Shown: positions 1-64,000 of the stretch, one piece after another
How the letters are laid out: each line of letters starts with the position of its first letter
How positions within the stretch are numbered: position 1 is the stretch's first letter
NCBI GenBank assembly: GCA_965199685.1
Contig: OZ241323.1
Coordinates: 801,940-865,939 of the forward strand
Direction of reading: 5' to 3'
From: an uncultured candidatus Porisulfidus sp.
GTDB lineage: Bacteria > Pseudomonadota > Gammaproteobacteria > Poriferisulfidales > Oxydemutatoraceae
Length of the DNA: 64,000 bases
The notes under the pieces: generated by a model
The model's input: the letters and a program-made list of their open reading frames with translations, nothing else
What the model was told of the DNA's origin: nothing
Database searches by the model: none
Made by a program: the position numbers and the translations under genes

Positions 1-199
1 ATTAGACCTAGCACCCATTGCATATACTTAAGCTAATCTTTACCTTTGCTATCTCTGCCTTAAATTCACTCTTTAGCGTAACTATCTGCCTTAGTTGCCA
101 CTTCCTTTGAACCCGCAACATCGGCAACGGCTCACTTGGCTTCGTCTGCACACCTAATTTGGTTAGGGAATTATATAGGTAACTTGACAAGCTAATGAC

Positions 200-470
200 T
201 ATGGGACTGTTGAAAAAGTACCGACGTTGCACAAACCCAGCCGCTTTCGCCATTGAATTTACGAAAACGGTAGAGGCAGAATAGAACCGCCGATTATCGC
301 CGAGTGAAACCGCTACTTGAGCCAGTAGGTCAATCGGCGTGACATTGTACAGAGCCATAAATTGTACAGAGCCATAACATGACTGCTAAATGTATACATT
401 TAAAAATGCATAGGCCTGCCACCCCTCCAAAGGAGAGGAATGGACTAGCACTGTACTTGCAGGATATTAA
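200..470. repeat. Composite MITE-like intergenic repeat (ctgttgaaaaagta, ccattgaatttacgaaaacggtag, gccgatt..tcaatcggc hairpin and cccctccaaaggagagg hairpin modules); contains a 16-bp direct duplication attgtacagagccataa at 347-378
   Basis: Same modules recur at 10 or more other loci in the window; ORF 8..358 (-) lies inside it and is judged spurious. Confidence 0.7.
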
Positions 471-564
471 TGGTTTGTGCAACATAATCATGGCTACTGA
501 TAAATTAAATGGTTGGACGCATTATAATAGTCTCTTGCCAATGTGAAAGATGCAAGCATAAACC

Positions 565-1215
565 GTGAATTATAAAAATGTTATCTTAAGACACCAAGCG
601 ATACCGCGCTTCATTGAGACATATATTGCCGGAGTAGATGAAGCGGGACGTGGTGCTTTGGCGGGACCAGTGGTTGCCGCTGCGGTTATTTTGGATTCCA
701 AACAAACTATAGAAGGTTGTGTAGACTCCAAAAAATTATCGCCGGTTCGTCGCGCGCATCTAGCCGATAAAATAAAAGAGGTTGCGTGTGCTTGGGCTAT
801 AGGCAGTGCCGATAGCGATGAAATAGATCGCATAAACATACTCAACGCAACGCTACTGGCAATGCAAAGAGCGATTGAAGGTTTAGATCCTAAACCGCAG
901 CGCGTATTGATTGACGGCAACCGCTGCCCACAAAGTGATATTCCGTGCAATGCGATTATTGCCGGAGACGACCGAATGTTGTGTATTGCAGCAGCTTCTA
1001 TTTTGGCTAAAACGACGCGGGATCGGCAAATGCGAATGTTGGCGGATAGATATCCGTCGTATCATTTTGCTGAACACAAGGGCTATGCAACCCGTAAGCA
1101 CAAGCTGGCACTGACAAACCACGGCAGTTGCGCCTTGCATAGAATGAGTTGGGTTAAAGTGCGCGAAGCGATTGCTCAAGTGTCGCTACCTTTAGACCAG
1201 AGAGACGAATTGTAG
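565..1215 (+). CDS. rnhB: Ribonuclease HII
   Basis: AGVDEAGRGALAGPVVAAAVILD motif; length 216 aa; upstream of dnaE as in E. coli. Confidence 0.9.
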   Translation: MNYKNVILRHQAIPRFIETYIAGVDEAGRGALAGPVVAAAVILDSKQTIEGCVDSKKLSPVRRAHLADKIKEVACAWAIGSADSDEIDRINILNATLLAMQRAIEGLDPKPQRVLIDGNRCPQSDIPCNAIIAGDDRMLCIAAASILAKTTRDRQMRMLADRYPSYHFAEHKGYATRKHKLALTNHGSCALHRMSWVKVREAIAQVSLPLDQRDEL

Positions 1216-1240
1216 ATAGACAGAAAACATCGGATACAAC

Positions 1241-4200
1241 ATGAACCAGTTTGTACATTTACATTTGCACACCGAATACTCTATTCAAGATAGTGTATTG
1301 CGTATACCTGCGCTTTTTGAAAAAGCCAAAGCCATGCAATTCCCGGCGGTTGCAATAAGCGATGTCAATAATCTTTTTGCAGTAATCAAGTTTTATACCC
1401 AGGCACTAGAACATGGGATAAAGCCGATTATTGGCTGCGAATTATCTATACACGCAGATGCCATTGCACCTGCCGGCGATCAATGCGTTGTTTTATGTCT
1501 GAATGAACGAGGTTACCGCAATCTAACACGCTTGGTTTCAACCGCTTATCTAGAAAATCATCAAGACGCAGAGGTCGCAGTGAGGCGTGAGGATTTAGAA
1601 CATTACAACGAAGGTTTATTGGTACTCTCAGGTGCATTACGAGGTGCGCTCGCACGGGCGTTATTGCAAGACGAATCGCCACAAGTGGATCGGTTAGTGG
1701 AGTTTTGGACTTCGGTATTCAAGGATCGTTTTTATGTAGAGATCCAATATACCCAGAGAGAAAACGAGAGCGATTATGTAGCAAAAGCGATTAAGTTGGC
1801 AAGACGGATGGCGTTGCCAGTGGTTGCAAGCAACGATGTATGTTTCCTGAACAAAGAGGATTTTGATTCGCATGAAATTAAGGTTTGTATTGCTGAAGGT
1901 CGTACTCTGAACGATAAACATCGCCAACAAGGTGTATACAGTCCCGAACAATATCTTAAAAGTGCCGACGAGATGATGGCAACATTCAAAGATATACCAA
2001 GTGCGATACGAAACAGTGTAGAAATAGCAAAACGTTGTAGCGTAGAACTTCAATTAGGGCAAACACACTTGCCGTCTTTTCCCATAGAAGCGGATCTTGG
2101 TGTAGAAGATAAGCTAAGACACGATGCCAGTGTGGGTTTGAAGGACTACTTGGATAAAAATAGCGACTTGGATCAAGCCGCATATACCGAACGTTTGGAA
2201 GCAGAACTGAAAGTAATTAGTGAGATGGGTTATGAAGGCTATTTTTTGATCGTTGCTGATTTTATTCTATGGGCCAAGCGCAACGATATTCCAGTCGGTC
2301 CGGGACGAGGTTCGGGAGCAGGGTCTTTGGTTGCTCATGCGTTGGGGATTACTGAGATAGATCCTCTGAAATATGGTTTGTTTTTTGAGCGTTTTCTGAA
2401 TCTTGACCGCATATCGTTGCCGGATTTTGATGTTGATTTTTGTATAGAGGGTCGTGATCGCGTCATCCAATATGTAGTCGAGCGATACGGGCAAGATAAT
2501 GTCGGTCAGATTATTACTTTCGGCAGTCTGGGGGCTAAGGCGGCGATACGCGATGTGACTCGCGTGCTCGGCTATGCCTACGGTTTAGGAGACGATATCG
2601 TCAAACTGATACCGTCGCGTTTGAACATCAAACTAGGCGAAGCACTTATAGAATCTCCTGAGTTAAAAGAACGTTACGATAGTGAGGCAAGGGTCAAAAG
2701 GGTGTTTGATAATGCTCTGAAGATAGAGGGTTTGGTTAGAAATGTCGGCCAACACGCCGGTGGTATAGTCATCGCGCCTGCCCCACTGACCGATTACACT
2801 TCGTTGTATAAAGAAGCCGATCATCAAAATGCCGCAACGCATTTTGATATGAAAGATATAGAAAAAGTGGGCTTGGTGAAGTTTGATTTTCTAGGGCTTA
2901 AAACCTTGACCATTATCAACAAAACTTTGGCAAACCTTGAGCATCGCGGTATTTCGATTCCCGAAATCTCACAAATACCATTGGACGACTCTAAGACCTA
3001 CGACTTATTGAAAAATGCCGAAACGACCGCATTGTTTCAACTGGAATCGGATGGCATGCGTCGCTTAATTAGAAAACTAGAACCCGATCAATTTGAGGAT
3101 ATCGTAGCCCTTGTTGCACTCTATCGTCCCGGTCCATTGAAAGCTGGCATGGGCGACAGTTATGCAAACCGTAAGCACGGTGAGGAATTTGAATACCAGC
3201 ATCCGATATTGAAGCCGATATTGAGTAACAGCTACGGGGTCATTTTGTATCAAGAGCAGGTTATGCAAATTGCACAAGAACTCGCCGGTTATACTCTGGG
3301 CAGAGCTGATATCCTGCGCCGTGCAATGGGTAAGAAAGACCCTGAGGAGATGGCAAGTCAGCGAGCAATTTTTGTAGACGGTGCTATGGCAAACGGTGTG
3401 GCTCGCGGGGTTGCGACTAAACTTTTTGATCTGATAGAACATTTTGCCGGTTATGGATTCAATAAATCACATTCGGTTGCTTATGCACTCGTAGCCTATC
3501 AAACCGCTTGGCTTAAAAGCAATTATAGCGGTGCTTTTATGGCGGCAGTATTAACATTGGATATGTCGGATACCGACAAAATCATAGATTTGTTGAGTGA
3601 GTGCCGCAACTTGGGGTTGACGATAGTGCCGCCCGATATCAACTGCTCGGACTACGAGTTTAGGGAAATAGAAGAAGGGAAGATACTTTACGGCTTGGGT
3701 GCAATACGCCAAGTCGGTTATGAGATGATCAAGGCTATCGTAGACGAACGCAAAGCGCAAGGAGACTATCAATCGTTGGCAGATTTTTGCCGTCGCCTAG
3801 TGCCGAAACTCAGGACTAACATGATTGAACCGCTAATATCGGTCGGTGCCTTTGATAAGATCGAATCTGATAGAGCCTCGGCACTGCAATCTTTGGAAAA
3901 TGTCTATGATCTGGCAGAGAAAACTTTCCGTGATAACGAAACAGGTCAAGCCAGTATCTTTGGCGAGGCGCATACTTCATATACTGCCTCCGAAACACTT
4001 GATAAAGTTACCGGAACTATGACCGAAGCGCAACTATTAGAAAAAGAAAAAAACAGTTTGGGTTTTTATCTGACCGCACATCCTATTTCTCAGTGTAGCG
4101 ACAAGATAAAAAACATCGTTGATTATCAAAGCCTCAGCGACTTCAAGCAATCAATCAGAACATCCAAGCACGACGAAAAAGAAGCGGTTTGGCTTGCTGG

Positions 4201-4774
4201 TACCATGGATAAGGTTGAGCATAGAGTTATTTATAGAAAGTCTTCAAACCAAAAAAATAATAAGTCTGAGCAGCAGAAAGAAAGAAAGGGAAAATCGGCT
4301 GCATTTTTCATGCTCGACGATGGCACTGATAGGCTTAATTTATCACTTTTTGACAACGATTATAAGAACTGTAAAGACCAGCTCTCTTGTAAAGATATCG
4401 TTGTCGTCGGTGTATATAAGGCAGCTTACGATATTCAAAACAACAACGATCGCTGGCGAGCTTCACGGATCATGACGCTTGAGCAAGCTGAGCAATCGTT
4501 TGCTAAGAATCTTAGCATTGTATGGGACACCGGCAGTCTGGGTGACTCATCTCAAAAAGATGGCTTGGTTGATAAATTGCTAGCATCAATGCAACCGTTT
4601 ATGAAACCTTCTGGAGGGTGCAAGGTTTATATAATATTTCGCAACGCCAATGCAGAAACTAAAATGGTGCTATCCGAGGCGTGTAAAGTGGAACCCAGCA
4701 AACAGATGCTTGAAAGTATAAAAAGTATCCCAGGCATTCTAGACCTTAGAATAGAATATAGACCCACTCATTGA
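1241..4774 (+). CDS. dnaE: DNA polymerase III alpha subunit
   Basis: 1177 aa; N-terminal PHP domain (HLHLHTEYS), conserved polymerase core, OB fold. Confidence 0.95.
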   Translation: MNQFVHLHLHTEYSIQDSVLRIPALFEKAKAMQFPAVAISDVNNLFAVIKFYTQALEHGIKPIIGCELSIHADAIAPAGDQCVVLCLNERGYRNLTRLVSTAYLENHQDAEVAVRREDLEHYNEGLLVLSGALRGALARALLQDESPQVDRLVEFWTSVFKDRFYVEIQYTQRENESDYVAKAIKLARRMALPVVASNDVCFLNKEDFDSHEIKVCIAEGRTLNDKHRQQGVYSPEQYLKSADEMMATFKDIPSAIRNSVEIAKRCSVELQLGQTHLPSFPIEADLGVEDKLRHDASVGLKDYLDKNSDLDQAAYTERLEAELKVISEMGYEGYFLIVADFILWAKRNDIPVGPGRGSGAGSLVAHALGITEIDPLKYGLFFERFLNLDRISLPDFDVDFCIEGRDRVIQYVVERYGQDNVGQIITFGSLGAKAAIRDVTRVLGYAYGLGDDIVKLIPSRLNIKLGEALIESPELKERYDSEARVKRVFDNALKIEGLVRNVGQHAGGIVIAPAPLTDYTSLYKEADHQNAATHFDMKDIEKVGLVKFDFLGLKTLTIINKTLANLEHRGISIPEISQIPLDDSKTYDLLKNAETTALFQLESDGMRRLIRKLEPDQFEDIVALVALYRPGPLKAGMGDSYANRKHGEEFEYQHPILKPILSNSYGVILYQEQVMQIAQELAGYTLGRADILRRAMGKKDPEEMASQRAIFVDGAMANGVARGVATKLFDLIEHFAGYGFNKSHSVAYALVAYQTAWLKSNYSGAFMAAVLTLDMSDTDKIIDLLSECRNLGLTIVPPDINCSDYEFREIEEGKILYGLGAIRQVGYEMIKAIVDERKAQGDYQSLADFCRRLVPKLRTNMIEPLISVGAFDKIESDRASALQSLENVYDLAEKTFRDNETGQASIFGEAHTSYTASETLDKVTGTMTEAQLLEKEKNSLGFYLTAHPISQCSDKIKNIVDYQSLSDFKQSIRTSKHDEKEAVWLAGTMDKVEHRVIYRKSSNQKNNKSEQQKERKGKSAAFFMLDDGTDRLNLSLFDNDYKNCKDQLSCKDIVVVGVYKAAYDIQNNNDRWRASRIMTLEQAEQSFAKNLSIVWDTGSLGDSSQKDGLVDKLLASMQPFMKPSGGCKVYIIFRNANAETKMVLSEACKVEPSKQMLESIKSIPGILDLRIEYRPTH

Positions 4775-4809
4775 TATATGAAAGTACGGGTTTGCAATCA
4801 ACGAGCAAT

Positions 4810-4883
4810 GCCGAGGTAGCACAATGGTAGTGCAGCGCACTTGTAATGCGAAGGTTGGAGGTTCAAGTCCTCTCCTCGGCACC
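4810..4883 (+). tRNA. tRNA-Thr (anticodon UGU)
   Basis: Cloverleaf: acceptor GCCGAGG/CCTCGGC, anticodon loop CTTGTAA, T-loop GGTTCAAGTCC; resembles E. coli thrU. Confidence 0.85.
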
Positions 4884-4890
4884 GTGCAAA

Positions 4891-5227
4891 GGCGAGTTGG
4901 TCTATAAGCCGGGTTCTGTTTTGGCAATCATCCATCTGGGATATATGTCGCCATATACCTCTAGCGGTCTACCCGAGAGTCTGCGCGGGCAACGCTTAAC
5001 GCTCTCCTATTCAACCTTGCTCCGAGTGGGGTTTACCTTGCCACCAATGTTACCATCAGTGCGGTGTGCTCTTACCACGCCTTTTCACCCTTACCTCTGA
5101 AACGAGGCGGTATCTTTTCTGTGGCACTTTCCATGGACTCGCATCCTCCAGACGTTATCTGGCACTCTGCCCTGCGGAGCCCGGACTTTCCTCTATGTAT
5201 TGAGCATAGCGACTGCCCGACCAACTC
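4891..5227 (-). ncRNA. rnpB: RNase P RNA (bacterial type A)
   Basis: Reverse complement contains AGGAAAGTCCGGGCTCC (P4), GGTAAGGGTGAAA..GGTAAGAGCACACCGC, ACAGAACCCGGCTTA and a P1 pairing GAGTTGGTC/GACCAACTC. Confidence 0.85.
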
Positions 5228-5239
5228 TGTGTCAGCATA

Positions 5240-5655
5240 ACATATTTGGAGTCTTGTTGAAAAAGTACTGTGATTGCCGAAACGTAACCGCTTGCGCCAT
5301 TGAATTTAAGAAAACGGTAGGGGCGGACTTATATGTCCACCCTACGGTACCGTTCTGTACTACTGCAACCGCCACGCGCTATCAAATTATGGTTTCCATG
5401 AATTAGATGTCGTACGATTTCGTTTGTGCGGGTGCGTTGCGTTTCGGGAGGGCATGTGAGGCTGTTGAAAAAGTATCTGCATTAGTACATTCCCCTCCTT
5501 TGGAGGGGTGGCAGGCGAAGCCTGACGGGGTGGTTGTTAAGGTTCTGAACACTGTTACGCCGATTGACCTACTGGCTCAATCGGCGGTTCTGTTTTTCAA
5601 CAGCTCCATGTTAGCCCTCCTCTACGGTGCCTGAAATACTTTTTCAATAGCCCCA
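5240..5655. repeat. Composite MITE-like repeat cluster; 5461-5629 is a near-complete about 170-bp element with terminal inverted ends gctgttgaaaaagtat ... ttttcaacagc plus internal hairpins
   Basis: About 94% identical to 49315-49482; ORFs 5200..5406 and 5407..5634 lie within it and are judged spurious. Confidence 0.75.
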
Positions 5656-5697
5656 CGCGTCGTGCGTCGGCAGGGTGCGTTGCGAAGGTATTGTAAA

Positions 5698-6189
5698 ATG
5701 AACACCATGACGATAAAAAAAGATATCACCATTATTTCCGGCGGACAAACAGGTGTGGATAGGGCAGCTTTGGATGTTGCATTAGAGTTGGGGATATCCT
5801 GTGGCGGCTGGTGTCCTGAGGGACGGCTAGCCGAAGATGGTGCGATTGCTCAACACTACCCGCTAAAAGAACTTGTCGGAGGAGATTATGTTCAACGCAC
5901 TATGCACAATGTGTTGGACAGCGATGCGACCCTGGTTATCTATTTTGATCAATTGGAAGGCGGCACCGAATTAACGGTTGAATTTTGCAATCAAAAAGCC
6001 AAGCCAGTTTTAGTGATAGATGCAAACGCCGTACAGTTTTCATCGGCAGTTGATAAGATGCTAGACTTTACTCGCCGACATCAACTTGAGATTCTGAATA
6101 TCGCCGGACCTCGTGCCAGCAAACAACCCGCTGCTTACGCATATACCAAAGCATTATTGACCGATTATTTGCAAAAACTCCAGCAATAA
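5698..6189 (+). CDS. SLOG-superfamily protein (putative molybdenum-carrier-like, PF12694-type)
   Basis: ISGGQTGVDRAALDVALELGI..GGWCPEGRLAEDG motif block recalled from MoCo-carrier-like proteins; start chosen at MNTMTIKKD. Confidence 0.5.
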   Translation: MNTMTIKKDITIISGGQTGVDRAALDVALELGISCGGWCPEGRLAEDGAIAQHYPLKELVGGDYVQRTMHNVLDSDATLVIYFDQLEGGTELTVEFCNQKAKPVLVIDANAVQFSSAVDKMLDFTRRHQLEILNIAGPRASKQPAAYAYTKALLTDYLQKLQQ

Positions 6190-6209
6190 AAGCAAAAGAT
6201 ATAGCAAAA

Positions 6210-6515
6210 ATGGATTCGATAAAATTATTGCAACGTCTCAAACGCGAACACGATTACTATAATCGTTTTTTCACATTATCACTGGCTGCCGTTATATGCT
6301 TGATTGGACTTGCTTTTTGGTGGGCGGAGATTCCTTTGTTGGATGAATATAAAGTGATTGTCGGTTTGATAATGATTTTTCTGGCGTTTGTTTTTTATAA
6401 TATCCCTTATCTTGTGTATCGCTTGTTGCGCAGACGCTATCGCAATGACGAAGCGGTGAAGCAGTTGATGGGTAAGCGGTGGTATTTCTATAAAAGCAAT
6501 ATCATGAACCGCTAG
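6210..6515 (+). CDS. Hypothetical small membrane protein
   Basis: 101-aa ORF with two predicted TM helices; no recognisable family. Confidence 0.3.
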   Translation: MDSIKLLQRLKREHDYYNRFFTLSLAAVICLIGLAFWWAEIPLLDEYKVIVGLIMIFLAFVFYNIPYLVYRLLRRRYRNDEAVKQLMGKRWYFYKSNIMNR

Positions 6516-7068
6516 GCTTTCTATATGTAGCAACAACAAAGTAGACGAGAAAAATAATTGCTAGCCAGCCGGCGGTTGCCCAGCCATTATAATAATCGTA
6601 CGGCCCGACCAAGAAATGCCAATCTGATTGTTCGTTGAAATAAGATAATTTTTTATCCACCTTGAGCGTTAATATCCATCCGCTGTGTATGCCTATGCAA
6701 GCCCATACATTTGTGGTCTTTAGGCGCACGATACCTAGCAATACACCAGCTAAAAAAAGACTGAGTGCGGTTGAGAAATAGTTGCCGTCCCAATGCATTG
6801 CGATACTGTCGGCAAGTATCACCGAACCATAATACCAAGGTGCATCGGCGGGTAATTCGCTTCCCTTGATGCGTGCAAAATGTATCACTGCGAAGAACAA
6901 GGCAGTCAATAGTATTGCGGATAGCGGTGCTTTATCTTTTAGAAAACCCTCAAACAAAATCCCTCTGAAAAAAGTTTCCTCTATTAAAGAAACCACAAAG
7001 GCGGCAAGCAATAACGATGCCAACTTAACTGCAAAGGCATCCCATGCAAAGTCCGGTGATAGATTCAA
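6502..7068 (-). CDS. CPBP (CAAX protease/Abi) family intramembrane metalloprotease, catalytic part
   Basis: EETFFRG (motif 1, EExxxR) and downstream His-containing TM helices; it starts at TTG and lacks the N-terminal TM helices. Confidence 0.6.
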   Translation of the reverse strand: MNLSPDFAWDAFAVKLASLLLAAFVVSLIEETFFRGILFEGFLKDKAPLSAILLTALFFAVIHFARIKGSELPADAPWYYGSVILADSIAMHWDGNYFSTALSLFLAGVLLGIVRLKTTNVWACIGIHSGWILTLKVDKKLSYFNEQSDWHFLVGPYDYYNGWATAGWLAIIFLVYFVVATYRKPSGS

Positions 7069-7415
7069 ACCCGAAGATCCAACAAATGGAACAACCCGGT
7101 GACAGGCAACATCATCGCTATGCCTACAATGAAACCGTAGAACAATAATCCGCGTCGTGTTTGGTTCCCGTTTACCGACCAGCCTACGTTCTTATGATCT
7201 AGCAAGCCCTTGAACTTGAGTATTGCGACGATGACCAATAAAATTGCCAGCATCGCCAGCCGTTTCCCGAAATTATCGAAATCAATTAGACCATCGATGC
7301 CTAACAATTTATAGAGTGGTTGCGCGACCAAGCTACTGCCTAGGATTGCAAGCAATACGGAAAATAGAAAAAGCAGAAATAAGCGCATCGAGTCGGTTAT
7401 CGTTGGAATAATCAA
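7065..7415 (-). CDS. N-terminal transmembrane segment of the same CPBP protease (split/frameshifted)
   Basis: 116-aa polytopic ORF ending in a TTGA overlap with the downstream CPBP catalytic ORF. Confidence 0.4.
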   Translation of the reverse strand: MIIPTITDSMRLFLLFLFSVLLAILGSSLVAQPLYKLLGIDGLIDFDNFGKRLAMLAILLVIVAILKFKGLLDHKNVGWSVNGNQTRRGLLFYGFIVGIAMMLPVTGLFHLLDLRV

Positions 7416-7440
7416 TTATAATAAGCTATTTTTAAGCGAT

Positions 7441-7523
7441 GCGGAAGTGGCGAAATTGGTAGACGCGCTGGCTTTAGGTGCCAGTGGGATATTCCCTTGA
7501 GAGTTCGAGTCTCTCCTTCCGCA
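7441..7523 (+). tRNA. tRNA-Leu (anticodon UAG), long variable arm
   Basis: Acceptor GCGGAAG/CTTCCGC, anticodon loop TTTAGGT, T-loop GAGTTCGAGTCTCTC. Confidence 0.85.
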
Positions 7524-7565
7524 TAGTTTTAAGGCTATAATAATCGTTCAAAACATACCAGTTTA

Positions 7566-8852
7566 ATGAATTGTAGAATAGAAGAAATAGATACTTTCGG
7601 GCGCAAACTTTATATTGATATCCCAGCGGCGGATTTTAACGAGCGGGTTAACGCAAAGCTCCGCAAACTCTCTACCACCGCCAATATCAAAGGCTTTAGG
7701 CCGGGTAAAGTACCGCTGGAGATAATCAAGCGTTATTACGGAGAGGAGGTAGAAGACGATGCTATTGCTGCCTTAATACGTGAGAACTATACAAGAGCTG
7801 TGGAGCAACATTCTTTTCATACCATGAGCATTCCTTCCTTTGAAGATGTGGAGGTGGATACCGACAAAGGCATTAAATGCACGGCTTATGTAGAAGTGCT
7901 ACCTGATTTGCAGTTAAATACTTATGAGGATATCACGATTGAAAAGCCTTTTTGCGATATTACTGAGGCGGATGTAGATGCTATGGTGGAACGAGTGCGT
8001 AAGAGTAATCCTAAATGGCAGGTCAAAGACGGACCGGCATGCGTTGACGACAGGGTTACTATTGATATGAGCCGAGCAGGAACCGACAAGGAACCAATTT
8101 TTGACGATAAAAGCTATGTCTTAGGTTCAGAGCCATTGGGCAAGTATCTTGATACACAGATTGAAAATATGCGTGCCGGTGAAGAGAAGGAAATTAGTTT
8201 TAAGGAGCACACTAGTGAAGAACCTGTGGACTCGGATAGAGTAGAGCGATATACCGTGCATTTGAAGTTGGTAGAGAAACCAATTTTGCCTGAACTGGAC
8301 GACGATTTTTTCAAAGTGTGCGGCATCAAAGAGGGTGGGTTGGATGCTTTGCGTAGCTCGTTGCTTGAAGGCATGGAGGCGGAAGCGAAAAGAAAAATCT
8401 CGCAATTATATTGCACCAATATAGAAAATGTAATGCTGACTCACGCTAACATAAAAGCACCTCCAGCGATTTTGAAGGAGGAAATTGAAAAAATCAAGAA
8501 GCGCTTGGTTGATGATGGTATGAGTTATTCCGACAGAGGTATATCCGATGAGTTACTCGAAAAAACTGGCAAACGTCAAGTTTGTTTGAATATCCTGTTT
8601 ACTTACATTAATAAAAAAAATAACTTCAAGGCCGATCGTAACGCATGCGAAGCTAAAATTGACCAATTAGCACAAGATTATAAGGAGCCTGAGCGTATAA
8701 GAAGCCACTACCGTAGCAATGCAAATGCCTACCGCCAAATTGAAGATATGGTGGTTCAAGACAAAATCATAGATTATGTAGCCAAAGAAGCAAGAACAAG
8801 CGAGAAAAAATACTCGTTTTACGAGCTTATGGGTATGGAACAAACACAATAG
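7566..8852 (+). CDS. tig: Trigger factor
   Basis: 428 aa; GFRPGKVP motif; co-linear with E. coli Tig. Confidence 0.9.
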   Translation: MNCRIEEIDTFGRKLYIDIPAADFNERVNAKLRKLSTTANIKGFRPGKVPLEIIKRYYGEEVEDDAIAALIRENYTRAVEQHSFHTMSIPSFEDVEVDTDKGIKCTAYVEVLPDLQLNTYEDITIEKPFCDITEADVDAMVERVRKSNPKWQVKDGPACVDDRVTIDMSRAGTDKEPIFDDKSYVLGSEPLGKYLDTQIENMRAGEEKEISFKEHTSEEPVDSDRVERYTVHLKLVEKPILPELDDDFFKVCGIKEGGLDALRSSLLEGMEAEAKRKISQLYCTNIENVMLTHANIKAPPAILKEEIEKIKKRLVDDGMSYSDRGISDELLEKTGKRQVCLNILFTYINKKNNFKADRNACEAKIDQLAQDYKEPERIRSHYRSNANAYRQIEDMVVQDKIIDYVAKEARTSEKKYSFYELMGMEQTQ

Positions 8853-8862
8853 GAGTTAACTT

Positions 8863-9480
8863 ATGAACCAACTTGAGGAAACCGCATTGAATTTAGTGCC
8901 TATCGTAGTAGAAAAAAGCGCACGCGGTGAGCGATCTTACGATATCTATTCGCGATTGCTCAAAGAGCGTGTGATTTTTGTCGTCGGTGCTATTAACGAT
9001 CATATGGCGAACTTAATCATTGCCCAAATTCTGTTTTTGGAATCCGAAAACTCGGATAAGGAAATCTCTCTTTATATCAACTCGCCGGGTGGTTCGGTGA
9101 GCGCAGGGCTTGCAATCTACGACACGATGCAATTTACACGACCCGAGATCAGCACATTATGCGTGGGACAAGCGGCGAGTATGGGGGCGGTTCTATTGGC
9201 GGGCGGCACGCACGGCAAACGTCATTTGCTGCCACATTCCAAAGTAATGATTCATCAACCGATGGGAGCTTTTCAAGGTCAAGCCACTGACATAGATATA
9301 CATGCTAAAGAAATCATCAAAACACGAGAGAAACTAAATCAGTTGCTAAGTAAGCATACCAAACAAACCATAGCCAAGATCCGCCGAGATACTGAGCGCG
9401 ACAATTTTATGGACGCAGAAGAAGCACTTGCATACGGTATCGTAGATAAAATACTCAAGCATCGAGATACCAAACCCTAA
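8863..9480 (+). CDS. clpP: ATP-dependent Clp protease proteolytic subunit
   Basis: High identity to E. coli ClpP ([28 protein letters not shown]). Confidence 0.95.
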
Positions 9481-9497
9481 AAGTTCCACATTACTAT

Positions 9498-9815
9498 TTG
9501 GGCTTACAGGTGGCTGCACTATCTTGCTTTATTCTGGATAATATGGAAAATATAGAACTTCTAACTAAACACGGAGAAATAACTATGTCGGAATTTGATC
9601 AAGAATTAGATACTTGTGGCTTGAATTGTCCTTTGCCGATATTGCACGCCAAAAAGACTTTGGCGAAGATGGAACAAGGCCAGGTTTTGCATATAATTTC
9701 AACCGACGCAGGTTCGGTTAAAGATTTTGAAGCGTTTTCCAAGCAGACTGGCAACGAATTGCTTGAATCTAAAGAGGAGGGCGGTAAATTTTACTTTTTA
9801 ATGAAAAAAGCATGA
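9498..9815 (+). CDS. TusA-like sulfurtransferase (SirA/TusA family)
   Basis: CPLP motif (LNCPLPILHAKK); the true start is probably an internal Met near 9585. Confidence 0.7.
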   Translation: MGLQVAALSCFILDNMENIELLTKHGEITMSEFDQELDTCGLNCPLPILHAKKTLAKMEQGQVLHIISTDAGSVKDFEAFSKQTGNELLESKEEGGKFYFLMKKA

Positions 9816-9861
9816 TGATTGATTTATCGAGGTGTTTGACTCTTATGCGATGTGAGCGTGC

Positions 9862-11393
<1,532 letters not shown>

Positions 11394-11403
11394 CTAAGCT
11401 GTA

Positions 11404-12186
11404 ATGCAACAGGTCAAGGGCAAGGCACTAAAGAAAGGCATTTTCTTATTGCCTAGTTTGATCACCATAGCTTCTTTGTTTAGTGGTGTCTATGCGATGA
11501 TTATGGCATACGCTGGAGACTACGAGCGTGCTGCGATTTTCGGTTTGCTTTGCGTTCTGCTTGATGGCATAGACGGGAACGTTGCCCGGCTGACCCATAC
11601 CGAGAGTCGTTTCGGTGCCGAACTTGATAGTCTGACCGATGTTGTTGTATTCGGATGTATTCCGGCACTGATTATTTATCAATGGTCGTTGGTTCATATT
11701 AGCGAGACTGGTTGGTTGCTCAGTAAACTAGGCTGGTTGGTGGTCTTTTTCTATATTGCCATGACGGTAATGCGATTGGCACGCTTCAACTCACAGCAAG
11801 ATACCTTGAAGAAATATTTTAGAGGCATGCCGTGCCCGGCAGCGGCAACCTTAATAATGAGCTTTATATGGGTATGGGAAGACATCGGTTATAGCGGTGT
11901 TGAAGCAATAGGTTTAAGCTTTGTTATTTTGCTTTTAAGCGGTATCGCAATGATTAGTAACCTCAGCTACTACAGCATTAAACAATTAGAGATAAGCAGG
12001 GTGTCTTTGACCGGTATATTGGCGGCAGTAAGTCTGCTGATCATAGTCTCTTTAGACATTCCCAAAGTTATCCTTTTTATATCGCTACTATATTTATTTT
12101 CGGGACCCTCTTTGTGGTTATCCAGACTACTCAAGAGACGTCTTGCGTATAAGCGCACACTACCATCCACTCGCTTAGGCAAATAA
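11404..12186 (+). CDS. pssA: CDP-diacylglycerol--serine O-phosphatidyltransferase (CDP-alcohol phosphatidyltransferase family)
   Basis: DGxDGxVAR-type motif (LDGIDGNVARL), polytopic. Confidence 0.85.
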   Translation: MQQVKGKALKKGIFLLPSLITIASLFSGVYAMIMAYAGDYERAAIFGLLCVLLDGIDGNVARLTHTESRFGAELDSLTDVVVFGCIPALIIYQWSLVHISETGWLLSKLGWLVVFFYIAMTVMRLARFNSQQDTLKKYFRGMPCPAAATLIMSFIWVWEDIGYSGVEAIGLSFVILLLSGIAMISNLSYYSIKQLEISRVSLTGILAAVSLLIIVSLDIPKVILFISLLYLFSGPSLWLSRLLKRRLAYKRTLPSTRLGK

Positions 12187-12214
12187 TACTGCCGTTTGTA
12201 ACCGTAATGAGAAA

Positions 12215-12604
12215 ATGAAAATCAAAGGATATCACTATACCGAATGTGGATTGAAAAATGTATATATTGAAGGCTTACCTGTCATCAATGACGACGGTAA
12301 AGAGATAATTCAAATTCCAAATATACAGGAATTACACTGGTTGATTGCCAAGGTTATCTTAGAATCCAAATCTATGAACGGAGATGAAATACGATTTCTA
12401 AGGACAGAGATGGGTTACACTCCTGAGGAGTTGTCAGAACAGTTAAATATGGCTTTAAGAACACTGAAGTCTATAGAAAACGGCAAAACCAAAATTAAAG
12501 AAGAGATAGACCTAAAAATACGCCAATTAGGTTTCTCAATGTTAATAATACCTAAACATCATTTATATAACACCAGTTACAAAGAAGAAAACCGAGGCCA
12601 TTGA
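12215..12604 (+). CDS. XRE-family HTH protein with MqsA/YgiT-like N-terminal domain (orphan antitoxin-like)
   Basis: C-terminal HTH GDEIRFLRTEMGYTPEELSEQLNMALRTLKSIENGK; AT-rich; no toxin partner adjacent. Confidence 0.4.
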   Translation: MKIKGYHYTECGLKNVYIEGLPVINDDGKEIIQIPNIQELHWLIAKVILESKSMNGDEIRFLRTEMGYTPEELSEQLNMALRTLKSIENGKTKIKEEIDLKIRQLGFSMLIIPKHHLYNTSYKEENRGH

Positions 12605-12925
12605 AAAAGTATCCTTGAGCCGTAGGGGAGGGCTAACATGAAGCTGTTGAAAAAGTATCGTCATCACTCAAACGTAACCGCTTGCGCCCTCAAATTTATG
12701 ATAACCAACTGTAGGAGTGGACTCGCATGTCCACCCTACGGTACCGTCCTGCACAAACCCAACCGCTATGCGCCACAAGATTATGGTTTGATAAATTTAT
12801 GGATGAATGTATAAATCGTGCAAATACGTCGCGTTAGGGCAGCATAAAGCCGCCGATTGAGCCAGTAGATCAATCGGCATTTCAATTGTCCGCCCCTACA
12901 AGTAGACATACTTTTTCAATGGCTC
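12601..12925. repeat. Composite MITE-like repeat cluster
   Basis: Modules ttgaaaaagtatc, ccgtaggggagggctaacatg, accgcttgcgcc, gccgattgagccagtagatcaatcggc, actttttcaatgg; overlaps the stop codon of the upstream gene. Confidence 0.7.
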
Positions 12926-12935
12926 TACCCTACGC

Positions 12936-13454
12936 CTACTCGTATAATCTCGGCATCAGTTCAACTAGATTGCACGGACGGGTTCTGTAATCCAGTTGAT
13001 GGCAGATGATTTTGTCCCATGCCTCGCCGCATGCACTAGGTGAACCCGGCAAGCAAAAGAGGTAGGTTGCATTTGCTACACCTGCCAATGCTCGTGACTG
13101 CAAAGTTGAGGTCTTGATTGTCTGGTACGATAAAGCTCTAAAGGTCTCGCCGAAACCTGCGATTTCTTTATCCAGCAATACCGAAATGGCTTCGGGGGTT
13201 CCGTCTCGTCCGGTTACCCCAGTGCCGCCACTACTGATAACGACTTGCACTTGCGCATCGGCAATCCATTGTGAGACCTGTGCGCGGATTTGATAGATGT
13301 CGTCGCGCACGATTTGTCGGTCGTAAACCAGGTGCCCGGCATCGGCAACCCGTTTTTCTAGTATTTGTCCTGAGCGATCGTCGGCAAGCGTGCGGGTATC
13401 GGAAACGGTTAATAAGGTGATATTTAGTGGTATAAAATCTCGTTCTGTGTTCAT
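12936..13454 (-). CDS. moaB: Molybdenum cofactor biosynthesis protein B (MogA/MoaB family)
   Basis: GGTGVTGRDGTPEA and LPGSPSA motifs; start at MNTERDF. Confidence 0.8.
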   Translation of the reverse strand: MNTERDFIPLNITLLTVSDTRTLADDRSGQILEKRVADAGHLVYDRQIVRDDIYQIRAQVSQWIADAQVQVVISSGGTGVTGRDGTPEAISVLLDKEIAGFGETFRALSYQTIKTSTLQSRALAGVANATYLFCLPGSPSACGEAWDKIICHQLDYRTRPCNLVELMPRLYE

Positions 13455-13503
13455 AGTTCTGCTATATTTGTGTATACTATTTATTGGTTTAATCGGAGGC
13501 ACT

Positions 13504-13998
13504 ATGGCCAGCAATACTTCTAATGATATAAACAAACAATTTTATAAGCAAGTTGAAATTTTGGAGCAACCTTTCGATGCTTTTGAAAAAATAAAAGCAT
13601 ATCAGAGGCAAATCTCTGCCGAAAAATCCGGAGCTTTATCGCTATTCGTAGGCACGATGCGTGATTTCAATCATGATAGGGAGGTGCAGAGCATGTGGCT
13701 TGAGCATTATTCGGAGATGACGCATAAATATATTGCAGCGCAGTTGGATGAAGTTCATAGCCGCTATCAAGTCAACGATATCCGTATTGTGCATCGTGTT
13801 GGTATGGTGTATCCGGCAGACACCATCGTGGTTGTTGCGGTTTGGGCGGCGCACCGTAGCGATGCAATTGCAGCAAATCATTATCTCGTTGAACAGCTGA
13901 AATCCAAAGCACCTTTTTGGAAGAAAGAAAAGTTCAAAGATCAAAGCGCGCACTGGGTTGCCGTGAATACGCCCGGTGCGAATATACCCCCACATTAA
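13504..13998 (+). CDS. moaE: Molybdopterin synthase catalytic subunit
   Basis: MoaE signature ...HRVG...VAVWAAHR...PFWKKE; start at MASNTSN. Confidence 0.8.
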   Translation: MASNTSNDINKQFYKQVEILEQPFDAFEKIKAYQRQISAEKSGALSLFVGTMRDFNHDREVQSMWLEHYSEMTHKYIAAQLDEVHSRYQVNDIRIVHRVGMVYPADTIVVVAVWAAHRSDAIAANHYLVEQLKSKAPFWKKEKFKDQSAHWVAVNTPGANIPPH

Positions 13999-14010
13999 AG
14001 GAGATCAAAC

Positions 14011-14595
14011 ATGAAAAACCTCAAACGACTATTGATTATTTATTCACTAATACTGTTTTGCTTACCTGTCAATGCGGCAGATTGGCAATTAAACCGCGAA
14101 CGCTCGTCGATTAGCTATCTCTCTTCCAAGCAAGCGACAGTCGAAACACCGCTGATGTTTGAAAGCAATCTTTTCCGTGAATTCTCAGGAACCATAGACG
14201 GCACGCAAGTTGAACTTGTGGTGGAATTAGATAGTTTGGACACCAAAGTGCCGATTCGTGACGAGCGGGTTGCCGAGCATGTCTTTTTGAGCAAGCAATA
14301 CCCACAAGCGATCGTATCCGCTACTGTAGACGATATTGAACAACTAAGTTATGAGAGCAAACAAATCTCGGCAACACTCACTATGCGTGGTCAAAGCCGT
14401 GACCTGCAAGCCGAAGTAATCATTGAGCGTAGCGACCCTAAAACACTGCGCATACAAACCACCACTCCGGTTCTGGTTGATGCCAACGCTTACGGCATGC
14501 TTGATGGATTTGCAACACTCAAGCAACTGGTTGGGCTGATGCAGATCCCGACGACTATACCAGTCAGCTTACACCTGGTATTTGAAACCAACTGA
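14011..14595 (+). CDS. YceI-like periplasmic polyisoprenoid-binding protein
   Basis: Signal peptide plus YceI domain (NRERSSISY..). Confidence 0.75.
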   Translation: MKNLKRLLIIYSLILFCLPVNAADWQLNRERSSISYLSSKQATVETPLMFESNLFREFSGTIDGTQVELVVELDSLDTKVPIRDERVAEHVFLSKQYPQAIVSATVDDIEQLSYESKQISATLTMRGQSRDLQAEVIIERSDPKTLRIQTTTPVLVDANAYGMLDGFATLKQLVGLMQIPTTIPVSLHLVFETN

Positions 14596-14607
14596 ACCAG
14601 TAATAGA

Positions 14608-15492
14608 ATGGAAATAATCGGCACTAAAAAAATCGCTAAAGAAACCATAAACTTATTTCCTTCTCAGGTTGCATACAACAAACTGGGTGCACCTCATTGT
14701 GTCTTTTTAGGGGATTGCTTAAATGTGCTAAGCCAATCTATTTCTGCCGATAGTGTTGATTTAGTTTTTACTTCTCCACCCTATGCAGACCAACGAAAAA
14801 ATAATTATGGAGGAATTGCTCCGGCTGATTATGTTGATTGGTTTTTACCAAGAGCGAAAGAAATCAAACGAGTTTTAAGGCCGTCAGGTTCTTTTATTCT
14901 GAATATCAAGGAGAAGGTGGTAAACGGGGAGAGACATACCTATGTCTTGGATTTGATTATCGGTATGCGTGAGCAAGGCTGGCAGTGGGTTGAGGAATAT
15001 ATCTGGCATAAAAAAAACTGTTATCCAGGGAAGTGGCCGAATCGATTTAGAGATAGCTGGGAAAGGCTCTTGCATTTTACTCTGTCTAAAAACTTCAAAA
15101 TGAGACAAGAGGCTGTTATGGTTCCTACCGGAGACTGGGCAGAAAACCGCCTAAAGAAATTATCTCAAACTGACAAAAGTCGAGATTTGTCCAAGAATAA
15201 AAATGGATTCGGAAAAAAAGTATCTAATTGGGTCGGGAGAAAACAAGCCTATCCTACGAATGTTATTCATCTTGCTACGGAATGCAATTATAGAGGACAT
15301 CCTGCTACATTTCCTGTGGAATTACCCTCGTGGTTTATAAAGTTATTTACTGATGAGGGAGATATGATTTTAGATCCTTTTGTCGGGTCAGGCACGACAT
15401 CGCTTGCCGCCTTGAATCTAAATCGTTGTTCTATAGGTATTGATATTCATGAAGAATTCTGTTTACTGACCCAAGAGAGACTTCTGAAGTGA
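14608..15492 (+). CDS. Type II DNA methyltransferase, beta-class (N4-cytosine or N6-adenine)
   Basis: Motif IV FTSPPY upstream of motif I DPFVGSGTT; AT-rich; 4-nt overlap with the downstream gene. Confidence 0.8.
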   Translation: MEIIGTKKIAKETINLFPSQVAYNKLGAPHCVFLGDCLNVLSQSISADSVDLVFTSPPYADQRKNNYGGIAPADYVDWFLPRAKEIKRVLRPSGSFILNIKEKVVNGERHTYVLDLIIGMREQGWQWVEEYIWHKKNCYPGKWPNRFRDSWERLLHFTLSKNFKMRQEAVMVPTGDWAENRLKKLSQTDKSRDLSKNKNGFGKKVSNWVGRKQAYPTNVIHLATECNYRGHPATFPVELPSWFIKLFTDEGDMILDPFVGSGTTSLAALNLNRCSIGIDIHEEFCLLTQERLLK

Positions 15493-16238
15493 CGAATCAA
15501 CCGGTATGGTGGAACACTGCTAAAGTAGAGATTGATGACATTATATTTGGCTTTTCTGATGCATTAAAAATCAAGTTGATGAAGCTTGGTGATAATCCGA
15601 TGTCTCTATTAAGCAAAAAGAATCCATTTTTACTGAGGATTAGAAGTACGGAAAATGTAAATACTTTTGCACAGAATATGATTAGAGCATTTTTGTCCTC
15701 CAGCGAGGAAACTAGATTTGGTTCTATTTTTGAGGGGTGTGCAGAAATAGTTTGTAAGTATGGACGAAATGGGCAAAAATCTGGAATTGAAGGCATAGAT
15801 ATTGAGTATTCAGAAAATACTACAAAGCGAGTATTAGTGCAAATTAAATCTGGGAAGAACTGGGGAAATGCGTCGCAGAAAAAGCAATTAAAAAATTATT
15901 TTGAAAAAGCTTCGAAAATTCTTAAGCAAAGTACTTCTATTAAAGATGTACGTTGCATTGAGGGAATTTGTTACGGCAAAAACGAACATAGACACTTTGG
16001 TAATCAAGAACGTATCGTCGGTTCACTCTTTTGGAGTGAAATTTCAGGTTGGGATAATTTATATTTCGCTTTAATGGATATAATCGGTAATCATGCGAGC
16101 AATGGATTACGTGATTTAGAAAACGAAATAATAAAGAAAATCATAGCCTTTATGCAGGATAAAAATTTATTAATTGATGAGGATAAAATTAATTGGAATA
16201 AGCTACTTTACCTTTTAAGTGGAACTGATTGCAGCTAA
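15489..16238 (+). CDS. Putative type II restriction endonuclease (PD-(D/E)XK)
   Basis: Operonic with the methyltransferase (ATGA overlap); candidate catalytic block EGIDIEY...VQIKSG. Confidence 0.5.
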   Translation: MTNQPVWWNTAKVEIDDIIFGFSDALKIKLMKLGDNPMSLLSKKNPFLLRIRSTENVNTFAQNMIRAFLSSSEETRFGSIFEGCAEIVCKYGRNGQKSGIEGIDIEYSENTTKRVLVQIKSGKNWGNASQKKQLKNYFEKASKILKQSTSIKDVRCIEGICYGKNEHRHFGNQERIVGSLFWSEISGWDNLYFALMDIIGNHASNGLRDLENEIIKKIIAFMQDKNLLIDEDKINWNKLLYLLSGTDCS

Positions 16239-16248
16239 TCATTGCATC

Positions 16249-17511
16249 TTATATCAAAGCCTCAAAAGGGATCACGGTGACCGTGTCGCCTGCTGCCACT
16301 TTTGAGGTGTCTTGTGCCAGCACGATAAAGCAATTTGCTTTGCTAACTGAGCTCAATATACCTGAGCCTTGAGAACCTGTTGTGCTTACTTGTAGATCGC
16401 CGTTGTCGGAAACATTGAGTATGCCTCGCTGATATTCGGTTCTGCCGGGGCGTTTGCGTAAATCATTGAGTGTCGTCGCTTTGATCTCAAGGAGTTGTTG
16501 TTCGTCTTCGCCGCTCATTTTTTTGAGTGCCGGTTGCACAAAGATATAGAAGGTTGTCATCACTGATACTGGATTACCGGGCAAACCGAAATAGAGTTTT
16601 TTGCCTATGTTCCCGAAAGCAAGCGGGCGACCGGGCTTCATTGCGATTTTCCAAAAGTTTATTTCCCCCACCGCCTCAAATACTGATTTGGAATAATCGG
16701 CTTCGCCCACCGACACGCCGCCGCTGGTGATAATCACATCGTGATCCGAGGCAGCTTCCTCAAAGGCAGCTTTGAGTGCTTCGGGTTGGTCGCCGACAAT
16801 GCCCAAGTCGGTGACTTCCACGTCGAGTCGTTTGAGCATTGCAAATAGAGTGTAGCGATTGCTGTCGTATATTTCACCTTCTTTTAGCGGAGTTCCAACC
16901 GTGCGCAGTTCATCTCCAGTTGAGAAAAAACAAGTTTTAAGACGGCGATATACTTTGAGTTGTGCGATGCCCAGAGATGCCGCCAAGCCTATATCGGCAG
17001 CGTTCAGTTTTCTGCCTTGTTGCAAGACAACATCACCAATGGCAATATCCTCGCCGGCGCACCGTATATTTTGTGCTTTATGATGCATGTTGCCGTCAAT
17101 CACTATCATGTCTCCATCTTTGACCGTATGCTCTTGTATAACCACGGTATCCGCGCCTTCGGGTATTACCCCACCAGTCATAATGCGTATTGCTTCGCAC
17201 TGCCCAAGCGATTTCCTCGAAGGGTGTCCTGCGAACGCGGTATCTATAACCTTGAACGAAGTGTTGGCATCGGCTTTGAGGTCGGCAAAGCGTATCGCAT
17301 AACCGTCCATTGCCGAGTTGTCATGTCCAGGCACATTGATAGACGACTTCAAGTTTTCAGCAAGGATTCTGTGAAGTGCATCTTTCAATGCCACCAGTTC
17401 GTGATCTTTTATTGGTGTGGCATTGGCTTTGATCGTATGCAGTGCCGCGTCTACGCTTAAACTTTCAGGATCGTAGTCATCGGCACAGCTGGGGGCGGTT
17501 TTGATGGTCAT
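16249..17511 (-). CDS. moeA: Molybdopterin molybdenumtransferase
   Basis: 420 aa; MoeA N/C domains, GGVSVGEAD motif. Confidence 0.9.
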   Translation of the reverse strand: MTIKTAPSCADDYDPESLSVDAALHTIKANATPIKDHELVALKDALHRILAENLKSSINVPGHDNSAMDGYAIRFADLKADANTSFKVIDTAFAGHPSRKSLGQCEAIRIMTGGVIPEGADTVVIQEHTVKDGDMIVIDGNMHHKAQNIRCAGEDIAIGDVVLQQGRKLNAADIGLAASLGIAQLKVYRRLKTCFFSTGDELRTVGTPLKEGEIYDSNRYTLFAMLKRLDVEVTDLGIVGDQPEALKAAFEEAASDHDVIITSGGVSVGEADYSKSVFEAVGEINFWKIAMKPGRPLAFGNIGKKLYFGLPGNPVSVMTTFYIFVQPALKKMSGEDEQQLLEIKATTLNDLRKRPGRTEYQRGILNVSDNGDLQVSTTGSQGSGILSSVSKANCFIVLAQDTSKVAAGDTVTVIPFEALI

Positions 17512-18005
17512 CGTTTTTTAAGCATCACATAAGCTGCCCCGTTGCCACCGTCTTTGGGCATTGCGAACTCATAGGCGAGTATTTCGGGGCTGGCAATCAT
17601 ATACGAGCAGATTGTTATCTTAAGCACTGGTTCTCCTGGTGAAGACAGACCCTTGCCAAAGATTACCAAAAAGTAAGGTATTCTCTCGCTATGGCATTGC
17701 TTGATATGACCAATCAACATCTCAATCGCCGGTGTTTTGGTATAGCCGTGTAGGTCTAGATATGATTTTATTTTTCCGAAATGGTTTCTAAAACGACGCA
17801 GGCTTGCACTATTGGTGCCAGTGCTTTTATAAGATCTAGGTATCGGGTCAATGATGTCAAAAGGAATATTTTCTATATAATAAGCGTTCTGCACAGCTTG
17901 CTGTTGTTTTGAGGCGGCGGAGTGCCTTGATTTATCGCAAGCTAGTGTATTTTTAGAACTTTCGAATAATTCGCTGAAATTTAATTCTTTATCGGACATA
18001 ATCAT
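17508..18005 (-). CDS. Smr-domain protein
   Basis: LDLHGYT...Smr motif near the C-terminus. Confidence 0.7.
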   Translation of the reverse strand: MIMSDKELNFSELFESSKNTLACDKSRHSAASKQQQAVQNAYYIENIPFDIIDPIPRSYKSTGTNSASLRRFRNHFGKIKSYLDLHGYTKTPAIEMLIGHIKQCHSERIPYFLVIFGKGLSSPGEPVLKITICSYMIASPEILAYEFAMPKDGGNGAAYVMLKKR

Positions 18006-18034
18006 TCAAATTTTATAACAAGTTTAAGTTTTAT

Positions 18035-18784
18035 ATGCATATTTTAATCAGCAACGACGATGGCTATTTGAGTCCCGGTACTAGATTACTTTTTGAAGCC
18101 TTAACCGAATTCATGCGAGTGACTGCAGTGACACCAACCCGTAATCGTTCGGCAGCAAGCAACTCTTTGACCTTGAATCGCCCCTTACGCCTTTATAACA
18201 TAAGCAAGGATTACTATGCGGTAGACGGCACACCTACTGATTGTGTGCATCTTGCGCTCACCGGATTACTCAAAGATGTGGCCCCTGACGTGGTGATATC
18301 GGGCATTAACCACGGACCTAATCTAGGCGACGATGTATTATATTCGGGGACCGTTGCAGCGGCAATGGAAGGGCGCTTTTTGGGTTTGCCGGCGATCGCA
18401 ATATCGGCAAACAACACGCAACCCGAATATGTGAGTGATGTGGTGCGTACTGCGTGCGATCTAATCAAACGTCTACTAAAAGATCCTGTGCCTGCCAAAA
18501 TACTCAATGTCAATATTCCCGACCTGCCTTACGAACAAATCGAAGGCATTGAAATTACCCGCTTGGGTGCGCGCCATAAGGCGGAACCAGTGATAGAGAC
18601 CACTGATCCTAAAGGAAATCCTATCTATTGGGTTGGTTCCGCAGGTAGCGAACAAGATGCCGGACCGGGTACCGATTTCCATGCCGTCAATCACAACCGT
18701 GTTTCTATAACGCCTCTGGATGTGGATTTGACTCACCACCAATTACTTGACGAGATGCGCCGCTCGTGGAATCACATAAAATAA
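18035..18784 (+). CDS. surE: 5'/3'-nucleotidase SurE
   Basis: MHILISNDDGY N-terminus; followed by pcm as in E. coli. Confidence 0.9.
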   Translation: MHILISNDDGYLSPGTRLLFEALTEFMRVTAVTPTRNRSAASNSLTLNRPLRLYNISKDYYAVDGTPTDCVHLALTGLLKDVAPDVVISGINHGPNLGDDVLYSGTVAAAMEGRFLGLPAIAISANNTQPEYVSDVVRTACDLIKRLLKDPVPAKILNVNIPDLPYEQIEGIEITRLGARHKAEPVIETTDPKGNPIYWVGSAGSEQDAGPGTDFHAVNHNRVSITPLDVDLTHHQLLDEMRRSWNHIK

Positions 18785-18786
18785 AA

Positions 18787-19443
18787 ATGCAGTCTACTGC
18801 TAAATCTCCTGTTAAAGCGTCAGACTATGCCAAACAGGAATTGATACGAAGTTTACGCAACAAGGGCATAAATGATGAGCGAGTGTTGGAGGCGATGCAC
18901 AATGTACCTCGCCATCTGTTTATAGGGAAAGAATATTCACATCTCGCGTACGAAGATCAATCGTTGCCTATAGACCATCGGCAAACGATTTCTCAGCCTT
19001 ATGTGGTTGCATATATGACGCAGACATTGATGGCACAAGATATAGACACAGTGCTGGAAATAGGCACTGGTTCAGGTTATCAAACTGCTGTTTTGGCACA
19101 ACTGATTCCGCGGGTATTTACGGTAGAGAGAATTTCCGCACTAACACGCCGAGCACGTGCTTTGTTGAAAAAGCTAGGTTACAAAAACATTCATTTCAGA
19201 ACCAGCGACGGTGGTTCAGGGTGGAAACAATTTGCACCGTACCAAGCGATTATCGTGACCGCAGCCGCAACCTCAGTACCAGAAAAACTATATCAGCAAC
19301 TTACTCCCAAAGGTCGGATGGTCATCCCCGTAGGCAGTCAAGGTGGCACACAACAGCTGACGTTGGTGACACCGACAATAAGTGGCCCGAAACTACAGCC
19401 TTTGCTGGGGGTACAATTCGTGCCTTTGATACAAAAACAATGA
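18787..19443 (+). CDS. pcm: Protein-L-isoaspartate O-methyltransferase
   Basis: TISQPYVVAYMTQ, LEIGTGSGYQTAVLA SAM motif. Confidence 0.9.
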   Translation: MQSTAKSPVKASDYAKQELIRSLRNKGINDERVLEAMHNVPRHLFIGKEYSHLAYEDQSLPIDHRQTISQPYVVAYMTQTLMAQDIDTVLEIGTGSGYQTAVLAQLIPRVFTVERISALTRRARALLKKLGYKNIHFRTSDGGSGWKQFAPYQAIIVTAAATSVPEKLYQQLTPKGRMVIPVGSQGGTQQLTLVTPTISGPKLQPLLGVQFVPLIQKQ

Positions 19444-19715
19444 ATAAGGGGCTGTTGAAGAGTAGAACCGCCGTTTGTTGCAGTTGCACAAACGGCGTAA
19501 CATCGTGCAGAACCCTTTGCGCTCGCAAAAACGAAATCGTACATTATTCAATTCATGGAAACCACAACTCAGTGGCGCATAGCGGTTGGAATAGTGCAGA
19601 ACGGTACTTTAGGGAGGGCATGTTAGCCCTCCCCTACAGGTGGTTATCATAAATTCAATGGCGCAAGCGGTTGAGTTTTTACAATGACGATACTTTTTCA
19701 ACAACCCCATAAATG
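19444..19715. repeat. Composite MITE-like repeat with a variant hairpin module (gccgtttgttgca..tgcacaaacggc)
   Basis: Contains tagggagggcatgttagccctcccctac and gatactttttcaacaa modules; ORF 19221..19652 judged spurious. Confidence 0.7.
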
Positions 19716-20288
19716 ATGTTTGCAAAGCTATACCGAAAAACGACTTCGTGGGCACAACGTCCGAATGCACTTAAATATTTATACGGGCTGAGTGTTGCCG
19801 AATCGGTTATTTTTCCCGTGCCGCCGGAGGCATTGATGATACCTATCTGCACGATGCAAGCAAAAAATGCACTACGGATTGCATTTTGGGTCACGATATG
19901 TTCGGTTATTGGTGGTTTGATGGGTTATGCGGTGGGTTATTTTCTATTCAACGAGATAGAACCTTGGATCAAAACAGCCGGCTACTACGCCGCATATAGT
20001 CAATCAGTGGTATTGTTTGATAAATGGGGTGCATGGATTATTTTGGTTGCAGCGTTTAGCCCGATACCTTATAAACTGTTCACGATCAGTGCCGGCGTAT
20101 TAACCCAGAGCCTGCCGATTTTCATACTCGCCTCACTGATAGGTAGAGGTGGGCGATTTTTTCTGGTTGCACTTTTGTTGCGCTATGCCGGTCCGAAGAT
20201 TATGCCTTATCTAGAACAACGTATTGAACTTTTCGGATGGGCAACCGTAGTGATTTTAGCGGTTATAATTTACATCTATTATGTCTAA
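19713..20288 (+). CDS. DedA/YqaA family membrane protein
   Basis: FPVPPEALMIPI DedA motif; 4-5 TM helices. Confidence 0.7.
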   Translation: MMFAKLYRKTTSWAQRPNALKYLYGLSVAESVIFPVPPEALMIPICTMQAKNALRIAFWVTICSVIGGLMGYAVGYFLFNEIEPWIKTAGYYAAYSQSVVLFDKWGAWIILVAAFSPIPYKLFTISAGVLTQSLPIFILASLIGRGGRFFLVALLLRYAGPKIMPYLEQRIELFGWATVVILAVIIYIYYV

Positions 20289-20494
20289 CTGAACCCATAC
20301 TACAATCGGAGTATTTTTGAGGAATTATATCGGAAGTAACATTTTATGCTTGACGACATGTCCCAGTGATGTTACCATTCAGTAAATCAAATATGGAATA
20401 TAATCATGAGCAAAACACCCAACAAATTTTCCTACAAAGGAATGGTGCTTTTGCAAATTGCCGATATGTTTGAAACATAGGAAAAGGTGCAGGA

Positions 20495-21160
20495 ATGGAT
20501 CAAATCAACATGCTAGACGAACGGGGCGATATCATGAGTAGCCCAAGAGAAGATCTAACAATTTCTCTAAAAGACCGAAAATTCGGAACTGTATTGGCTG
20601 ATCCACCATGGCGATTTGCCAACCGGACAGGGAAAGTGGCTCCAGAACATCGTCGTCTTTTGCGTTACAGAACATTATCATTTGAGGAAATACAAGCATT
20701 GCCTGTGGCCAATTTGATGGCGGATCAATCACATTGCTATTTGTGGGTTCCAAACGCCCTGTTGCCGTATGGTCTTGCGACGCTGAAGGCATGGGGGTTT
20801 GAGTATAAAACTAATTTAATTTGGCACAAAGTGAGGAAAGACGGTGGATCGGACGGGCGCGGTGTTGGGTTCTATTTTCGCAACGTTACCGAAATCATTC
20901 TTTTTGGTGTCAGAGGGAAAAACGTCAGAACCTTGCCCCCAGGTCGCAGTCAGGTTAATCTCATTGCCAGCCGTAAGCGAGAGCATTCTCGCAAGCCAGA
21001 TGAGCAATATGATTTGATTGAGAGCTGTAGTTGGGGTCCGTATCTAGAATTGTTTGGACGCGGTACACGAGAGGGATGGACGGTGTGGGGCAATCAGTCT
21101 GCGGAATATCAACCTGATTGGCCGACGTATCAGTACAATTCTACCGTTAATGTCCCATGA
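20495..21160 (+). CDS. MT-A70 family N6-adenine DNA methyltransferase
   Basis: ADPPWRF catalytic motif; AT-rich; ATGA overlap with the downstream gene. Confidence 0.75.
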   Translation: MDQINMLDERGDIMSSPREDLTISLKDRKFGTVLADPPWRFANRTGKVAPEHRRLLRYRTLSFEEIQALPVANLMADQSHCYLWVPNALLPYGLATLKAWGFEYKTNLIWHKVRKDGGSDGRGVGFYFRNVTEIILFGVRGKNVRTLPPGRSQVNLIASRKREHSRKPDEQYDLIESCSWGPYLELFGRGTREGWTVWGNQSAEYQPDWPTYQYNSTVNVP

Positions 21161-21891
21161 AAACCGTTCAAGACCTTGAACAGGCTGGGTTTGATGTTCA
21201 GGCTGTCAATCACGCTATGGCTGTGCTGACTAAGGACTTTCCTGAACCGTTGAGTGAATTATGCGCAACCCTTCTTGATATTCAGATTGCCGATGTCGAA
21301 CTGATCAAAGGCGGAGGTGGCGAGGCTCCGGCAACCCAAAGATTGCGAAGAGCATTGACAGAACTGGGTTGGCTGAAACGCAAGATTGTCATTAGAAAGA
21401 CGGTTGATCAAGTTGAACGACACTCGATTACTCATGAGATTGACCATATGCGGAAAACGTGCAACGGTTCCATTGCACTGGAGATTGAATGGAACAACAA
21501 AGACCCGTTCTTTGATCGTGACCTTGATAATTTCCAGCGTCTACACAGCGAAGGTGCTATAAGTGTTGGAGTGATTGTCACTCGTGGGAGTTCATTGCAA
21601 GAAAACATGATTCAGATCGTTACGGGATGTGCAATCAGGTGCAATATTCAAAAATTTGAGGATGTGGAGACAGAATACGGAGTGACACCGACACCAAGGC
21701 AACGTAATCTGGTCAAGTCGGATGGTGATAATTTTGCTAAAGAATGGGCTAAACGATTTGTTCAAGACAAGTTTGGACAAGCAACCACGCACTGGAACAA
21801 ATTGCAAGCCATGATAAGCCGAGGAGTTGGAAATCCCTGTCCGCTACTTCTGATTGGAATACCCGTTACTGTTGTTTATCATAAAGATTGA
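21157..21891 (+). CDS. Type II restriction endonuclease, BamHI/BglII-like fold
   Basis: SIALEIEWNNKD...GAISVGVIVTRG resembles the BamHI E-x-E catalytic block (GMEFETGN...EIDLAIIL). Confidence 0.5.
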   Translation: MKTVQDLEQAGFDVQAVNHAMAVLTKDFPEPLSELCATLLDIQIADVELIKGGGGEAPATQRLRRALTELGWLKRKIVIRKTVDQVERHSITHEIDHMRKTCNGSIALEIEWNNKDPFFDRDLDNFQRLHSEGAISVGVIVTRGSSLQENMIQIVTGCAIRCNIQKFEDVETEYGVTPTPRQRNLVKSDGDNFAKEWAKRFVQDKFGQATTHWNKLQAMISRGVGNPCPLLLIGIPVTVVYHKD

Positions 21892-22321
21892 AATATCAAA
21901 GTCGAAACTCGAACAAACAACCGACAAAAATACGATAGTGCAAGTCATTCCCATACGATTCTAGCTACCAGTTCTTAAAGTGCAAAATGAAGCGTAATAT
22001 TGATATGCCGAAAGCCGGCATGAATACGCTGAAGAAAGTGTCTTTCAAATGTTAAAAAAACAAAAACAGTTGACAATTTGTTATCCACGTGCCAGCAGTA
22101 AGGCGAATATTACTTCTCGATATGTTCCTATTTTTGAGCTTTGCTAAAGAGAGGCTATAATAAGATATGCCCAAAATGAACACAAATAATCACACATTTG
22201 ATATTACGGCTACCTCTGTCTTTTCATGCAAACGTGAACTAAACACCTCTATAATCAATTTACCCAAAGATTTACAATTCAACCAGCATATTAAAATGGT
22301 CGGTCTATACTTTCTTAATAA

Positions 22322-23023
22322 ATGGCACTAATTAGAAAAACACAGCTCCTAAAACTTGCTGCGATGCTGCTTGCGATAGCAACATTATCGGCTTGCGCTA
22401 CTGTTCAGGAGTATTGGACGGATGATGATCAAGTTCCCTTATCTCCTAAAACCTATACGGTCAACAAAGGCGATACGCTTTACAGCATTGCTTGGCTTTA
22501 CGAGCTAGATTATCGCCAACTCGCGCAATGGAACGACATCAAGGCACCGAATTATTTAATCTATCCCGATCAGCAGCTACGCTTGGACGCGCCCGCATCA
22601 GTTGTTGCATCAGAACCCGAAGCCAAGCAAACGGTCACAAAAGCGGCCAGTCTTTTGGGATGGCAGTGGCCGCTGAATAAGCCCGAAGTAAAAGCGTTGC
22701 CTCGCTCTAATGCACTATTAATGAAAGGCAAACCGTCCGAAGCTGTGCGCGCAACCGCCGCCGGCATAGTCGTTTATAGCGGTTTTAATTTGAAACATTA
22801 TCAAGGTTTGATTATCATAAAGCACGACGACGACATCTTTAGCGTCTACGGGAACAACGAAGAACTTCTGGTAGTAGAGAAAGAACGGGTTGCCGTCGGA
22901 CAGGAGATTGCGCGTCTGCCCACAACGCAAGACGACGCAAATCTATATTTTGAAATTAAACATCGCAATAAATCGTTAAAAGCGGTCAATTATTTACCGG
23001 GCTTAAAAATATCAACTCGTTGA
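22322..23023 (+). CDS. nlpD: Lipoprotein NlpD (LysM plus M23 peptidase domain)
   Basis: Lipobox LSAC, LysM (YTVNKGDTLYSIAW), M23 C-terminus; follows surE-pcm as in E. coli. Confidence 0.8.
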   Translation: MALIRKTQLLKLAAMLLAIATLSACATVQEYWTDDDQVPLSPKTYTVNKGDTLYSIAWLYELDYRQLAQWNDIKAPNYLIYPDQQLRLDAPASVVASEPEAKQTVTKAASLLGWQWPLNKPEVKALPRSNALLMKGKPSEAVRATAAGIVVYSGFNLKHYQGLIIIKHDDDIFSVYGNNEELLVVEKERVAVGQEIARLPTTQDDANLYFEIKHRNKSLKAVNYLPGLKISTR

Positions 23024-23026
23024 ACT

Positions 23027-24217
23027 ATGCCAACTGAAGAATTTCATAGAATACAGCGTCTACCGCCTTATGTTTTCAATATCGTCAACGAATTGAAGCA
23101 AGCCGAGCGGGCGCAAGGAGAGGATGTCATAGACTTAGGCATGGGCAACCCCGACCAACCTGCGCCGCCGCATGTGGTTGATAAGCTGATAGAAACTTGT
23201 AGCCGTAAGGATACCCATCGCTACTCCATGTCTAAAGGTATTCCTAGATTACGTACTGCGATATGCAACTGGTATAGGCGCAAATACGATGTAGAGCTGG
23301 ATCCCGAAAGCGAGGCAATCGTCACCATAGGATCCAAGGATGGTTTAGCGCATCTTGCGTTGGCAGTATTGGGTCCTGGTGATTGTGTGCTGGTGCCTAC
23401 ACCGGCGTATCCTATACATCCGTACGGCTGTGTAATCGCTGGTGCCGATGTGCAATATCTCGCATTGAGCGATGGCGAATTGAGCGACGATGATGATTTC
23501 TTTGACGGCTTGCAACAAGCGATACACAATAGCTGGCCGCGCCCTAAACTGTTGCTTTTGAACTTTCCATGCAATCCGACGACACAATGTGTGTCGCTTG
23601 ATTTTTTTGAAAAAGCGGTAGCAATCGCACGCGAACACGATATGTGGATAATCAACGACAATGCCTATGCCGAGATCGTCTTTGACGGCTACCAAGCACC
23701 CTCTATACTGCAAGTCCCGGGTGCCACCGATATCGGTGTGGAGTTTTATTCTTTATCTAAAACATATAATATGCCAGGCTGGCGAGTCGGTTTTATGTGT
23801 GGCAACCGTACCTTAGTAGGAGCTTTGGCAAGGATCAAATCTTATTTAGACTATGGCTTATTCACACCCATACAAGTTGCCTCAATCACTGCGTTGGAAA
23901 GTTCTCAGGAGTGTGTTGCCGAAACTGTAGAACTCTATCAAACTCGCCGTGATGTATTGTGTGAGGGTTTGGATAAAATAGGGTGGCATTTTGAAAAGCC
24001 CAAGGCGACAATGTTTGTGTGGGCACCAGTGCCGGAAGCCTACGCCGACAAAGGTTCGCTGGAGTTTTCCAAATTGCTGTTAAAAGAAGCGAAGGTCGCA
24101 GTGTCGCCAGGTATTGGTTTTGGCAAGAACGGCGACTCGCATATACGCTTTAGCCTGATAGAGAATAAACAGCGTATTAGACAAGCGGTTAGAAACATCA
24201 AAAAAATATTGGAATGA
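23027..24217 (+). CDS. alaC: Glutamate-pyruvate aminotransferase AlaC-like (class I aminotransferase)
   Basis: Co-linear with E. coli AlaC/YfdZ ([33 protein letters not shown]). Confidence 0.8.
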
Positions 24218-25554
24218 GTGTGGAGGCTAAAAAGGCAAAACAAATGAAACAAATGAAAATTGGTCTGCTAGGTTTGGGTACCGTCGGTTGTGGCATGATT
24301 AAAGTATTGTCGCGCAACGCGCCGGAAATAGCGCGCCGTGCTGGATGTCAATTAGAGGTCGTTGTAGCAACGGCGCGTGATCTGAACAAAACACGCGACG
24401 CTGATTTATCGGGTATACAATTGGTTGCCGACCCGATGCAAATTGTCACTGACCCGAAGATTGATATAATCGTAGAACTCATTGGTGGCAACGAACCGGC
24501 GTACAGTCTAATCTCCCGAGCGATAGCATCTGGCAAACATGTGGTGACCGCAAATAAGGCATTGATTGCCAATCATGGCAACGATATATTCAAAGCAGCT
24601 CGTGAGCAGGGTGTGATGGTGAGCTACGAGGCCGCGGTTGCCGGCGGCGTGCCGGTTATCAAAGCGATAAGAGAGGCTTTGTCTGCGAACCGTATCCAAA
24701 GCATCGTTGGCATTATCAACGGCACCTCTAACTATATACTGACTGAGGTCGGCGAAAAGCAGCGCAGTTTTGCCGAGGCTTTAGGCGATGCACAACGGCT
24801 AGGTTACGCCGAGATGGATCCCAGCTTTGATGTTGACGGCATCGATACCGCACACAAGTTGATGATTATGGCAGCGACCGCATTTGGCATCCCGTTGCAA
24901 TTCAATGCGGTGCATATAGAAGGTATTCGCGACATACAGGTACAAGATGTGGCGTATGCCGAAGAGCTAGGCTATAAAATTAAGCATTTGGGTATTGCGA
25001 AACGCAACAGTGAAGGCATAGAATTGCGCGTGCATCCCACTCTTATCCCGTTACACTCGATGTTAGCAAATGTCTCAGGTGTTATGAACGCCGTACTGAT
25101 AAACAGCGACGCTGCTGGTGCGACTTTGTATTATGGTGCCGGTGCCGGCGGTGAGGCGACCGCCTCGGCAGTGATTGCCGATCTCATTGATGTTAGTCGC
25201 GCACTTAACGCGGATCCCGAATATCGGGTGCCACATCTTGCTTTTCAACCCGATGAATTATCCGATCTACCAATTTTGGAAATAGGGCAGACGAAAACCG
25301 CGCGTTATTTGCGCCTACAGGTTGCAGATAAGTCAGGCGTGTTGGCTAATATCACTCGCATACTGAGTGAATTCAATATCAGCATAGAGGCGGTGATGCA
25401 AAAAGATACTGCCACTGCGCACAACCCACTGGTGCCACTGGTGCTGTTGATTTATCCGGTCAAAGAGTCTGATATCATTGATGCGATAACGCAGATTGAG
25501 TTGTTGCCTGAAGTGACCGACCAAGTTATCAGCTATCGCTTGGAGATGAATTGA
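24214..25554 (+). CDS. hom: Homoserine dehydrogenase
   Basis: GLGTVG NAD-binding N-terminus, C-terminal ACT domain. Confidence 0.9.
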
Positions 25555-25562
25555 GTTAGACG

Positions 25563-26678
25563 ATGCCGGGACTGATAGAAAAATATAGAGATTGCTTGCC
25601 GTTGCCTGCAGATGCCGAGGCAATTTCGCTGTGCGAAGGAGCAACTCCACTGATCCAACTGCGAAACATTCCCAAACTCTTTGACATAGACCTTGAATTG
25701 TATGTCAAATACGAAGGATTGAATCCCACTGGTTCGTTCAAGGATCGAGGCATGACTGTTGCGGTTAGCCATGCAGTTTCGGAAAAACAAAAAGCGGTTA
25801 TCTGCGCATCCACTGGCAACACTTCAGCATCAGCGGCAGCTTATGCGGCGCGAGCCGGAATGCGCTGCTTTGTGTTGATACCCGAAGGTAAAATTGCCAC
25901 CGGCAAACTTGCCCAAGCGATGATAGAAGGTGCAATGGTGATCCAGATTAAAGGAAACTTCGATCAAGGCATGGAACTCGTCAAGCAAGTCTCCGAACAA
26001 TCTGCCGTTGCAGTCGTTAATTCCATCAATCCGTATCGCTTGCAAGGTCAAAAGACCGCATCGCTGGAGATTATAGAAGTCCTAGATGGCGCGCCCGATT
26101 ACCACTGTTTGCCGGTCGGCAACGCCGGGAATATCTCAGCGTATTGGATGGGCTACAGCGAGGCGGCAGGACAAGACAGTTTTTGCATAGACCAAGCACG
26201 CACGGCACTATCAGGCAACTATAAATCAGCATCAGTTATCACTACAAAACGACCTAAAATGCTAGGCTACCAGGCGCAAGGCTCTGCACCGATCATCGCT
26301 GGGCATAAAATAGACAAACCTGAGACCGTTGCAACCGCTATCAGAATAGGCAACCCGCAAAGCTGGGAGATGGCAGTTAGTGCGAGCTGCGAATCTCAAG
26401 GCTGGTTTGCCGCGTGTAGCGACGACGAAATCTTATCGGCGCAACGCCTGCTTGCCGAGAAAGAAGGCATCTTTTGCGAACCTGCCTCGGCAATCTCTAT
26501 CGCCGGATTGATCAAAGATATCGCTGCCCAAAAAATTGAGCCAAGAAGCCGCATCGTCTGCACTTTGACTGGTCACGGACTCAAAGACCCCGACATCGCA
26601 ATCCACCAATCTGCCACCCAAGCGATGAAAGCCGTAGCTCCCGAATTCAACTCCATCAACGAACTCATCAACCTGTAA
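25563..26678 (+). CDS. thrC: Threonine synthase (short form)
   Basis: PLP lysine motif GSFKDRG. Confidence 0.9.
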   Translation: MPGLIEKYRDCLPLPADAEAISLCEGATPLIQLRNIPKLFDIDLELYVKYEGLNPTGSFKDRGMTVAVSHAVSEKQKAVICASTGNTSASAAAYAARAGMRCFVLIPEGKIATGKLAQAMIEGAMVIQIKGNFDQGMELVKQVSEQSAVAVVNSINPYRLQGQKTASLEIIEVLDGAPDYHCLPVGNAGNISAYWMGYSEAAGQDSFCIDQARTALSGNYKSASVITTKRPKMLGYQAQGSAPIIAGHKIDKPETVATAIRIGNPQSWEMAVSASCESQGWFAACSDDEILSAQRLLAEKEGIFCEPASAISIAGLIKDIAAQKIEPRSRIVCTLTGHGLKDPDIAIHQSATQAMKAVAPEFNSINELINL

Positions 26679-26689
26679 TAATGATATTC

Positions 26690-27310
26690 AAGGCTGTTGA
26701 AAAAGTACTGCCATTGTAAAAACTCAACCGCCCCGCGCCATTAAATTTACGATAACCATCCGTAGGGGAGGGCTAACATGGGGCTGTTGAAAAAGTGTCT
26801 GCATTAGTACATTCCCCTCCTTTGGAGGGGTGGCAGGCCTATGCATCTTGTAATGTATGCGTTTAGCAATCATGTTAAGGTTCTGCACAATGTCACGCCG
26901 TTTGTGCAACTGCAACAAACGGCGGTTCTATCTGACGGGGTGGTTGCAAAGGTTCTGAACAATGTTACGCCGATTGACCTACTGGCTCAATCGGCGGTTC
27001 TATTTTTCAACAGTCCCACATGCCCTCCCTAGCGCGTTGCGTCTGTACAAACAATCCATTCATTCATTTCGTTTACGGTAACCATGATTCGGTGGCGCAT
27101 ACGGTTGTATTTGTACAAAGTTTCAATATGTGTAGGGGCAGAATAAAGCCGCCGATTGAGCCAGTAGGTCAATCGGCATTTTAATTGTCCACCCTAACGC
27201 GACGTACTCGCACGATTTATACATTCATCCATCAAATTTATGCAAACCATAATCTTGTGGCGCGTAGCGGTTGGGTTTGTGCAGGACGGTACCGTACCCT
27301 ACACATGCAG
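26690..27310. repeat. Large composite MITE-like repeat cluster (2 or more nested elements, internal duplication of hairpin modules)
   Basis: Modules as at 5461-5629 plus variant gccgtttgtgcaactgcaacaaacggc; ORFs 26841..27032 and 27185..27496 judged spurious. Confidence 0.75.
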
Positions 27311-27324
27311 GTTACGTTGTGGTT

Positions 27325-27816
27325 CTACTGTGCTTTGAGAATAAGATCGCAGGCTTGGCGTGCGGCACCGCGTCCACCATTCGCTGAAGTAACCCAATCG
27401 GCTTGTTGTCGGACTGTTTCGTGTGCGTCGGCAGGGGCTAATGCAAGACCTACTGAGTTCATCGCTGGCAAGTCTATAAAATCGTCGCCCATATAAGCAA
27501 CTTGTTGCAGGGTGATATCCAGCATCACTATCAAGGCATCCAAAACTGATTTTTTATCAAAACAGCCCTGGTACACATGTTCAACACCTAAATCTTCCAT
27601 TCTATTTGCGACAATGGTAGATTTTCGTGCGCTGATTACCGCAACTTCTATATGGTGGTTTAGCAATAAGCGGATGCCAGTGCCGTCTTTTACGTCGAAA
27701 CTTCTAGCCTCGCCACCCTCGCTGGTCCATATCAGTCTGCCGTCGGTCAAAACACCGTCAACATCAAAGACCATCAGTTTTATTTGCGAGGCTTTTTGTA
27801 TAATTTCTTTATCCAT
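27325..27816 (-). CDS. kdsC: 3-deoxy-D-manno-octulosonate 8-phosphate phosphatase
   Basis: HAD motif LMVFDVDGVLTDG; start at MDKEIIQ. Confidence 0.8.
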   Translation of the reverse strand: MDKEIIQKASQIKLMVFDVDGVLTDGRLIWTSEGGEARSFDVKDGTGIRLLLNHHIEVAVISARKSTIVANRMEDLGVEHVYQGCFDKKSVLDALIVMLDITLQQVAYMGDDFIDLPAMNSVGLALAPADAHETVRQQADWVTSANGGRGAARQACDLILKAQ

Positions 27817-27860
27817 CGGGTGTACCTTGGTCGGGCATAATGATAAAATAAGCAATCAAT

Positions 27861-29116
27861 GGGAATTATATACCATTCTGCACAAAGCTATAATAAAATA
27901 AACCAATGAAAGCAAACAGAACAATCTGCTACCACTTATACCCAGCGACTTATAGAAAGCACCAGCAATTACATGGCACTGCCGGAGCGTGTCGGCATGT
28001 GTGGAATCATTTTGTGGGAAAGTTAAAAGACGAATACGAGTACTATGGGGAAAGCAAGTTTAAGTACTATACGCTGTGTCCTCAATTCACTACTTTGCGA
28101 AAGTATAGTCGTACCTGGTTGCAGGATTATTCAGCTAATATCGTAAAGATGTCATTAAAACCAATAGAGACAGCCTATAAAGGCTACTTTAAGGGAATAT
28201 GCGGATTACCAAAGTTTCACGGAAAATACACATACAATCCGTCATTTCCTATAGATAAGGAAACTGCAAAAATATCTGGTGAGCATATATACATTCAGAA
28301 AATAGGCTGGATTAAGTTTGCTGGTAGCGACAAATATAAAGGTGAGAAGTTTGTATCAGGTCAGGTCAAATATGAGTGTGGTAACTGGTATGCTTATATT
28401 GTCTATGAGATAGAAGTATCAGAAAAACCACAGTTTCTAACGACAGTAGGGCTGGATAGAAACTGCGGTCAGGTTGCTTTATCAGACGGCACTATTCATC
28501 ACGGGCCAGACATTCAGAAAAAGATAGTGAAGCGAAAGCGTTATCAACGGAAGTATGCAAGAGGGAAGCAAGGGAGTAATAGGCAAAAAGTTGCTAAGTA
28601 CAAACTGCAGAAAGCCTACAAAGCGGAGCGTAATGCAGGAGCTAACTGGTATCATCAAACCAGCAAGTTAATCGCAGACAAGTATGATGTTGTGTATATA
28701 GAAGAGTTGAAAACCAAAAGCATGACGAAGTCAGCAAAGGGAACGATAACAACTCCTGGCACAAATGTAAAGCAGAAAGCAGGTTTGAATAGGTCAATCC
28801 TAGCAAGCAGTTGGTATAAGCTAGAACAATGCTTGTCCTACAAAGCCCATGTAGAGAAAGTGCCAGCACACTACACCAGCCAAACCTGTGATAAGTGCAG
28901 CAACGTAGATAAAGCAAACCGCAAGACCCAATCAATTTTCAAGTGTCAACAATGTGGACACGAGGACAATGCAGATGTGAATGCTGCATTAAACATTTTG
29001 GCGGCTGGGAATACCGCAACTGGACGTGGAGATGGCGACATTAGTCGGTCTGTGAAGCGTCAAAAAATAGCAAGTAAAGCACGGAGCTTATCTGTGCAGA
29101 ATTGTATATAATTCCC
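27861..29116 (+). mobile_element. tnpB-only insertion element bounded by 23-bp terminal inverted repeats (GGGAATTATATAC[C/A]ATTCTGCAC) and flanked by an 8-bp direct repeat CAATCAAT (27853-27860 and 29117-29124)
   Basis: Left TIR 27861-27883; the reverse complement of the right end 29094-29116 matches it 22/23; identical 8-mers abut both ends. Confidence 0.7.
27906..29111 (+). CDS. tnpB: TnpB (IS200/IS605 OrfB family RNA-guided nuclease)
   Basis: N-terminus ICYHLYPATY..CRHVWNHF; RuvC-I GLDRN, RuvC-II YIEEL, zinc finger CDKC..CQQC, RuvC-III NADVNAALNI. Confidence 0.85.
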   Translation: MKANRTICYHLYPATYRKHQQLHGTAGACRHVWNHFVGKLKDEYEYYGESKFKYYTLCPQFTTLRKYSRTWLQDYSANIVKMSLKPIETAYKGYFKGICGLPKFHGKYTYNPSFPIDKETAKISGEHIYIQKIGWIKFAGSDKYKGEKFVSGQVKYECGNWYAYIVYEIEVSEKPQFLTTVGLDRNCGQVALSDGTIHHGPDIQKKIVKRKRYQRKYARGKQGSNRQKVAKYKLQKAYKAERNAGANWYHQTSKLIADKYDVVYIEELKTKSMTKSAKGTITTPGTNVKQKAGLNRSILASSWYKLEQCLSYKAHVEKVPAHYTSQTCDKCSNVDKANRKTQSIFKCQQCGHEDNADVNAALNILAAGNTATGRGDGDISRSVKRQKIASKARSLSVQNCI

Positions 29117-29203
29117 CAATCAATCGTAGTCGTGTTGAAAGATGTATTATAGACTAATCACACCACATTTATATAAAATACGAAGCTAAACAAGGAGAAA
29201 TCT

Positions 29204-29539
29204 ATGGAAATTCAAATATCTGGACAAGGTTTTGACGTTACAAAACCTATAGAAACCCATATCAATGAAAAGTTAAAGAAAATACGCAAACATTTTGACC
29301 ATTTAGTGAAAGTACACGTTGTATTAAAGATAGAGAAAAATTCTCATATTGCAGAGATCGCCGTGCATACTAGCCACCATGATTTTTTTGTTAATGCCGA
29401 ATCTGACGATATGTACACAACGGTGGATAGGCTTATTCCCAAGCTCGATCGCCAAATAATCAAACACAAAGAAAAATTAAGAGATCATCGCTCCAGAGAA
29501 GTTGTGCATCACAACATTAAATCTAAAAAACAGCAATGA
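29204..29539 (+). CDS. hpf: Ribosome hibernation promoting factor
   Basis: 111 aa; S30AE family (MEIQISGQGFDVT). Confidence 0.85.
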   Translation: MEIQISGQGFDVTKPIETHINEKLKKIRKHFDHLVKVHVVLKIEKNSHIAEIAVHTSHHDFFVNAESDDMYTTVDRLIPKLDRQIIKHKEKLRDHRSREVVHHNIKSKKQQ

Positions 29540-29985
29540 ATTTTAGCGATTATCTAGATTTGGAACACATAAGACTGATAGCATCGGCAACCAAAAAGAA
29601 ATCTTTGGTGATATTGTCTGAGATGGCGTGTCAATCTACCCCGCTAGATCCTCATGCCGTATTGGCAAGTCTATTTGAGCGCGAACAATTAGGTAGCACT
29701 GCGATAGGCAAAGGTGTTGCGATTCCGCATTGCCGCATCAACGGTTTGAGTAATCCTATTGTGGCATTATTGCGAGTATCGCAAGGGGTAGATTATGAAG
29801 CACCCGATGGATTGCCAGTGAAGCTCATATTTGCTTTGCTGTTTCCATCGGATGCAACGCAACAACATCTAGATATTTTGGCAAGTTTGGCGAGTCGTTT
29901 TAATGAGACTGCTAATGTGAACGAATTATTGTTGGCACAAAATGAATCCGATTTGTTGCATCGGCTCAAAATGCCCACCGCATGA
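29536..29985 (+). CDS. ptsN: PTS IIA-Ntr
   Basis: Phosphorylatable His in GKGVAIPHCR. Confidence 0.85.
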   Translation: MNFSDYLDLEHIRLIASATKKKSLVILSEMACQSTPLDPHAVLASLFEREQLGSTAIGKGVAIPHCRINGLSNPIVALLRVSQGVDYEAPDGLPVKLIFALLFPSDATQQHLDILASLASRFNETANVNELLLAQNESDLLHRLKMPTA

Positions 29986-30926
29986 GTGCCAATATCCCTA
30001 CGGTCGGTGAGTTATTCGACCATCTAAAAGACCAGTTACAGCTACAATGGGTTGCCGGACGAAGGGCTGCCGATAAACGTTTCATCAAGCACGGAGAAAA
30101 CCAGCCTGTTGATATTGTAGGTTATTTCAACCCTATACACTCAAGTCAGGTACATATATTGGATAACGCCGAGATGGCTTACCTAGAGTCGCTCAAAGGG
30201 AGTGTGCTAGAAAACGCATTGCATAATTTATTCAGTGAGACCTGTTTTGCAGTGCTCGTAAGTAATGCACAAAAGCCTATGTCGGATATGCAAACCTTAG
30301 CCGACAAACGAGATATTGCGTTGTTTATTTCCTCGTTGGGTGGGGAACCTTTAGTTGACGATTTGCGCTATTATTTATCTCGCACGCTTGCCGAAAAATT
30401 AACGATGCACGGTGTATTCATGGAAGTCATCAGCATCGGCGTATTGCTTACTGGCGATAGCGGAGTAGGGAAGAGCGAACTGGCATTGGAATTGATTACC
30501 CGAGGACACCGTCTGATAGCCGATGACTCACCAGTGTTTACGCGTATCGCGCCCGATATCGTGCAAGGTGCCGCGCCGCCGACAATTCAAGACTTTCTGG
30601 AGGTGCGTGGCTTGGGAATTTTGAACATTCGCCAAATGTACGGCAACAGCGCGGTCAAAGAAACCAAATATTTACGCCAGATTATAGACCTTAGGTTTGC
30701 AGGCAAAGATTTGAGCGTCAACAAAGACCGCTTGAGGAGTGCGCAACGTACGATGAACGTACTCGGCTTGGAAATTCCGGTTTTCACTCTGCCGGTTGCC
30801 CCAGGTCGCAACCTCGCTGTTTTGGTTGAAGCGGCGGCAAGAAATCATATTCTTCGTGTCAGTGGTTATTATGCCGAAGAGGAAATTGCCGCTCGCCAAA
30901 GAAACTACATGGATGTCGGGCGATGA
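29982..30926 (+). CDS. hprK: HPr kinase/phosphorylase
   Basis: Walker A GDSGVGKSE, C-terminal kinase domain. Confidence 0.9.
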   Translation: MSANIPTVGELFDHLKDQLQLQWVAGRRAADKRFIKHGENQPVDIVGYFNPIHSSQVHILDNAEMAYLESLKGSVLENALHNLFSETCFAVLVSNAQKPMSDMQTLADKRDIALFISSLGGEPLVDDLRYYLSRTLAEKLTMHGVFMEVISIGVLLTGDSGVGKSELALELITRGHRLIADDSPVFTRIAPDIVQGAAPPTIQDFLEVRGLGILNIRQMYGNSAVKETKYLRQIIDLRFAGKDLSVNKDRLRSAQRTMNVLGLEIPVFTLPVAPGRNLAVLVEAAARNHILRVSGYYAEEEIAARQRNYMDVGR

Positions 30927-31783
30927 GATTCGTTATTGTCAGTGGTCTATCCGGTGCCGGCAAATCGGTGACATTGCAGACTTTGGAAGATCATCACTTT
31001 TATTGCATAGATAACATGCCTTTGGAATTTCTTGACGAGCTGACTAAGCGATTGCTTGCAGAGCAGATTAAACTCGGCGATAGAATTGCAGTTAGTATAG
31101 ATACCCGTAACTTGATCACCCAATCCACTGATCTTAAATTGATATTGGAGCGATTGGAAAACGCCGGGTTTGATACAAAACTGATTTTTTTAAGGGCATC
31201 CGAAGAGATATTAGAGCATCGTTATAACGAAACTCGGCGACCACACCCGTTGTCTATATACAAAAGCAAGCCACTCAAAACATGTATAAAAAGTGAGATA
31301 AATCTGCTTGACGAGATTGCCTCACACGCCGATGCTTATATAGATACCACAAATATGAGCCAATACGAACTGCGTAATATCGTTGCCAAGCAATTAGAAT
31401 TGGACAAAGTGCCGCTGTCTATATTGTTGAGGTCTTTCGGCTACAAAAGAGGTGTTCCTACGAACTCGGACTATATTTTTGATGTGCGTTGTTTAGTAAA
31501 TCCGTATTGGACACCCGAGTTAAGACAGTACTTGGGCTTCGACTCAGAAGTGCGAGATTTTTTAGATAAGTCGCCTAAAAGCATAGAGTTATTCAACGAT
31601 ATTTTTGCTTTTTTGCAAAAATGGATACCGTATTACGAATCCGATATACGTTCTTATTTTACGGTAGCCATAGGATGCACCGGCGGGCGACATCGCTCAG
31701 TGTATATGGTAGAGAAACTATATCTAAAATTATCCGAGCAGAGACCGGAATACGATATTAATAAGGAACATCGGGACATATAG
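30923..31783 (+). CDS. rapZ: RNase adapter protein RapZ (YhbJ)
   Basis: P-loop GLSGAGKS at the N-terminus; 286 aa. Confidence 0.9.
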   Translation: MRFVIVSGLSGAGKSVTLQTLEDHHFYCIDNMPLEFLDELTKRLLAEQIKLGDRIAVSIDTRNLITQSTDLKLILERLENAGFDTKLIFLRASEEILEHRYNETRRPHPLSIYKSKPLKTCIKSEINLLDEIASHADAYIDTTNMSQYELRNIVAKQLELDKVPLSILLRSFGYKRGVPTNSDYIFDVRCLVNPYWTPELRQYLGFDSEVRDFLDKSPKSIELFNDIFAFLQKWIPYYESDIRSYFTVAIGCTGGRHRSVYMVEKLYLKLSEQRPEYDINKEHRDI

Positions 31784-31808
31784 CGATGTTTCACTATTCA
31801 TGGCATAA

Positions 31809-32201
31809 ATGACGATGGCAACTTCTGTTTTATTGCTTACCCATAGCGGTATCGGTGATAGTCTTGCGACGACTGCTAAAAGGCTGATGCCATCTTCGTC
31901 TACCCATATAGGCATCTATGCGGTGTCGTACGACTGTGTGCCTGAGGAGGAGATTATCAAGTTAAAGCAGTATTGTGTGGAGATCGATCAAGGTTCTGGT
32001 GTGTTGCTATTGACCGACCTGTACGGTGCAACACCTTCTAATATTGCGATGCAGTTCAAGGATGAGGCGAATAGATGGTTGGTCAGCGGACTCAATTTAG
32101 CAATGTTGCTCAAGGTTTTGAATTATAGTGATATGGAAGGAGAAGCACTTGCTCAAAAAGCATTTGAAGGGGGGCGCGACAGCGTAGTACAGCCATGGTG
32201 A
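31809..32201 (+). CDS. PTS EIIA, mannose/fructose family
   Basis: LLLTHSGIGDSL His-phosphorylation block, EIIA-Man fold. Confidence 0.7.
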   Translation: MTMATSVLLLTHSGIGDSLATTAKRLMPSSSTHIGIYAVSYDCVPEEEIIKLKQYCVEIDQGSGVLLLTDLYGATPSNIAMQFKDEANRWLVSGLNLAMLLKVLNYSDMEGEALAQKAFEGGRDSVVQPW

Positions 32202-32464
32202 AGTTGGAGACTACGATTATCAATAAGCTAGGATTGCACGCGCGTGCTGCGGCAAAGTTTGTTGCACTTGCGTCAAGTTTTGCAAGCGATATAAAAGTGA
32301 GCAAGGACGATCAAACGGTCAATGGCAAGAGTATTATGGGAGTTATTATGTTGGCTGCAGCAAAAGATACATCGTTGTTACTGACGATAGACGGCGAAGA
32401 CGAAACTGAGGCGGCAGACGGGTTGAGCGAACTTATAAACGACCGTTTCGGAGAGGACGAATAG
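32195..32464 (+). CDS. ptsH: Phosphocarrier protein HPr/NPr
   Basis: GLHARAAAKFV His15 region, Ser46 region KSIMGVIML. Confidence 0.85.
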   Translation: MVKLETTIINKLGLHARAAAKFVALASSFASDIKVSKDDQTVNGKSIMGVIMLAAAKDTSLLLTIDGEDETEAADGLSELINDRFGEDE

Positions 32465-32466
32465 TC

Positions 32467-34206
32467 ATGACGATGTTGTTGAACGGTAGCGGCGTGTCTA
32501 AAGGCATAGGCATCGGTCCGGTACATTTATTTGAACACGGTAGAGGTGAGATTACTCATTATAAGATAACCAAAAGTCGAGTGAGGTCCGAAATCGCCCG
32601 TTTCAATAGGGCACATAAACTTGCGGTAGCGCATTTGAAGAATGTTAGAAAACTGATTCCCGGTGATGCACCTGAGGAAATTGCCACATTCATAGACTCG
32701 CATTTGTTGATGATAGCCGATGTTCCCCTCAAGCAAGCTCCGATACAGATTATAGAGGAGCAATTATGCAATGCCGAATGGGCACTTGATATACAAAAGA
32801 AAAAGTTGGTTCAAATCTTTGATGAGATGCAAGATAGTTATCTGAAGACTAGACGCAACGATGTGGAGCATATCATTCGTTTGATACAGACTGCTTTAGA
32901 GAAGGATAAAGTCACAAGCAAAAACGACAAAAAAACTCAAGAGAAACAGACGAAGCAACTCAAGGGTTATATCATCGTCTCGGACGATTTGGCACCCGCC
33001 GACACCATCATGTTTGAGGATCAAAAGATCGGTGGTTTTGTAACCGAGTACGGCGGCACAACCTCGCACACCGCTATTTTGGCACGTAGTCTGGGCATAC
33101 CGGCGATTGTTGCGGTGCCGAATGTGCGCAATCTACTCAGTGAAAACGAAACCATCATCATAGATGGGAACAGCGGTGCGTTAATCGCAGGTGCCGATAA
33201 GCAAACCATACAATCGTATCAACAACAAATAAAAGCCGACAAAGCACATCAAAAGCAGTTGGCAGTCTTGAAGAATAAACCAACGCGCAGTCGCGACGGT
33301 GTCGATATCAAGCTGATGACCAATATAGAGTTGAGCGATGAGGTACGCGCGTTTAAGCATAGCGGTGCCGAGGGTGTGGGATTGTATCGCACCGAATTTC
33401 TATATATAGACCGTGACAAAGAAGTAAGCGAAGAGGAACATTTCATCGCCTATAAAAAGATATTGCGGGTTGCTGCCGATAGACCGGTGACGATACGCAC
33501 CTTGGATTTAGGTGCCGAAAAGGAGTTTGATCCGGATTACGAGGGACCAATGGCACCCAATCCGGCTTTGGGTTTGCGTGCAATCCGCCGTTCGCTGAAA
33601 AATCCTGATTTATTTTTGCAACAGTTGCGAGCGATATTGCGCGCATCAGTTTACGGAGAAGTGCGCATTTTGATTCCTATGCTAACCAGCATCAACGAGT
33701 TGGAACAGATTATGGAGCTTTACAAATCGGCTCAACAGCAATTAAAGGATAAAAAGAAACGCTTCAAGCAAAACATCAAAATAGGTGGGATGATAGAAGT
33801 ACCAGCCGCAGCACTCGCTGCCGATACTTTTGCCCGCAAGCTCGATTTTTTATCGATAGGCACGAATGATTTGATCCAATACGCGTTGGCGATAGATCGC
33901 ATAGACGAAGAGGTCAACTATTTGTATAATCCGCTACATCCTGGTGTCCTCAACTTGATAACTATTGTCTTAGACGCAGGGAAGCGACTGAATGTGCCGG
34001 TGGCAATGTGTGGAGAGATGGCAGGCGATAGCCGTTATACGACCTTGCTCCTGGCCATGGGGCTAAGAGAGTTTAGCGTACACCCGAATAACTTACTTGA
34101 AATTAAACGAATTATTATGGACAGCGATGTCGGTAGTCTACAGCGTAAATATCGGCGTATGGGGACACACCCCGACCCAGCTCGCATAGCTGAGTTTTGT
34201 TCTTAA
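32467..34206 (+). CDS. ptsI: Phosphoenolpyruvate-protein phosphotransferase (Enzyme I)
   Basis: 579 aa; GGTTSHTAILARSLGIPAIV active-site His region; no GAF domain. Confidence 0.9.
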   Translation: MTMLLNGSGVSKGIGIGPVHLFEHGRGEITHYKITKSRVRSEIARFNRAHKLAVAHLKNVRKLIPGDAPEEIATFIDSHLLMIADVPLKQAPIQIIEEQLCNAEWALDIQKKKLVQIFDEMQDSYLKTRRNDVEHIIRLIQTALEKDKVTSKNDKKTQEKQTKQLKGYIIVSDDLAPADTIMFEDQKIGGFVTEYGGTTSHTAILARSLGIPAIVAVPNVRNLLSENETIIIDGNSGALIAGADKQTIQSYQQQIKADKAHQKQLAVLKNKPTRSRDGVDIKLMTNIELSDEVRAFKHSGAEGVGLYRTEFLYIDRDKEVSEEEHFIAYKKILRVAADRPVTIRTLDLGAEKEFDPDYEGPMAPNPALGLRAIRRSLKNPDLFLQQLRAILRASVYGEVRILIPMLTSINELEQIMELYKSAQQQLKDKKKRFKQNIKIGGMIEVPAAALAADTFARKLDFLSIGTNDLIQYALAIDRIDEEVNYLYNPLHPGVLNLITIVLDAGKRLNVPVAMCGEMAGDSRYTTLLLAMGLREFSVHPNNLLEIKRIIMDSDVGSLQRKYRRMGTHPDPARIAEFCS

Positions 34207-34209
34207 CTG

Positions 34210-35559
34210 GTGTACGAATATATGGAAGCACAAAACACTGCAGAATATCTATCTGAAGCACTACGCAGCGGCAAAGTCGCACAAGTGAAAGGGTTGTTGA
34301 ATAATTTTCATGCTGGTGAAATTGCCAATCTTTTGGAAGCCCTTCCTATTCCAGAACGCCGCATCGTATGGAAACTGACCAATGTTAGTTTAGAGGGTGA
34401 TATCTTGTTGGAAGTCAGCGAGGATGTCCGCAAAAACCTAATTGAACTAACCCAAGATGCCGAATTATTGCTTGCAACCGAAGATTTGGAAATAGATGAT
34501 CTTGCCGACCTGATAGACACTTTGCCCGACACCGTAACCCGACAGTTGCTGGCAGGCATGGATGCGCAAAATCGTCATCGCCTCAAGCAGGTATTATCTT
34601 ACGATGCTGATACCGCAGGAGGCTTGATGAACCCTGATGTTCTGACGCTACGCACCAATATCACGATAGATGTCGCAATACGCTATATCAAAATGAAAAA
34701 AACACTACCGCCACATACCGATAATTTAATCGTTGTTGATTATTCAAACCGCTATTCAGGAGTTGTACCGATCGGTGATTTAATCACCCGTGATAAAGAT
34801 ACACTGATTGCAGATTTGACGAATACCGAAGCAACTGCGATACCTGTTTCAATGCCGGCAAGCGAAGTAGTCGCGTTGTTTGAAGATAGAGACTTGGTGT
34901 CGGCTGCGGTCGTTGATGCGGACAACAAAGTCGTCGGTCGGATTACCGTGGACGATGTCTTGGATGTACTTCGCAACGAACCCCGGCAAGAGCGTATCGG
35001 TTTTTCCGGTGCTTCAGGCGAGGAAGATCTTTATGCACCGGTTTTAAGTTCAGCTAGAAAACGCGCATTGTGGTTGGGAATTAATTTACTGACTGCGTTT
35101 ATCGCCGCTTGGTTTATTAGTCTTTTTGAAGATACCCTACAGCAAATCATCATACTTGCTGTTTTGATACCAGTAGTCGCAAGCATGGGTGGGATAGCCG
35201 GTAGTCAGACTTTGATGATTACGATACGCGGTCTTGCAACCAAACGTTTAACCGAAGACAATCCGACCATGCTATTACTCAAAGAAGCATTGGTAGGCTC
35301 CTTGAACGGCGTGCTGTGGGCGATAATCGTCGCTACAATTACGATTTTTTGGGTCGACGATATTGGCGTAGGCATCATCATCGCCGCAGCGATTATCGTC
35401 AACTTGATTTGCGCTGCCGGTGCTGGTGTGATAATCCCTATTTTATTAAAGAAGTTTGGCGTAGACCCAGCACTTGCCGGCAGCGTGGTGTTGACGACCA
35501 TCACTGATATCATAGGTGTCGTCGCCTTTCTGGGATTGGCGACGGTGTTTTTGATATAA
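34210..35559 (+). CDS. mgtE: Magnesium transporter MgtE
   Basis: N-terminal domain, tandem CBS domains, 5-TM C-terminus. Confidence 0.9.
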   Translation: MYEYMEAQNTAEYLSEALRSGKVAQVKGLLNNFHAGEIANLLEALPIPERRIVWKLTNVSLEGDILLEVSEDVRKNLIELTQDAELLLATEDLEIDDLADLIDTLPDTVTRQLLAGMDAQNRHRLKQVLSYDADTAGGLMNPDVLTLRTNITIDVAIRYIKMKKTLPPHTDNLIVVDYSNRYSGVVPIGDLITRDKDTLIADLTNTEATAIPVSMPASEVVALFEDRDLVSAAVVDADNKVVGRITVDDVLDVLRNEPRQERIGFSGASGEEDLYAPVLSSARKRALWLGINLLTAFIAAWFISLFEDTLQQIIILAVLIPVVASMGGIAGSQTLMITIRGLATKRLTEDNPTMLLLKEALVGSLNGVLWAIIVATITIFWVDDIGVGIIIAAAIIVNLICAAGAGVIIPILLKKFGVDPALAGSVVLTTITDIIGVVAFLGLATVFLI

Positions 35560-35607
35560 ATCTTACCGACGGTAGATTTTAATGAGAGTATTTGAGTAAG
35601 ATTAGGC

Positions 35608-36672
35608 ATGAACACAGACCAGGATAAATATCTAATTTTGCGTACACCTGAAAAATCTGCAGGCTTAGACCAGATACTTGCGGTAGTAAAAGGTGCAATC
35701 AAAGAAGCAATTCATTTAGACAGGGTACTGGTAATAGAAAAATATATTATGCCTGTTTATCATAACCTAGGTCATGAGCTTAAAAATCTTGATATTGAAC
35801 GATATATCAATTTGGACAAAACGCAAATTTATAAGATAGAAAATAATGGAAGTATTGAACAGATTCACAATGCTTTCCGCTACGTACGGGCGGAGAATTT
35901 TGATCACAATAAATGTCCCAAAGAGTTAGTATTAGAATTATCAGGCTGCACCCCTGTTAGCGAAGCACAAAATAATAAATATAAGGTAATCGTCCGAGCA
36001 ACGGTTGACTATTCTTACAATAGACAAGTCTACTCCGATATGTTAATTGTTGCTTTCTATCCTTCGGATAAGGTTGTACACTTGACTGACACAGTTTTGC
36101 GAGCTATGGGCACTAGTCTTTCGGACACCGAAAAACTATCAGCTGTGTATAGAAATATTGATTTTGCCACTAATAAAGATACATGGCAGAATACAGTACT
36201 AGACAATCCGCTTCACTATGCATGCTTGCATATACGAGGAAATGATACGCTTAAATATTCAACGTTCAAACAGTCCGCCTCCGAGTCTCATGTCAAAGAT
36301 ATAATAAAGAAAAAGATACCTAGAGGTATGAGAATCTATCTTATGACCGATATTAAAAAACCCGGATACTTGAGCTTTTTGAAAAAAGACTATACCGTGT
36401 ATCGATATTATGATTTTCCAGAATTAAAGGATTTAGTCTCAGGCAACAAAAGCCCAGTTGATAATGCGATGCTTTATTCTGTAGAAAAAAACATAATGCA
36501 GCACGCGTATGTTAAATTAGTTCGTACGGATGGAGTTTTTAGGGTCATTCATACTGGTTGCATACATAAAATTCGATGGCGATACAAAATTTTATCTATT
36601 ATAGATGACATACTATCATCTAAAACCGTAAGACGCTGTAAAGCAAGGATAAATAGATTGATCGGGCAATAA
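35608..36672 (+). CDS. Hypothetical protein, GDP-fucose O-fucosyltransferase-like (GT65/GT11-type HxRxxD glycosyltransferase)
   Basis: N-terminal YLILR..SAGLDQILAVV..LDRVLVI resembles the O-FucT N-terminal block; LHIRGND and RIYLMTDIKKPGY resemble GT11 HVRRGDY and FxFSDD motifs; about 65% AT. Confidence 0.35.
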   Translation: MNTDQDKYLILRTPEKSAGLDQILAVVKGAIKEAIHLDRVLVIEKYIMPVYHNLGHELKNLDIERYINLDKTQIYKIENNGSIEQIHNAFRYVRAENFDHNKCPKELVLELSGCTPVSEAQNNKYKVIVRATVDYSYNRQVYSDMLIVAFYPSDKVVHLTDTVLRAMGTSLSDTEKLSAVYRNIDFATNKDTWQNTVLDNPLHYACLHIRGNDTLKYSTFKQSASESHVKDIIKKKIPRGMRIYLMTDIKKPGYLSFLKKDYTVYRYYDFPELKDLVSGNKSPVDNAMLYSVEKNIMQHAYVKLVRTDGVFRVIHTGCIHKIRWRYKILSIIDDILSSKTVRRCKARINRLIGQ

Positions 36673-36677
36673 AATTT

Positions 36678-37691
36678 TCAATTATTCGGGCTTTGGTAAA
36701 TGCCTTCAGATGCTTGGCTATTGAGGTGTGCCAATTTTCCAAATGTTTGTTGTGCTTCGCCAGTCTTAGACTCACCCCATAATTTCATCGCTTGCTGTTG
36801 CAGTCCGCGTCCGTAGGAAAAAGTGAGCCGCCACGGCGCACCTTCGCTCGCTGCAAGACGATTGATTGCATCCAAATGAGCAGTTGCTTTTTCATCGCTT
36901 TGTCCGCCGGAAAGAAATGCAATGCCAGGCACTGCTGCCGGCACGGTAGATTTCAAGCAACTGAGGGTATGCTCGGCAACCGTACTCACATCGGCTTGAT
37001 CTGGACAATCGCTACCTGATAAAACCATATTGGGCTTTAATACAATCCCGTTTAGCAGAACGCCTTGAGTACGTAATTCGCAGAACACTTCGTTTTGGGT
37101 GCATTCGCTCACCTCAAAACAATCCTCTATGCTGTGGTGTCCGTCCATCAGCACTTCAGGTTCGACGATAGGCACTATATTTTGTTCTTGACATAATGCC
37201 GCATAACGCGCCAGTGCATGGGCATTTGCATGGATACAAGCCAAAGACGGCATATCGCCACCAATAGTAATGACCGCACGCCACTTTGCAAAGCGCGCGC
37301 CCATCTCGGCGTATTCTTTTAGACGCTCCCGCAACCCGTCCAAGCCCTCGGTAATCTTTTCGCCTTCATAGCCGGCGAGTGCTTTGGCACCTTGGTCTAC
37401 CTTGATACCAGGAATAATGCCTCTAGCTTCTAGATGCTTTGCAAAGGGAACACCATCGTCTGTTTGTTGGCGTATGGTTTCGTCAAAGAGGATCGCAGCG
37501 GAAATATATTGTTCTATGTTGGGTGTGGTAACCAAAACGCTACGATAGCTTTTGCGGTTCTCTTCGGTGGTAGGAATGCCTAGCTTTGCAAAACGTTTAT
37601 CGCAGGTAGGCTTACTTTCGTCCATTGCCAAAATGCCTTTGGCAGGTGCGACCATAGCTTTAGCGGTCGCGTGCAGTGTTTCTGAATTCAT
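36678..37691 (-). CDS. fba: Fructose-bisphosphate aldolase, class I (eukaryotic type)
   Basis: GILAMDES Schiff-base family signature; 337 aa. Confidence 0.85.
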   Translation of the reverse strand: MNSETLHATAKAMVAPAKGILAMDESKPTCDKRFAKLGIPTTEENRKSYRSVLVTTPNIEQYISAAILFDETIRQQTDDGVPFAKHLEARGIIPGIKVDQGAKALAGYEGEKITEGLDGLRERLKEYAEMGARFAKWRAVITIGGDMPSLACIHANAHALARYAALCQEQNIVPIVEPEVLMDGHHSIEDCFEVSECTQNEVFCELRTQGVLLNGIVLKPNMVLSGSDCPDQADVSTVAEHTLSCLKSTVPAAVPGIAFLSGGQSDEKATAHLDAINRLAASEGAPWRLTFSYGRGLQQQAMKLWGESKTGEAQQTFGKLAHLNSQASEGIYQSPNN

Positions 37692-37699
37692 AACAGACG

Positions 37700-37800
37700 A
37701 TTATACGAATTTGACAAAGTTTTTCAATGTTTGTAGAGTCATTGAAAAAGTACCATCATTGAATTTATTCTGCCCCTACAATTCTAATCGGCAGTTCTAT
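37700..37800. repeat. Short MITE-like repeat modules in the pyk-fba intergenic region
   Basis: cattgaaaaagtacc, cattgaatttattctgcccctac, aatcggcag. Confidence 0.55.
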
Positions 37801-39241
37801 TGACATGAATGATTTTCATTGCGTTGGTGCCGCCGTGTTGCCCTTTCTTATCGCCTTTGGTGATAATGACGACCGAGTCTTTATCAAAGCGATGATACGG
37901 TTTTAAGGCATTGATAACTTCTTGATTAATGTTGCCAGAATGATCGCCTTGCAATAGCACTGGATAGACACCGCGATAGAGTGTCACCTTGCGACAGGTT
38001 TCTACATGGTGGGTGAGGGCATAAATTGGTATCGCAGAGACGAGGCGAGAAAGCCATTGGGTGGTAGAACCCGACTCGGTCATCGCTGCAATCGCCGAGA
38101 CATTGAGGTGGTTTGCGGTATAGATTGCCGAAAGCGCAATGGCTTGATCAAATTGATGTATTTGTTGATCCAGTAAATAATCGTTGCTGTGTTGCGTGAT
38201 ATCGCCTTGCTCGGCACCTTGACAGATACGGCTCATCGTTTTCACGACCAGTGCTGGGTGTTTGCCAATTGCTGACTCGGCAGACAACATGAGTGCGTCG
38301 GAACCATCCAAGACGGCATTTGCGACATCCGATATTTCTGCTCGGGTGGGAACGCTACTCTCAATCATTGATTGCAACATCTCAGTTGCAGTGATGACGA
38401 TGCAATTGTGCGCGCGTGCCTTAACAATCAGTTGTTTTTGCACTGCGGTCAAAGCTGCGTCTCCGATTTCGATGCTGAGATCGCCTCTAGCGATCATCAC
38501 ACCGTCTACAACTTGAAGTATATCGTCGATACAATCGAGTGCCTCGCTGCGTTCTATTTTAGCAATTAGTGCGGCATTCCCGCCTGCTTGCTGTAGTAGA
38601 TTTCTTGCGTAAAGCATATCTTCGGGACTCTTAGGGAAGGAAACTGCTAAGTAATCTACTCCCATCTTCGTTGCAAGTTTAATATCTTGTTTGTCTTTGT
38701 CGGTGATGGTTTGTGCCGACAAACCGCCGCCGCGACGATTGACACCTTTATTATTGGATAACACACCACCAATATTAACCGTCGTTATCACTTTCTGATC
38801 TTTTATTTGTTCTACTTCCAAAGTGATGCGTCCGTCGTCAAGTAGCAGTTCGTCTCCTTTTTTGACATCTTTATGGAGGTCTGCATAACTGATACCTACT
38901 TGATGTTCATTGCCAGCATTTTGTTCCAGCTCGGCATCCAAAATGAAACGTTGTCCAGTTTTGAGTTCTATTTGGTCGTTGACAAAACGTTGTATCCTTA
39001 TTTTAGGGCCTTGCAAATCACCAAGTATGCCAACATGGTATTTTTTTTGTGCCGATACCTTGCGCACTAGCTCCGCCCGTCGAAGTTGCTCTTCAGCATC
39101 ACCGTGCGAGAAGTTCATTCTGACCACGTCCACACCGGCATCTATCAGTTCTTTTATGGTTTGCTCGTCGTCGGTAGCAGGCCCTAAGGTTGTAATGATT
39201 TTAGTGGTTCTAGATTTTTTGGCAGTATTGATTTCGGTCAT
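37784..39241 (-). CDS. pyk: Pyruvate kinase
   Basis: 485 aa; MNFSHGD, conserved PK barrel. Confidence 0.9.
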   Translation of the reverse strand: MTEINTAKKSRTTKIITTLGPATDDEQTIKELIDAGVDVVRMNFSHGDAEEQLRRAELVRKVSAQKKYHVGILGDLQGPKIRIQRFVNDQIELKTGQRFILDAELEQNAGNEHQVGISYADLHKDVKKGDELLLDDGRITLEVEQIKDQKVITTVNIGGVLSNNKGVNRRGGGLSAQTITDKDKQDIKLATKMGVDYLAVSFPKSPEDMLYARNLLQQAGGNAALIAKIERSEALDCIDDILQVVDGVMIARGDLSIEIGDAALTAVQKQLIVKARAHNCIVITATEMLQSMIESSVPTRAEISDVANAVLDGSDALMLSAESAIGKHPALVVKTMSRICQGAEQGDITQHSNDYLLDQQIHQFDQAIALSAIYTANHLNVSAIAAMTESGSTTQWLSRLVSAIPIYALTHHVETCRKVTLYRGVYPVLLQGDHSGNINQEVINALKPYHRFDKDSVVIITKGDKKGQHGGTNAMKIIHVNRTAD

Positions 39242-39243
39242 CG

Positions 39244-40479
39244 TTAATGCTCCAAGTCCATACTTTGATCGTTTGCTGCCTTGTGGTTCAGCATGGTCAA
39301 CGCAGGCAGTTCTTGTCCTGAGGCAAGCTGTAGAAAAGCACCACCTCCGGTAGAGATATACATATTATCTCTTTGCAAGTCAAACTTTTTTATTGCCGCA
39401 AGCGTATCTCCGCCACCGGCGACGATATGCGCAGAACTCTGTTTAATCGCTTGCACGATTGCCTGGGTGCCGTCGGCAAAAGGTTCACATTCAAAGGCAC
39501 CAAGCGGTCCGTTCCACAGTACGCAGTCGGCCTCGGCTATTGCGTTGCTGTAGGCGACCTGTGTTTTCGTGCCTATGTCTAGTATCATTTCGTCTGCTTG
39601 TACATTATCTAGGGTTTTGCATACGGCATCGCTACTTTCGGATAATTCTGTTGCGCATATCACATCGGACGGCAACAACAGCTGTTTGTGTTGTTCTCTC
39701 ATTTTATATTGCAACTCAGCACCGAAGGAGACGAGGTCTTTTTCGTACAACGAGCTTCCTATATCGTAGCCGTTTCCAGCAATAAAGGTATTTGCGATAC
39801 CGCCGCCTATAATCAAGGTGTCTACATGTTCCGATAAAGCCGATAGCAGTTCTAGTTTGCCCGATACTTTAGAACCACCGACAATGGCGACGCGGTGCAT
39901 ATAACGCGGTAGATCATCGCTACCAATATCTCCTGAGGCATTTCCCAATGCATTACGAATCTCGTGGATTTCTTGTGCGAATAACGAACCCGCGCAAGCG
40001 GTTCTTGCATACTTCATGGCTTTGTGTGTGGAGGCGTGGGCGCGGTGTGCGCATCCGAAGGCATTCATCACATAGATATCGCAAAGATCTGCCAAGTGGC
40101 TCGCCAGTGTATCGTCGTCTTCAAGCTCACCGGATTGAAAACGGATATTTTCATACATTACAAGTTCGCCGGGCTGCACGGCAATATCGCTCGAATAATC
40201 GGAGATTAAGGGTATGGTTTTACCGAGTAATTCGGATAAGTGCGATGCCACCGGCTGCAACGAGAATGCTTGGTTATTATTGCCGGCTTTGGGACGTCCT
40301 AAGTGCGAGATTAGCGATAATGCGGCACCCGCATCTAATGCAGTTTTTATATCGGGTAGGCAGGCATGAATTCTTTGATCGTCGCTCACCGCACCGTCGT
40401 TGATGGGAACATTCATATCAACGCGCATCATCACTCGCTTGTTTGCGAGTGCGACTTGATCAATGTGTAAGAATTCCAT
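39244..40479 (-). CDS. pgk: Phosphoglycerate kinase
   Basis: PGK N- and C-domains (RVDMNVP, GGGA). Confidence 0.95.
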   Translation of the reverse strand: MEFLHIDQVALANKRVMMRVDMNVPINDGAVSDDQRIHACLPDIKTALDAGAALSLISHLGRPKAGNNNQAFSLQPVASHLSELLGKTIPLISDYSSDIAVQPGELVMYENIRFQSGELEDDDTLASHLADLCDIYVMNAFGCAHRAHASTHKAMKYARTACAGSLFAQEIHEIRNALGNASGDIGSDDLPRYMHRVAIVGGSKVSGKLELLSALSEHVDTLIIGGGIANTFIAGNGYDIGSSLYEKDLVSFGAELQYKMREQHKQLLLPSDVICATELSESSDAVCKTLDNVQADEMILDIGTKTQVAYSNAIAEADCVLWNGPLGAFECEPFADGTQAIVQAIKQSSAHIVAGGGDTLAAIKKFDLQRDNMYISTGGGAFLQLASGQELPALTMLNHKAANDQSMDLEH

Positions 40480-40508
40480 ATAAACCTATAAGTGGATCAT
40501 TGTTTGGC

Positions 40509-41522
40509 TTATTTTGCGCGCATCAATGCTTCGGACATATCGATCATTCGACACGCATAAGCCCATTCGTTATCGTACCATGCCGACACCTTGACTAGGG
40601 TATCTTGCATCACTTGGGTTAGGGTTGAGTCGTAGACTGCCGATGCCGGATTATGATTGAAGTCGCAAGACACTAGAGGATCATCGTTGTATGCGATAAT
40701 GCCTTGCATCGAACTTTGTGACGCTGCCAGCACAGCATCGTTCACCGATTGCTTGTTGGTAGCACGAGAGGCAGTAAAAGTGAAGTCAACCAAAGATACG
40801 TTTATGGTCGGAATACGCAACGCATAACCGTGTAATTTTCCAGCCAATTCCGGTAGCACCAACCCGACTGCCTTGGCGGCACCAGTTTTGGTGGGAACGA
40901 TAGAGGTTGTCGCAGAGCGTGCTCGCCTCAGCTCTTTGTGTGGCGAATCAATCAACACTTGATCGTTGGTATAGGCGTGTATCGTGGTTAGCAAACCATG
41001 TTCCACGCCGATTGCCTCGGACAGTACTTTGACAACCGGAGCTAAGCAATTGGTGGTGCACGAAGCATTAGAGACGATTTGGTCATCGGCTTTTAACAGC
41101 TCTTCGTTGACACCGTAGACCACGGTTGCATCGACATCGGCTTGTCCGGGTGCCGATATCAATACTTTGCGCGCACCGCCGTCTAGATGTGCTTGCGCAA
41201 GGGCTTTGCTTTTGAACTTGCCAGTACATTCGCAGACTACGTCTACACCGACTTCGTGCCACGGGAGCTTGGCTGGATCGCGCTCCGAATAGACTCTAAT
41301 CAAGTCTCCGTTGATACTCAGATGTTTGTCATCGGCGATCTGCACATCGGCATTGAAATGGCCGTGTGTCGTGTCGTGTCGTGTCAGATACAATACGGTT
41401 TCTAGATCAGTGCTTGCATTGATTGCAGCTAAGCGAATAGTATCGGTGCGCCGATATTCGTATAAAGCTCGCAAGATGCAGCGTCCTATGCGCCCGTATC
41501 CACTAATAGCAATATTAATCAT
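40509..41522 (-). CDS. gap: Glyceraldehyde-3-phosphate dehydrogenase (GapB/Epd-like)
   Basis: NGFGRIGR-type N-terminus (SGYGRIGR), SCTTNCLAP active site, [11 protein letters not shown]-terminus. Confidence 0.85.
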
Positions 41523-42036
41523 TTATACTCCTATGATGTTGCTTGATTAAAGATTGTGCTGTTGACAAAGTATTTCATGCACTCGTAGGGGAGGGCTAAC
41601 ATGCCCTCCCTAAAGTATTGTACTTGTATCATCTCAACCGCCATGCGCCTCCAATATCCACTAATAGCAATATTAATCATTTATGCTCCTATGATGTTGT
41701 TTGATTAAAGATTGTGCTGCTGACAAAGTATTTCATGCACCCGTAGGGGAGGGCTAACATGCCCTCCCTAAAGTATTGTACTTGTACCATCTCAACCGCC
41801 ATGCGCCTCCAATATCCACTAATAGTAATATTAATCATTTATGCTCCTATGATGTTGTTTGATTAAAGATTGTGCTGTTGACAAAGTATTTCATGCACCC
41901 GTAGGGGAGGGCTAACATGCCCTCCCTAAAGTATTGTACTTGTACCATCTCAACCGCCATGCGCCTCCAATATCCACTAATAGCAATATTAATCATTTAT
42001 GCTCCTATGATGTTGTTTGATTAAAGATTGTGCTGT
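41500..42036. repeat. Tandem repeat: 3 full copies plus 1 partial of a 158-bp unit (41500-41657, 41658-41815, 41816-41973, 41974-42036)
   Basis: Each unit carries the gap RBS, ATG and first 8 codons, plus a perfect hairpin GTAGGGGAGGGC-TAACAT-GCCCTCCCCTAC (some copies have one mismatch); the partial copy encodes the last 14 codons and the stop of tkt. Confidence 0.9.
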
Positions 42037-44001
42037 TGCGTAGATATTTTCTACGCTGAAGCCAAAGTGTTCAAATAAATCTTTGCCCGGTGCCGATGCA
42101 CCAAAGGTGTCTATGCCGATTATCGCGCCATCTGTGCCTATATATCGATACCACCAATCGCTCTTGCCAGCCTCTATCACCAATTTCGGAACCGCCGGCA
42201 GTAACACCGTTTCTCTATAACTTTGTGGTTGTCGATCAAAGGCTTCGGCACAAGGCATCGACACTAGATTGACTTGGTGATTTTCCTCATCCAGCCGATC
42301 GCAAAGCTGTGATGCCAATTCCACTTCGGAGCCTGTTGCGATAATAATCAGTGAAGGGTGCGAAGTCTCTTGCAATAGATAAGCACCTTTTTGTATGAGT
42401 TGTAATTGCTCATCTAGTCTATCGCAATGCGCTAAGGTTTGTCGAGATAAAACCAATGCACTTGGGTGGTCTTCGGCTTCTATTGCAGCTTTCCATGCGA
42501 CTGCAGTTTCTACGCAGTCGCAAGGTCTCCACACATCCAAGCCAGGCATCAGGCGTAGACTACTCAGATGTTCTATCGGTTGGTGTGTAGGACCATCTTC
42601 GCCCAGACCGATGGAGTCGTGAGTATAGATAAAGACGACTTTTTTCCCCATCATTGCCGAAAGGCGCAGCGCGTTGCGAGCGTAGTCTGAGAATACCAAA
42701 AAAGTAGCCACAAACGGAATGAAGCCGCCGTGCAGTGTGATACCGTTGGCAATCGCCGACATCGCAAACTCACGCACCCCAAAATAGATATAGTTGCCGT
42801 CGTGTTGCTCGGCATCTATGGCTCGGCTACCTTCCCATAGTGTTCCGTTTGAACCTGCCAAATCGGCAGAGCCACCAATTAACTCCGGCAAACAGTCGCT
42901 AAACGATGCTAATGTTTGGCACGAGGCTTGGCGAGTTGCGAGTGCCTTTTTTTGTTTGTGGTTTTGTGCAATCCATTGCGTTGCATGGTTTTGCCAATCG
43001 CTCGGCAGTTGTCCGCTAATACGACGATTGAATTCTCTTGCCAGTTCAGGATATTCCGATTGATACGCGTCTAATTTTTTCTGCCAGTTTGATTGATGTA
43101 TGCGACCTTTCTCTTTGGCATCCCATGCTGAGTATATCTCTTCCGGTATCTCAAAAGATGGGTGATGCCAATCTAATGTTGCTCGAGCTTGTACGATTGC
43201 ATCGTCGCCCAACGGTGCGCCATGAACAGATTCACTGCCTTGCTGCGGTGAACCATAACCAATAATCGTTCTGCAGCATAGCAGGCTGGGTGCCGGATTT
43301 GCACGCGCCGCTTCAATTGCCTTGCTGATGTCGGCGGGGTTGTGTCCGTCTATTTCGGAAATCACATGCCAGCCGTATGCTTCAAAACGTCCATGTGTAT
43401 AATCGCTGAACCATTTTTGCACTTGTCCGTCTATAGAGATGCCGTTGTCGTCGTAAAAGACGATGAGTTTGGCAAGTTTCAGAGTCCCCGCCAGTGAACA
43501 TGCTTCGTGGGAGATTCCTTCCATCAGACAACCGTCGCCGGCAAATACATAGCTGTAGTGATCAACGATATCGAGATCATCACGGTTAAAATGTTGCGCC
43601 ATAGTACGCTCTGCAATCGCCATCCCGACTGCGTTTGCTAACCCTTGTCCAAGCGGTCCAGTGGTAGCTTCTATGCCTACGGTAATACCGAACTCAGGAT
43701 GTCCGGGCGTTATTGAACCTAATTGTCTAAAGCTTGCAATATCCTCTATGCCAAGGGGATAGCCACTTAGATGCAACAGTGCATAATGCAACATGCAACC
43801 ATGACCGTTTGAGAGAATAAAGCGATCTCTATCAAACCAAGTGCTATCGTTGGGGTTGTGTTTGAGATAATCATTCCACAGTACCTCGGCGATATCCGCC
43901 ATGCCCATAGGCATACCGGGGTGTCCAGAGCGAGCTTTTTGTACGGCATCCATGCTCAAAGCTCTAATCGCATTGGCGAGCTGTTGACGGGGTGGCATCA
44001 C
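41989..44001 (-). CDS. tkt: Transketolase
   Basis: 670 aa; TPP-binding and pyrimidine-binding domains. Confidence 0.95.
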
Positions 44002-44238
44002 AAAGAGAATGTCAAATTTGTATTTTGTAAATCAAGATCCATTTTCTGGCATAGTATACTACATAAATATATCTAGTAGCACGTGACGTTATGTAGAACT
44101 GACATACCTCCAATTTACGTAAACCGCCTGCAGGGATGGTTATCGTGCGATTTCGTTTCTTTTTGTTTAGCATGTTATACTTTCTAAAATCGCATTGTTT
44201 ATGATGCACTAAATAATAGTGAACAATACGGAGGAGTA

Positions 44239-44646
44239 ATGACAACCGAAAATGATATAGTTAAAAGATATTTTGACGCTTGGGATCAGCGTAATGTAGA
44301 TGACATTTTAGCAACCTTTGCCGAAGGCGGTACTTATTGCGATCCAGCGACTGAGAAAGTGATAACCGGACAGGAAATCGGAAAATATGCACAATCTTTG
44401 TTTGATGCCTTTCCCGATATGTCGGTAGAGTTGATTAGCAGCGTTGAGGCGAGCAATAGTGTGATTGCAGCACCGTGGCTAATATTTGGCACCAACGACG
44501 GTCCTATAATAGGTAATCCACCTACCGGCAAGAGTGTGGTAATTCAAGGTTGCGATTTTATAAAAACCAAGGATGGTCTGCTAACCACCGTAGTCGGTGT
44601 TTGGGATGTCAAAGACCTTTCGGCACAGCTGGGTTTATCCAGCTGA
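44239..44646 (+). CDS. SnoaL-like / NTF2-like domain protein (ester cyclase family)
   Basis: VKRYFDAWDQRNVDDILATFAEGGTYCDP pattern. Confidence 0.55.
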   Translation: MTTENDIVKRYFDAWDQRNVDDILATFAEGGTYCDPATEKVITGQEIGKYAQSLFDAFPDMSVELISSVEASNSVIAAPWLIFGTNDGPIIGNPPTGKSVVIQGCDFIKTKDGLLTTVVGVWDVKDLSAQLGLSS

Positions 44647-44785
44647 GAACCGCCGATTGAGCTAGTAGCTCAATCGGCGTGACTTTGTGCAGAACCACCA
44701 CAACCACCCCGTCAGGCTTCGCCTGCCACCCCTCCATAGGAGGGGAATGTACTAATGACGATACTTTTTCAACATTCCCACATGT
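44647..44785. repeat. MITE-like repeat (hairpin modules gccgattgagctagtagctcaatcggc and cccctccataggagggg)
   Basis: Sits between the convergent snoaL-like gene and xseA. Confidence 0.7.
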
Positions 44786-44788
44786 AGT

Positions 44789-46141
44789 TTATGTTGTGGT
44801 TTTGTGGTTATCCACTTCGGCTTCTATTTTGCCGTCGCTGACTTGGATGTTGATTTTTTGCTTTATACTCACTTGCTTGATTGAGCGCACCAAATGGTCG
44901 GATTTGTCGGTGACGATTGCGTAGCCTCTTTTTAAGGTGGTAGTCGGTCCTAATGTTTCGAGTTTACTTGCCGAGTGTGCAACACTTTGTTTGGCATACT
45001 GAAGTTTGTCTCGTAGATTATCTTGCAATGCTTTGGCGTGCAAAGCGAGCTTGTTGCTGTATATTTCCATATATTTGATCGGAGTATTGCTTAACAGCAG
45101 GTTACGTTGATGTTCAAGTTGCTGACCACTTATGTATAAATAATTTTTTATCATTGGTGTCAAACGGCGGCTCAGTTCGTCCAGTTGTTGGGCGTAGTTT
45201 TGTAGTTGATGTTTGGGGTGAGACTTGGCAAGTTTGGCTTCCATCAGTTTGATCAATTCTGATTTCTGTCTGAATGTACGTTTTATTTCTGTATATAAAT
45301 TTTTGTTTATAACATTCAATTCTTGCATAAGTTCGTTTTGATCAGGACTGATATACTCAGCTGCTGCCGACGGTGTCGGCGCACGACGGTCGCATACGAA
45401 ATCGGCTATCGTAAAATCTATTTCGTGTCCGATGCCGGTGACGATGGGTATCTGGCATCCGACGATAGTACGCGCAACTACCTCGTCGTTGAATGCCCAT
45501 AAATCTTCTATGGAACCGCCACCGCGTACCAGCAATAAAACCTCAACTTCGCGTCTATGTTCGGCAATCTCTAATGCTTGGCAGATTTCTTCAGGTGCTT
45601 TGTCGCCCTGCACGAGTGTCGGGTAGACGATTAGATGCACGATAGGAAAACGTTTGCGTAATACTGAGATGACATCTCTTAAGGCAGCACCTTTTTCCGA
45701 AGTAACCACTCCGACGCTGCGCGGGTATTCTGGTATTTCTTTTTTTAGAGCTTCGTCAAACAACCCCTCTTTATAGAGTTTTTGTTTTAGGCGTTCAAAC
45801 TCTAATTGCAGTTTGCCACTACCTGCGGCTTCCACGCGTTTCACGATGAGCTGTAGTTCGCCGCGCTTTTCATACAATTCTATGCGTGCCTGTAGCTGTA
45901 CCGACAAACCATTTTCAAGCTCAAACTTCAGCTCTCGGTTGTCGCCACGGAACATCGCACAACGAATCTGACTGTCGTTGTCTTTGATGCTGAAATAAAA
46001 ATGTCCCGAAGCGGCACACATGAAATTGGATATTTCTCCTTCCACCCATACCAGCGCAAAATTGTATAGCAAGGTTTCTCTGATTTCCTTGTTCAGTTTG
46101 CTTACCGTATAAATATTTTTTTCTTCAATTGAAAACTGCAT
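44789..46141 (-). CDS. xseA: Exodeoxyribonuclease VII large subunit
   Basis: 450 aa; OB-fold N-terminus, conserved catalytic core. Confidence 0.9.
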   Translation of the reverse strand: MQFSIEEKNIYTVSKLNKEIRETLLYNFALVWVEGEISNFMCAASGHFYFSIKDNDSQIRCAMFRGDNRELKFELENGLSVQLQARIELYEKRGELQLIVKRVEAAGSGKLQLEFERLKQKLYKEGLFDEALKKEIPEYPRSVGVVTSEKGAALRDVISVLRKRFPIVHLIVYPTLVQGDKAPEEICQALEIAEHRREVEVLLLVRGGGSIEDLWAFNDEVVARTIVGCQIPIVTGIGHEIDFTIADFVCDRRAPTPSAAAEYISPDQNELMQELNVINKNLYTEIKRTFRQKSELIKLMEAKLAKSHPKHQLQNYAQQLDELSRRLTPMIKNYLYISGQQLEHQRNLLLSNTPIKYMEIYSNKLALHAKALQDNLRDKLQYAKQSVAHSASKLETLGPTTTLKRGYAIVTDKSDHLVRSIKQVSIKQKINIQVSDGKIEAEVDNHKTTT

Positions 46142-46207
46142 GATAACTATTTTGTGTGTGTGTTTATGCTACACTAGCCGTTTAGTATATACGAGTCTGA
46201 GGTTTAT

Positions 46208-47668
46208 ATGGAAATGGAACAAATAAAGCAAGCGTTGACCTTTGATGATGTATTGTTGGTTCCCGCTTATTCAAAGGTCTTGCCTGCGGAGGTGGACTTG
46301 ACGGCAAGATTGAGCCGTGCAATTTCTTTGAACATTCCCCTGGTGTCTGCGGCAATGGATACCGTGACCGAATCCGATATTGCGATTTCACTTGCCCAAC
46401 TCGGTGGTATAGGTTTTATACACAAAAATATGCCTATAGATATGCAAGCTGACCAAGTACGCATGGTCAAGAAGTTTGAAAGCGGTGTTATCAAAGACCC
46501 GATCACGGTGTCTCCCGATACTTCAATCAAAACGGTTATAGATTTAACACGAAATTATAGAATCTCGGGAGTGCCGGTGGTAAAGGGTAAACAACTGGTA
46601 GGTATCGTAACACACCGCGACCTGCGCTTCGAAACTCGTCGCGATAACAGTATCTCCGAAATAATGACACCTAAGGAGAGGCTGGTGACCGTCAAGGAAA
46701 ATACCGATGCCGAAGAAGTCAGACGGCGGTTGCATGAGCATAAGATCGAAAAGATCTTGGTGGTCAACGACGATTTCGAATTATGCGGACTGATAACCGT
46801 TAAGGATATGCAAAAGGCGGAACAGTTTCCCAATGCGTCCAAAGATGCCGAAGGACAATTACAAGTCGGTGCGTCTATAGGCACTGGTAATTTGGCATTG
46901 GAGCGAGCAACTGCGATTGCAGAGGCAGGGTGTGATGTTATGTTGGTAGATACCGCCCACGGTCATTCACAACGGGTACTTGATACGGTTGCCGAGATAA
47001 AAAAATCTTTCTCCGACAAGCAACTCATCGCTGGTAATGTTGCAACTGCCGAAGCGGCGCAAGCGTTGCTCGCTAAAGATGTCGATGCAATCAAGATTGG
47101 CGTAGGGCCGGGATCTATATGCACCACACGAGTTGTTGCAGGGATAGGAATGCCGCAATTCAGCGCGATTTATGAGGTAGCACAAGCGGTAAAAGATGAG
47201 GTACCACTGATTGCCGACGGCGGGATACGATTTTCCGGGGATTTGAGTAAGGCGATCGCAGCAGGTGCCGACACGGTGATGATCGGTAGCCTTTTTGCTG
47301 GCACCCGAGAAGCACCCGGTGAGATAGAACTCTATCAAGGGCGTTCGTACAAGGTCTATCGCGGTATGGGTTCTTTGGCTGCGATGCAACAAGGCGCAAG
47401 GGATCGATATGCACAATATGATGTAGAAGACGAGAAACTAGTGCCTGAGGGCATAGAGGGACGAGTACCTTATCGCGGTGGGTTGGCCCAGGTCGTTTAT
47501 CAGCTACTTGGTGGATTGCGTTCGGGTATGGGTTATATAGGATGCAATACGATAGCCGAAGTGCATAAGAAAGCAAAGTTCACCAGAATTACCGAAGCTG
47601 GGATGCGAGAGAGCCATGTCCACGATGTTAGTATTACCAAAGAGGCACCTAATTACCATGTTGAATAA
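46208..47668 (+). CDS. guaB: IMP dehydrogenase
   Basis: CBS pair, catalytic Cys loop [11 protein letters not shown]. Confidence 0.95.
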
Positions 47669-47685
47669 GCCGCTCTACAAAATGT

Positions 47686-49293
47686 ATGGCTAAGGCTACG
47701 CAATCTAAGAACTGCTATAGACTACACGATTTTCTATACGATCACGCCGGCTGCGATAAAATTGCAATCATTGATTTTGGCTCCCAATACACACGGCTCA
47801 TTGCCCGGAAAATTAGAGAACTAGGTGTTTATAGCGAAATATTTCCAGCACATACAACGACTGCGAAGCTGAGCGATTTCGCACCGCGAGCAATTATTTT
47901 ATCTGGAGGTCCTGAATCGGTACATTCTGATTCGGCACCTGATGTTGGTTTTGATATACATGTCTTGGGATTGCCGGTTTTGGGGATATGTTACGGCATG
48001 CAATGGCTTGCTGTGGAATGCGATGGGGAGATAGAAAGTTCTGACGACCGAGAATTTGGTTCTGCAGAGATTACGATCAAAGACTCCTCTCCACTGTTCA
48101 GCGGGATGCAAGTATCTGCTAATTCAACACATTCGGTATGGATGTCGCATGGGGATAGAGTCATCGGACTGCCTGATAGTTTTGTAGCCATTGCAGCGAG
48201 CGAACATTCTCCGATTGCTGCAATGGCAAATGAGGCGCGGGCATGGTATGGTCTGCAATTTCATCCTGAAGTAACACACACTACCGATGGCAAAGCGATA
48301 TTAGAGAACTTTGTATATAATATTGCCGATTGTAAATCGAGTTGGCAAGCTGCCGATATTGCCGATAAAAGTATAGAGTATATCCGTAGCATTGTTGGCG
48401 ATGAACAGGTTTTATTGGCACTGTCTGGCGGCGTAGATTCTGCGGTCGCCGCACTCTTGTTACAGCGTGCAATAGCTGACAAACTACACTGTATTTTCGT
48501 TGATAACGGTTTGCTAAGGCAAGGGGAACGCGCACAAGTCGTGGAGACTTTTGAAAAGCATTTCGGCATAGATCTGCATGTAGTAGACGCAAGAGATAAT
48601 TTTCTAAATGCACTCAAGGGAATAACCGACCCCGAACAAAAAAGACAAATTATCGGTAAACTATTTATAGAAACTTTTGAACGTCGCGCGCAAGCAATAG
48701 GTAAGGTGGATTGGCTTGCACAAGGCACGATTTACCCCGATATTATAGAATCGGCAGGCGCGGAAGGATCGCATTTGATCAAATCTCATCATAATGTCGG
48801 TGGGTTGCCTGAGCGGATGAAGCTGAAAATCCTGGAGCCATTGGCTTATCTATTCAAAGACGAAGTGCGAGCTTTGGGTAGAGTGCTTGGTTTGGACGAG
48901 ACGATAGTGCGGCGACATCCGTTTCCGGGTCCTGGGCTTGCGGTGCGTGTATTGAGTGCTGTAGATGAGGAGTCTTTGCATATATTACGACAAGCCGATG
49001 CCATATTCATTAAAGCATTATGGGATAGCGATTTATACGATAAGGTTGCCCAGGCGTTTGCGGTTATTCTTCCAGTCAAATCAGTTGGTGTGATGGGAGA
49101 CGGTAGGCAGTACGGCAGGGTGGTTGTGCTGCGAGCAGTGGGAAGTGAAGATTTTATGACTGCGAACAGTGCGCATTTGCCAGCATCTTTTTTATCCGAA
49201 GTCGCTTCGCGCATCGTCAACGAAGTATCGGGTGTTACACGCGTCTGCTACGACCTGAGTAGCAAACCCCCAGCAACTATTGAGTGGGAATAA
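47686..49293 (+). CDS. guaA: GMP synthase (glutamine-hydrolysing)
   Basis: GATase domain plus ATP-PPase SGGVDS motif. Confidence 0.95.
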   Translation: MAKATQSKNCYRLHDFLYDHAGCDKIAIIDFGSQYTRLIARKIRELGVYSEIFPAHTTTAKLSDFAPRAIILSGGPESVHSDSAPDVGFDIHVLGLPVLGICYGMQWLAVECDGEIESSDDREFGSAEITIKDSSPLFSGMQVSANSTHSVWMSHGDRVIGLPDSFVAIAASEHSPIAAMANEARAWYGLQFHPEVTHTTDGKAILENFVYNIADCKSSWQAADIADKSIEYIRSIVGDEQVLLALSGGVDSAVAALLLQRAIADKLHCIFVDNGLLRQGERAQVVETFEKHFGIDLHVVDARDNFLNALKGITDPEQKRQIIGKLFIETFERRAQAIGKVDWLAQGTIYPDIIESAGAEGSHLIKSHHNVGGLPERMKLKILEPLAYLFKDEVRALGRVLGLDETIVRRHPFPGPGLAVRVLSAVDEESLHILRQADAIFIKALWDSDLYDKVAQAFAVILPVKSVGVMGDGRQYGRVVVLRAVGSEDFMTANSAHLPASFLSEVASRIVNEVSGVTRVCYDLSSKPPATIEWE

Positions 49294-49605
49294 ACCACTA
49301 ATCGAGAAGTAGGACTGTTGAAAAAGTATCTGCATTAGTACATTCCCCTCCTGTGGAGGGGTGGCAGGCGAAGCCTGACGGGGTGGTTGTTAAGGTTCTG
49401 AACAATGTTACGCCGATTGACCTACTGGATCAATCGGCAGTTCTATTTTTCAACAGTCCCATGTTAGCCCTCCCCTACGGTGCATGAAATACTTTTTAAC
49501 AATCCCATACACGATATTTCTAATGACCACAGTATTAGATTTCGCATAAAGTTACGCCGATTGACCTACTGGATCAATCGGCAGTTCTATCTTGATTAAA
49601 CTAGA
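49294..49605. repeat. MITE-like repeat cluster; 49315-49482 is an about 170-bp element near-identical to 5461-5629, followed by a partial second hairpin module
   Basis: Direct comparison of the two copies gives about 94% identity. Confidence 0.8.
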
Positions 49606-49628
49606 AAAATAATTATAATAATTCTTAT
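49592..49628 (+). promoter_or_regulatory. Candidate sigma70 promoter (TTGATT-N16-TATAAT) overlapping a Fur-box-like AT-rich dyad (aataattataataattcttatt) upstream of fbpA
   Basis: About 14/19 match to the GATAATGATAATCATTATC consensus; positioned 55-90 nt upstream of the fbpA ATG. Confidence 0.35.
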
Positions 49629-49681
49629 TTAGAGTAAGGAAAATTTACCATTACAATTACAAAAAGGTAGGAGTTTTATAA

Positions 49682-50680
49682 ATGAAAGTTTTATTGTTTT
49701 TTTTGATATTTTTCAATATCGCACATGCCGAAGTCAATGTTTACTCGGCTAGAGAAGAAACCTTAATCAAACCCATATTAGATGTATTTAGCGAGCAGAG
49801 CGGAATCAAAGTGAATTTGGTAACTGCAAAAGCCGATGCACTGATAGAGCGTCTTCAACGCGAAGGTCAGGATAGTCTTGCCGATGTGTTGCTCACTGTT
49901 GACGTGGCGCGTTTACACAGAGCAAAACAAGCTGGTTTATTGCAATCAATAAAGTCGGAAACATTGACCGAAATAGTGCCTCCTGTTTATAGGGATTCGG
50001 ATAATCAATGGTTTGGATTATCGATGCGAGCAAGGGTTATCACTACGGTTAAAAGCAAGCTATCACCGGATAAAGCACCAATGCGTTACGAATCTTTGGC
50101 AGACGAACAATGGCGCGGACGCATTTGCATACGCTCCTCCACCAATGTCTACAACCAATCCTTAGTGGCATCAATATTACATGCAAATGGTGATGAGGCA
50201 ACATCTATGTGGGCGAAGGGGTTGGTTGCCAACTTCGCCAGACCACCAGTCGGTGGTGACCGAGACCAAGTGTTGGCAGCAGCAGGCGGATTGTGCGATA
50301 TTGCGGTGATCAACACTTACTATTTAGCATACATGTTGGCTAATCCCGACCCAGTACAGAAAAAGGCTGCCGAGCAGATGCATGTAGTCTGGCCTAATCA
50401 AGAAGACCGCGGCACACATGTCAATATCAGCGGTGCTGGTGTCACTCGTGTGGCTAAAAACAAAGACGATGCGATCCGGTTACTTGAGTTTTTAGTTGGA
50501 GCAGAGGCACAGTATTGGTATGGCAATACTAACTATGAATACCCTATACGCGACGATGTAAAGATTGGTGATATCTTGAATTCGTGGGGAGAATTCAAGG
50601 CTGATACCATCGCACTTGATAAACTTGGTGAATTGAATGCCGAGGCAGTCAAATTGATGGACAAAGCTGGTTGGCAATAG
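49682..50680 (+). CDS. fbpA: Fe(3+) ABC transporter periplasmic substrate-binding protein
   Basis: Signal peptide; family-1 SBP resembling FbpA/AfuA/IdiA. Confidence 0.8.
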   Translation: MKVLLFFLIFFNIAHAEVNVYSAREETLIKPILDVFSEQSGIKVNLVTAKADALIERLQREGQDSLADVLLTVDVARLHRAKQAGLLQSIKSETLTEIVPPVYRDSDNQWFGLSMRARVITTVKSKLSPDKAPMRYESLADEQWRGRICIRSSTNVYNQSLVASILHANGDEATSMWAKGLVANFARPPVGGDRDQVLAAAGGLCDIAVINTYYLAYMLANPDPVQKKAAEQMHVVWPNQEDRGTHVNISGAGVTRVAKNKDDAIRLLEFLVGAEAQYWYGNTNYEYPIRDDVKIGDILNSWGEFKADTIALDKLGELNAEAVKLMDKAGWQ

Positions 50681-50744
50681 CATACGCACAAAGTATTCGC
50701 CTCCACCGCTGATAGATAGTGCCTAATTTTCCGCACCTCTAAAC

Positions 50745-52340
50745 ATGTTTTTGATAAGCCAGAGGTTGCTTACCTTATTGGTAATACTGCCTGCCACCGC
50801 ATTGATCATTTCGTTTGTAGTGCCAGATACAGAAGTATGGAAACATTTAATTGATACGCATCTACTTAGCTACATCACAAACTCATTATTGCTTTGCATT
50901 GGTGTTGCGATAGTCTGCTTTGTCGTCGGCACCGCAGGGGCTTGCTTGTGCGTGATGTTCCGCTTTCCCGGACAACGTTTTTTATCGTGGGCGATGATAT
51001 TGCCACTGGCTTTCCCGCCTTATATCGTAGCCTACACCTATACTGGTATATTGGACTACGGCGGTTGGTTTAATACTTGGTGGCATTTAGAGTTAGGTTT
51101 GCCGGCACCGCCCATACGCTCCCTAACTGGGGCTATCTTGGTGATTAGTTTCGTATTATATCCTTATGTGTATCTGCTTGTTTATACGATTCTCGTGTCA
51201 CAATCGAGAAATCTGATAGATGTGGCTCGCCTGTGTGGCTTAAACGCAAAGCAAATCTTTGTGCGCTTGATAGTGCCGATAGTACGCCCAGCGGCGATTG
51301 CTGGCATTGCCATTGTGGCGATGGAATCTTTGGCAGATTATGCAACGGTGGAGTATTTCGGCGTACAAACATTGAGTGTGGGTATATTCAAGGTTTGGCT
51401 GGGGTTGGGTAGCCTCACTGGTGCTGCACAATTATCGCTCATCATACTGGTGTTCACCATATTGATAATCTCTATAGAAAAAAACGCAAGAAGGCGTATT
51501 TCTTATTATAACCAAGGCTCCCATCCGCCACTGCGGGCGATTTACTGTTTACGTGGCAACAAAGTCGTGATTGCATGGCTGATTTGTGGATTGCCGATTG
51601 CGTTGGGTTTCTTGATTCCGTTGTTGCAGTTGATTGTATGGGCCTATCGATACGGCACGGAAAGATTTGATGTCGGTTATTTGCAACTGATATTCAATTC
51701 GGTAACTTTGGGCTTGAGTGCAGCGTTGCTGGTGTTGTTCATTGCAACGATGATAGCATACGGTCAGCGTCTACATTCATCGCCCAAATGGCAGTGGCTT
51801 GATAAGCTGGCAACATCGGGTTATGCGATACCTGGCATAGTGATTGCTATCGGGGTGTTGATTGTAAACAGCACGATAGAAAGTTGGGTCAACAAAACTT
51901 TACTTTCTTTTAACTTTGCGTCTTGGGGGTTATTTTTGAGTGGCACGATTGCTGCATTATTGTTTGCTTATACCGTGCGTTTTATGACTTTAGGTTATAA
52001 CACGATTGCAAGTAGCTTGACAAAAATATCGCCTAATATAGACTATGCAGCGAGTTCGTGCGGGACAAGTAAACTGAAAACACTATGCCTGATTCATGTC
52101 CCACTGATACGCTCGGGCTTATTGAGCGCAGCGTTGTTGATATTTGCCGATGTAGTTAAGGAATTGCCTGCAACCTTAGTACTGAGACCTTTTGAATTCA
52201 ATACTTTGGCAATACGCACCTACGAATTGGCATCAACCGAGCGCATCAACGATATTGCGATTCCTTCTCTTAGTATCGTTGCCGTCAGCTTGCTTTCGAT
52301 CATATTGGTGGCACAACGTATTGCACCGTATAGAAAATGA
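50745..52340 (+). CDS. fbpB: Fe(3+) ABC transporter permease (duplicated permease domain)
   Basis: 531 aa; two tandem ABC permease domains. Confidence 0.8.
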   Translation: MFLISQRLLTLLVILPATALIISFVVPDTEVWKHLIDTHLLSYITNSLLLCIGVAIVCFVVGTAGACLCVMFRFPGQRFLSWAMILPLAFPPYIVAYTYTGILDYGGWFNTWWHLELGLPAPPIRSLTGAILVISFVLYPYVYLLVYTILVSQSRNLIDVARLCGLNAKQIFVRLIVPIVRPAAIAGIAIVAMESLADYATVEYFGVQTLSVGIFKVWLGLGSLTGAAQLSLIILVFTILIISIEKNARRRISYYNQGSHPPLRAIYCLRGNKVVIAWLICGLPIALGFLIPLLQLIVWAYRYGTERFDVGYLQLIFNSVTLGLSAALLVLFIATMIAYGQRLHSSPKWQWLDKLATSGYAIPGIVIAIGVLIVNSTIESWVNKTLLSFNFASWGLFLSGTIAALLFAYTVRFMTLGYNTIASSLTKISPNIDYAASSCGTSKLKTLCLIHVPLIRSGLLSAALLIFADVVKELPATLVLRPFEFNTLAIRTYELASTERINDIAIPSLSIVAVSLLSIILVAQRIAPYRK

Positions 52341-52350
52341 AGTTATAGAA

Positions 52351-53394
52351 ATGTTGGAACTACAAAACCTAAGCGTTGCGATTGATAAACAAACCATCGT
52401 TAAAAATGCCTCTTTGAATATTAAAACCGGCAAAATAGGGTGTTTGTTGGGACCTAGCGGTAGCGGTAAAAGCACTTTGCTTAGATGTGTCGCAGGCTTT
52501 CATCGTGCGTTGTCGGGTTCTGTTTATTTAGAGAATAATCTGATAGAAAGTCCGCAAAAACGGGTTGCCGTGGAAGCTCGGCGTATTGGCGTTATGTTTC
52601 AAGACTATGCATTGTTTCCACATCTAACTGTTGAGGAGAATATTGGCTTTGGTATTCATTCTATGGGACGACGCGAGTATCAAGTGCGCCTCAAGCGCAT
52701 GCTCAAACTAACTGAGCTTAGTGTTTATTCGGACTGCTATCCCAACGAATTGTCGGGTGGACAGCAACAACGCGTGGCATTGGCACGAGCACTTGCACCA
52801 CTACCTAAACTCCTATTATTGGATGAGCCTTTTTCTAATGTAGACAGCCAACTCAAGCTACAGATGGTACAAGAAATGAGAGAACTATTGATTGACATGA
52901 ACATTACCACTCTGATGGTAAGCCACGACCAAAGCGAGTCGCTGGCAATGTCAGATAGTTTGGGTTTGATGCTAGAAGGGCAGATATTGCAATGGAGCAA
53001 CACTTATGATTTTTATCATCGCCCGGTATCTCGCCAAGTTGCAACCTTCATAGGAATGGGTACTATGCTGCGCGGCACGCTCACCGAAAATAAAACCATC
53101 AAAACCGCACTGGGTGAATTGCTTCCTACACCGGACACCGTGCTTCCGCAAAGCAAAGAAGTTGATGTGCTAATTCGTCCCGACGATATAATCCACGATG
53201 ACGACAGCGACTTTCAAGCAACGATAAAGAAAAAAGAATTTAGGGGCGCACAGTTTCTTTATTTATTGCATCTAAAAAACGGTGATTATGTTCAGTGTTT
53301 TGCTCCCAGCCATCACGATCATAGCATTGATGAACAAATCGGCATTCGTGTAGATATGGAACATGTAGTATGCTTCCCAGCCGATCAATCGTAG
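52351..53394 (+). CDS. fbpC: Fe(3+) ABC transporter ATP-binding protein
   Basis: Walker A GPSGSGKST, signature LSGGQQQR; start at MLELQNL. Confidence 0.85.
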   Translation: MLELQNLSVAIDKQTIVKNASLNIKTGKIGCLLGPSGSGKSTLLRCVAGFHRALSGSVYLENNLIESPQKRVAVEARRIGVMFQDYALFPHLTVEENIGFGIHSMGRREYQVRLKRMLKLTELSVYSDCYPNELSGGQQQRVALARALAPLPKLLLLDEPFSNVDSQLKLQMVQEMRELLIDMNITTLMVSHDQSESLAMSDSLGLMLEGQILQWSNTYDFYHRPVSRQVATFIGMGTMLRGTLTENKTIKTALGELLPTPDTVLPQSKEVDVLIRPDDIIHDDDSDFQATIKKKEFRGAQFLYLLHLKNGDYVQCFAPSHHDHSIDEQIGIRVDMEHVVCFPADQS

Positions 53395-53397
53395 TGG

Positions 53398-53450
53398 TTG
53401 TGCCCATGCAATGGCATTACTTTTTCAACAGTCCCAAGCGTGATCCGTTA
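53398..53450. repeat. Truncated MITE end module (actttttcaacagtccc)
   Basis: Matches the terminal module of the repeat family. Confidence 0.5.
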
Positions 53451-53546
53451 GATTTAGTGAAGCGTAATTGTCTTCTAGTAGCCCTGCAAACGCAACATGG
53501 AGTTTAGCTGAGAAATTAAAAGCAAGGCAAATTGTCAAGCCAAAGG

Positions 53547-53559
53547 CTGATATAATCAG
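53547..53559 (+). promoter_or_regulatory. Extended -10 promoter element (TGaTATAAT) embedded in the palindrome CTGATATAATCAG, upstream of the small ORF at 53603
   Basis: TGn-TATAAT; the dyad symmetry suggests an operator-like site. Confidence 0.3.
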
Positions 53560-53602
53560 CTGACTGGTCAATAAAAGAGACGATTCAAATGGAGATAGGG
53601 TT

Positions 53603-53779
53603 ATGCGCTGCTTAGAATGTGGCAAAGAAGTTATACATTTAGACAATGAATATTTGGCACGATGTTGTGGCTTGACGCTACAAGAATACGCACTGCGCCA
53701 TAAATTGCCGTTGGATATACTCGTACCATCTTCACAAATCAATGCCACCGCCGACTTTGTTGTGGAGTCAACACATTGA
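53603..53779 (+). CDS. Small Cys-rich protein (CxxC...CC plus possible HTH), candidate R-M controller-like ORF
   Basis: 58-codon ORF with RBS GGAG 8 nt upstream; ends at a TGA that abuts the A9 tract and the methyltransferase frame. Confidence 0.35.
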   Translation: MRCLECGKEVIHLDNEYLARCCGLTLQEYALRHKLPLDILVPSSQINATADFVVESTH

Positions 53780-54670
53780 AAAAAAAACGCTATATATCAA
53801 GGAAATTCTCTAGATTTAATTCAAGGTGTAGAAAATGAATCCGTCCATTTAATCCTGAGTGATATTCCTTATGGGATTGGCACTGATGAGTGGGATATTC
53901 TCCATGATAATAGTAATTCGGCTTATTTAGGATCAAGCAATTCACAAAAAAAAGCTGGTAATATTTTTGATAAAAGAAGAAAACCGATAAATGGTTGGTG
54001 TAGAGCGGATCGTGAGATACCTAGAAAATATCAGGAATGGTGTTCAACATGGTCTCCCGAATGGTTTAGAGTATTAAAACCGGGAGCTAGTGTTTTCATA
54101 TTTTCTGGCAGAAGGCTTTCACATAGATGTGTTTGTGCTATGGAGGATGCCGGTTTCATTTTTAAGGATGCACTGGCATGGATAAAAACTCAGGCACCTC
54201 ACCGAGCGCAAAGATTAAGCGTGGTTTACTCTAGACGCGGCGATGAAAAATCCTCCCTAGCATGGGATGGATGGAGGATTGGTAACCTGCGTCCGATGTA
54301 TGAACCAATACTATGGTTTACCAAGCCATATAAAATTGGAGGCACAATAGCAGATAATGTATTAAAGCATGATGTCGGCGCATACAACGAAAAAGCATTT
54401 ATGAAATACGTTGATCAGCCTAATAATGTCATTAGTTGTAGTTTAGGAAAGAATGAGTCCGGCTTTCATCCGACTCAAAAATCTATTAGATTAATGCAGA
54501 TACTAATTGAATTGACTACAAAAAAAGATCAACTGGTTCTTGATCCTTTTGCTGGGAGTGGATCAACGTTGATTGCAGCAAAATTACTGGAACGTCAATA
54601 TCTGGGTTTTGAGCTAGATGCGAATTATGTAAACATTTGTAGAGACAGGCTGGTTCCAGATTTGTTTTGA
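53780..54670 (+). CDS. Beta-class DNA methyltransferase lacking an in-frame start codon as sequenced (possible phase-variable or decaying gene)
   Basis: In-frame translation from 53780 gives IYQGNSLDLIQ...SVHLILSDIPYG (motif IV) and a C-terminal DPFAGSGST (motif I); the first in-frame ATG is at 54140, downstream of motif IV. Confidence 0.65.
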   Translation, partial: KKNAIYQGNSLDLIQGVENESVHLILSDIPYGIGTDEWDILHDNSNSAYLGSSNSQKKAGNIFDKRRKPINGWCRADREIPRKYQEWCSTWSPEWFRVLKPGASVFIFSGRRLSHRCVCAMEDAGFIFKDALAWIKTQAPHRAQRLSVVYSRRGDEKSSLAWDGWRIGNLRPMYEPILWFTKPYKIGGTIADNVLKHDVGAYNEKAFMKYVDQPNNVISCSLGKNESGFHPTQKSIRLMQILIELTTKKDQLVLDPFAGSGSTLIAAKLLERQYLGFELDANYVNICRDRLVPDLF

Positions 54671-54673
54671 AAA

Positions 54674-55583
54674 ATGAAACAAATTAGTCAAAAGGCAATT
54701 AAGCGGAGAAAGCACTGGGTTAAGAAAATTGAATCTATTAGCGAAGATTTTAGTTCGGATACGGCTAGAATCCAAGAGGATCTGATGATTGAAATCAAAC
54801 GCGAAGGTATAAGCTCTTTGATTGATCATTTACGACTTTGTGCTGCAATTCCCGAGTCATGTGGCCACAATTCAACCGAAGAAAAATTATACTCCAAGTA
54901 CACGGATATTCTTATATCCGCCAGTTTCTCTCAAATAGGTCTGAAAAGTATAGTACTAGAATCAAGAGGCGACTCTGCAGATATTGAGGTAATTGCAAAT
55001 GTATAGTTTTGTAGCCGATGCAAAGGTCTTTCGTTTAAGCAGAACTGCAAAGAATCAGAAGGATTTCAAGATACAAGCAATGGATAACTGGAAGTTTGGA
55101 AAGCCGTTTGCAATGGTAGTTTGTCCACTTTATCAAATCCCATCAAAAAATAGTCAAATATATCAACAAGCAAGCGCGAGAAATGTTTGCATATTTTCAT
55201 ATTCTCATCTAGCGGTATTGGTATAGTTTGTTGAAGCTTATAGTAAAAACTCAGGAGAGAAATTGCTTTATGAAATCTTTGAAACAGTTAATTCAATGAA
55301 CCCCAGCAAGAGTGCAATTACATACTGGAATTTAATCAATAGAAAAATGTTATCTCATTCCGACCTTATACAAAATATTTGGAAAAAAGAGAAAATTGCA
55401 ACATTAGAAAGCATAAAAATTGCCAAAGTTGACGCATTGACATACTATGCAAAAGAGCGTGCAAAGATTATAAAAATGAGTAGAGATGAAGCGATTTCAA
55501 AGCTACTGGACGTGAGCAAGATAGAGAATCATGTTCAACAGGTAGAAGCTATATCAAACAATAATTTAATGGATTTAACATGA
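54674..55583 (+). pseudogene. Probable restriction endonuclease remnant in three ORF fragments (54674-55006, 54993-55226, 55263-55583)
   Basis: Combined length of about 303 codons immediately downstream of the methyltransferase; frame change near 55000 and an in-frame TAG at 55224; AT-rich. Confidence 0.35.
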
Positions 55584-55667
55584 AAGTATTAGAAGAAAAG
55601 GATATTAAAATTTGAGACTAAAATAGGGGAAGGTCAATATCAAATTGTCGATTGATTTTAATATATG

Positions 55668-55945
55668 GGGCTGTTGAAAAAGTGGTATTCCCCTCCAAAG
55701 GAGGGGAACGTACTAATGCAGATACTTTTTCAACAGTCCCATATTGTGTTCGTTAGAAACAGTAAGTATACCAGAATCAATCGGAGTGACACTGTGCAGA
55801 ACCTCAACAACCACTTCGTCAGATAGAACTGCCGATTGAGCCGGTAAGTCAATCGGCGTGACACTGTGCAGAGCTTCAACATGATTGCTAAACACATGTA
55901 TTACAAAATGCATAGGCCTGCCACCCCTCCAGAGGAAGGGAATTA
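55668..55945. repeat. Composite MITE-like repeat cluster
   Basis: Modules gggctgttgaaaaagt, cccctccaaaggagggg, gccgattgagccggtaagtcaatcggc, gcataggcctgccacccctcc; overlaps the fabI stop codon. Confidence 0.75.
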
Positions 55946-56731
55946 GTCAGTGGTTTTATACATGCCCAGCAAATGATAACCCGAATCTACATGTATGATT
56001 TCGCCGGTAATTGCTCGTGCTAGATCGGAACATAAAAAAGCACCTACATTTCCGACTTCTTCTATAGTAACATTTCTGCCTAGCGGAGCATTTTTTTCTA
56101 CATGATTCAGCATCTCGCGAAAACCAGATATGCCCGATGCTGCCAAAGTTTTTATAGGTCCTGCCGAGATTGCATTGACGCGTATTCCGTCGCTACCGAG
56201 TCCTGCTGCCAAATAACGTACCGCAGCTTCCAAACTGGCTTTCGCCAACCCCATCACATTGTAGTTCGGTACGACTTTTTCTGCTCCTAGATAACTTAAG
56301 GTTAACATTGCCGCTTCGCCGCCTTGCATCATCGTTCTTGCACGTTGTGCAAGTGCAACCAAGCTGTAGCAACTGGCTTCGTGTGCAGTGTTAAAGCCTT
56401 GTCTGGTACTTTGCTCTATGAATTCGCCTGCCAACTCCTCACGCGGAGCATAGGCGATGGAATGTACTAATATATCCAAACGCTGCCATTTTTGCTTTAG
56501 GTGTTTGAATAATGCATCTATTTCATCATCGTTTTGAGCATCGCACGGCAGTATCATATCGGCGTTGCACGCCTCGCCAAGTTTTTCTACTCTGCTTTTC
56601 AATTTTTCGTTTTGATAGCTCAGCGCAATATGTGCGCCTTCGCGCGCCAGACTTTGGGTAATACCCCAAGCGATAGAGTGTTTAGTTGCAACTCCTGTTA
56701 CCAAAGCATATTTATTTGCTAAGATACCCAC
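55943..56731 (-). CDS. fabI: Enoyl-[acyl-carrier-protein] reductase (NADH)
   Basis: SDR fold, Y-x6-K; GTG start. Confidence 0.9.
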   Translation of the reverse strand: MGILANKYALVTGVATKHSIAWGITQSLAREGAHIALSYQNEKLKSRVEKLGEACNADMILPCDAQNDDEIDALFKHLKQKWQRLDILVHSIAYAPREELAGEFIEQSTRQGFNTAHEASCYSLVALAQRARTMMQGGEAAMLTLSYLGAEKVVPNYNVMGLAKASLEAAVRYLAAGLGSDGIRVNAISAGPIKTLAASGISGFREMLNHVEKNAPLGRNVTIEEVGNVGAFLCSDLARAITGEIIHVDSGYHLLGMYKTTD

Positions 56732-56737
56732 TGATAT

Positions 56738-56968
56738 CTAAGGTCCGGGATTGTAGACCGAATGGTCGTGGAACCACATTCTAGCTACTTCGCGTGCAGC
56801 CGGCATGGTTTTTATCTCTTTATAGAATTCGTCTAGCAAATCATAATCGCCATCAAATTTTCCGGCATAAACTCTAAAATCTATATGGCCGTCCCAGGCG
56901 ATCAATATATCAGTTTCTTTGTCTAGAAAAATAATCGCACCTTTCTCTACGATTTCGCTGATGTGCAT
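56738..56968 (-). CDS. Hypothetical small protein
   Basis: 76-aa ORF tightly packed between fabI and the gltP-like gene; no recognisable family. Confidence 0.3.
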   Translation of the reverse strand: MHISEIVEKGAIIFLDKETDILIAWDGHIDFRVYAGKFDGDYDLLDEFYKEIKTMPAAREVARMWFHDHSVYNPGP

Positions 56969-56984
56969 CGTTGTGTGTTATGTG

Positions 56985-58262
56985 TTAGCCACGAACTCTT
57001 GCAAGGGCTTCTCCTTCGCTCCGTGCAATGATACCAACTGCGGTAGAGTCGCTATAGACATTAACGCTGGTACGGCACATATCGAGTATTCTATCTACCG
57101 CAAGAATTAGCGCAATGCCTTCTGCAGGCAAACCGACCACACCCATAATCAGGGTGATTGCAACCAAGCTGGCAGCTGGCACCCCAGCAACACCTATGGA
57201 GGTCAACAGTGCTAGTAGTACTATCGTAAATTGTGTTGCGAAACTCAAATCTACCCCATATAGCTGAGCGATGAAAATAACTGCAACACATTCGTAGAGG
57301 GCGGTTCCGTCCATGTTGATGGTTGCACCTAAAGGCATTACAAAACTTGTGACTTTTTTGGAAGCACCCACTCTGTTTTGCGCACAATTCATCGTGAGTG
57401 GTAATGTTGATGATGACGATGCGGTTGAAAAAGCCATCAGCACGGCAGGAGTCATCGCTTTCAAATATAAGATTGGATTGACCCGCGCAATGAGATAAAG
57501 CATCAGTGGCAGAATTATAAGAAAATGTATTGCCAAGCCCCCCAATACGGTTAGGAAAAATTGCAGTAATACCAAAAAGACTTCAAGCCCTGAGTCCATG
57601 ATTACTTTTCCAACCAAAGCAAAAACTCCATAAGGAGAGAATTTGATAATCCATAGGGTAATTTTCATCATGGTTTGATTGAAGGCATTCCAAAAGTTCA
57701 TCGTAGGACGTTTTAATGGTTTATCTATTTTAGTTATAAAAAAGCCGAATACTGCAGCAAAAAAGATGACACCCAGTAGTTGTCCTTCGGAGGCAGCCAT
57801 AAATATATTGCTCGGTATCATACGCAAAAAGACACCGAATAGGCTTGATGTATCATGCCCTTCCAATTTACTCATCACTTCTGAACTGTCGGTGGATAGG
57901 GCAGCGAGTTTGTTCAAACCGTCTTCCATAACGCCGGGTTGAAAGATGTTGACTAGCATCAATCCCACCAATATGGATAGGGTGCTGGTGACCAAATAAT
58001 AAGCTATGGTCTTAGCTCCCATGCGTGCAAAGCCGTGTTCGGCTGCAATGCTTGAAACTCCAACTATGATCGACGAGAAGACCAGCGGTATAACGATCAT
58101 TTTTAACGCGTTTAAGAATAGTTTGCCGAAAAAATCCATTACATCGTATATCACGATGCCGAATAATTCGGTTTGTGGGGTAGTCCAAGCACCAAGCAGG
58201 GCGGCAAGAAACAAGGCTATGAATATCTGGGTATGCAAAGGCATTCTATCGCTATTATTCAT
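56985..58262 (-). CDS. Dicarboxylate/amino acid:cation symporter (GltP/DAACS family)
   Basis: 425 aa; about 8 TM segments and re-entrant loops typical of SDF transporters. Confidence 0.85.
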   Translation of the reverse strand: MNNSDRMPLHTQIFIALFLAALLGAWTTPQTELFGIVIYDVMDFFGKLFLNALKMIVIPLVFSSIIVGVSSIAAEHGFARMGAKTIAYYLVTSTLSILVGLMLVNIFQPGVMEDGLNKLAALSTDSSEVMSKLEGHDTSSLFGVFLRMIPSNIFMAASEGQLLGVIFFAAVFGFFITKIDKPLKRPTMNFWNAFNQTMMKITLWIIKFSPYGVFALVGKVIMDSGLEVFLVLLQFFLTVLGGLAIHFLIILPLMLYLIARVNPILYLKAMTPAVLMAFSTASSSSTLPLTMNCAQNRVGASKKVTSFVMPLGATINMDGTALYECVAVIFIAQLYGVDLSFATQFTIVLLALLTSIGVAGVPAASLVAITLIMGVVGLPAEGIALILAVDRILDMCRTSVNVYSDSTAVGIIARSEGEALARVRG

Positions 58263-60144
58263 CTTCCTCGTCCAAATCTATGTTGATATTTATTTCGTAG
58301 AAATCTCGTAGGCTATCCAACACGGCTACCGATTCACGGTTTCTTAATGAATAAGTGACAGAAGTCCGTGAGGTTTCTACACCTGCATCAATGTCAAGTA
58401 ATTCTATAATAGCGTTTGCGTTATTATAGTTTCCGTCCAACTGTAGCGTCTGATAGATGGGTGGTTCATTAAACGGCGGAATATCGTAGACTACCTCTAC
58501 GATAGGGCGAGGGATAGAGGTCTCAGTCCGCTCTATATAACCAGGGTCTTCAAGTGTCCATTGGTTTTGTGCCGCAATTTCATCCAAAGTTGTGTCACCG
58601 GCCTTTATTTCCTCCAGCCACGCCTCGTTGTTTGCTTGGACTTTTTGATATGCTTGTTGGAGTATCAAATCTGTGACGATGTCTTGCATTGCTTCTTCAA
58701 ACGATAATTGACGCGAAGGTTCGGAACCAGTTATGCCTATGAAGAAAAATCTTTGTCCGGGCTCTACTTCGATTAAGCCAGTATTCGTTTTCCCGCCTTG
58801 TATTATTTCCGAAATTACCGCAGACCTGATTCTGGTATCTGCCAGAATGTTTTCCTGCTTACTGAGGTCTAAAAATCCGGTGCTTTGTTTAGCGTATCCA
58901 TAATTATTTTGGACTGCATTGAAAAATCCGATTTCGTCTTCAAATAAGAGTAGGTCAAGGTTTTCAACTAATCCGGCATAACGAATTTCAGCCATTCGAC
59001 GTTTCATGTCTCCGATTAATTCTTCACGCACTACTTCAAAGGGTTTTTGTTCGGCTGCAACGAGGTCTATGAGCTGAAAAATTTGTATACCGTATTGGGT
59101 GCGTATCGGGCGAGTGTATTCTCCTTGTGCTAATTGCAGCACAGCATTTCTCACCTCTTCGTTTTCGAGTTCTTCGGCAGTGAGTTCAGGAAGTTCACCA
59201 TCGCTTTCTGAAGTCAACTCATCGTCCGAGTAGGTGCGGACGAGTTCGCTAAAATCTGCACCTTCTTCAAGTTGTGAATAGATATCCTCGGCTTCTTCTA
59301 ATGCTGTAGCTGTGTCGCGATCTTCGGTTGATATTAGAATGTGCCGCAAATTGAATTTTTCAGGGTAGAGATAATCGTCGGAACGCTCCTCGTAATATTG
59401 TCTTGCTTCTTCGTCCTCAACTGTTTGCCGTGCTTCTATTTTTGCTATGTCAATCTCCAAATAATCAAATCTTGCTTTGTAAGGAGATTGGTATAGGCTT
59501 GTGTTCGCTTCGTAATACGCTTGCGCTTGTTCGGTATCAACACTATCGGGTTCTATAAAATAGTTATAGCTAACCGGCAGATAGCGCATTTTTCTCTTTT
59601 GATCGGCGAGATGGACATAACGTTTGCGTTCACTTGGTAAAATGAAACTTGAGCTTTGTATTGCCGATATAAACTGCTCTTCTTTTAATACCTCTCTTTG
59701 TGTTTGCTCAAAAGTAGTGGGTGTAAATCCGCTTCTAGCAAGTAGGTCTCTGTAAGTTTCTATATCGAAACGCTGGTTTTTCTTAAATTCTGGCCTGTTT
59801 CTGATAAATTCCGCAAGCTCAAAGTCAGTTGTTTGCAGACCGTATTTATCTATCGCTATATTGAGTAGTTGCTCGCTGACTAATTCGCCTACTACCTCGG
59901 TTTTGATTTCTTTATCAGTGAGTCCATGGTTGATTTGAGCCTGTTCCAACATTCTTTTTTTGTTGAGTAGGGCTTGTTCTACTTGAAATTCAGTAATCTC
60001 TCGGTCGTCAATCTCAATAGCAACAGGTGAACTATCCAAACCGAAGTATTGTTGTATACCCCATAAAGCGAAGGGGATGGATATCAATATAACGATTGCA
60101 TAAGCTATCCAGCCCGTTGCTTTATCTCTAATCTTTATAAGCAT
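58255..60144 (-). CDS. ppiD: Periplasmic chaperone / peptidyl-prolyl isomerase PpiD
   Basis: 629 aa; N-terminal TM anchor, SurA-like domains. Confidence 0.85.
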   Translation of the reverse strand: MLIKIRDKATGWIAYAIVILISIPFALWGIQQYFGLDSSPVAIEIDDREITEFQVEQALLNKKRMLEQAQINHGLTDKEIKTEVVGELVSEQLLNIAIDKYGLQTTDFELAEFIRNRPEFKKNQRFDIETYRDLLARSGFTPTTFEQTQREVLKEEQFISAIQSSSFILPSERKRYVHLADQKRKMRYLPVSYNYFIEPDSVDTEQAQAYYEANTSLYQSPYKARFDYLEIDIAKIEARQTVEDEEARQYYEERSDDYLYPEKFNLRHILISTEDRDTATALEEAEDIYSQLEEGADFSELVRTYSDDELTSESDGELPELTAEELENEEVRNAVLQLAQGEYTRPIRTQYGIQIFQLIDLVAAEQKPFEVVREELIGDMKRRMAEIRYAGLVENLDLLLFEDEIGFFNAVQNNYGYAKQSTGFLDLSKQENILADTRIRSAVISEIIQGGKTNTGLIEVEPGQRFFFIGITGSEPSRQLSFEEAMQDIVTDLILQQAYQKVQANNEAWLEEIKAGDTTLDEIAAQNQWTLEDPGYIERTETSIPRPIVEVVYDIPPFNEPPIYQTLQLDGNYNNANAIIELLDIDAGVETSRTSVTYSLRNRESVAVLDSLRDFYEININIDLDEEDE

Positions 60145-60181
60145 TTCTCTTTAACGATAATATCCGATTTTTGTTCAAATA

Positions 60182-60258
60182 TGGCGGAGTGGACGGGATT
60201 CGAACCCGCGACCCCCGGCGTGACAGGCCGGTATTCTAACCAGCTGAACTACCACTCC
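60182..60258 (-). tRNA. tRNA-Asp (anticodon GUC)
   Basis: Reverse complement GGAGTGGTAGTTCAGCTGGTTAGAATACCGGCCTGTCACGCCGGGGGTCGCGGGTTCGAATCCCGTCCACTCCGCCA. Confidence 0.9.
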
Positions 60259-60349
60259 TACAAAATGCTAATCATTGTTTTATACGCCGTAGATATCATG
60301 CCCTAATATCCATATCATAGTTCATCCCTAGCTTCCCGTTCCGCTCACT

Positions 60350-60424
<75 letters not shown>

Positions 60425-60437
60425 TATGGTCGGATAA

Positions 60438-60707
60438 TTAGTTCAGGGCATCTTTTAATGCTTTACCTGCCTTAAACGAAGGTCTTTTGCTTGCGCTGAT
60501 CTGAATACTCTCACCAGTTCTGGGGTTGCGTCCCATGCGAGCTTTGCTTTCGCGAACCATAAAAGTTCCAAATCCTACAATGGTCACAGATTGACCGTCT
60601 TTTAGGCTTCCAGTTATTGCAGATATCGTTGCATCTAAGGCTTTAGCTGCATCGGATTTTGATAGTCCGTTGCTGGCAATTGCTTCAACAAGTTCAGATT
60701 TATTCAT
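60438..60707 (-). CDS. hupB: DNA-binding protein HU-beta
   Basis: 89 aa; [11 protein letters not shown]..., arm GRNPRTGE. Confidence 0.9.
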
Positions 60708-60864
60708 TTTTGCTTAATCTCCTTAAGTAATAGTTAAATATAGTTAATATGAACCCTATTTGACATGTAGTGAAAGAAGGTTCTGCGAATTATTAAATAG
60801 CAATTTTAACAACAAAAACCTAAAAAAGTAAGGGAATATCACAAAATTTTATGAATTTACTCGT

Positions 60865-63306
60865 TTAGTGGCTTTGAATTCCGCTCGTTTTGCCTGTTTT
60901 ATTGGATATTTCCTTGTCGGCAGGGATTTTTCCAGTTATTTTGTCTTTGTATTCTATTGGTATCGGCATGTCGGTCAATGCTATTTTCAATACCTCGTCT
61001 ATCCATTGCACGGGTTGTATATCAAGTTTGCCGATGATGTTTTTAGGTATTTCTTTCAAGTCTTTAGCATTTTCTTTAGGAATAAGGACAGTCTTAATAT
61101 GCGCCCTTTGCGCAGCTAGGAGTTTTTCTTTCAAGCCTCCGATTGCCAGTACTTCGCCGCGTAGCGTAATCTCTCCAGTCATCGCTACGTTTGCACGCAC
61201 TGGTATTTTTGTAATTGCTGATGTAATCGCAGTACAAACCGTGATACCCGCACTAGGCCCGTCTTTTGGGGTCGCACCTTCGGGTATATGCACATGCACA
61301 TCGTGGTTTTCATGGAAGTCCGGTGCGATACCTAAAATCTCACCACGGCTTCGCACTACTGCCATTGCAGCTTGTACCGATTCTTTCATAATATCGCCAA
61401 GTTGACCAGTATGTGATAAGCGTCCTTTGCCCGACATCGTTGTACTTTCTACGGTCAGCAATTCGCCTCCAGATTCAGTCCATGCCAGCCCGTTGACTTG
61501 CCCGATGCGGTTCTCTTCATCGGCAACTCCGTAGCGAAACTTTCTTACACCTAAATAACGTTCAAGAGAGCTTGGGCTTACTTTTATCGGCTTTTTAGCT
61601 TTGTCTTTGCTCAAAACTAGATTTTTAACGACTTTGCGAGAAACTTTCATAATCTCTCTTTCAAGGTTGCGTACTCCGGCTTCGCGTGTGTAATAGCGTA
61701 TGGTATCCAACACGGCATTTTGGGAGATTTGCATCTCTTTTGTGAGCAGTCCGTTTGCTTTCATTGCTTTGGGCATTAGATATTGCATTGCGATATTAAG
61801 TTTTTCGTCTTCGGTATAGCCGGGGATTCTAATCACTTCCATACGATCTAATAATGCCGGCGGTATGCGCAGACTATTCGCAGTGCAAACAAACATTACA
61901 TCGGATAGGTCAAACTCAACTTCCAAATAATGATCGGTGAAGGTAGAGTTTTGTTCGCTATCCAATACTTCCAGCAAAGCCGATGCTGGGTCACCTCTAA
62001 AGTCGGTTGACATTTTATCGATCTCGTCTAATAAAAATAGTGGATTGCGTACGCCGACTTTGGATAGGTTTTGCACGAATTTGCCGGGTTGTGCACCAAT
62101 ATAGGTTCTACGATGCCCGCGTATCTCTGCTTCGTCTCGGACACCACCCAGTGCCATGCGTGTAAATTTGCGTCCGGTTGCATTTGCAATTGATTTACCT
62201 AGCGAAGTCTTACCGACACCTGGTGGGCCGACTAAGCACAGTATCGTGCCTTTGATTTTTTTGGTTCTCAGTTGAACTGCCAGATATTCTATAATGCGTT
62301 CCTTAACTTTCTCTAAACCATAATGATCGCTTTCTAGAATTTTTGATGCGTCATCCAGACTTCTTTTGGTTCTCGATTTTTTGGTCCACGGCATGCTGAT
62401 CAACCAATCTAGATAATTGCGCACTACCGCGGCTTCCGAAGACATTGGTGCCATCATGTTTAGTCTACTTAGTTCTACGAGAGCCTTCTTTTTGGTATCG
62501 GCAGGCATTTGCGCTTTGGTAATTTTTTCGCGATAATTTTGCGCTTCGCTGTCAACTTCGTCTATATCGCCGAGTTCTTTTTGTATTGCTTTCATCTGCT
62601 CGTTTAGATAGTATTCTCGCTGGCTTTTTTCCATTTGTTGCTGCACTCGACCGCGAATACGTTTCTCCACCTTGAGGATGTCAAGCTCTTCTTCCAGCAA
62701 AGCCATCAAACATTCAAGACGCTCGTATATATCGTTGATTTCCAAAATCTTTTGTTTGCTTTCTATACTCAAAGTGGTATGGGCGGCAATCGTATATGCC
62801 AACTTGTTCAAGGTTTCGGTGGTAGTGAGAGTCTGTAATACCTCGTCGGGTATTTTTTTATTGAATTTGACGTATTGACTAAATTGGTTTAGAACCAAGC
62901 GAGCGAGTGTTTCAATTTTCTTTGAATCATATTTGGTGGTAGTTTCCAGAATATCTATTTCGGCAGCTATGAATTTTTTGTCTTTGGTGTATCTAACAAC
63001 TTTGGCGCGCTCAGTGCCTTCAACCAACAGTTTAATCGTATCGTCGGGTAATTTAAGTAGCTGCAAAATATTTGCCATAGTTCCGACTGTATAGATGTCT
63101 TTGGATGAAGGCTTGTCGGTGTCGGCTTCTTTTTGAGCTAACAGCATAATTTGCTTATTGCATTGCATTGAGAATTCAATTGCGCTGATAGATTTCTTTC
63201 TCCCTATGAATAGAGGAATGACCATATGCGGATAAACAACCACGTCGCGCAACGGCAGGACGGGCAATATCAAATCGCTGTCTTTATATTTTCTATGAGT
63301 TGCCAT
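60865..63306 (-). CDS. lon: Lon protease
   Basis: 813 aa; AAA+ GPPGVGKTS, catalytic PKDGPSAG. Confidence 0.95.
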
Positions 63307-63388
63307 AATATACTCCGGTTTGTCTTTATAGTATTAGGGTGCTTTTACGATATTTCAAGCGTGGTATTTCAAGTGTGATACTTAGGTG

Positions 63389-64000
63389 TTATCCGGCTTT
63401 CTCGTATTTTTGCCGTGATGAAGCCTTAGCTACCAGTATAGGCGGGGTATTCCCTGCCACAACTTTCTCGTCAACGATAACCTCTGCGACATTATCCATA
63501 GAGGGTAATTCGTACATAGTATCCAACAATAGGGATTCTATGATGTTACGCAAACCGCGGGCACCAGTGTGCTTTGCTATTGCTTTCTCAGCGATTGCAT
63601 CCAGTGCTTGAGGTTCAAAGTTCAACTTGATATCCTCCATATCAAATAGGTATTGATACTGTTTGGTTAAGGCATTGCGAGGTTCGGTTAATATGCGAAC
63701 CAAAGTTTTTTTATCCAGTTCGTCTAATACCGAGAACACAGCTAGCCGACCAACAAACTCAGGTATCAAACCGTAGGAGATTAAGTCCTTAGACTCAACT
63801 TGGGCTAAGGTATGTGCTAGTACTTCGGTGTCTTGAGAGTCGCGAATGTTTGCCGAAAAACCAATGCTACTTTTGTCGGTGCGTTGCTGTATCACCTGTT
63901 CCAATCCGGCGAATGCGCCGCCGCAGATAAACAATATATTTTGGGTATTGATTTGTATAAGCTCCTGTTGAGGGTGTTTGCGCCCGCCGTGCGGTGGTAT
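63389..64000 (-). CDS. clpX: ATP-dependent Clp protease ATP-binding subunit ClpX (C-terminal part; continues beyond the window)
   Basis: C-terminal ClpX region [10 protein letters not shown]..., truncated by the window edge. Confidence 0.9.

Follow-up and report, generated by a model that had tools for sequence, protein, structure and literature searches.

Nested insertion of IS1182-type MITEs into REP-like hairpin loops and into one another in the intergenic DNA of a sponge-symbiont gammaproteobacterium

Introduction

Palindrome-rich repeats recur between the genes of this Porisulfidus genome, which raises the question of what they are, and whether they belong to one family or to several. 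A first-pass annotation of the 64-kb stretch of DNA studied here (the window) had assigned them all to a single modular family of MITE-like elements that resembled no repeat it could recognise. Our analysis identifies the repeats as genuine small non-coding mobile DNA, namely IS1182-type MITEs that have inserted repeatedly into the loops of REP-like hairpins and into one another. The single family proposed at the outset is thereby replaced by a nested mosaic with at least three parts: IS1182-type MITEs, REP-like hairpins beginning with GTAG, and a separate hairpin module. With a probability of roughly 80%, we consider the clusters to have arisen by layered insertion of non-autonomous mobile DNA that comprises two or more mechanistic kinds, among them the MITEs with IS1182 ends and the REP-like hairpins.

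Results

Intergenic clusters share a small set of modules

Modules common to 11 intergenic clusters make up ~5% of the window, far beyond what chance would produce; this agrees with the earlier count of at least 11 loci and falls slightly under its coverage of about 6%. Self-BLAST of the window detected repeated DNA at nine places only (200-447, 5254-5652, 12596-12900, 19448-19711, 26692-27296, 41497-42038, 44646-44802, 49292-49593 and 55690-55943), amounting to 4.6% of its length, and the figure of ~5% is reached once the small remnants at 37739-37776 and 53393-53437 are added. The 18-mer GGGGCTGTTGAAAAAGTA occurs 15 times in the window with at most three mismatches, against 0.06 occurrences expected, and the hairpin GCCGATTGA-N9-TCAATCGGC occurs eight times against an expectation of 0. 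Hairpins that had been described by eye are present and fold strongly as single strands (z-scores of -4.9 to -8.7), the short CCCCTCC hairpin by itself reaching a z-score of -2.6 only.

Every cluster is intergenic. The placement almost exclusively between gene ends that had been reported needs one amendment, in that the cluster at 5250-5654 lies between two divergent 5' ends, those of rnpB and an ORF. Stop codons touch or overlap the elements as stated earlier, at 12602-12604, at 19441-19443 (4 nt before the element) and at 55943-55945. ORFs spanning the elements are translated repeats, as had been suspected of several six-frame ORFs, and the elements have no coding capacity of their own. The elements sit where gene order differs from that of the nearest relative.

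Inverted ends, target duplications and an empty site

The MITEs are 74 to ~350 nt long and are bounded by terminal inverted repeats (TIRs) of 18-21 nt with the sequence GGGGCTGTTGAAAAAGTA. While the window holds 15 TIR ends, 211 copies are found in the ~620 kb formed by the window and loci of three relatives, a count biased by the choice of those loci for carrying the C hairpin described below. Within this combined sample, neighbouring TIR pairs less than 1 kb apart are predominantly convergent (58 pairs, against 13-19 for each other arrangement), and the convergent pairs fall into discrete size classes of ~150, 168, 208, 250 and 290 nt. Exact target duplications flank only 21 of 57 element pairs (13 of 4 bp and 8 of 5 bp), with fewer than one expected by chance; many of the remaining pairs may combine the ends of two nested elements, or their duplications may have been lost to decay. 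The duplications in the window are ATGT, ATAA, ACAT and ATAT, and the flanks have the consensus A-Y-R-T. A filled and an empty site could also be matched: in a relative, locus L101 carries a 134-nt MITE (627-760) flanked by AAAAT, where the window has a single AAAAT at ~23005-23009. Together, the target duplications and this presence/absence polymorphism indicate that the elements have moved. Indeed, the TIRs, the 4-5-bp duplications and the relative's empty site bear out the initial description of the repeats as non-coding, palindrome-rich, modular and MITE-like.

Layered architecture of the clusters

The cluster at 5250-5654 (+ strand) is a 250-type MITE carrying a nested MITE. Its TIRs lie at 5254-5271 and 5637-5654, one REP hairpin is intact (5317-5344), and a second, inverted REP has been broken in two (halves 5445-5457 and 5608-5625). 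Nested in the loop of this second REP is a 150-nt MITE (5458-5607, + strand; fold z = -6.3) with ATGT duplicated at 5454-5457 and 5608-5611, which reads in order TIR, B hairpin (5492-5508), I and H (5510-5536), F (5542-5558), C hairpin (5559-5585) and a 15-nt TIR. The composite 5458-5654 recurs at 49311-49506 (+ strand), where a 150-nt MITE (49311-49460) is followed by one half of a REP (49461-49478) and then by a 250-type right end that is TIR-like up to 49506. This explains the near-identical pair reported earlier: 5462-5653 and 49315-49506 are 93% identical over 192 nt, close to the ~94% originally given. The supposed element of about 170 bp is thus repeated as claimed, but combines the 150-nt MITE (5458-5607; 49311-49460) with one half of a REP hairpin broken by insertion, and the long inverted termini attributed to it (ccgtaggggagggctaacatgGGGCTG...) dissolve into a MITE end and both halves of a REP hairpin split by that MITE.

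Similar layering is seen in other clusters. At 12594-12639 (+ strand), the left end of an outer MITE, whose TIR-like sequence (12594-12611) contains the stop codon of ORF 12215-12604, runs into the left half of a split D-type REP (12622-12639). A 250-type MITE follows at 12640-12926 (+ strand), with TIRs at 12640-12657 and 12909-12926, a REP hairpin at ~12712-12739, and a second, inverted REP whose loop has taken up a C hairpin (12852-12878). The complex nest at 26690-27296 (+ strand) begins with the TIR of an outer MITE end (26690-26707) and contains a D REP split into a left part (26762-26779) and a right part (27017-27031); between them lies a 237-nt MITE (26780-27016) with ACAT duplicated on either side, comprising B (26814-26830), C2 (26897-26923), C (26969-26995) and a duplication of a 72-nt unit. 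The same nest includes a reversed 250-type core in which a C hairpin (27151-27177) occupies a REP loop. A chimeric 261-nt MITE at 19448-19708 (+ strand), flanked by duplicated ATAA (19444-19447 and 19709-19712), takes up the space from the end of pcm (stop codon at 19443) to the following ATG (19713); its order is short TIR, C2 hairpin (19470-19496), F (19497-19513), reversed 250-type core, intact D REP (19610-19637) and TIR (19691-19708).

A 74-nt mini-MITE at 55667-55740 (+ strand; fold z = -8.7) has just a B hairpin (55690-55706) between its two TIRs and is flanked by duplicated ATAT (55663-55666 and 55741-55744). On the - strand, a 150-type MITE without the short TIR (44647-44779) starts at the stop codon of ORF 44239-44646 and contains C (44652-44678), F (44679-44695), H, I, B (44729-44745) and a TIR (44762-44779), and a solo MITE end (53393-53435), a TIR at 53418-53435 with ~25 further nt, abuts the stop codon of ORF 52192-53394. 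Partial elements on the + strand include a truncated composite at 203-447 and a decayed remnant at 37739-37776. The former holds the left end of a 250-type MITE (TIR 203-220, an AACCGC..GCGCC box at 239-260 and a REP left arm), followed by a degenerate C hairpin (312-338), F (339-355; 17 nt are duplicated at 344-377), then an ATGCAT palindrome and finally a B hairpin (422-438); the latter retains TIR-like CATTGAAAAAGTACC, a fragment of the box and a REP right arm. The cluster at 41497-42038 (+ strand), earlier listed as a shuffled or partial copy, does contain a MITE fragment, but as part of a tandem array of 3.4 copies of a 158-nt unit, with intact D REPs at 41585, 41743 and 41901. Each unit joins that fragment (TIR-like CTGTTGACAAAGTA, D REP and box) to a copied stretch linking the tkt stop codon with the gap start codon.

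The MITE ends match those of IS1182-family insertion sequences

The MITE end is not an orphan and represents the terminal repeat of IS1182-family insertion sequences. In a sister genome, locus L058 carries a complete 1815-bp element (1119-2933) with the same ends as the MITEs and a 576-aa transposase assigned to the IS1182 family (NF033551, 379 bits against a cutoff of 270). This insertion sequence sits within a REP loop, with ACAT duplicated, and a second copy, at locus L076, occupies another REP loop in the opposite orientation. Five complete elements of 1.43-1.62 kb with this TIR at both ends were found in unrelated metagenome contigs, all with IS1182-like transposases; overall, such a transposase is present in 9 of 120 metagenomic stretches matching the TIR, with identities of 27-43% across those nine, and modules B, C, D and F occur in none of the 120. 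In a plasmid collection, no transposase exceeds 42% identity to that of L058, whose nearest relatives there are annotated as IS1182 family. Similarity between the MITEs and the insertion sequence is confined to ~20-25 nt at each end, which gives no support to the idea that the MITEs are its internal deletions. No IS1182 transposase gene lies within the 64-kb window, and the elements may be fossils in this genome.

REP-like hairpins are preferred insertion sites

REPs are short imperfect palindromes with a conserved 5' GTAG. The REP-like hairpins found here, of ~28 nt, have the form GTAGGGG-N5-loop6-N5-CCCTA with a conserved G bulge, and 98 copies were collected by their outer anchors only, leaving the inner stem free to vary. 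That inner stem is nevertheless paired at 5 of 5 positions in 90 hairpins and at 4 of 5 in the other 8, and eight perfectly complementary stem variants occur. Covariation across the stem is pronounced, with 96.5% of cells paired and compensatory change in 5 of 8 pairs, a score that none of 500 shuffles reached. The hairpins occur singly or, inside the 250-nt MITE class, as inverted pairs ~100 nt apart.

A motif regex, followed by checks with Pfam and NCBIfam, located a Y1 transposase gene in a sister species (L033, ~6463-6975), flanked by inverted D-type REPs and by the 250-type MITE core. Its protein scores 29 bits against Pfam PF01797 (cutoff 23), and its best NCBIfam match is the REP-associated tyrosine transposase at 58 bits, under the curated cutoff of 80; the gene was seen in one copy and in this different species. 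The protein matched no solved structure, tblastn with an approximate RAYT query gave no significant match, and the 64-kb window contains no RAYT gene.

The MITEs and the insertion sequence insert preferentially into REP hairpin loops, splitting the hairpins. TIR flanks are halves of REP loops in 37 of 93 cases in one relative; in another, 32 of 83 lie at a site between modules H and F. Both kinds of targeting involve both orientations and several element classes.

Units that follow neither pattern

The third hairpin module, C, consists of an AGAACC or AAAGCC flank followed by GCCGATTGA-N9-TCAATCGGC, and is found in REP loops and in direct arrays of 38 or 72 nt. A solo F-C unit occupies 49537-49593 (+ strand; C hairpin 49556-49582). 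At 55769-55943 (+ strand), an array of non-TIR units abutting the fabI stop codon runs from a truncated C through F (55786-55802), H (55808-55822), a complete C (55831-55857) and another F (55858-55874) to an ATGCAT palindrome, with a B-like hairpin (55924-55940) as its last part. Neither the C hairpin nor the B-ATGCAT-F-C-H units have recognisable ends or duplications, and neither an IS1182-type nor a RAYT-type mechanism accounts for them. We rejected a CRISPR-like reading of the 72-nt and 38-nt hairpin arrays, as their 'spacers' are themselves conserved modules. Direct arrangement prevails among neighbouring C hairpins (29 against 12), and a search for a dedicated transposase gene flanked by inverted copies gave no outstanding candidate.

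Distribution and alternative explanations

Among the matches listed, the modules are present in the window and in at least three related sponge-symbiont genomes (Ca. Oxydemutatoraceae / Porisulfidus); copies therefore extend well beyond this region, and the three related genomes are filled with repeats. As a control, modules A, B and F were absent from 250 kb of unrelated loci. The earlier statement that the family matches nothing recognisable holds for Rfam, E. coli repeats and plasmids, and fails for the MITE end, which corresponds to the IS1182-family TIR. Rfam 15 at gathering threshold matched only RNase P and four tRNAs in the whole window, and gave no match at E <= 1 for 5230-5670. The element had no match in the plasmid collection, and blastn of 5250-5656 against 5,426 E. 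coli genomes returned none either; since those genomes would hold ERIC, BIME and REP sequences, all three are absent as matches. Among the papers listed in a text search, none contained the longer motifs, those holding the 9-mer were apparently unrelated (several of them on primer-based assays), and we found no description of such repeats in sponge symbionts. A look-up of guaA by exact protein identity retrieved no record.

The strong predicted folding, the compensatory changes that keep the stems and the frequent position right after stop codons would also suit functional sites that host selection has kept where they are and that transposition has not spread, such as terminators, hairpins that stabilise mRNA, protein-binding sites or small RNAs. 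The same holds for the related unit that follows fabI at its 3' end, in the window as in a relative. That unit, however, is inverted between the two, its orientation in the relative being opposite to that of 55769-55943. Furthermore, the hairpins lack T-tails, a consensus scan of 1-20000 for intrinsic terminators stayed at background (19 found, 19.9 expected) with no reported site in a repeat, and no Rfam match emerged even at the relaxed threshold. Elements face either way and lie in intergenic regions of convergent, tandem and divergent type, and the target duplications and presence/absence polymorphism show movement; we regard selection in place as an unlikely origin, while some copies may have been co-opted secondarily.

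Mobility could instead be ascribed entirely to one REP/BIME-type system, in which a Y1 (RAYT) transposase would move everything, including the GGGGCTGTTGAAAAAGTA ends, and no DDE transposase would take part. Such an origin would draw on the abundance of GTAG hairpins with covarying stems, on the RAYT-like gene of the sister genome with its flanking REPs and sequence in common with the 250-nt class, and on a mosaic architecture reminiscent of E. coli BIMEs. Yet Y1 transposition works without terminal inverted repeats and does not duplicate its target (PMC4810608), unlike the 18-21-nt inverted ends, 4-5-bp duplications and empty site seen here, and the same ends bound IS1182 transposase genes both in the sister genome and in unrelated metagenomes; we consider it quite unlikely that Y1 activity explains the whole. 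The window also contains a TnpB (IS605-superfamily) element, adjoining the largest cluster, to whose ends the family had been thought possibly related through a short segment; the repeats would then be its palindrome-associated elements (PATEs). The sequence TGTGCAGAA is indeed common to module F and the TnpB element ends, but the overlap is only ~9 nt, and the TnpB ends are not repeated along with the family: in ~620 kb of related DNA, the 24-nt ends occur three times, two of these being the element's own, against 80 occurrences of module F. A relative's orthologous empty site places the TnpB element ends at 27867 and 29117, outside the repeat cluster, and the family has TIRs and duplications, unlike PATEs, which makes descent from the TnpB element most unlikely.

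Discussion

We favour layered insertion of IS1182-type MITEs and REP-like hairpins. An IS1182-family DDE transposase supplied in trans most likely recognises the GGGGCTGTTGAAAAAGTA ends and would cut out or copy the MITE, with integration through a 4-5-bp staggered cut, which would account for the duplications observed. The REP-like hairpins most likely form a REP/REPIN population served by a RAYT-like Y1 transposase, which would recognise the hairpin in single-stranded DNA. IS1182-type elements appear to favour AYRT-containing hairpin loops and, in one relative, a fixed site between modules H and F; through this preference, elements would land inside one another. Any two inverted ends within such a nest might be usable as a new end pair, and alternative pairs, together with deletions, may have produced the variants first described as shuffled. 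A tentative and rather doubtful extension is that hairpin loops serve as a shared landing pad: the IS1182-type transposase would target REP loops, the MITEs would carry REPs and so supply new targets, leading to self-nesting and, via alternative ends, to chimeras. In this picture the C hairpin (AGAACC/AAAGCC-GCCGATTGA-N9-TCAATCGGC) would add a third mini-element, mobile in its own right and lacking a known transposase, that enters REP loops and forms 38-/72-nt direct arrays.

MITEs derived from IS1182-family elements (IS5 superfamily), with 4-bp direct repeats, are on record, for example those related to ISMac2 in Methanosarcina acetivorans (PMC3852290). Like the elements described here, those are short, non-coding, multi-copy and bounded by ~20-nt ends identical to those of an IS1182-family element; ours differ in their sponge-symbiont gammaproteobacterial host, in having both 4-bp and 5-bp duplications, in their cargo of REP-like and other hairpins, in preferential insertion into hairpin loops and in heavy nesting. 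With the REP/REPIN-RAYT system of Pseudomonas fluorescens and E. coli, our repeats share many copies of extragenic, ~28-nt imperfect palindromes starting with GTAG, compensatory stem changes and inverted pairs; there, a single-copy RAYT gene is flanked by its own REPs in inverted orientation (PMC3337134), an arrangement to which the single short Y1 gene with inverted REP flanks in the sister genome may correspond. The differences are that our inverted pairs lie ~100 nt apart in a frame bounded by IS1182 ends, that the RAYT-like protein falls under the curated cutoff with no RAYT in the window, and that E. coli REPs show no similarity.

The mosaic recalls E. coli BIMEs, which are likewise clusters between genes, assembled from a few hairpin and non-hairpin motifs whose order and orientation vary. 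There is no sequence match to BIMEs, however, and much of the mosaic here comes from nested insertions with duplications rather than from alternating REP orientation and fixed linker motifs. Correia elements of Neisseria and ERIC elements of enterobacteria are likewise intergenic, ~100-160 nt long, with inverted ends and able to fold into a long hairpin, but their end sequences differ. Correia elements, compared here by ends and duplication length, duplicate TA, whereas the duplications here are of 4-5 bp; ERIC would have matched the E. coli genomes, in which 5250-5656 had no match. Insertion sequences that integrate into the loop or stem of REP-type palindromes include IS1397 and ISKpn1 (IS3 family) and ISPpu9, ISPpu10 and ISPa11 (IS110 family). 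In our case the transposase belongs to the IS1182 family, non-autonomous derivatives also use REP loops, and these derivatives themselves carry REPs, so that nesting would be self-propagating.

The repeat mosaic is an undescribed yet ordinary kind of bacterial junk DNA and does not reveal a new kind of system. Its elements nonetheless make up ~5% of the stretch sampled from a small genome (roughly 2.2-2.5 Mb in relatives), and they supply or abut stop codons at gene ends. They are also found inside operons, where 19448-19708 separates pcm from the gene after it and 41497-42038 repeats the tkt/gap junction threefold; the elements might influence neighbouring genes. They affect annotation, because spurious ORFs are translated from repeats, are relevant to the assembly and binning of symbiont MAGs, and are markers of recent genome rearrangement. 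With two interlocking classes of non-autonomous element, DDE-type MITEs and REP-type hairpins, these genomes offer a tractable case for studying target choice by IS1182 transposases, and bear on the origin of BIME-type mosaic repeats.

Repeat clusters in the window and related genomes

Self-BLAST recovered repeated DNA in only nine stretches of the window (4.6% of its length); adding the remnants at 37739-37776 and 53393-53437 brings this to about 5%, slightly below the ~6% given in the first-pass annotation. The two copies reported as near-identical are indeed so, 5462-5653 and 49315-49506 sharing 93% identity over 192 nt. An 18-mer, GGGGCTGTTGAAAAAGTA, occurs 15 times at three mismatches or fewer versus 0.06 expected, and the C hairpin, GCCGATTGA-N9-TCAATCGGC, eight times with none expected, counts that chance cannot explain. 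Every cluster in the window lies between ORFs or RNA genes, and the repeats are palindrome-rich, as proposed earlier, their hairpins folding much more stably than shuffled controls when treated as single strands (z-scores: 150-nt element, -6.3; 74-nt element, -8.7; C hairpin, -6.9; a second hairpin module, GTAG, -4.9).

The gene content of the window is that of a gammaproteobacterial chromosome (dnaE, rnpB, thrC, guaA and a tkt-gap-pyk-fba cluster); its genes share 82-90% identity with OZ244779.1 (Ca. Oxydemutatoraceae), so the window represents a related species. We searched for the C hairpin with each species represented by a single genome; among the matches listed, many fell in three genomes, OZ244779.1 and two Ca. 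Porisulfidus MAGs, and one each in unrelated genomes, so there may be further carriers. These related organisms are sulfur-oxidising sponge symbionts. The remaining modules co-occur with the C hairpin in the same three genomes, showing that copies are not restricted to this region, and modules A, B and F were not found in 250 kb of unrelated C-hairpin loci.

TIR-bounded elements as probable MITEs of the IS1182 family

The window and the related loci examined contain 211 copies of the 18-mer, equally distributed between strands. Neighbouring copies are convergent in 58 cases, versus 13-19 for each other arrangement, and convergent pairs have discrete lengths of about 150, 168, 208, 250 and 290 nt. 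The largest class (27 members) is alignable end to end, in the order terminal inverted repeat (TIR), AACCGCTTGCGCC box, GTAG hairpin, conserved core, inverted GTAG hairpin, TIR. Just outside the ends of 57 pairs we detected exact duplications of 4 bp in 13 and of 5 bp in 8, with fewer than one expected by chance, and the flank outside TIR pairs has the consensus A-Y-R-T. Target duplications in the window surround 5458-5607 (ATGT), 19448-19708 (ATAA), 26780-27016 (ACAT) and 55667-55740 (ATAT). At about 23005-23009 the window has a clean empty site, a single AAAAT, while the filled counterpart in OZ244779.1 (L101 627-760) holds a 134-nt element with AAAAT on either side. In the relative, this element sits at the very end of the coding sequence orthologous to ORF 22322-23023, inside its final few codons, and alters the C-terminus; the element-free window ORF stops 3 nt upstream of the next gene's start.

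An 1815-bp element with the same ends as the MITEs is present in a Porisulfidus genome (L058 1119-2933), coding for a 576-aa IS1182-family transposase (NF033551, 379 bits; cutoff 270), and a second, partial copy shares this kind of end; no IS1182 transposase was found within the window. The elements work like MITEs of the IS1182 family, and the MITE-like nature proposed in the first-pass annotation held up in the tests for this family. IS1182-related MITEs with 4-bp direct repeats are on record in Methanosarcina (PMC3852290). When metagenomes were searched with the 18-mer, 120 stretches came up, each with a single match and many at contig ends. Nine encode IS1182-like transposases (27-43% identity), and five of these nine hold complete elements of 1.43-1.62 kb with the repeat at both ends, one with an exact 5-bp duplication; other modules of the mosaic occur in none of the 120 stretches. 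The 18-mer end is therefore a terminal repeat conserved in the IS1182 group; the remaining modules are specific to the lineage. In OZ244779.1, two MITE ends in inverted orientation enclose a gene for an IS110-family transposase (L065 912-1886; NF033542, 216 bits), and an IS110 element may have entered a MITE here.

GTAG hairpins as probable REP-like elements

The sequence ccgtaggggagggctaacatg, listed previously as a repeat component, is one half of a 28-nt hairpin, GTAGGGGAGGGC-TAACAT-GCCCTCCCTA, intact in the window at 19610-19637, 41585, 41743 and 41901, with a variant, GTAGGGGCGGAC...GTCCACCCTA, at 5317-5344. A search anchored solely on the outer bases, leaving five inner positions free, yielded 98 hairpins, with all five inner positions paired in 90 and four in the other 8. 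The stems comprise eight variants, each perfectly complementary; 96.5% of alignment cells are paired, five of the eight pairs show compensatory change, and none of 500 shuffles reaches the covariation score. The Porisulfidus genome has a gene for a Y1 transposase between GTAG hairpins in inverted orientation, accompanied by ~60 nt corresponding to the core of the 250-nt MITE class. Its product matches Pfam PF01797 (29 bits, cutoff 23); the best NCBIfam match is the REP-associated tyrosine transposase (RAYT), at 58 bits under the cutoff of 80. The same arrangement, a RAYT gene with its REPs inverted, has been described (PMC3337134). Given the stem pairing and this RAYT-type arrangement, we read the GTAG hairpins as REP-like, with part only of the features that define REPs.

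Elements nest in hairpin loops

In the Porisulfidus genome, the IS1182-family insertion sequence is found in the GTAG hairpin loop twice, once in each orientation, and more than one class of MITE likewise occupies GTAG loops, with ACAT or ATGT duplicated; REP-loop halves make up 37 of the 93 TIR flanks there. In OZ244779.1, 32 of 83 TIR flanks fall at one fixed site, between module H and module F, where the duplications are 5 bp long (ATCGT, TAAGA, CAAGG, GTCGT). Within the window, 5250-5654 is a 250-type element whose second hairpin holds a 150-nt element. Part of this composite recurs in a new place, 49311-49506, which consists of the inner 150-nt element and the outer element's rightmost 45 nt, and would be the expected product of alternative end-pair use or of a left-side deletion. 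Since MITEs are inserted in hairpin loops, the long inverted termini once ascribed to full copies are really MITE ends plus the halves of a split hairpin. REP-like hairpins are found in the loops of other hairpins too: just 3' of thrC in the relative (L101 4432-4510), a GTAG hairpin occupies a B-hairpin loop, CCCCTCC-TT[GTAGGGGCGGACTTGCATGTCCGCCCT]TA-GGGTGG.

On its 5' side the C hairpin is preceded by a conserved sequence (AGAACC or AAAGCC). It is found in two contexts: within REP loops (in one case as three 38-nt tandem copies), and alongside F, H, an ATGCAT palindrome and the B hairpin, in units that form direct repeats at 72 nt. Adjacent copies are mostly in direct orientation, and the stem of a variant, GCCGTTTGT...ACAAACGGC, is preserved through compensatory changes. 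A C-containing unit next to fabI has opposite orientations in the window and the relative. No gene linked to C hairpins was found among their neighbours.

Neighbouring genes and rearrangements

Elements supply or abut stop codons at 12602 and 55943, as noted earlier, and also at 44646 and 53394; the element at 19448-19708 splits an operon junction. The stretch 41497-42038 is a 158-nt tandem array (3.4 copies, 97% matches) whose unit combines the overlapping tkt-stop/gap-start junction (ATGATTAA) with a MITE fragment. Upstream of the real gap gene, its ribosome-binding site, start codon and first 8 codons therefore occur three more times. Judged from sequence, effects of the elements on neighbouring genes are plausible. 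Nothing indicates a host function of the repeats; the terminator-like sites reported in 1-20000 all lie outside them. Of the ORFs taken for repeat translations, those of at least 100 aa at 8-358 (-), 19221-19652 (+) and 27185-27496 (+) run largely through clusters and are most likely spurious. A 106-aa ORF at 55263-55583, adjoining a repeat cluster, matches only the C-terminal third of HindIII restriction endonuclease (PF09518, 187-284 of 285) and probably represents a piece of a gene.

The window and OZ244779.1 (L092, L101, L103) depart from a common gene order at about 5660, 26690-27329, 29118, 36674 and 55950, most breaks falling at repeat clusters (5250-5654, 26690-27296, 55667-55943). From this coincidence of positions, the repeats may mark or mediate rearrangements.

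Relation to known systems

The suggested kinship with a nearby TnpB element did not hold: the repeats are not TnpB-derived. This TnpB-only element (27867-29117; tnpB ORF 27906-29111) is precisely absent at the orthologous site in the nearest relative (L103 710-722). Its terminal inverted repeats are 24 nt long, TGGGAATTATATACCATTCTGCACA and (reverse complement) GGGGAATTATATACAATTCTGCACA, and AATCAA(T) stands on both sides of it but just once in the empty site. In another relative (L007 5103-6372), a homologue with 73% identity likewise has inverted ends of 24 nt, and this end type occurs alone at about 166-189 in the window. As IS605/IS1341-type elements are described without inverted ends or duplications (PMC4810608), the TnpB element is atypical; alternatively, the duplication could be the element's right end sharing the target's motif.

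As first supposed, the repeats matched no named repeat family among those searched: Rfam gave no match to those in the window, and E. coli genomes no sequence match to the elements, ruling out identity with E. coli REP, BIME or ERIC. What the clusters share with BIMEs is just their architecture, and the GTAG hairpins probably work like REPs. We found no description of these repeats in the literature; they are new examples of known element types, and what merits specialist attention is the orphan C hairpin together with the loop-targeted self-nesting.

Follow-up and report, generated by a model that had tools for sequence, protein, structure and literature searches.

How a tnpB gene with no transposase beside it comes to lie between terminal inverted repeats (TIRs) and a direct repeat is the question raised by this locus. 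Routine annotation takes a solo tnpB as an IS200/IS605 accessory gene and assumes that it depends on a Y1 or serine TnpA. An earlier note, made from the sequence of the 64-kb stretch of DNA analysed here (hereafter, the window), proposed instead a tnpB cargo moved in trans by a DDE transposase. We consider, with a probability of roughly 80%, that this mobile element (1,256 bp, with tnpB as its sole gene) is a non-autonomous cassette of the IS1595 family that has as its only cargo an OMEGA module, composed of tnpB and the predicted guide-RNA scaffold overlapping with it, and is presumably mobilised in trans, with TnpB and its predicted guide probably promoting its retention.

The element, its ends and its insertion site

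The positions of all the features are collected in Table 1. The inverted repeat had been described as 23 nt long with 22 identities; the repeat was real, but its extent was 24 nt, complementary at 23 of the 24 positions. The 23-mer had only two sites in the 64 kb, and any such match was obtained in 0 of 100 shuffled sequences. Only 21 nt separated the left TIR from the ATG of tnpB and, as had been pointed out, the right TIR overlapped with the last codons of the gene, whose stop codon lay inside it. With so short a left gap and the stop codon within the right TIR, subterminal hairpins of the IS605 type could not be accommodated. Neither a tnpA gene (Y1 or serine), already reported as missing, nor an IS1595 transposase was detectable across the window, which contained one full copy and one solo end of the element. 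A perfect TATAAT without a -35 box was the only promoter candidate for tnpB, and a simple sigma-70 scan upstream of the gene found no promoter.

Table 1. Features of the tnpB element and its flanks (positions within the 64-kb window)
Feature	Position	Strand	Remarks
Candidate TAM, ATAAG	27848-27852	+	5 nt directly 5' of the left TSD; inferred
Left TSD copy, CAATCAAT	27853-27860	.	8 bp; abuts the left TIR
Mobile element	27861-29116		1,256 bp
Left TIR, GGGAATTATATACCATTCTGCACA	27861-27884	+	IS1595-type end
TATAAT	27889-27894		Promoter candidate
tnpB	27906-29111	+	401 aa; TAA stop at 29109-29111; RNA-guided-nuclease family
Predicted omega-RNA scaffold	28897-29116	+	Overlaps the tnpB 3' end and runs through the right TIR
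Predicted scaffold helices (1)	28897-28901/29091-29095, 28938-28949/28955-28966, 28968-28974/28984-28990
Predicted scaffold helices (2)	29001-29007/29012-29017, 29023-29027/29057-29061, 29030-29039/29044-29051
Internal CCCAATCAAT	28927-28936		Conserved coding sequence
Right TIR, TGTGCAGAATTGTATATAATTCCC (+ strand letters)	29093-29116	-	Contains the final codons of tnpB (…N C I stop)
Right TSD copy, CAATCAAT	29117-29124	.	8 bp; abuts the right TIR
Predicted omega-RNA guide, CAATCAATCGTAGTCG	29117-29132	+	TSD plus adjoining host DNA upstream of hpf

The direct repeat CAATCAAT was present on both flanks, as claimed. By itself this 8-mer is no rarity (11 occurrences across the window vs. 5.2 expected), which made an empty-site test necessary. 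In the relatives L199 and L200, whose KdsC is 95-96% identical, the kdsC-hpf spacer measured 121-123 bp and held a single CAATCAAT, not two copies, at the exact point of insertion; the window, once the 1,256-bp element and one copy of CAATCAAT had been removed, aligned end to end with both of them. The single copy in the empty spacers of these two close relatives shows that CAATCAAT was genuinely duplicated on insertion, as an 8-bp target-site duplication (TSD), and what had been called target-site-like turned out to be so in fact. An internal CCCAATCAAT also showed identity with the duplication; this match is most likely due to chance.

Elements sharing the same ends

It had been suggested that further copies with the same TIRs, along with a partner carrying a transposase, be sought across the genome; both were found in other genomes. 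More than 25 independent insertions with ends starting GGGAATTATATA… and with site-specific 8-bp duplications, differing and perfect at many of the sites, were identified in many genomes, many of which carried several diverged copies at separate sites. The end pattern GGGAATTATAYA-N6-T-NN-ACA was common to transposase-bearing, TnpB-only and miniature elements, the last of them being 120–240 bp in length (for example L002 7336-7577, L078 and L102). Transposase-bearing elements with such ends (L029, L084, L087, L110, L112 and others) encoded proteins that matched DDE_Tnp_IS1595 (PF12762; E = 1e-38 to 1e-43) and also the IS1595 zinc ribbon (PF12760), and relatives of these proteins are named "IS1595 family transposase" at NCBI. 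The transposase appeared either alone, as in L029, a plain 1,276-bp insertion sequence with a perfect duplication, or together with DNA-methylase passengers (L087, L110, and L112). One end of L087, GGGAATTATATACTTAAATCTACA, agreed at every one of 24 nt with the right end of L196, a TnpB-only element; no transposase-bearing element with the exact inner repeat of the window, CCATTCTGCAC, was found among the elements sampled. The records of a transposase relative (P0299) and of TnpB-only copies (P0014 and P0019) both list, as longest contig, a 2,369,097-bp Oxydemutatoraceae chromosome. Similar cassettes were spread over at least four bacterial phyla and over archaea of the Nitrosopumilaceae and Cenarchaeum, most of the genomes being sponge-associated; TnpB proteins recorded on many contigs corresponded mostly to one locus recurring across several samples.

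Because the same ends are carried by elements with an IS1595 transposase, and given the 24-nt identity between L087 and L196, the window element is best classified as a non-autonomous cassette of this family. It had the 8-bp TSD and the shared TIRs, starting with GG as in the family, and lacked the transposase with Zn_ribbon_IS1595 and DDE_Tnp_IS1595, which in the partner elements combines an N-terminal zinc finger with the DDE domain; as it encodes TnpB alone, it belongs to IS1595 only as a non-autonomous derivative. The end consensus of the ISNwi1 subgroup of IS1595, which we take to be ggnnatTAT as in the ISfinder table, is fitted by GGGAATTAT. Mobile insertion cassettes (MICs) and MITEs are non-autonomous derivatives of DDE insertion sequences. 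The window element is like them in having IS-family ends, a TSD, a passenger gene and no transposase, in its presumed dependence on siblings, and in coexisting with same-ended MITEs; it differs from them in that the cargo is not an arbitrary host gene but an OMEGA module, thought to promote transposon retention, fused to one end. The 8-bp TSD is a trait of IS1595, and passenger genes are known in some members (Siguier et al. 2009, via PMC8101967), whereas the passenger here is an RNA-guided nuclease and no transposase accompanies it. The empty site, the sibling insertions and the IS1595 partner support the proposal of a tnpB cargo moved in trans, and from the sequences compared we infer that a transposase encoded elsewhere is most likely responsible.

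The TnpB protein and its predicted guide RNA

The protein matched HTH_OrfB_IS605, OrfB_IS605, and Cas12f1-like_TNB (PF12323, PF01385, and PF07282), and its residues 3-376 aligned to the solved ISDra2 TnpB structures 8bf8, 8exa, and 8h1j. In the alignment with ISDra2 TnpB the RuvC residues D184, E266, and D357 were intact and the zinc finger was conserved, with CxxC pairs at 328-331 and 347-350, in agreement with the motifs first read from the sequence; the protein looks catalytically competent. Exact-protein look-ups for the window TnpB and Hpf matched no record, scanning metagenomes for this TnpB brought up four distant loci only and no new IS1595-type insertions, and the plasmid collection contained only IS605-type TnpBs (≤35% identity). 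The clade of the window TnpB scored 196 bits against L124, a TnpB without such ends, and 60-100 bits against other IS1595-bounded TnpBs; at the level of protein similarity, this shows that the IS1595-bounded TnpBs do not form one tight clade. The TnpBs in IS1595-type shells fell into at least three to four highly divergent lineages.

An omega-RNA had been expected from 28900-29116, which matches the conserved structured region delimited here by computation (Table 1). The RNAalifold consensus of 11 relatives contained 40 pairs in the predicted scaffold, with 96.6% of cells paired, a level reached by 0 of 500 shuffles and compared with 28-45% in slid registers, structure and test being drawn from the same alignment. 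Compensatory (two-sided) changes occurred in 13 pairs, and synonymous-site identity rose from around 0.5 to 0.70-0.91 across the last 47 codons of tnpB. The single-sequence fold energy of the window tnpB 3' region was no better than that of shuffles (z = -0.09), and the support for an omega-RNA is therefore comparative only; a search of the element and its surroundings against Rfam produced no meaningful hit. The compensatory changes and the suppressed synonymous variation point to an ωRNA-like conserved structure that would overlap with the 3' end of tnpB and continue through the right TIR. This predicted layout would resemble that of ISDra2, in which the scaffold overlaps with the 3' end of the ORF and the guide is expected just past the end of the element. 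By analogy with IS200/IS605 TnpB/omega-RNA pairs, and with the scaffold ending at 29116, CAATCAATCGTAGTCG would be the guide, its length of 16 nt being assumed from ISDra2.

Competing explanations, relation to known systems and possible role

The cassette could alternatively be a dead relic, that is, an old and immobile IS1595-type element whose TnpB is either decaying or kept by the host, for example for a TldR-like, RNA-guided regulation of the downstream gene. We regard this as unlikely. The single full copy and solo end in 64 kb with no transposase are compatible with it, as are the location of around 14 of 16 TnpB elements a short distance ahead of a host gene in the same orientation, with the predicted guide often covering the 5' region of that gene, and the missing clean duplication in L003, L073, L121, and L190. 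However, the insertion was polymorphic among close relatives with flanks roughly 90% identical, the ORF was uninterrupted and the TIRs were nearly intact, and in many genomes the several diverged copies lay at different sites; the co-orientation is explicable if, in compact genomes, insertions blocking essential genes are selected against. Domesticated TnpB regulators known to date are reportedly nuclease-dead, in contrast with the intact RuvC triad found here.

A nested composite of two unrelated elements, in which an IS605-type tnpB element would have landed in an IS1595-derived miniature element already in place, seems improbable as the present structure and may instead account for how the lineage arose. 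Same-ended miniature elements do exist, and the divergent TnpB lineages imply that tnpB entered IS1595 shells somehow. Nevertheless, in every lineage examined tnpB filled the shell, starting about 20-130 nt past the left TIR and having its stop codon within the right TIR, inner IS605 ends or target motifs were not visible, and the right TIR, the TnpB C-terminus and the RNA scaffold appeared fused and co-evolving. As for an ordinary IS200/IS605 tnpB-only element of the IS1341 type, moved by a Y1 TnpA and with merely incidental repeats, the Pfam and PDB matches to a family that usually rides IS200/IS605 and the pipelines calling such genes IS200/IS605 accessory proteins speak for it, but it can hardly be maintained against a 24-nt TIR far above chance that recurs on relatives while the flanks differ, a duplication proven by empty sites in a group devoid of TIRs and TSDs (PMC13565253), the lack of space for subterminal hairpins and the absence of tnpA.

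The non-autonomous IS1595-family cassette that we favour shares with the IS1341 group and ISDra2 the protein family, the intact RuvC and zinc finger, and tnpB as sole gene. IS200/IS605 elements present subterminal hairpins without TIRs or TSDs and insert beside a fixed 4-5-nt motif that doubles as TAM, and IS607 elements rely on a serine-recombinase TnpA, also without TIRs or TSDs (PMC13565253). None of the IS200/IS605 traits (hairpin ends, absence of TIRs and TSDs, fixed insertion motif) applies to the window element, and its TIRs, its TSD and its lack of tnpA set it apart from IS607 as well. DDE-associated TnpB branches with inverted ends, DDE-1 to DDE-6, were described by Altae-Tran et al. 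2023, PNAS (PMC10691335); in that work, solo TnpBs whose ends match those of transposase-bearing elements suggest mobilisation in trans. The window element resembles these branches in having TnpB within symmetrical TIRs and the 3' end of tnpB near the transposon end. In contrast, transposase and tnpB share one element in DDE-1 to DDE-6, whereas they did so in none of the sampled IS1595-type elements, and in the window the ORF and the predicted RNA scaffold run into the TIR itself. The partner families named for the DDE branches are IS630 (PMC10691335) and, in a review (PMC13565253), ISL2 and IS1031, IS1595 being unmentioned in the main text of the former. The earlier note had also spoken of an undescribed association; the general idea has been known since 2023 (PMC10691335), and only the pairing with IS1595 appears undescribed in the literature searched. 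No paper describing a link of TnpB with IS1595, IS1016, ISXO2 or Merlin was found in that search. Merlin is the eukaryotic relative of IS1595. TnpB homologues, the Fanzor1 nucleases, also travel as passengers in TIR/TSD transposons that belong to several DDE superfamilies and include non-autonomous copies (Bao & Jurka 2013, PMC3627910, where Merlin is not mentioned); unlike the window element, those transposons are eukaryotic or viral, and their proteins are only distantly related to the window TnpB.

The element inserted between kdsC and hpf, duplicating 8 bp of the target. Sibling elements with the same TIRs would supply the IS1595-family transposase for excision and pasting in trans; to our knowledge, the transposition mechanism of IS1595 has not been characterised biochemically. 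The 3' coding region of tnpB would double as a structured RNA ending at the tip of the right TIR, and a transcript extending beyond this end would include, as its guide, a copy of the TSD and the adjoining host DNA. Most likely as shown for IS605/IS607 TnpBs, this guide would direct the cutting of copies of the locus without the element, and recombination with the occupied copy would then restore or spread it. The bases just left of the TSD may serve as TAM, the least certain of these steps. More tentatively, and with clear doubts on our part, OMEGA modules may have repeatedly colonised IS1595-type shells in bacteria and archaea, the guide-RNA scaffold becoming fused to the transposase-binding end. 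They would then help a DDE cut-and-paste transposon to home or to be retained, and the TAM would be read from the host bases that adjoin the 8-bp duplication on its left. What a DDE element would gain from TnpB is not evident, because cut-and-paste excision already leaves a double-strand break (PMC13565253).

Solo tnpB genes are thus not always IS200/IS605 relics: a whole tnpB lineage is found on IS1595-type ends instead, most likely through a DDE transposase acting in trans, which adds one more DDE family to the few known TnpB carriers. The element also provides a small natural system with an end sequence that would be at once the transposase site, the end of the coding region and the predicted end of the guide-RNA scaffold. 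With it, one can ask in concrete terms if cut-and-paste transposons profit from RNA-guided homing, an idea regarded as doubtful in recent reviews. A screen for GGGAATTATA…TATAATTCCC ends with an 8-bp duplication is suggested for reclassification. If the homing and retention reading were true, RNA-guided homing would not be restricted to scarless IS605/IS607 transposition, a sizeable share of the "solo IS200/IS605 TnpBs" in databases would be IS1595-family cassettes, and TnpB activity would have left its traces both in the R-W-G motif considered below and in the strong bias for sites just ahead of co-oriented genes.

In the 13 TnpB elements with intact duplications, from several TnpB lineages pooled, the base at -1 from the duplication was G in 10, that at -2 was A or T in 12 and that at -3 was a purine in 12. 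Transposase-type elements had G at -1 in 6 of their 26 flanks (Fisher P = 0.002), and at the mirror position of the TnpB elements G was present in 2 of 13 (P = 0.005), both values being nominal among about 24 position-by-base tests. A TAM is one possible reading of this orientation-specific R-W-G motif, seen in a small sample on the left side of the duplication. A Shine-Dalgarno origin of the purine-rich motif was rejected, the motif lying mostly too far from the downstream start codon, and a symmetric DDE target preference was rejected as well, with no complementary bias at the mirror position. In the empty site, the candidate TAM bases directly precede the sequence matched by the predicted guide.

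Structure and insertion of the tnpB element

The 1,256-bp element lying between kdsC and hpf (27861-29116) is most probably (about 0.9) a non-autonomous cassette of the IS1595 family with an apparently functional OMEGA module (tnpB together with a predicted omega-RNA scaffold overlapping it). Its 24-nt terminal inverted repeats (TIRs; 23/24 complementary) were the sole outstanding inverted pair in a repeat search of the region; no further copy of the TIR 23-mer was found in the 64 kb at up to three mismatches, nor any match in 100 shuffles. The tnpB ORF matched HTH_OrfB_IS605, OrfB_IS605 and Cas12f1-like_TNB, and residues 3-376 of its product aligned to the solved ISDra2 TnpB with D184, E266, D357 and two CxxC pairs kept. 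The ends, direct repeats and tnpB described in the earlier note were thus borne out. The left TIR lies only 21 nt from the tnpB ATG, and the right TIR contains the stop codon.

Coordinates of the features (window positions unless L004 is indicated)
Feature	Position	Sequence or size	Remark
Left TIR	27861-27884	GGGAATTATATACCATTCTGCACA	Repeat search
Right TIR	29093-29116	TGTGCAGAATTGTATATAATTCCC	Repeat search
Target-site duplication, two copies	27853-27860 and 29117-29124	CAATCAAT	Adjoin both TIR tips
tnpB ORF	27906-29111	401 aa	Only long ORF inside the element
Predicted omega-RNA scaffold	28897-29095, on through the repeat to 29116		Consensus fold
Solo left end, same transposon family	166-196	GGGAATTATATAGGTAACTTGACAAGCTAATG	Subtype as in L002
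Transposase fragment, second L004 element	1762-2132 (L004)
Dam-type methylase, second L004 element	2171-3097 (L004)

The 8-mer CAATCAAT is not rare by itself in the window (11 copies vs. 5.2 expected), so that the duplication required an independent test. Two empty-site relatives, L199 and L200, were located via KdsC homologues (95-96% identity). The genes flanking the element, kdsC on the minus strand and hpf on the plus strand, were adjacent and divergent in both relatives, with a spacer of 121-123 bp as compared to 1,387 bp in the window (123 + 1,256 + 8). Once the element and one repeat copy were removed, the window aligned end to end with both; the exact junction held a single CAATCAAT in each (…GATAAAATAAG·CAATCAAT·CGTAATCG…) and no traces of the TIRs. 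This comparison, which the earlier note had proposed, established its 8-bp direct repeat as a target duplication and ruled out a repeat predating the insertion.

Both termini end in TATAAT-TCCC, so that a perfect -10 hexamer faces outward at a distance of 4 nt from either tip (29107-29112 on the plus strand, overlapped by the tnpB stop codon, and 27865-27870 on the minus strand); these hexamers could drive outward transcription into neighbouring genes. The 8-mer of the duplication also has a copy within the element, since CCCAATCAAT, present in tnpB at 28927-28936, exactly repeats the sequence of the right junction (29115-29124). This match is probably due to chance because relatives conserve the internal copy as coding sequence (…QSIF…).

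Predicted omega-RNA scaffold and candidate TAM

Aligned over their final ~220 nt, eleven gammaproteobacterial elements presented long invariant stretches, even where their proteins were only 55% identical. Their consensus fold comprised six helices and 40 pairs, with 96.6% of cells paired and 13 pairs changed on both sides, a compensatory signal reached by 0 of 500 shuffles, the structure being derived from and scored on one and the same alignment; sliding the partners by 1-3 columns lowered pairing to 28-45%. In a test independent of this one, identical codons at identical residues amounted to 0.41-0.62 over most of tnpB and reached 0.70, 0.85, and 0.91 in the final 47 codons, the majority of which fall outside the repeat. 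The predicted scaffold had no match in Rfam, and the single-sequence fold energy of the 3' region was ordinary. The same repeat-encoded TAA (…TGT ATA TAA TTCCC) closed the ORF in four highly divergent TnpB lineages, and a C-terminal I or T occurred in at least 62 of the 120 closest homologues, as this layout of the stop predicts. A homing role of the predicted module is plausible.

As the predicted scaffold ends at 29116, the guide would begin at 29117 (CAATCAATCGTAGTCG…). If the guide does consist of the duplication plus the right flank, the TAM in the empty site would occupy the five positions to the left of the duplication. Thirteen TnpB elements whose duplications were intact had at these positions ATAAG, GGATG, TAGAG, GGATA, ATGTA, TGGTG, ATACG, TATAG, CGGTG, GCAAG, GCAAG, ATATG, and TAGTT, with A/T at -2 and a purine at -3 each in 12/13. 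G at -1 occurred in 10/13, compared with 6/26 flanks of transposase-type elements (Fisher P = 0.002) and 2/13 at the mirror position (P = 0.005), these being single-test values from a small set that pools several lineages. A target preference of the DDE transposase is an alternative source of the -1 bias, and the asymmetry argues against it. On these flanking sequences, the left-flank motif is a plausible candidate TAM and a lead.

IS1595-family ends and transposases

TnpB relatives at 50-90% identity were many, and several often listed one and the same long contig. In all loci fetched around such relatives, tnpB was bounded by repeats starting GGGAATTATA; the inner TIR part varied by clade, both arms changing in step, and the outside 8 bp varied by site and were mostly perfect (AATGTTAT, AATGAGTG, ATAAATTA, TTACGGAG, C/TTATATAG, ACTT(T/C)GGC). 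Locus L124, with a TnpB at 36% identity, was without such ends and marks the edge of the TnpB branch associated with them. The window clade scored 196 bits against L124 and only 60-100 against other IS1595-bounded TnpBs, which points to several entries of tnpB into IS1595 shells or to a very old association.

A scan of reference genomes for the degenerate end pattern GGGAATTATAYA-N6-T-NN-ACA yielded at least 119 loci, and one of viral contigs 52 more. Among the matches listed, inverted pairs with perfect 8-bp duplications enclosed elements of 118 bp to 4.4 kb. A recurring ORF of 310-325 aa adjoining one end matched DDE_Tnp_IS1595 (E 1e-38 to 1e-43) and the IS1595 zinc ribbon, and its relatives are named 'IS1595 family transposase' at NCBI. 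L029 was a plain IS of 1,276 bp within such ends; an N6/N4 DNA methylase was added in L087 (2350-4965), L110 (337-3144), and L112 (4994-7524, with a fused HNH nuclease domain), all with perfect 8-bp duplications. TnpB-only pairs occurred in Rhodothermales (L021), Caldilineaceae (L022, L073, L121), and Poriferihabitaceae (L114), as well as in a Nitrosopumilaceae archaeon (L024) and Cenarchaeum (L075). Miniature elements (120-240 bp) with the same TIRs and no ORF (L002 7336-7577, L078 5522-5747, L102 2779-2938, L104 3177-3416, L030 5430-5588, L033 3523-3680) are additional non-autonomous members of the family. No element among the matches listed held both an IS1595 transposase and TnpB.

The IS1595 family is defined by 8-bp duplications and a transposase with zinc-finger and DDE_Tnp_IS1595 domains, GG termini being a feature of the related Merlin elements (PMC8101967); the features of the scanned elements agree with this description. 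Elements of IS200/IS605 and IS607 have neither TIRs nor duplications (PMC13565253), so the window element belongs to neither. The principle of TnpB paired with DDE transposases is already known: Altae-Tran et al. (2023; PMC10691335) described six TnpB branches associated with DDE transposases and inverted terminal repeats, together with solo TnpBs lying between these same ends, for which mobilisation in trans was proposed. The partners named in the main texts are IS630 in that work and ISL2 and IS1031 in a 2026 review (PMC13565253), whereas IS1595 is mentioned in neither; a literature search on TnpB with IS1595, IS1016, ISXO2 or Merlin returned nothing relevant. The IS1595 pairing thus appears new, and the strict separation of transposase and TnpB into different elements would explain why surveys based on gene neighbourhoods would miss it.

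The TnpB-only elements of Nitrosopumilaceae and Cenarchaeum archaea (L024 71-1536, L075 3159-5076, and also L031, L069, and L086) presented GGGAATTATATA ends and 8-bp duplications as in bacteria. Hosts among the matches listed were mostly sponge-associated in appearance (Porisulfidus, Poriferihabitaceae, Cenarchaeum, Caldilineaceae). This suggests that the elements spread between domains inside a single habitat. About 14 of 16 TnpB elements lay 0-166 nt (mostly <100) upstream of a host gene of the same orientation (hpf, lysS, serS, alr, rnt, secE, manC), as in the right flanks of the window (29117-29204), L002, L003, L128, L190, L195, L196, and others; several were within conserved operons (prfB-lysS, dnaB-alr, tufA-secE), and in L003 the serS ATG directly followed the repeat tip. 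This placement may be due to selection for insertions that the host tolerates, or it may be linked to guide-RNA read-out.

Inferred supply of the transposase in trans

The earlier note's reading of a tnpB cargo mobilised in trans by a DDE transposase was supported by the ends shared with IS1595 elements and by L087, an intact transposase-methylase element of a Candidatus Oxydemutator genome (duplication ATCAGAAA). The L087 end, GGGAATTATATACTTAAATCTACA, matches the right end of the TnpB-only L196 over 24 nt without a difference, and it closely resembles the miniature element of L002. The longest contig listed for the transposase relative P0299 and for the TnpB-only copies P0014 and P0019 is the same Oxydemutatoraceae chromosome (2,369,097 bp). 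L004, from a Ca. Porisulfidus genome, has a second element of IS1595 type (1762-3942), whose end lies 13 bp ahead of the TnpB element that starts at 3956. The 64-kb window contained no IS1595 transposase, and no transposase element with the exact inner repeat of the window element was found, so the cognate partner in this organism stays inferred. Mobilisation of the window element in trans by an IS1595-family transposase is strongly indicated.

The solo end at 166-196 lacks both a partner end within 6 kb and any adjoining TnpB or transposase remnant; it is probably a truncated second insertion. The DNA just after it (~200-440) is part of another family of small dispersed repeats, one common to related genomes (L200 1329-2580; L199 724-796 and 4143-4214; L002 676-963 and 6747-7156), which in L200 forms a tandem array of 168-bp period adjoining kdsC. 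Positions 347-380 of the window hold a 17-bp tandem duplication, ATTGTACAGAGCCATAA.

Follow-up and report, generated by a model that had tools for sequence, protein, structure and literature searches.

The junction between tkt and gap in this uncultured gammaproteobacterium carries a tandem array of 158-bp units, each composed of a copied stretch of the two genes' adjoining ends and a fragment of an interspersed repeat. The array is a derived structure, its junctions are shared with close strains, and its unit number differs among them. We judge it probable that the array is a lineage-specific chimeric minisatellite, which would have arisen through capture of a repeat fragment together with duplication of the junction, would have changed in copy number by recombination, and would relay ribosomes to gap.

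A tandem array at the tkt-gap junction

TRF identified one tandem array, at 41497-42038, with a 158-bp period, 3.4 copies, 97% matches, 0% indels, and a score of 1042, and no other sizeable tandem array within the 64-kb window (the whole stretch of DNA analyzed). The first-pass annotation had described about 3.4 copies of a 158-bp unit at this junction and an operon of tkt-gap-pgk-pyk-fba, and TRF and Pfam, respectively, agree. It had also called the operon "Calvin-type," a label we do not retain, as no operon gene marks it so; pyruvate kinase and class I aldolase are present by Pfam. The operon genes downstream of gap span 36678..40479 (minus strand), and gene order is the same in relatives. 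The operon genes and the parts of the array are as follows.

41989..44001, minus strand: tkt (transketolase); ORF, with Pfam Transketolase_N/pyr/C, E=6e-152
40509..41522, minus strand: gap (type I GAPDH), the real downstream gene, with GYGRIGR; ORF and Pfam
39244-40479, minus strand: pgk; Pfam
37784-39241, minus strand: pyk; Pfam
36678-37691, minus strand: fba, class I aldolase; Pfam
41497..42038, minus strand: tandem array, 158-bp unit x 3.4; TRF and unit alignment
41971..42038, minus strand: native junction copy 1, 68 bp, with tkt 3' end, SD AGGAG, ATGATTAA, and gap codons 1-9; state A23/C38; unit alignment
41881..41970, minus strand: insert 1, 90 bp, left-truncated repeat-family fragment, TTGGAG-GCGCATGGCGGTTG ... 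hairpin ... ATACTTTGT; blastn against the window and module listing
41813..41880, minus strand: native junction copy 2, 68 bp, with G55A (decoy A5T); unit alignment
41723..41812, minus strand: insert 2, 90 bp, identical to insert 1; unit alignment and blastn
41655..41722, minus strand: native junction copy 3, 68 bp, with A3G; unit alignment
41565..41654, minus strand: insert 3, 90 bp, variant G94A + G140A, also in the independent scaffold L090; unit alignment
41497..41564, minus strand: native junction copy 4, 68 bp, state G23/T38, running on into the real gap; unit alignment

Each 158-bp unit comprises 68 bp of native tkt-3'/gap-5' junction, holding the SD, ATGATTAA, and gap codons 1-9, and a 90-bp interspersed-repeat fragment. 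The non-native segment had previously been put at 95 bp, and each unit had been said to repeat the gap RBS, ATG, and first eight codons; the RBS and ATG do recur, but the native match spans codons 1-9. Six differences were found between units, all of them transitions, with no indels. Junction copy 1 is collinear with the single junction of relatives, and junction copy 4 is identical to the last junction copy of the related contig L089. The 158-bp unit is absent elsewhere in the window, and only its 90-bp part is family sequence. As in a bacterial minisatellite or VNTR, where units span tens to hundreds of base pairs, the 158-bp units lie head to tail.

Repeat unit 1 encodes the last 15 sense codons of tkt and its stop, with the TAA within ATGATTAA. 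The embedding of this TAA in gap-start sequence had been recognized earlier, as had the repeat-encoded stop, but with a count of 14 codons. The Tkt C-terminus (16 residues) matches the junction in relatives. The gap start now stands 466 nt past the last base of the tkt stop, versus a native 8-nt overlap with tkt. Both genes are intact, and as structural variants go the array is neat but rather ordinary.

Decoy ORFs within the array

Four copies of ATGATTAA lie on the minus strand, at 41996, 41838, 41680, and 41522, with TAGGAG-N5 ahead of each. Three of them start 49-codon ORFs beginning MINIAISGY or MINITISGY, and the fourth alone leads into gap and its GYGRIGR, matching the earlier description of ~49-codon ORFs at each decoy start and of a last unit that alone continues into the real gene. 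Every unit had also been credited with AGGAG-N5-ATG and MINIAISG; the RBS and ATG recur at all four starts, but one start reads MINITISGY. The three decoy starts and three extra hairpins that the array was said to add are both seen.

41847..41996, minus strand: decoy ORF 1, 49 codons, ATG overlapping the tkt stop by 8 nt; P0125 in the protein collection; ORF list
41689..41838, minus strand: decoy ORF 2, 49 codons, A5T, N40S; P0121; ORF list
41531..41680, minus strand: decoy ORF 3, 49 codons, V18I, G33E, T47A, stop 8 nt before the true gap ATG; P0123; ORF list

Every decoy ORF ends at the TAG of TAGGAG, 8 nt ahead of the next ATG. The ATG frame is the only frame open through the insert, and whichever frame carries over into the junction copy that follows, a stop comes +24, +8, or -8 nt from that copy's ATG. 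Since an open frame through the insert also arose in 8.7% of shuffles, which is not significant, it is only weak evidence of selection, and selection on the open frame was rejected on this test. Substitutions within the decoy ORFs are all nonsynonymous (5/5) and the ORFs have no Pfam match, so the decoy peptide is not under selection. Their sole homologues in the protein collection are array copies of close strains, and on these three grounds a functional small protein was rejected.

The interspersed repeat family and its hairpin

The insert had been interpreted as modules of an interspersed repeat, and blastn and a module listing place it in a family found throughout the window. By blastn, it matches family copies at 19605, 49460, 5607, 12620, and 26760; the GGCGCAnnGCGGTTG module and the hairpin are common to the insert and to copies at 19574, 12620, 26760, 49460, and 5607. 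The family is modular and palindrome-rich. Its inverted termini read CTGTTGAAAAAGTA ... TACTTTTTCAACAG, the latter with ~20 occurrences in the window, and its clusters lie at approximately 200-450, 5250-5660, 12600-12920, 19570-19710, 26690-27300, 44630-44790, 49310-49600, 53390-53440, and 55680-55950. It is also found in L081, a related locus. A pattern search with a 19-mer from the family core gave only two matches, both by chance, in unrelated high-GC contigs.

The family copies are dispersed, non-coding, and hairpin-forming, as MITEs are. Only one side of the insert carries the family terminus ATACTTTGTCAACAG; the other starts inside a module that in other family copies continues leftward for at least 40 nt, and the insert is therefore left-truncated. 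It has neither both terminal inverted repeats nor a 2-15 bp target-site duplication of the kind expected of a MITE, the flanking direct repeat being 68 bp of native sequence. This is the sole site in the window with native coding sequence duplicated around a family insert. No donor identical to the 90-bp insert was found in the window, where the best matches are partial.

41905..41926, no strand assigned: hairpin core of insert 1, GGGAGGGC-N6-GCCCTCCC, 8 bp; string match and folds
41747-41768, no strand assigned: equivalent core of insert 2; string match
41589-41610, no strand assigned: equivalent core of insert 3; string match

The hairpin core is present as three identical array copies and once more at 19608. 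Its perfect 8-bp stem, GGGAGGGC/GCCCTCCC, is lengthened only via a bulge, and the hairpin is imperfect in all copies. The perfect 12-bp hairpin GTAGGGGAGGGC-TAACAT-GCCCTCCCCTAC attributed earlier to some copies was found in 0/3; all read GTAGGGGAGGGCTAACATGCCCTCCCTAAA, three mismatches off. The 101-nt insert fold has an energy of -31.8 kcal/mol (z=-1.9), and the array as a whole gains only modestly in stability over shuffles (z=-2.1). After the hairpin comes ACGGGUGCAUGAAA, with no U-run, and no copy scores as a terminator; over 40400-44300 there were no terminator-like sites, versus a shuffle mean of 3.3. A scan for Sigma-70-like -35/-10 elements found no promoter-like site within 41497-42038. 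A terminator or promoter inside the array was rejected on these scan results.

The array is derived and varies in copy number

Comparison of the tkt-gap junction in relatives, a check proposed in the first-pass annotation, separated bare loci from those carrying the insertion. Five sister-lineage loci, with Gap 84-93% identical, have a plain 8-nt tkt/gap overlap with a single ATGATTAA and no insert, and the array is therefore derived. L089, a long-read contig with 93-96% nucleotide identity to the window, has a single decoy between tkt and gap, its junctions are identical to those here, and it shares its first and last junction-copy states with the window. L090, a short-read scaffold with 98% nucleotide identity, opens with the insert-3 variant and ends partway through the array. 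Strains differ in copy number, as the earlier term "VNTR-like" implied: L089 has one insert, the window three, and L090 another unit order, which makes three alleles seen, all in assemblies. Because the same junctions occur in two independent assemblies, one with a single insert and one with another unit order, copy number varies and an assembly artefact is unlikely. This largely answers the concern, raised at first pass, that the array might be such an artefact, with the count of three being an assembly value.

The junction comparison covered the five sister loci, L089, and L090; Gap-cluster members P0133, P0128, P0129, P0136, P0134, P0131, and P0135 were left out. The 2.49-Mb contig with a 97% identical Gap (P0133) has no recorded decoy ORF, which suggests presence/absence variation of the array within the close Gap cluster. 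Two of the sister loci, L081 and L082, have ~86-87% nucleotide identity to the window, and in the same operon of L081 two tandem 174-bp repeat-family units separate pgk from pyk. The exact window Gap is on record in the protein collection, on a 2,878,237-bp contig, and Gap homologues were found at 93% identity and below. Among the matches listed from species-representative genomes, the best to Gap was 63-64% identical and none was a close relative, and a junction-specific 22-mer was absent from JGI metagenomes.

Flanking DNA differs by 2-7% among lineages carrying the insertion. Around the array, L089 and the window show 1 difference in 226 nt, within a mosaic having other low-divergence tracts. 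Given these nearby tracts and the mosaic pattern, low array divergence was rejected as a sign of selection.

Breakpoints of the insertion

Native and repeat sequence part directly after GGATA (gap codon 9), and the insert rejoins tkt at CAACAG, 68 bp upstream. The divergence point had been given as ggcgcat[a/g]g, which is not where the sequences part: the GCGCAT motif lies 3-6 nt beyond the divergence, with a 3-nt offset between native gene and array unit. This 3-nt shift in register led us to reject a crossover at GGCGCATAG. The proposal that the element recombined into gap codons 8-11 and was then amplified keeps its outline, with uninterrupted sister loci and family-like breakpoints, but not its exact crossover point. 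CAACAG(C) occurs both at the 3' end of native tkt and in the family terminus, and by our own reading ~15 of 22 positions match around it. The native gap sequence GGGCGCATAGG resembles family GGCGCATAGCGG, with at most ~3 nt of demonstrable microhomology at the left junction.

Comparison with known repeat systems

The array reveals no new kind of system. In a general mechanism known from E. coli amplification, a tandem duplication with templated insertion arises at microhomologies, and RecA-dependent unequal crossing-over comes after it; the likeness lies in short shared sequences bounding the duplication, ectopic "filler" where the new joint forms, and a copy number that changes afterwards. 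The array differs in that its duplicated stretch is very small (68 bp), its filler is a repeat-family fragment with ends resembling both breakpoints, and it reached fixation in a natural lineage, not under laboratory selection. REP/BIME elements with RAYT are imperfect palindromes of 20-40 nt mobilized by a Y1 (RAYT) transposase.

Bacterial MITE/REP-type repeats (Rickettsia RPE, Neisseria Correia, and pneumococcal BOX/RUP; PMC3184786) likewise form dispersed, hairpin-forming, modular non-coding families with inverted termini, and they too can be read through by an ORF begun in host sequence (PMC3184786). The array, however, leaves host genes unaltered, its fusion ORFs being decoys from a duplicated gene start, and its insert lacks one family end and a short target-site duplication. 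Neisseria REP2 (PMC3184786) is genome-wide and has its own promoter, RBS, and ATG, whereas the array takes its RBS and ATG from local duplication of one gene start and its unit occurs at one locus only.

According to PMC12548453 and PMC3184786, mycobacterial MIRU-VNTRs are, like the array, short tandem units between genes of a polycistronic operon, co-transcribed with them. Each MIRU unit's small ORF keeps the upstream stop and downstream start coupled, as the array may also do, and MIRUs show strain-variable copy number and empty orthologous sites in related species. The same papers cite MIRUs as elements with an internal ORF coupled to the downstream gene (Supply et al. 1997) and report coupling at stop-start spacings of this size. 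The array lies between co-oriented operon genes with an empty site in relatives, and its unit ORF overlaps or abuts the flanking stop and start (-8 at the tkt stop, 8 nt before each ATG), but its repeated unit is not itself a dispersed mobile element. There is no sequence relationship with MIRUs, which belong to another phylum. The MIRU element itself supplies the ORF, at a -4 spacing, whereas the array has -8 and +8 and 68 of every 158 bp is duplicated host sequence; its repeat-derived part is a truncated fragment and not a whole element.

Proposed origin and alternative explanations

In the origin we propose, a 90-bp left-truncated family fragment would have fused with gap just past codon 9 and with tkt at CAACAG. 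Fusion at those two points would duplicate the 68-bp tkt-stop/gap-start junction on either side of the fragment and leave both genes whole. Departure downstream, re-entry upstream, and a joint on shared bases would correspond to a replication template switch or microhomology-guided capture; the breakpoint geometry is not that of transposition. As the window holds no identical donor, the template switch is a model and not an observation. Unequal recombination between the direct repeats would then have altered copy number, to one insert in one strain and three here, and the change may have run from one to three or from three to one.

Every unit is self-contained, with a full gap initiation region and a 49-codon frame across the hairpin, and the decoy ORFs plausibly pass ribosomes from tkt, ORF by ORF, to gap. 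Such a relay would have ribosomes translate the 466-nt spacer throughout and hold its hairpins open, so that the insertion could be tolerated in an essential operon, and the decoy peptides themselves would be functionless. Against this, every gap-type SD and ATG could initiate alone, and a relay would then be unnecessary.

It is possible, though we doubt it, that the array is a neutral passenger with no effect that matters, gap using its own strong SD, the decoys being incidental, and copy number drifting by unequal recombination. Sister lineages with the same operon do without the array, and the lack of recorded decoys on the 2.49-Mb contig with a 97% identical Gap suggests presence/absence variation; the open frame is not statistically compelling (the 8.7% of shuffles), the decoy peptides are free to evolve, and the L081 operon tolerates its own family array between pgk and pyk. 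However, the native -8 overlap is conserved in the five sister loci, which implies that coupling matters there, an untranslated 466-nt structured spacer before four essential glycolytic genes is expected to be costly, and the insertion persists across lineages with 2-7% flank divergence. That the array tunes polarity or translation of the downstream genes is conjecture, and its absence from the nearest sister lineages means that the array is no conserved regulatory device. In E. coli, REP elements of the mal operon form hairpins that act as 3'-exonuclease barriers or processing sites. A copy-number-tunable regulator, in which units would attenuate or buffer gap-pgk-pyk-fba relative to tkt by imperfect re-initiation, by such hairpin barriers or processing, or by both, strikes us as unlikely. 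Copy number does vary between close strains, with every unit come a full-strength initiation site and a hairpin that is stable though imperfect (-31.8 kcal/mol per 101 nt), and the modular units leave both genes intact at any copy number. Yet the array has no terminator-like or promoter-like site, folds as a whole at only z=-2.1, is not conserved beyond the species-level cluster, and is represented by just three alleles. Unit number would, under tunable regulation, amount to heritable, reversible population settings. A heritable, reversible "gear-box" of central carbon metabolism, whose units hand only a fraction of the ribosomes terminating on tkt to the following start and add an RNA hairpin, so that recombinational gain or loss of units would set the Tkt:Gap-Pgk-Pyk-Fba ratio, is something we would bet against.

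Ordinary MITE transposition and amplification, in which the 68-bp flank would be either a target-site duplication of unusual length or a duplication made secondarily, is quite improbable. The family has inverted termini and many dispersed copies, and the canonical terminus at the right end of the insert adjoins native CAACAG, a possible preferred target; but the insert has a single family terminus and is left-truncated, no other family copy in the window has duplicated native flanks, and a 68-bp target duplication is far longer than those that transposases are known to make. Mis-assembly of a repeat, creating the array or its copy number, is very improbable indeed: L090 does break within the array and the three-copy figure is an assembly value, but the same insert and junctions occur in two independent assemblies from other samples, both insert variants recur (G94/G140 in L089 and A94/A140 in L090), the units differ by six transitions and no indels, and the three decoy ORFs are on record together in one 2.88-Mb contig (NCBI, ENA).

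The array is a clean natural example of an interspersed repeat entering a gene junction that has no intergenic space (8-nt overlap), where neither gene was damaged because the junction was copied along with the insert. Among essential glycolytic genes of one operon it behaves as a variable-number tandem repeat, and it provides a ready-made strain-typing marker for an uncultured lineage, and its alleles of 0, 1, and 3 units form a natural series for asking how far coupling relays through short ORFs. It also offers a convergent parallel to mycobacterial MIRUs. If the "gear-box" reading is true, a gammaproteobacterium would have evolved a MIRU-like translational relay of its own, out of a duplicated gene start and a repeat fragment, and strains with one versus three units would carry different settings.

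Tandem array at the tkt-gap junction

Tandem Repeats Finder confirmed the tandem array that the first-pass annotation had placed between tkt and gap, returning one array at 41497-42038 with a period of 158 bp, 3.4 copies, 97% matches, 0 indels, and a score of 1042. This is the sole substantial tandem array of the 64-kb window. The genes of the operon were assigned using Pfam:

41989-44001, minus strand, transketolase (tkt)
40509-41522, minus strand, type I GAPDH (gap)
39244-40479, minus strand, phosphoglycerate kinase
37784-39241, minus strand, pyruvate kinase
36678-37691, minus strand, class I fructose-bisphosphate aldolase

The tkt stop codon TAA is embedded in the octamer ATGATTAA, which is found, with TAGGAG-N5 before it, at 41996, 41838, 41680, and 41522. 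The first three ATGs each open a 49-codon ORF (decoy ORFs 1-3) and the fourth is that of the real gap, in agreement with the repeated gap RBS and ATG described earlier. Some details of that description required correction. The hairpin reported as a perfect 12-bp stem reads GTAGGGGAGGGCTAACATGCCCTCCCTAAA in all three copies, an 8-bp perfect stem with a bulged extension; the non-native segment measures 90 bp, not 95 bp; the repeat contains 15 sense codons of tkt and not 14; and the native and repeat sequences diverge immediately past GGATA, at gap codon 9, instead of at a GCGCAT motif.

Aligning the units to one another and to the real gap showed that unit bp 1-68 (CAACAGCACAATC...AGGAGCATAAATGATTAATATTGCTATTAGTGGATA) correspond to the native tkt-3'/gap-5' junction, and that the last 90 bp (TTGGAGGCGCATGGCGGTTGAG...TTTAGGGAGGGCATGTTAGCCCTCCCCTACGGGTGCATGAAATACTTTGT) come from a family of modular interspersed repeats spread through the window's intergenic regions. 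The units in the window differ from one another at six positions, all of them transitions. The window contains ~20 instances of the family terminus TACTTTTTCAACAG or its complement and about ten of the GGCGCAnnGCGGTTG module, with family copies of the hairpin or half-hairpin module at 19608, 12620, 26760, 49460, and 5607. Because at least 40 further conserved nt lie left of the GGCGCA module in other family copies, the array insert is a left-truncated family fragment that kept the right-hand terminus alone.

The family itself is mosaic and modular and occupies many intergenic regions of the window, with clusters at 200-450, 5250-5660, 12600-12920, 19570-19710, 26690-27300, 37700-37780, 44630-44790, 49310-49600, 53390-53440, and 55680-55950. 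Its modules include CTGTTGAAAAAGTA / TACTTTTTCAACAG termini, GGCGCAnnGCGGTTG, a GCCGATTGA...TCAATCGGC hairpin, a CCCCTCC-N4-GGAGGGG hairpin, and a GTAGGGGAGGGC (half-)hairpin, and these are frequently nested or chained, each re-creating the TACTTTTTCAACAG end. A perfect 17-bp × 2 tandem duplication (ATTGTACAGAGCCATAA) lies within one cluster at 344-377. Another cluster (5254-5660) directly adjoins the minus-strand RNase P RNA gene (4889-5228; 324 bits), which is separated by 8 nt from a plus-strand tRNA gene (4810-4881).

Relatives without the array

The five closest Gap homologues (93%, 93%, 87%, 86%, and 84% identity; contigs L081-L085) all have an 8-nt tkt/gap overlap at a single ATGATTAA, and the repeat is absent from the junction in every one; L081 and L082 share ~86-87% DNA identity with the window. 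In L086 (Gap 75%), the tkt and gap gene calls also overlap with no insert. Among relatives with a name, a "Chromatiales bacterium" MAG comes closest to this uncultured gammaproteobacterium (Gap identity, 75%). By these comparisons, the array is derived and the native tkt/gap junction conserved.

The repeat family is also present in L081, where a 174-bp × 2.0 tandem array with 97% matches occupies the pgk-pyk spacer (L081 8394-8744). As this array is family-built and lies in the same operon, family sequence there has been tandemly amplified at least two times independently, in the window and in L081.

Further features of these loci were observed. L081 is the closest sister lineage. Between its pyk and fba, at L081 10959-12248, is a 429-residue ORF with HTH_23/HTH_29 matches (transposase-like N-terminus), adjoined by a family terminus at L081 10654-10667; this ORF may encode an autonomous partner for the repeats. 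A potential A/U-rich 7-bp stem (UUAAUCA ... UGAUUAA) is predicted at the native junction (41989-42024), at the same site in L081 and L082, and in every array unit, enclosing the gap SD and pairing most of the gap AUG and tkt stop. The pairing bases are kept in L081 and L082, and the motif is changed in L083-L085 (TTAATAA or TTAATAG). Array-free L082 (~87% nt identity) and array-bearing L089 come from the same metagenome (ENA sample ERZ25067984).

Copy number in close relatives

Searching with the decoy ORF 1 protein yielded a single cluster of five sequences, each of 49 residues. Three are the window's own decoy ORFs, on one 2,878,237-bp contig (NCBI and ENA). The fourth is from L089, a 51-kb long-read metagenome contig with 93-96% DNA identity to the window and the order tkt - one decoy ORF - gap; its junctions are the same as the window's, and its single insert equals window inserts 1 and 2. 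The fifth is from L090, a 1,968-bp short-read scaffold (98% identity) with the insert-3 variant (A94/A140) immediately after tkt and a scaffold end inside the array. These structures indicate that the insertion is real, that both window insert variants are independently confirmed, and that closely related strains differ in copy number and unit order. The VNTR-like behavior proposed earlier is thus upheld, with one insert in L089, three in the window, and another unit order in L090, and it is very unlikely that the insertion as such is an assembly artefact, with the number of inserts, three, provisional. In L089 and the window alike, the first 68-bp copy has A23/C38 and the last G23/T38, so these differences are older than the copy-number change. 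For a 2.49-Mb contig with a 97% identical Gap, no decoy ORF is on record, which hints at an empty allele.

L089 and window 37786-47812 diverge in a strongly mosaic manner, the number of differences per 100 nt varying between 0-2 and 12-18, and the array is at the center of a low-divergence tract of ~0.6-0.7 kb. This mosaic suggests frequent homologous recombination inside the species cluster. The pyruvate kinase call of L089 (8438-9679) has 413 residues vs 485 in the window and a weak PK_C match, which could reflect a frameshift, truncation, or assembly error (contig coverage, 4x).

Proposed origin of the array

Because tkt and gap overlap, there is no neutral insertion place, and a simple insertion would cost tkt its C-terminus or gap its start. 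In the array, one breakpoint connects gap codon 9 with sequence inside a repeat module. The other, 68 bp farther upstream, connects the canonical terminus of the repeat with tkt at CAACAG. Leaving the chromosome downstream and re-entering it upstream would necessarily duplicate the intervening sequence, and template switching during replication or microhomology-guided capture of a fragment would produce both the insert and the duplicated 68-bp junction. This is probably how the array arose. Classical transposition into the junction fails on two defining features, as the insert lacks one family end and is flanked by a 68-bp repeat and not a short target-site duplication; elsewhere in the window, family copies have no duplicated host sequence on their flanks.

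Native sequence at both breakpoints resembles family sequence. At the right joint, CAACAG(C) is common to tkt and the family terminus, with ~15/22 surrounding positions matching (read by eye). Native gap GGGCGCATAGG is similar to GGCGCATAGCGG; as a crossover point this similarity was rejected, since the array carries it shifted by 3 nt. No exact donor for the 90-bp insert was found within the window. Once two 68-bp repeats were present, unequal recombination could generate 1, 2, 3, or more inserts, and both a gain (1 to 3) and a loss (3 to 1) are compatible.

Predicted effect on expression

Scans of the array found no terminator-like and no sigma-70 promoter-like sites. The predicted fold of the insert is an imperfect, extended hairpin at -31.8 kcal/mol per 101 nt (z=-1.9), and the whole-array fold is just modestly better than shuffles (z=-2.1). 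Through the insert, the ATG frame alone is open, and an open frame occurs in 8.7% of shuffles. The stop codon of each decoy ORF is the TAG within the following TAGGAG and precedes the next ATG by 8 nt. Whichever frame is read into the following junction copy, a stop is encountered +24, +8, or -8 nt from that ATG. In a recent review (PMC12548453), a spacing of -8 is among the enriched native spacings, and coupling is reported at small positive spacings, with steep losses by +5 to +13 nt in some studies. The review also cites MIRUs, in which an ORF inside the element maintains coupling to the gene downstream (see also PMC3184786).

On purely geometric grounds, the most economical reading is a translational relay, in which ribosomes ending tkt would start decoy 1, repeat this decoy by decoy, and reach gap, which would keep the 466-nt spacer translated and its hairpins melted. 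Each SD and ATG could also initiate independently of such a relay. The decoy peptides themselves are not conserved, with 5/5 substitutions nonsynonymous and no family match in Pfam. It is quite possible that the insertion is a purely neutral passenger. A copy-number-dependent tuning device would be a less likely reading, and the array is not conserved beyond the species-level cluster.

Comparison with known systems

Functionally and topologically, the MIRU-VNTR of mycobacteria is the closest known thing. However, the two have no sequence relationship, 43% of the array unit is duplicated host sequence, and its repeat part is a fragment; the array is therefore not a MIRU family member. Other related structures are MITE/REP-ORF fusions and Neisseria REP2, a repeat with an RBS and ATG. 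The array is no new type of system. It is mechanistically instructive, well documented, usable as a marker, and a natural test-bed for translational coupling.

Follow-up and report, generated by a model that had tools for sequence, protein, structure and literature searches.

The 64-kb stretch of DNA analysed here (hereafter the window) contains a HindIII-family restriction-modification (R-M) cassette whose endonuclease gene is dead, and whose methylase gene is under purifying selection and carries nine adenines (A9) at a start site where eight (A8) is the ancestral state. We infer, with confidence no better than even, that the additional adenine is real, that it arose by very recent replication slippage at the main mutational hot spot of the gene, and that it is non-adaptive, i.e. 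an incidental change, reversible in principle, rather than an evolved high-frequency switch. The course of events that we propose starts from a cassette which, in related Candidatus Porisulfidus MAGs, sits in the 5' end of a host gene, flanked by a target duplication of ~290 bp, with a methylase that normally starts at a TTG overlapping the stop codon of the duplicated host fragment. In the window the endonuclease was already dead (a 2-bp deletion and a nonsense codon) when one extra A moved this TTG out of frame, leaving a stop after 20 codons and a methylase that is OFF at the DNA level. As the endonuclease was dead beforehand, the loss of methylation was not lethal. The features of the locus are as follows.

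53466-53755, + strand: host-derived segment of ~290 bp carried with the cassette, the left copy of a direct repeat in related genomes (blastn, six-way alignment)
53603-53779, + strand: chimeric open reading frame (ORF) of 58 codons, made of a 5' fragment of a host zinc-ribbon/QueD-like gene and ~7 cassette-derived codons, then TGA
53764-53767, + strand: GGAG, a Shine-Dalgarno-like motif read from the sequence, 8 nt 5' of the TTG start
53776-53778, + strand: TTG, the orthologous methylase start codon, overlapping the TGA of the upstream ORF (TTGA) and in the window out of frame by +1
53779-53787, + strand: A9 homopolymer, its first A being the A of the TGA; a derived +1 variant of a conserved A8
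53780-54670, + strand: frame of a beta-class N6_N4 DNA methyltransferase, 296 codons and a stop (PF01555, E=3.6e-42), with no other lesion
53946-53953, + strand: second A8 tract, inside the methylase (Gln-Lys-Lys), serving as an internal control for homopolymer length change
54674-55583, + strand: pseudogene of a HindIII-family restriction endonuclease, with PF09518 on all three fragments

The methylase start and its adenine tract

The first-pass annotation had described a methyltransferase frame that opens without a start codon directly behind an A9 run, and its reading of the bases was confirmed in every detail. The 58-codon ORF ends with the TGA at 53777-53779, the A9 run occupies 53779-53787, and the methylase frame, which closes with the TGA at 54668-54670, has no ATG, GTG or TTG ahead of its conserved N-terminus; the first candidate, the ATG at 54140 (codon 121), comes only after the catalytic SDIPYG motif. 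Overlapping the TGA, the TTG at 53776 reads LKKKRYISRKFSRFNSRCRK with A9, i.e. 20 codons and then a stop. When one A is removed (A8) the same TTG comes into the methylase frame and the product begins MKKNAIYQG, exactly as in seven related loci, whereas either A7 or A9 leaves it out of frame. What the annotation had missed is that the 58-codon ORF and the methylase share one reading frame, with the TGA alone between them. The assignment to the beta class was also borne out, both by the PF01555 match and by the order of the motifs, with motif IV (SDIPYG) at the N-terminus (residues ~27-32) and motif I (FAGSGST) near the C-terminus. From the DxPY-type motif the product would be m6A rather than m4C.

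In its A8 form the tract begins with the A of the TGA and supplies the AAA AAA AA of Lys-Lys-Asn, the ancestral DNA reading TTG followed by A8. The A9 tract is the only homopolymer of nine or more in the 64-kb window (n=1), where a first-order Markov model expects 2.6. A run of nine A as such is not unusual; the non-random part is its orthologous position at methylase codons 2-4, found in nine of nine loci. By sequence logic a change in the length of a tract so placed toggles methylase expression, which is the position expected of a contingency gene.

Eight related loci were available for comparison, two (L001 and L002, both Candidatus Porisulfidus MAGs) from a genome-collection scan and six (L039 to L044) found by exact-protein look-up in sponge-type metagenome assemblies. 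TTG with A8 and a full-length methylase (MKKNAIYQG...) is present in seven of the eight (L001, L002, L039, L041, L042, L043 and L044), and annotated gene calls start at this TTG in L001 (5998), L039 (6001), L041 (400), L042 (352) and L044 (4001). The remaining locus, L040, has A7, which puts the TTG out of frame in the direction opposite to the A9 of the window; the nine loci thus comprise A9 once, A7 once and A8 seven times. The same picture is given by the 90% protein cluster, which holds at least 13 distinct full-length proteins of the MKKNAIYQG type and two truncated calls of 176 aa, those of the window and L040. The GGAG motif is kept in the window and in L001, L040, L041, L042, L043 and L044, and the same position reads TAGAG in L002 and AAGGA in L039. 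As seven of the eight relatives, including the closest (L041, 96.2% nucleotide identity), read A8 with a full-length methylase, A8 is by this comparison the ancestral state, from which the A9 of the window, in an otherwise conserved tract, is derived by +1. The comparison with orthologues proposed in the annotation therefore returned TTG and A8, rather than an ordinary ATG start and no tract.

The cassette, its host sequence and the loss of the endonuclease

The cassette core (~53756-55610) is minimal, consisting of the methylase and then the endonuclease without a mobility gene. In the ~290-bp segment in front of it, a DNA-deoxyinosine-glycosylase-like gene is represented by its final 31 codons (53468-53563) and the zinc-ribbon/QueD-like gene by its opening ~51, with an intergenic region between the two. 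Both host genes are present in full in L001, where they encode a 175-aa protein (TIGR04274) and a 413-aa protein (TIGR00039/QueD). There, two copies of the segment (5688-5977 and 7989-8277) both match window positions 53467-53755 (blastn) and flank a methylase (5998-6891) and an endonuclease (6895-7806); L002 shows the same pattern. Since the second ~290-bp copy, 3' of the cassette, is the true 5' end of the 413-aa zinc-ribbon/QueD-like gene in L001 and L002, the cassette reads as having entered the 5' part of this host gene with a long target duplication in these related genomes. Insertion of R-M systems with long target duplication is a described mode of mobility (Kobayashi laboratory; Furuta et al. 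2010, PMC2853133), and by the published definition L001 is such a case, having R and M inside, an insert of <20 kb, direct repeats of >30 bp that copy the host target and no mobility genes. The window resembles these insertions through L001, where the M+R unit lies between ~290-bp copies of the host target, and differs from them in having one repeat copy at a new site between REP-like elements. Its homology to L001 and L002 is limited to 53466-55610, the flanks being unrelated, and the one repeat copy, the methylase and the endonuclease are found elsewhere on the chromosome, with an ABC-transporter ATPase gene on one side and fabI on the other. A 19-nt direct repeat bracketing the cassette was considered as a cassette-specific att site or target duplication and was rejected, as 13 copies of this element are dispersed over the window.

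The origin of the segment also accounts for the 58-codon ORF, which does not hold up as a gene in its own right. It is a duplicated host-gene fragment, and its protein is not conserved among the relatives, being frameshifted in L002 (54 aa), without an ATG in L040 and deleted in L039. A role as controller or regulator of the system (a ROS_MUCR match with E=7e-4, below the Pfam cut-off) was ruled out on the same grounds, the match being to the duplicated N-terminus of the 413-aa host protein in an ORF that is not conserved. The duplicated fragment probably supplies the methylase with a promoter and with upstream translation, the cassette's own leader being ~20 nt long (53756-53775). A promoter and terminator scan of the cassette found promoter-like sites no commoner than in shuffled sequences.

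The annotation had called the partner endonuclease disrupted, and this is what a codon-by-codon comparison with the intact 303-aa gene of L001 finds. The gene is broken into three pieces (54674-55006, 54993-55226 and 55263-55583), each recognised by PF09518 (E=2e-29, 5e-36 and 2e-16, respectively), through a 2-bp deletion at codon 110 (~55001) and a CAG to TAG change at codon 185 (55224-55226). Homopolymers are involved in neither of the two, and the endonuclease of the window is a genuine pseudogene. Between the window and L001 omega is 0.15 for the endonuclease and 0.05 for the methylase. The L001 enzyme matches R.HindIII (PDB 2e52, E=6e-36) and conserves the DAKxFRLSRTAKNQKDFK core, and both genes of the L001 cassette are intact, the methylase having 297 aa and a TTG start. 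Elsewhere the endonuclease is absent (L002, L039), reduced to its first 80 codons (L040, L044) or frameshifted near codon 225 (L043), in addition to the doubly hit copy of the window. By these comparisons, loss or breakage of the HindIII-family endonuclease has occurred in at least four independent events while the methylase persists, and in four lineages (L002, L039, L043 and L044) the methylase is intact under strong selection without a working endonuclease. The clade repeatedly reduces a HindIII-type system to an orphan methylase on which selection continues to act. The two OFF alleles (window and L040) occur only where the endonuclease is non-functional, and the sole locus with an intact endonuclease, L001, is ON; this distribution is as expected if switching the methylase OFF in the presence of a live endonuclease is lethal.

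By the family tests on both proteins the system is a HindIII-family Type IIP R-M system, with AAGCTT as its putative recognition sequence. This hexamer occurs five times in the window against 17.7 expected (0.28, ninth of the 64 palindromic hexamers), many other palindromes being depleted too. The cassette thus shares with the HindIII system of Haemophilus influenzae Rd (PDB 2E52/3A4K) the endonuclease family PF09518, a beta-class N6_N4 methylase as partner and an under-representation of AAGCTT. In contrast to that system, its endonuclease is a pseudogene and its methylase is frameshifted at the start, and it resides in uncultured sponge-symbiont Gammaproteobacteria, where it is mobile between chromosomal sites. 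The comparison with orphan methyltransferases derived from degraded R-M systems is similarly divided. The loss of the endonuclease in at least four lineages, with a methylase kept at an omega of 0.05-0.08, is in line with them, whereas the orphan of the window itself carries a start-site frameshift.

Selection on the methylase and the reality of the ninth adenine

The amino-acid identity of the methylase of the window is 98% to that of L001 and 94% to that of L002, and omega is 0.05-0.08 in every pair, at dS of up to 0.65, indicating strong purifying selection. When the changes on the window branch were polarised with outgroups, 15 synonymous and four non-synonymous changes were assigned to it (omega ~0.07), compared with ~55 non-synonymous changes expected if it were neutral, and a search of the 296 methylase codons against the orthologues found no second stop or indel. 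A long-standing pseudogene is ruled out by this ratio. The frameshift would occupy at most a few percent of the window branch, and the lesion, if real, would be very young; because the methylase has been under strong purifying selection along that branch, the frameshift should be either very recent, reversible or not real. Of the annotation's suggestion of a decaying methylase one part stands, in that the ORF is disrupted relative to the eight relatives by the +1 change in the start tract, and one part does not, as the omega of ~0.07 contradicts long-term decay and neither relaxed selection nor secondary lesions were found. The retention of intact methylases in four endonuclease-deficient lineages further suggests that the OFF allele should be costly, which counts against a fixed loss; given such a cost, a transient, reversible or erroneous state is more to be expected.

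An erroneous state would mean that the methylase is intact, its true tract being A8, and that the consensus of a long-read metagenome assembly has miscalled the homopolymer by one A. We consider this unlikely, although its probability is appreciable. The products of the window map to a single contig of 2.88 Mb, typical of long-read MAGs, and PacBio HiFi/metaMDBG projects are the source of the related MAGs of the genus. Errors that remain in HiFi data cluster in homopolymers. Both off-length alleles (A9 in the window, A7 in L040) are from long-read-type assemblies; the A7 of L040 is on a contig named '..._3x_l' and a '6x' contig of that sample and context has A8, which is also the reading in L041, L042 and L043, three contigs named in the style of short-read assemblers. 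The pristine body of the methylase gene would also follow from a miscall, and the A9 allele has no independent replicate: it is a single occurrence in public data, an exact look-up of the repaired (A8) window allele found no entry and hence no same-strain replicate, and among JGI metagenome contigs the junction was not found with a tract of seven A or more.

Several observations weigh in favour of a real change. Gene integrity in the window is otherwise perfect, intact ORFs of 120 aa or more (51 in number) taking up 82% of it, and none of its five other 8-nt homopolymers breaks a frame, the four outside the cassette all being in-frame within intact ORFs. A census of homopolymer junctions in the window for other frame breaks yielded a sole match (24200), a normal ATGA gene overlap. 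This rules out an assembly riddled with homopolymer errors; a single error is unaffected by it. Within the methylase, the second A8 tract is A8 in all eight loci having it (it is interrupted in L039), and an A7 tract is constant in all loci, the low-coverage ones included. Finally, the neighbouring endonuclease has genuine non-homopolymer lesions, which places the cassette objectively in decay.

Possible residual expression and switching, and the life cycle of the system

If the ninth adenine is real, as in the explanation that we prefer, the allele may still be leaky, i.e. OFF at the DNA level but yielding some methylase through slippage or read-through. This is compatible with a recent slip, and we regard it as rather unlikely. 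In many bacteria transcriptional slippage becomes significant once a run reaches nine A, and there are descriptions of disrupted ORFs that slippage at such runs would restore, the dnaX of Thermus slipping at ~50% at A9 (PMC1088944). By the threshold given there (nine or more A or T, placed so that the frame is restored when the mRNA changes by 1 nt), the tract at 53779-53787 is a slippage candidate. Slips of the RNA polymerase to A8 or A11 transcripts would restore the TTG frame (MKKN... with one A fewer, MKKKN... with two more), and the methylase would likewise be restored by ribosomes slipping +1 within the run of A, or by read-through of the in-frame UGA of the 58-codon ORF, which in the A9 state is all that stands between the upstream ORF and the methylase in their common frame. 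Leaky expression would also reconcile the strong constraint on the methylase with its apparently broken start. On the other hand, the efficiency of slippage depends on the organism (PMC1088944), and the A8 of the relatives indicates that slippage is not the normal mode of expression. The locus resembles the poly(A)-frameshifted genes restored by transcriptional slippage, endosymbiont cases among them (Baranov et al. 2005, PMC1088944), in having an A9 at which a 1-nt change in the mRNA restores the ORF and orthologues with one A fewer. It differs in that the run is at the start codon rather than mid-gene and is known here from DNA.

The annotation had put forward the tract as the switch of a phase-variable methylase. 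The sequence logic of this proposal stands: one base in the tract decides the frame of the TTG, A8 is the intact state, and A7, A8 and A9 all occur among the relatives. The shortness of the tract and the A8 of seven of the nine loci weigh against it. Under genuine phase variation the A tract would be a contingency repeat by which the orphaned methylase goes ON (A8) or OFF (A7, A9) at appreciable frequency, creating epigenetic heterogeneity (a phasevarion) in a sponge symbiont, and this we hold to be distinctly unlikely. Its attraction lies in the position of the tract at the extreme 5' end, where a change of one base either way toggles expression, and in the three lengths among nine loci, which imply changes in two independent lineages and in opposite directions. 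Both OFF alleles (window and L040) have otherwise intact and strongly constrained ORFs, each exactly one base off at the same tract with no other lesion; a true switch would also give this pattern, which counts against a view of slippage only. The methylase has moreover been kept as an orphan after repeated loss of the endonuclease, the usual background of regulatory methylases, and the A7 of L040 and the A8 of L044 share both sample and genomic context. Helicobacter pylori provides documented cases of homopolymer-gated methylases (PMC3936762).

Against switching, the length that is prone to it in H. pylori ('>8 bp', PMC3936762) is only just reached by A9 and is not reached by A8. In addition, L040 and L044 are 96.7% identical, i.e. 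different strains rather than one switching population. Between strains, the length of a real contingency tract usually differs widely. Here, seven of the nine loci hold A8 across deep divergence, and since the tract has been stable through synonymous divergence of up to dS 0.65, a hot spot of low rate fits better than a contingency tract of high rate. The conserved length has a coding and initiation rationale of its own, Lys-Lys-Asn (with AAA AAA) directly following a weak TTG. The start tract is variable in two of nine loci and the internal A8 in none of eight, but with so few observations the difference is not significant (Fisher p ~0.5, a hand estimate). No mismatch-repair gene was found among the window's large ORFs, which are Lon, a PpiD-like protein, DnaE and transketolase. 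With the phase-variable methyltransferases (H. pylori JHP1272/HP1353-54 and the Type III mod genes) the locus has in common a 5' mononucleotide run in which one base more or less gates the methylase, and differing run lengths among relatives. Its tract of 8-9 A is set against typically at least 10 G/C or many tetranucleotide units in those genes, it is fixed at one length in most relatives, and the enzyme is a classical Type IIP beta-class methylase for which switching and a regulon are only putative. It is therefore improbable that populations contain A7, A8 and A9 sub-clones differing in genome-wide m6A, as a working switch would predict.

Were the switch nevertheless true, it would be a phasevarion of a non-pathogenic symbiont, built on a classical Type IIP methylase and with a tract shorter than is usually accepted, and only read-level heterogeneity of the tract together with fractional methylation would extend phasevarion biology to such an enzyme. 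The locus also calls for caution in a wider sense, as single-base homopolymer differences in long-read MAGs do not amount to phase variation without read support. On the reading that we prefer, a recent slip in an orphaned gene, a start-site homopolymer frameshift in a Type II methylase is a known kind of event, of which this is a new example. If A9 is real, the decay of an R-M system has been caught at a precise stage, in which the endonuclease was lost first, the orphan methylase was kept under strong selection and was then hit at its single mutational hot spot. Such a sequence of decay agrees with current models for the life cycle of R-M systems and for the origin of orphan methylases, to which it would add an example from a sponge symbiont.

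Direct repeats and genomic context of the R-M cassette

In related genomes the HindIII-type restriction-modification (R-M) cassette has direct repeats of ~290 bp on both sides. They duplicate 3'-terminal sequence of a deoxyinosine-glycosylase gene and 5'-terminal sequence of a zinc-ribbon/QueD-like gene, the host target gene. These flanking repeats represent an insertion accompanied by a long duplication of the target. The features in two Candidatus Porisulfidus loci (L001 and L002) and in the window are:

L001, 5688-5977 and 7989-8277: direct-repeat copies
L002, 5687-~5970 and 7032-7311: direct-repeat copies
Window, 53466-53755: single repeat copy
L001, 8125-9366: host target gene, 413-aa product
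L002, 7168-8409: host target gene, 413-aa product

Because species-specific substitutions are common to both ~290-bp copies inside each genome, gene conversion between the two copies of a genome is suggested. The window carries one copy together with the methylase (M) and endonuclease (R) genes, at a site unrelated to that in the related genomes, and the repeat/M-R unit has therefore moved. The 413-aa host protein has an unusual fusion architecture, with a zinc-ribbon-like CxxC...CC segment at the N-terminus and a 6-pyruvoyl-tetrahydropterin-synthase/QueD-like domain at the C-terminus. Fae and other H4MPT-pathway genes adjoin its gene in both loci.

A third genomic context of the cassette, with FTR/GXGXG genes on one side and pheT on the other, is found in L040 and L044, two strains from one sponge-type metagenome sample. 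Repeats of about 60-200 bp, some tandem and others dispersed, are recognised as numerous overlapping blastn hits and abound in L040 2013-3072 and in L044 3069-3700 and 5771-6230, both upstream and downstream of the cassette.

Dispersed elements and palindrome avoidance in the window

A REP/MITE-like dispersed element with the core TACTTTTTCAACAGTCCCA is present in 13 copies in the 64 kb (0 expected), which frequently form inverted pairs in intergenic DNA. Copies also bracket the R-M cassette, and the non-coding DNA between the dead endonuclease and fabI holds a short direct repeat:

Window, 202, 5457, 5637, 12639, 19691, 26779, 27000, 44762, 49310, 49443, 53418, 55666 and 55723: TACTTTTTCAACAGTCCCA-core element copies
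Window, 55687-55709, minus strand: strong terminator-like hairpin
Window, 55777-55809 and 55849-55881: direct repeat of 33 nt, its two copies 91% identical and at a spacing of 72 nt

A related copy in the Porisulfidus locus L001 (375-547; 84% identity to window 19537-19710) suggests that the window's genome is a relative. Across the whole window several palindromic hexamers are avoided far more strongly than AAGCTT, namely TTTAAA (1 observed, 21 expected), GGCGCC (0 and 6.5) and GAGCTC (1 and 7.3), which may be the footprint of other restriction systems, past or present, in this genome.

Endonuclease loss and methylase retention

In the region 3' of M, compared among L001, L002, L039, L040, L043, L044 and the window, at least four independent events have inactivated the HindIII-family endonuclease: whole deletion, truncation to 80 codons, a frameshift near codon 225 and, in the window, a 2-bp deletion plus a nonsense codon. 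Despite this repeated inactivation, omega for M is 0.05-0.08 throughout. These loci form a clear series of transitions from R-M system to orphan methylase.

Follow-up and report, generated by a model that had tools for sequence, protein, structure and literature searches.

A HindIII-family restriction-modification cassette, very probably mobile and recently disabled, in DNA related to the sponge symbiont Candidatus Porisulfidus

In type II restriction-modification (R-M) systems, an active restriction endonuclease (REase, gene R) without its DNA methyltransferase (MTase, gene M) is lethal, which is the logic of post-segregational killing. The closest described system to the one studied here is HindIII of Haemophilus influenzae Rd (PDB 2E52/3A4K; REase family PF09518). 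In HindIII, the main-chain carbonyl of Ala109 binds metal A, and a loop of residues Glu86-Asn90 has been described (PMC4321485). Furthermore, insertions of R-M systems with long target duplication have been defined by the presence of R and M in an insert of less than 20 kb and by a duplication of more than 30 bp (Furuta, Abe & Kobayashi 2010; PMC2853133). We analyzed a 64-kb stretch of DNA (the window), which contains three R-M systems. Two of them are type II pairs that are apparently intact: an N6_N4 MTase with an EcoO109I-like REase (14608-16238), and an MT-A70 MTase with a BglII-like REase (20495-21891). The third is a cassette whose best genome match, with 94.5% identity, is L003, a MAG labelled uncultured Candidatus Porisulfidus sp. 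Candidatus Porisulfidus is a sponge-symbiont gammaproteobacterium that has served as outgroup to SUP05.

Re-reading of the window bore out the positions that a preliminary description of this DNA had given for the methylase stop of the third system and for three short ORFs downstream of it. All genes, relics and lesions of this cassette lie on the + strand. The methylase ends at TGA 54668-54670, and the ATG at 54674, in the methylase frame, opens R fragment 1 (54674-55006; 110 aa), which is closed by TAG 55004-55006. R fragment 2 (54993-55226; 77 aa) lies in the next frame and ends at TAG 55224-55226, although its frame resumes past this codon and runs to TGA 55581-55583. This last part, R fragment 3 (55227-55583), comprises the C-terminal 118 codons and the stop, and its first usable start codon in the ORF listing is TTG 55263. 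When the frame change and the stop are bridged, the repaired R has 303 codons, exactly the length found in intact relatives and the one that had been proposed as the size of a type II REase.

The repaired R matches the profile PF09518 (RE_HindIII) with 319.4 bits and E=2.5e-95, residues 14-293 aligning to profile positions 2-283 of 285, far above the curated cut-off of 25.3 bits. It also matches the PADLOC REase_II model PDLC03490 (E=6.1e-96), and no NCBIfam model matched R. According to phmmer, residues 16-292 are homologous to the HindIII chains 2e52_A and 3a4k_A in PDB (E~5e-34), and this homology to a solved enzyme with a PD-(D/E)XK fold is decisive for a nuclease fold of the reconstructed protein. 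Analyzed separately, fragments 1, 2 and 3 match PF09518 at positions 2-96 (E=2.2e-29), 98-172 (E=5.1e-36) and 176-284 (E=1.7e-18) of 285, respectively, a consecutive arrangement that is far beyond chance. Since these segments do not overlap, assignment of the ORFs to separate small-protein families is ruled out; all three match PF09518. By these profile matches the three ORFs are pieces of a single broken type II REase gene, as had been suggested before; the gene belongs to the HindIII family, and intact alleles are found in close relatives. A functional gene would be a single open frame of about 300 codons, which in the window is interrupted at 55000-55001 and at 55224. The R of the window is a pseudogene of family PF09518 and no working gene, because a 2-bp loss at the first position and the TAG at the second break the frame.

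Residue numbering of HindIII was anchored on Ala109 and the Glu86-Asn90 loop (PMC4321485). On this basis, D103 of the repaired R, located in fragment 1, corresponds to Asp93 of HindIII, and D116-A117-K118, located in fragment 2, corresponds to Asp108-Ala109-Lys110; the Glu and Arg of the loop are also conserved. Fragment 1 also carries E61, the equivalent of Glu51, which we take to be a catalytic residue of HindIII. The codons for E61, D103 and D116-A117-K118 are all present in the window and invariant among the aligned relatives. As the lesion at 55000-55001 falls between D103 and D116, the PD-(D/E)XK site is split across two fragments. The PD-(D/E)XK-like segment noticed earlier in the first ORF, SRGDSADIEVIANV, holds only the first catalytic Asp (D103); the (D/E)XK part belongs to the second ORF.

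Lesions were called by base-by-base comparison with L001, a 3.6-kb contig of a sponge metagenome, and from a multiple alignment that comprised eight cassettes. Window positions 53021-56604 are collinear with L001 (97.9% DNA identity), which shares the flanking genes, encoding an ABC-transporter ATPase and FabI, and has both M and R intact, with a 99%-identical R. Intact R relatives of 303 aa are six in number, with 87-99% amino acid identity (search matches of 99, 95, 92, 91, and 87%), and a scan of JGI metagenomes found no relative above 61% identity. The first lesion, at 55000-55001, changes the AAT codon of Asn110 to G, which removes a net 2 bp and shifts the frame; the sequence is GCAAATAATTATAGT in intact relatives and GCAAATG--TATAGT in the window. 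It gives the exact site of the frame change that had been placed near 54990-55006, between the first two ORFs. The second lesion, 74 codons downstream at codon 184 (55224-55226), is a nonsense change of CAG (Gln) to TAG; this is the in-frame TAG reported between the second and third ORFs, and relatives have CAG there. Both R lesions, as well as a nine-A tract (A9) at the start of M, are derived alleles, each found in the window alone among the eight cassettes. A template switch to the inverted 9-mer at 53632-53640 was considered as the source of the AAT to G change and dropped, because this 9-mer is present five times in the window and a chance match is plausible.

It is hardly conceivable that the lesions are bypassed by programmed recoding, or that the fragments assemble into a split enzyme, so that a low level of endonuclease is made. 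With an ATG at 54999, inside the last codons of the first ORF, fragment 2 could be translated by coupling; however, all close relatives have an uninterrupted R of 303 aa and both lesions are unique to the window, no slippery motif is present at 55000, the catalytic residues are divided (D103 versus D116/K118), and M is out of frame, hence any active R would be lethal. A further R defect was found in the cassette of L086 (L086 1122-2032; 88% identity), which comes from the same metagenome sample as L001: its R has independently lost one base from an A5 run at codon 224 and is thereby frameshifted, and its M is intact with A8. R loss thus recurs in this cassette clade.

The gene adjacent to R encodes a beta-class N6/N4 DNA methyltransferase (53776-54670), of 297 aa when intact. 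After frame correction it matches PF01555 (E=3.6e-42) and PADLOC MTase_II (E=1.8e-76), and it shows the motifs SDIPYG close to the N-terminus and FAGSGS close to the C-terminus. In relatives, M starts at a TTG that shares bases with the stop codon of a 58-aa ORF (TTGA) and precedes eight A; seven of the seven relatives have A8 where the window has A9 (53779-53787). The window M is consequently frameshifted (+1) at codons two to four: translation from TTG 53776 reads MKKKRYISRKFSRFNSRCRK* and this frame closes after 20 codons, and no ATG, GTG or TTG start in the M frame was found in the window sequence between A9 and SDIPYG. A complete system would have an adjacent methyltransferase gene with an intact frame, whereas the PF01555 gene that adjoins R is out of frame. 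The proposal that R-M decay is underway fits a broken HindIII-family R beside M with intact alleles in close relatives; the further proposal that the methylase was retained or gated after the REase was lost needs refinement, as M itself is also out of frame.

Because A9 puts M out of frame, either the whole cassette is dead or its methylase is in the OFF phase. The A9 allele may reflect a genuine loss or a phase-OFF state, or else a consensus error in the homopolymer. Runs of nine or more A promote RNA polymerase slippage, and transcriptional slippage on the tract could restore some M expression. A phase-variable orphan methylase, in which R is dead for good, A8/A9 is a reversible switch caught OFF in the window and slippage may leak in-frame mRNA, is unlikely. 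Such a switch would agree with a homopolymer of eight to nine A within the first four codons that is length-polymorphic among the eight cassettes, with an R already inactive, which is the precondition for switching M off safely, and with a dN/dS of M of 0.04 versus L001 and no other sign of M decay. Nevertheless, A8 is found in seven of the eight sequences, the exception being the window, where R is dead, while the R-defective L086 keeps A8, so that there is no evidence of repeated switching; furthermore, the tract merely encodes Lys-Lys-Asn.

Across the clade, pairwise dN/dS (Nei-Gojobori) ranges between 0.06 and 0.23 for R and between 0.03 and 0.07 for M, low values which indicate that both genes are normally maintained by purifying selection. 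Compared with L001, the window has 28 substitutions (4.4%) in 53826-54464, inside M, and none across the next 1 kb apart from the R lesions, which are the sole differences in 54465-55489; this mosaic divergence points to recombination within the cassette. Over the whole of R, four synonymous changes and one nonsynonymous change separate the window from L001 besides the lesions. Only an Arg to His change near the C-terminus is unique to the window beyond the lesions, and unique synonymous changes are zero. As R is almost free of other changes, its knock-out is very recent. Two disabling hits in R without neutral companions exceed the expectation for passive decay, and the double hit may be due to selection against any R activity that was left, to a single mutagenic event or to an artefact. 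We regard it as quite improbable that the lesions are a selected shut-down, after which A8 was freed as a reversible switch and the cassette became a phase-variable orphan adenine methylase, a route that the cassette would repeat as in L086.

That the true M-R pair is intact as in L001, and that the lesions are consensus errors or come from a chimeric strain consensus, is very unlikely. The M lesion is a one-base homopolymer change (A9 versus A8), which is typical of long-read consensus errors, the names of related MAG contigs state a low coverage (2x-8x), and another sample has an intact allele that shows no further difference over 1 kb. However, the R lesions are not homopolymer errors (a complex AAT to G change and a C to T transition), and three disabling errors all within one 2-kb cassette would be an odd coincidence. 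In addition, every other long gene of the window that was checked is full length with end-to-end Pfam coverage, among them those for DnaE (1177 aa), Lon (813 aa), transketolase, PGK, GAPDH, IMPDH, and GuaA, so the window is not an error-ridden assembly.

The cassette is a 2144-bp unit (53467-55610) which contains relics of genes that formerly adjoined it, then M and then R, and has a GC content of 36.9%, compared with 44.2% in the window. The block recurs at 86-98% identity in seven relatives (L001, L002, L003, L083, L084, L085, and L086), with the same borders wherever the contigs extend to them, and is found in at least three contexts: between a uracil-DNA glycosylase (UDG) gene and a PTPS/QueD-domain gene in L002, L003 and L083; between the ATPase gene of an iron ABC transporter and fabI in the window and L001; and adjoining rnpB, cpYpsA and the trigger factor gene in L085 (L085 1-2152). 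The window region syntenic to the L085 site (4888-8852, within a comparison over 4775-8852) has no cassette. The presence of one cassette at three or more genomic sites in this symbiont clade shows that it is mobile, and no transposase or integrase was seen in or beside it.

Upstream of M, the cassette carries two gene remnants. The first (53468-53560) is a relic of the 3' end of a UDG gene, about 31 codons, which by tblastn is 87% identical to residues 145-175 of the L003 UDG; in L003, the matching stretch is the genuine end of that gene. The second is the 58-aa ORF (53603-53779), which according to BLASTP begins with the 51 initial codons of a PTPS/QueD-domain gene of 413 aa (L003 7231-8472; 48 of 51 residues identical) and ends with seven new codons. 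Its TGA stop and the TTG start of M share bases (TTGA). This stub region probably supplies the promoter and the translational coupling of M; in a promoter and terminator scan, promoter-like sites were no more numerous than the shuffled expectation. A weak ROS_MUCR match (E=7e-4, under cut-off) had suggested that the 58-aa ORF encodes a controller or a regulator similar to MucR, an idea that was rejected in view of its origin from the start of the PTPS-domain gene.

In L003, direct repeats of 297 bp of the UDG-PTPS junction (4787-5083 and 7087-7383), which are 98% identical, enclose the M-R pair, and a duplication of this junction also flanks M-R in L002 (246 bp) and L083 (216 bp). At the window cassette there is no flanking target duplication and a single arm is present. 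The single arm marks the window cassette as a secondary copy, which took one arm of the duplication along to a new locus.

Several repeats and one transposon-related gene were observed in the window. A 33-nt direct repeat lies between the cassette and fabI, in two copies (55777-55809 and 55849-55881) that are 91% identical and 72 bp apart. An intergenic repeat family with the terminus ACTTTTTCAACAGTCCCA has 13 copies in the window, against 0.08 expected, at positions 202, 5457, 5638, 12639, 19692, 26779, 27001, 44763, 49310, 49444, 53419, 55666, and 55724. It includes a full hairpin copy at 55663-55744, just 3' of the cassette, and a solo end at 53419-53436, just 5' of it; related copies are found in L002 and L003, and the family looks like a MITE or REP-type element. 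A TnpB / IS605 OrfB-type gene with Cas12f1-like TNB, OrfB_IS605 and HTH domains is located at 27906-29111.

The recognition site of the cassette is probably AAGCTT, on the basis of about 40% similarity to HindIII and of site avoidance. AAGCTT occurs five times in the window, against 17.7 expected, and eight times, against 33.4 expected (z=-4.4), in 116 kb obtained by pooling the window with 52 kb of related loci; in both sets, just one 6-bp palindrome is avoided more strongly. This avoidance fits a long exposure to a HindIII-like specificity, without proving it. TTTAAA is avoided more strongly than AAGCTT, with one occurrence in the window versus 21 expected, and two versus 41.5 when pooled with L002, L003, L083, and L085. 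This stronger avoidance suggests restriction pressure of the DraI type, exerted by a system that was not observed in the window.

Taken together, we consider it very probable that this is a mobile M-R cassette of the HindIII family whose R was very recently broken by two mutations and whose M is out of frame. According to this model, a HindIII-family type IIP cassette, with the order M then R, would be carried on the chromosome of a gammaproteobacterium that is associated with sponges and related to Candidatus Porisulfidus. The 2.1-kb unit would have come from an earlier insertion site between UDG and PTPS to the locus between the ABC-transporter ATPase gene and fabI, bringing along the promoter region of PTPS with its first 51 codons, with the start of M presumably coupled to this stub. 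R would then have been destroyed by two independent mutations, the complex -2 bp indel and the Gln to stop change, and M put out of frame afterwards or simultaneously by slippage of the A8 tract to A9. Since an active R without M is lethal, R was presumably lost before M. The cassette would now neither restrict DNA nor, judged at the DNA level, methylate it.

These results bear mainly on annotation: the three ORFs belong together as a single pseudogene of the HindIII family, the methylase needs a frameshift flag, and the 58-aa ORF should be recorded as a gene fragment and not as a regulator. The locus offers a clean and datable case of R-M death, with an intact sister allele that is identical over about 1 kb bar the lesions, and a second independent R loss is known in the same cassette clade (L086). 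Furthermore, it exemplifies the mobility of an R-M system that has no transposase, in sponge symbionts rich in such systems.

Compared with the HindIII system, the window R belongs to the same REase family over its full length and conserves the catalytic Glu, Asp and Asp-x-Lys, although the aligned core is just moderately similar. Its partner is likewise a beta-class N6/N4 adenine/cytosine MTase, and AAGCTT is avoided in DNA of the window host. The order of the cassette is M then R, whereas the HindIII-family loci compared more often have R before M on the same strand (32 versus 10). Unlike HindIII, the window system has an R interrupted twice and an M frameshifted, and is thus non-functional. 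With regard to insertions with long target duplication, the cassettes of L003, L002 and L083 agree with the definition of Furuta, Abe & Kobayashi 2010 (PMC2853133), while that of the window has one arm and lacks a flanking duplication of its own. As in phasevarion methyltransferases, a 5' coding homopolymer of strain-variable length sets the frame of M, but the window clade shows one length variant in eight sequences. Orphan methyltransferases retain M, whereas the M of the window is out of frame and leaves no working orphan at the DNA level. The window also resembles type II R-M systems in decay, in which R is lost first and M is kept: its point-lesioned R lies beside an M without amino acid decay, and within the clade L086 likewise combines a frameshifted R with an intact M. 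The decay seen in the window is of an ordinary and well-understood type of gene decay, in line with the current understanding of these systems, which it leaves unchanged.
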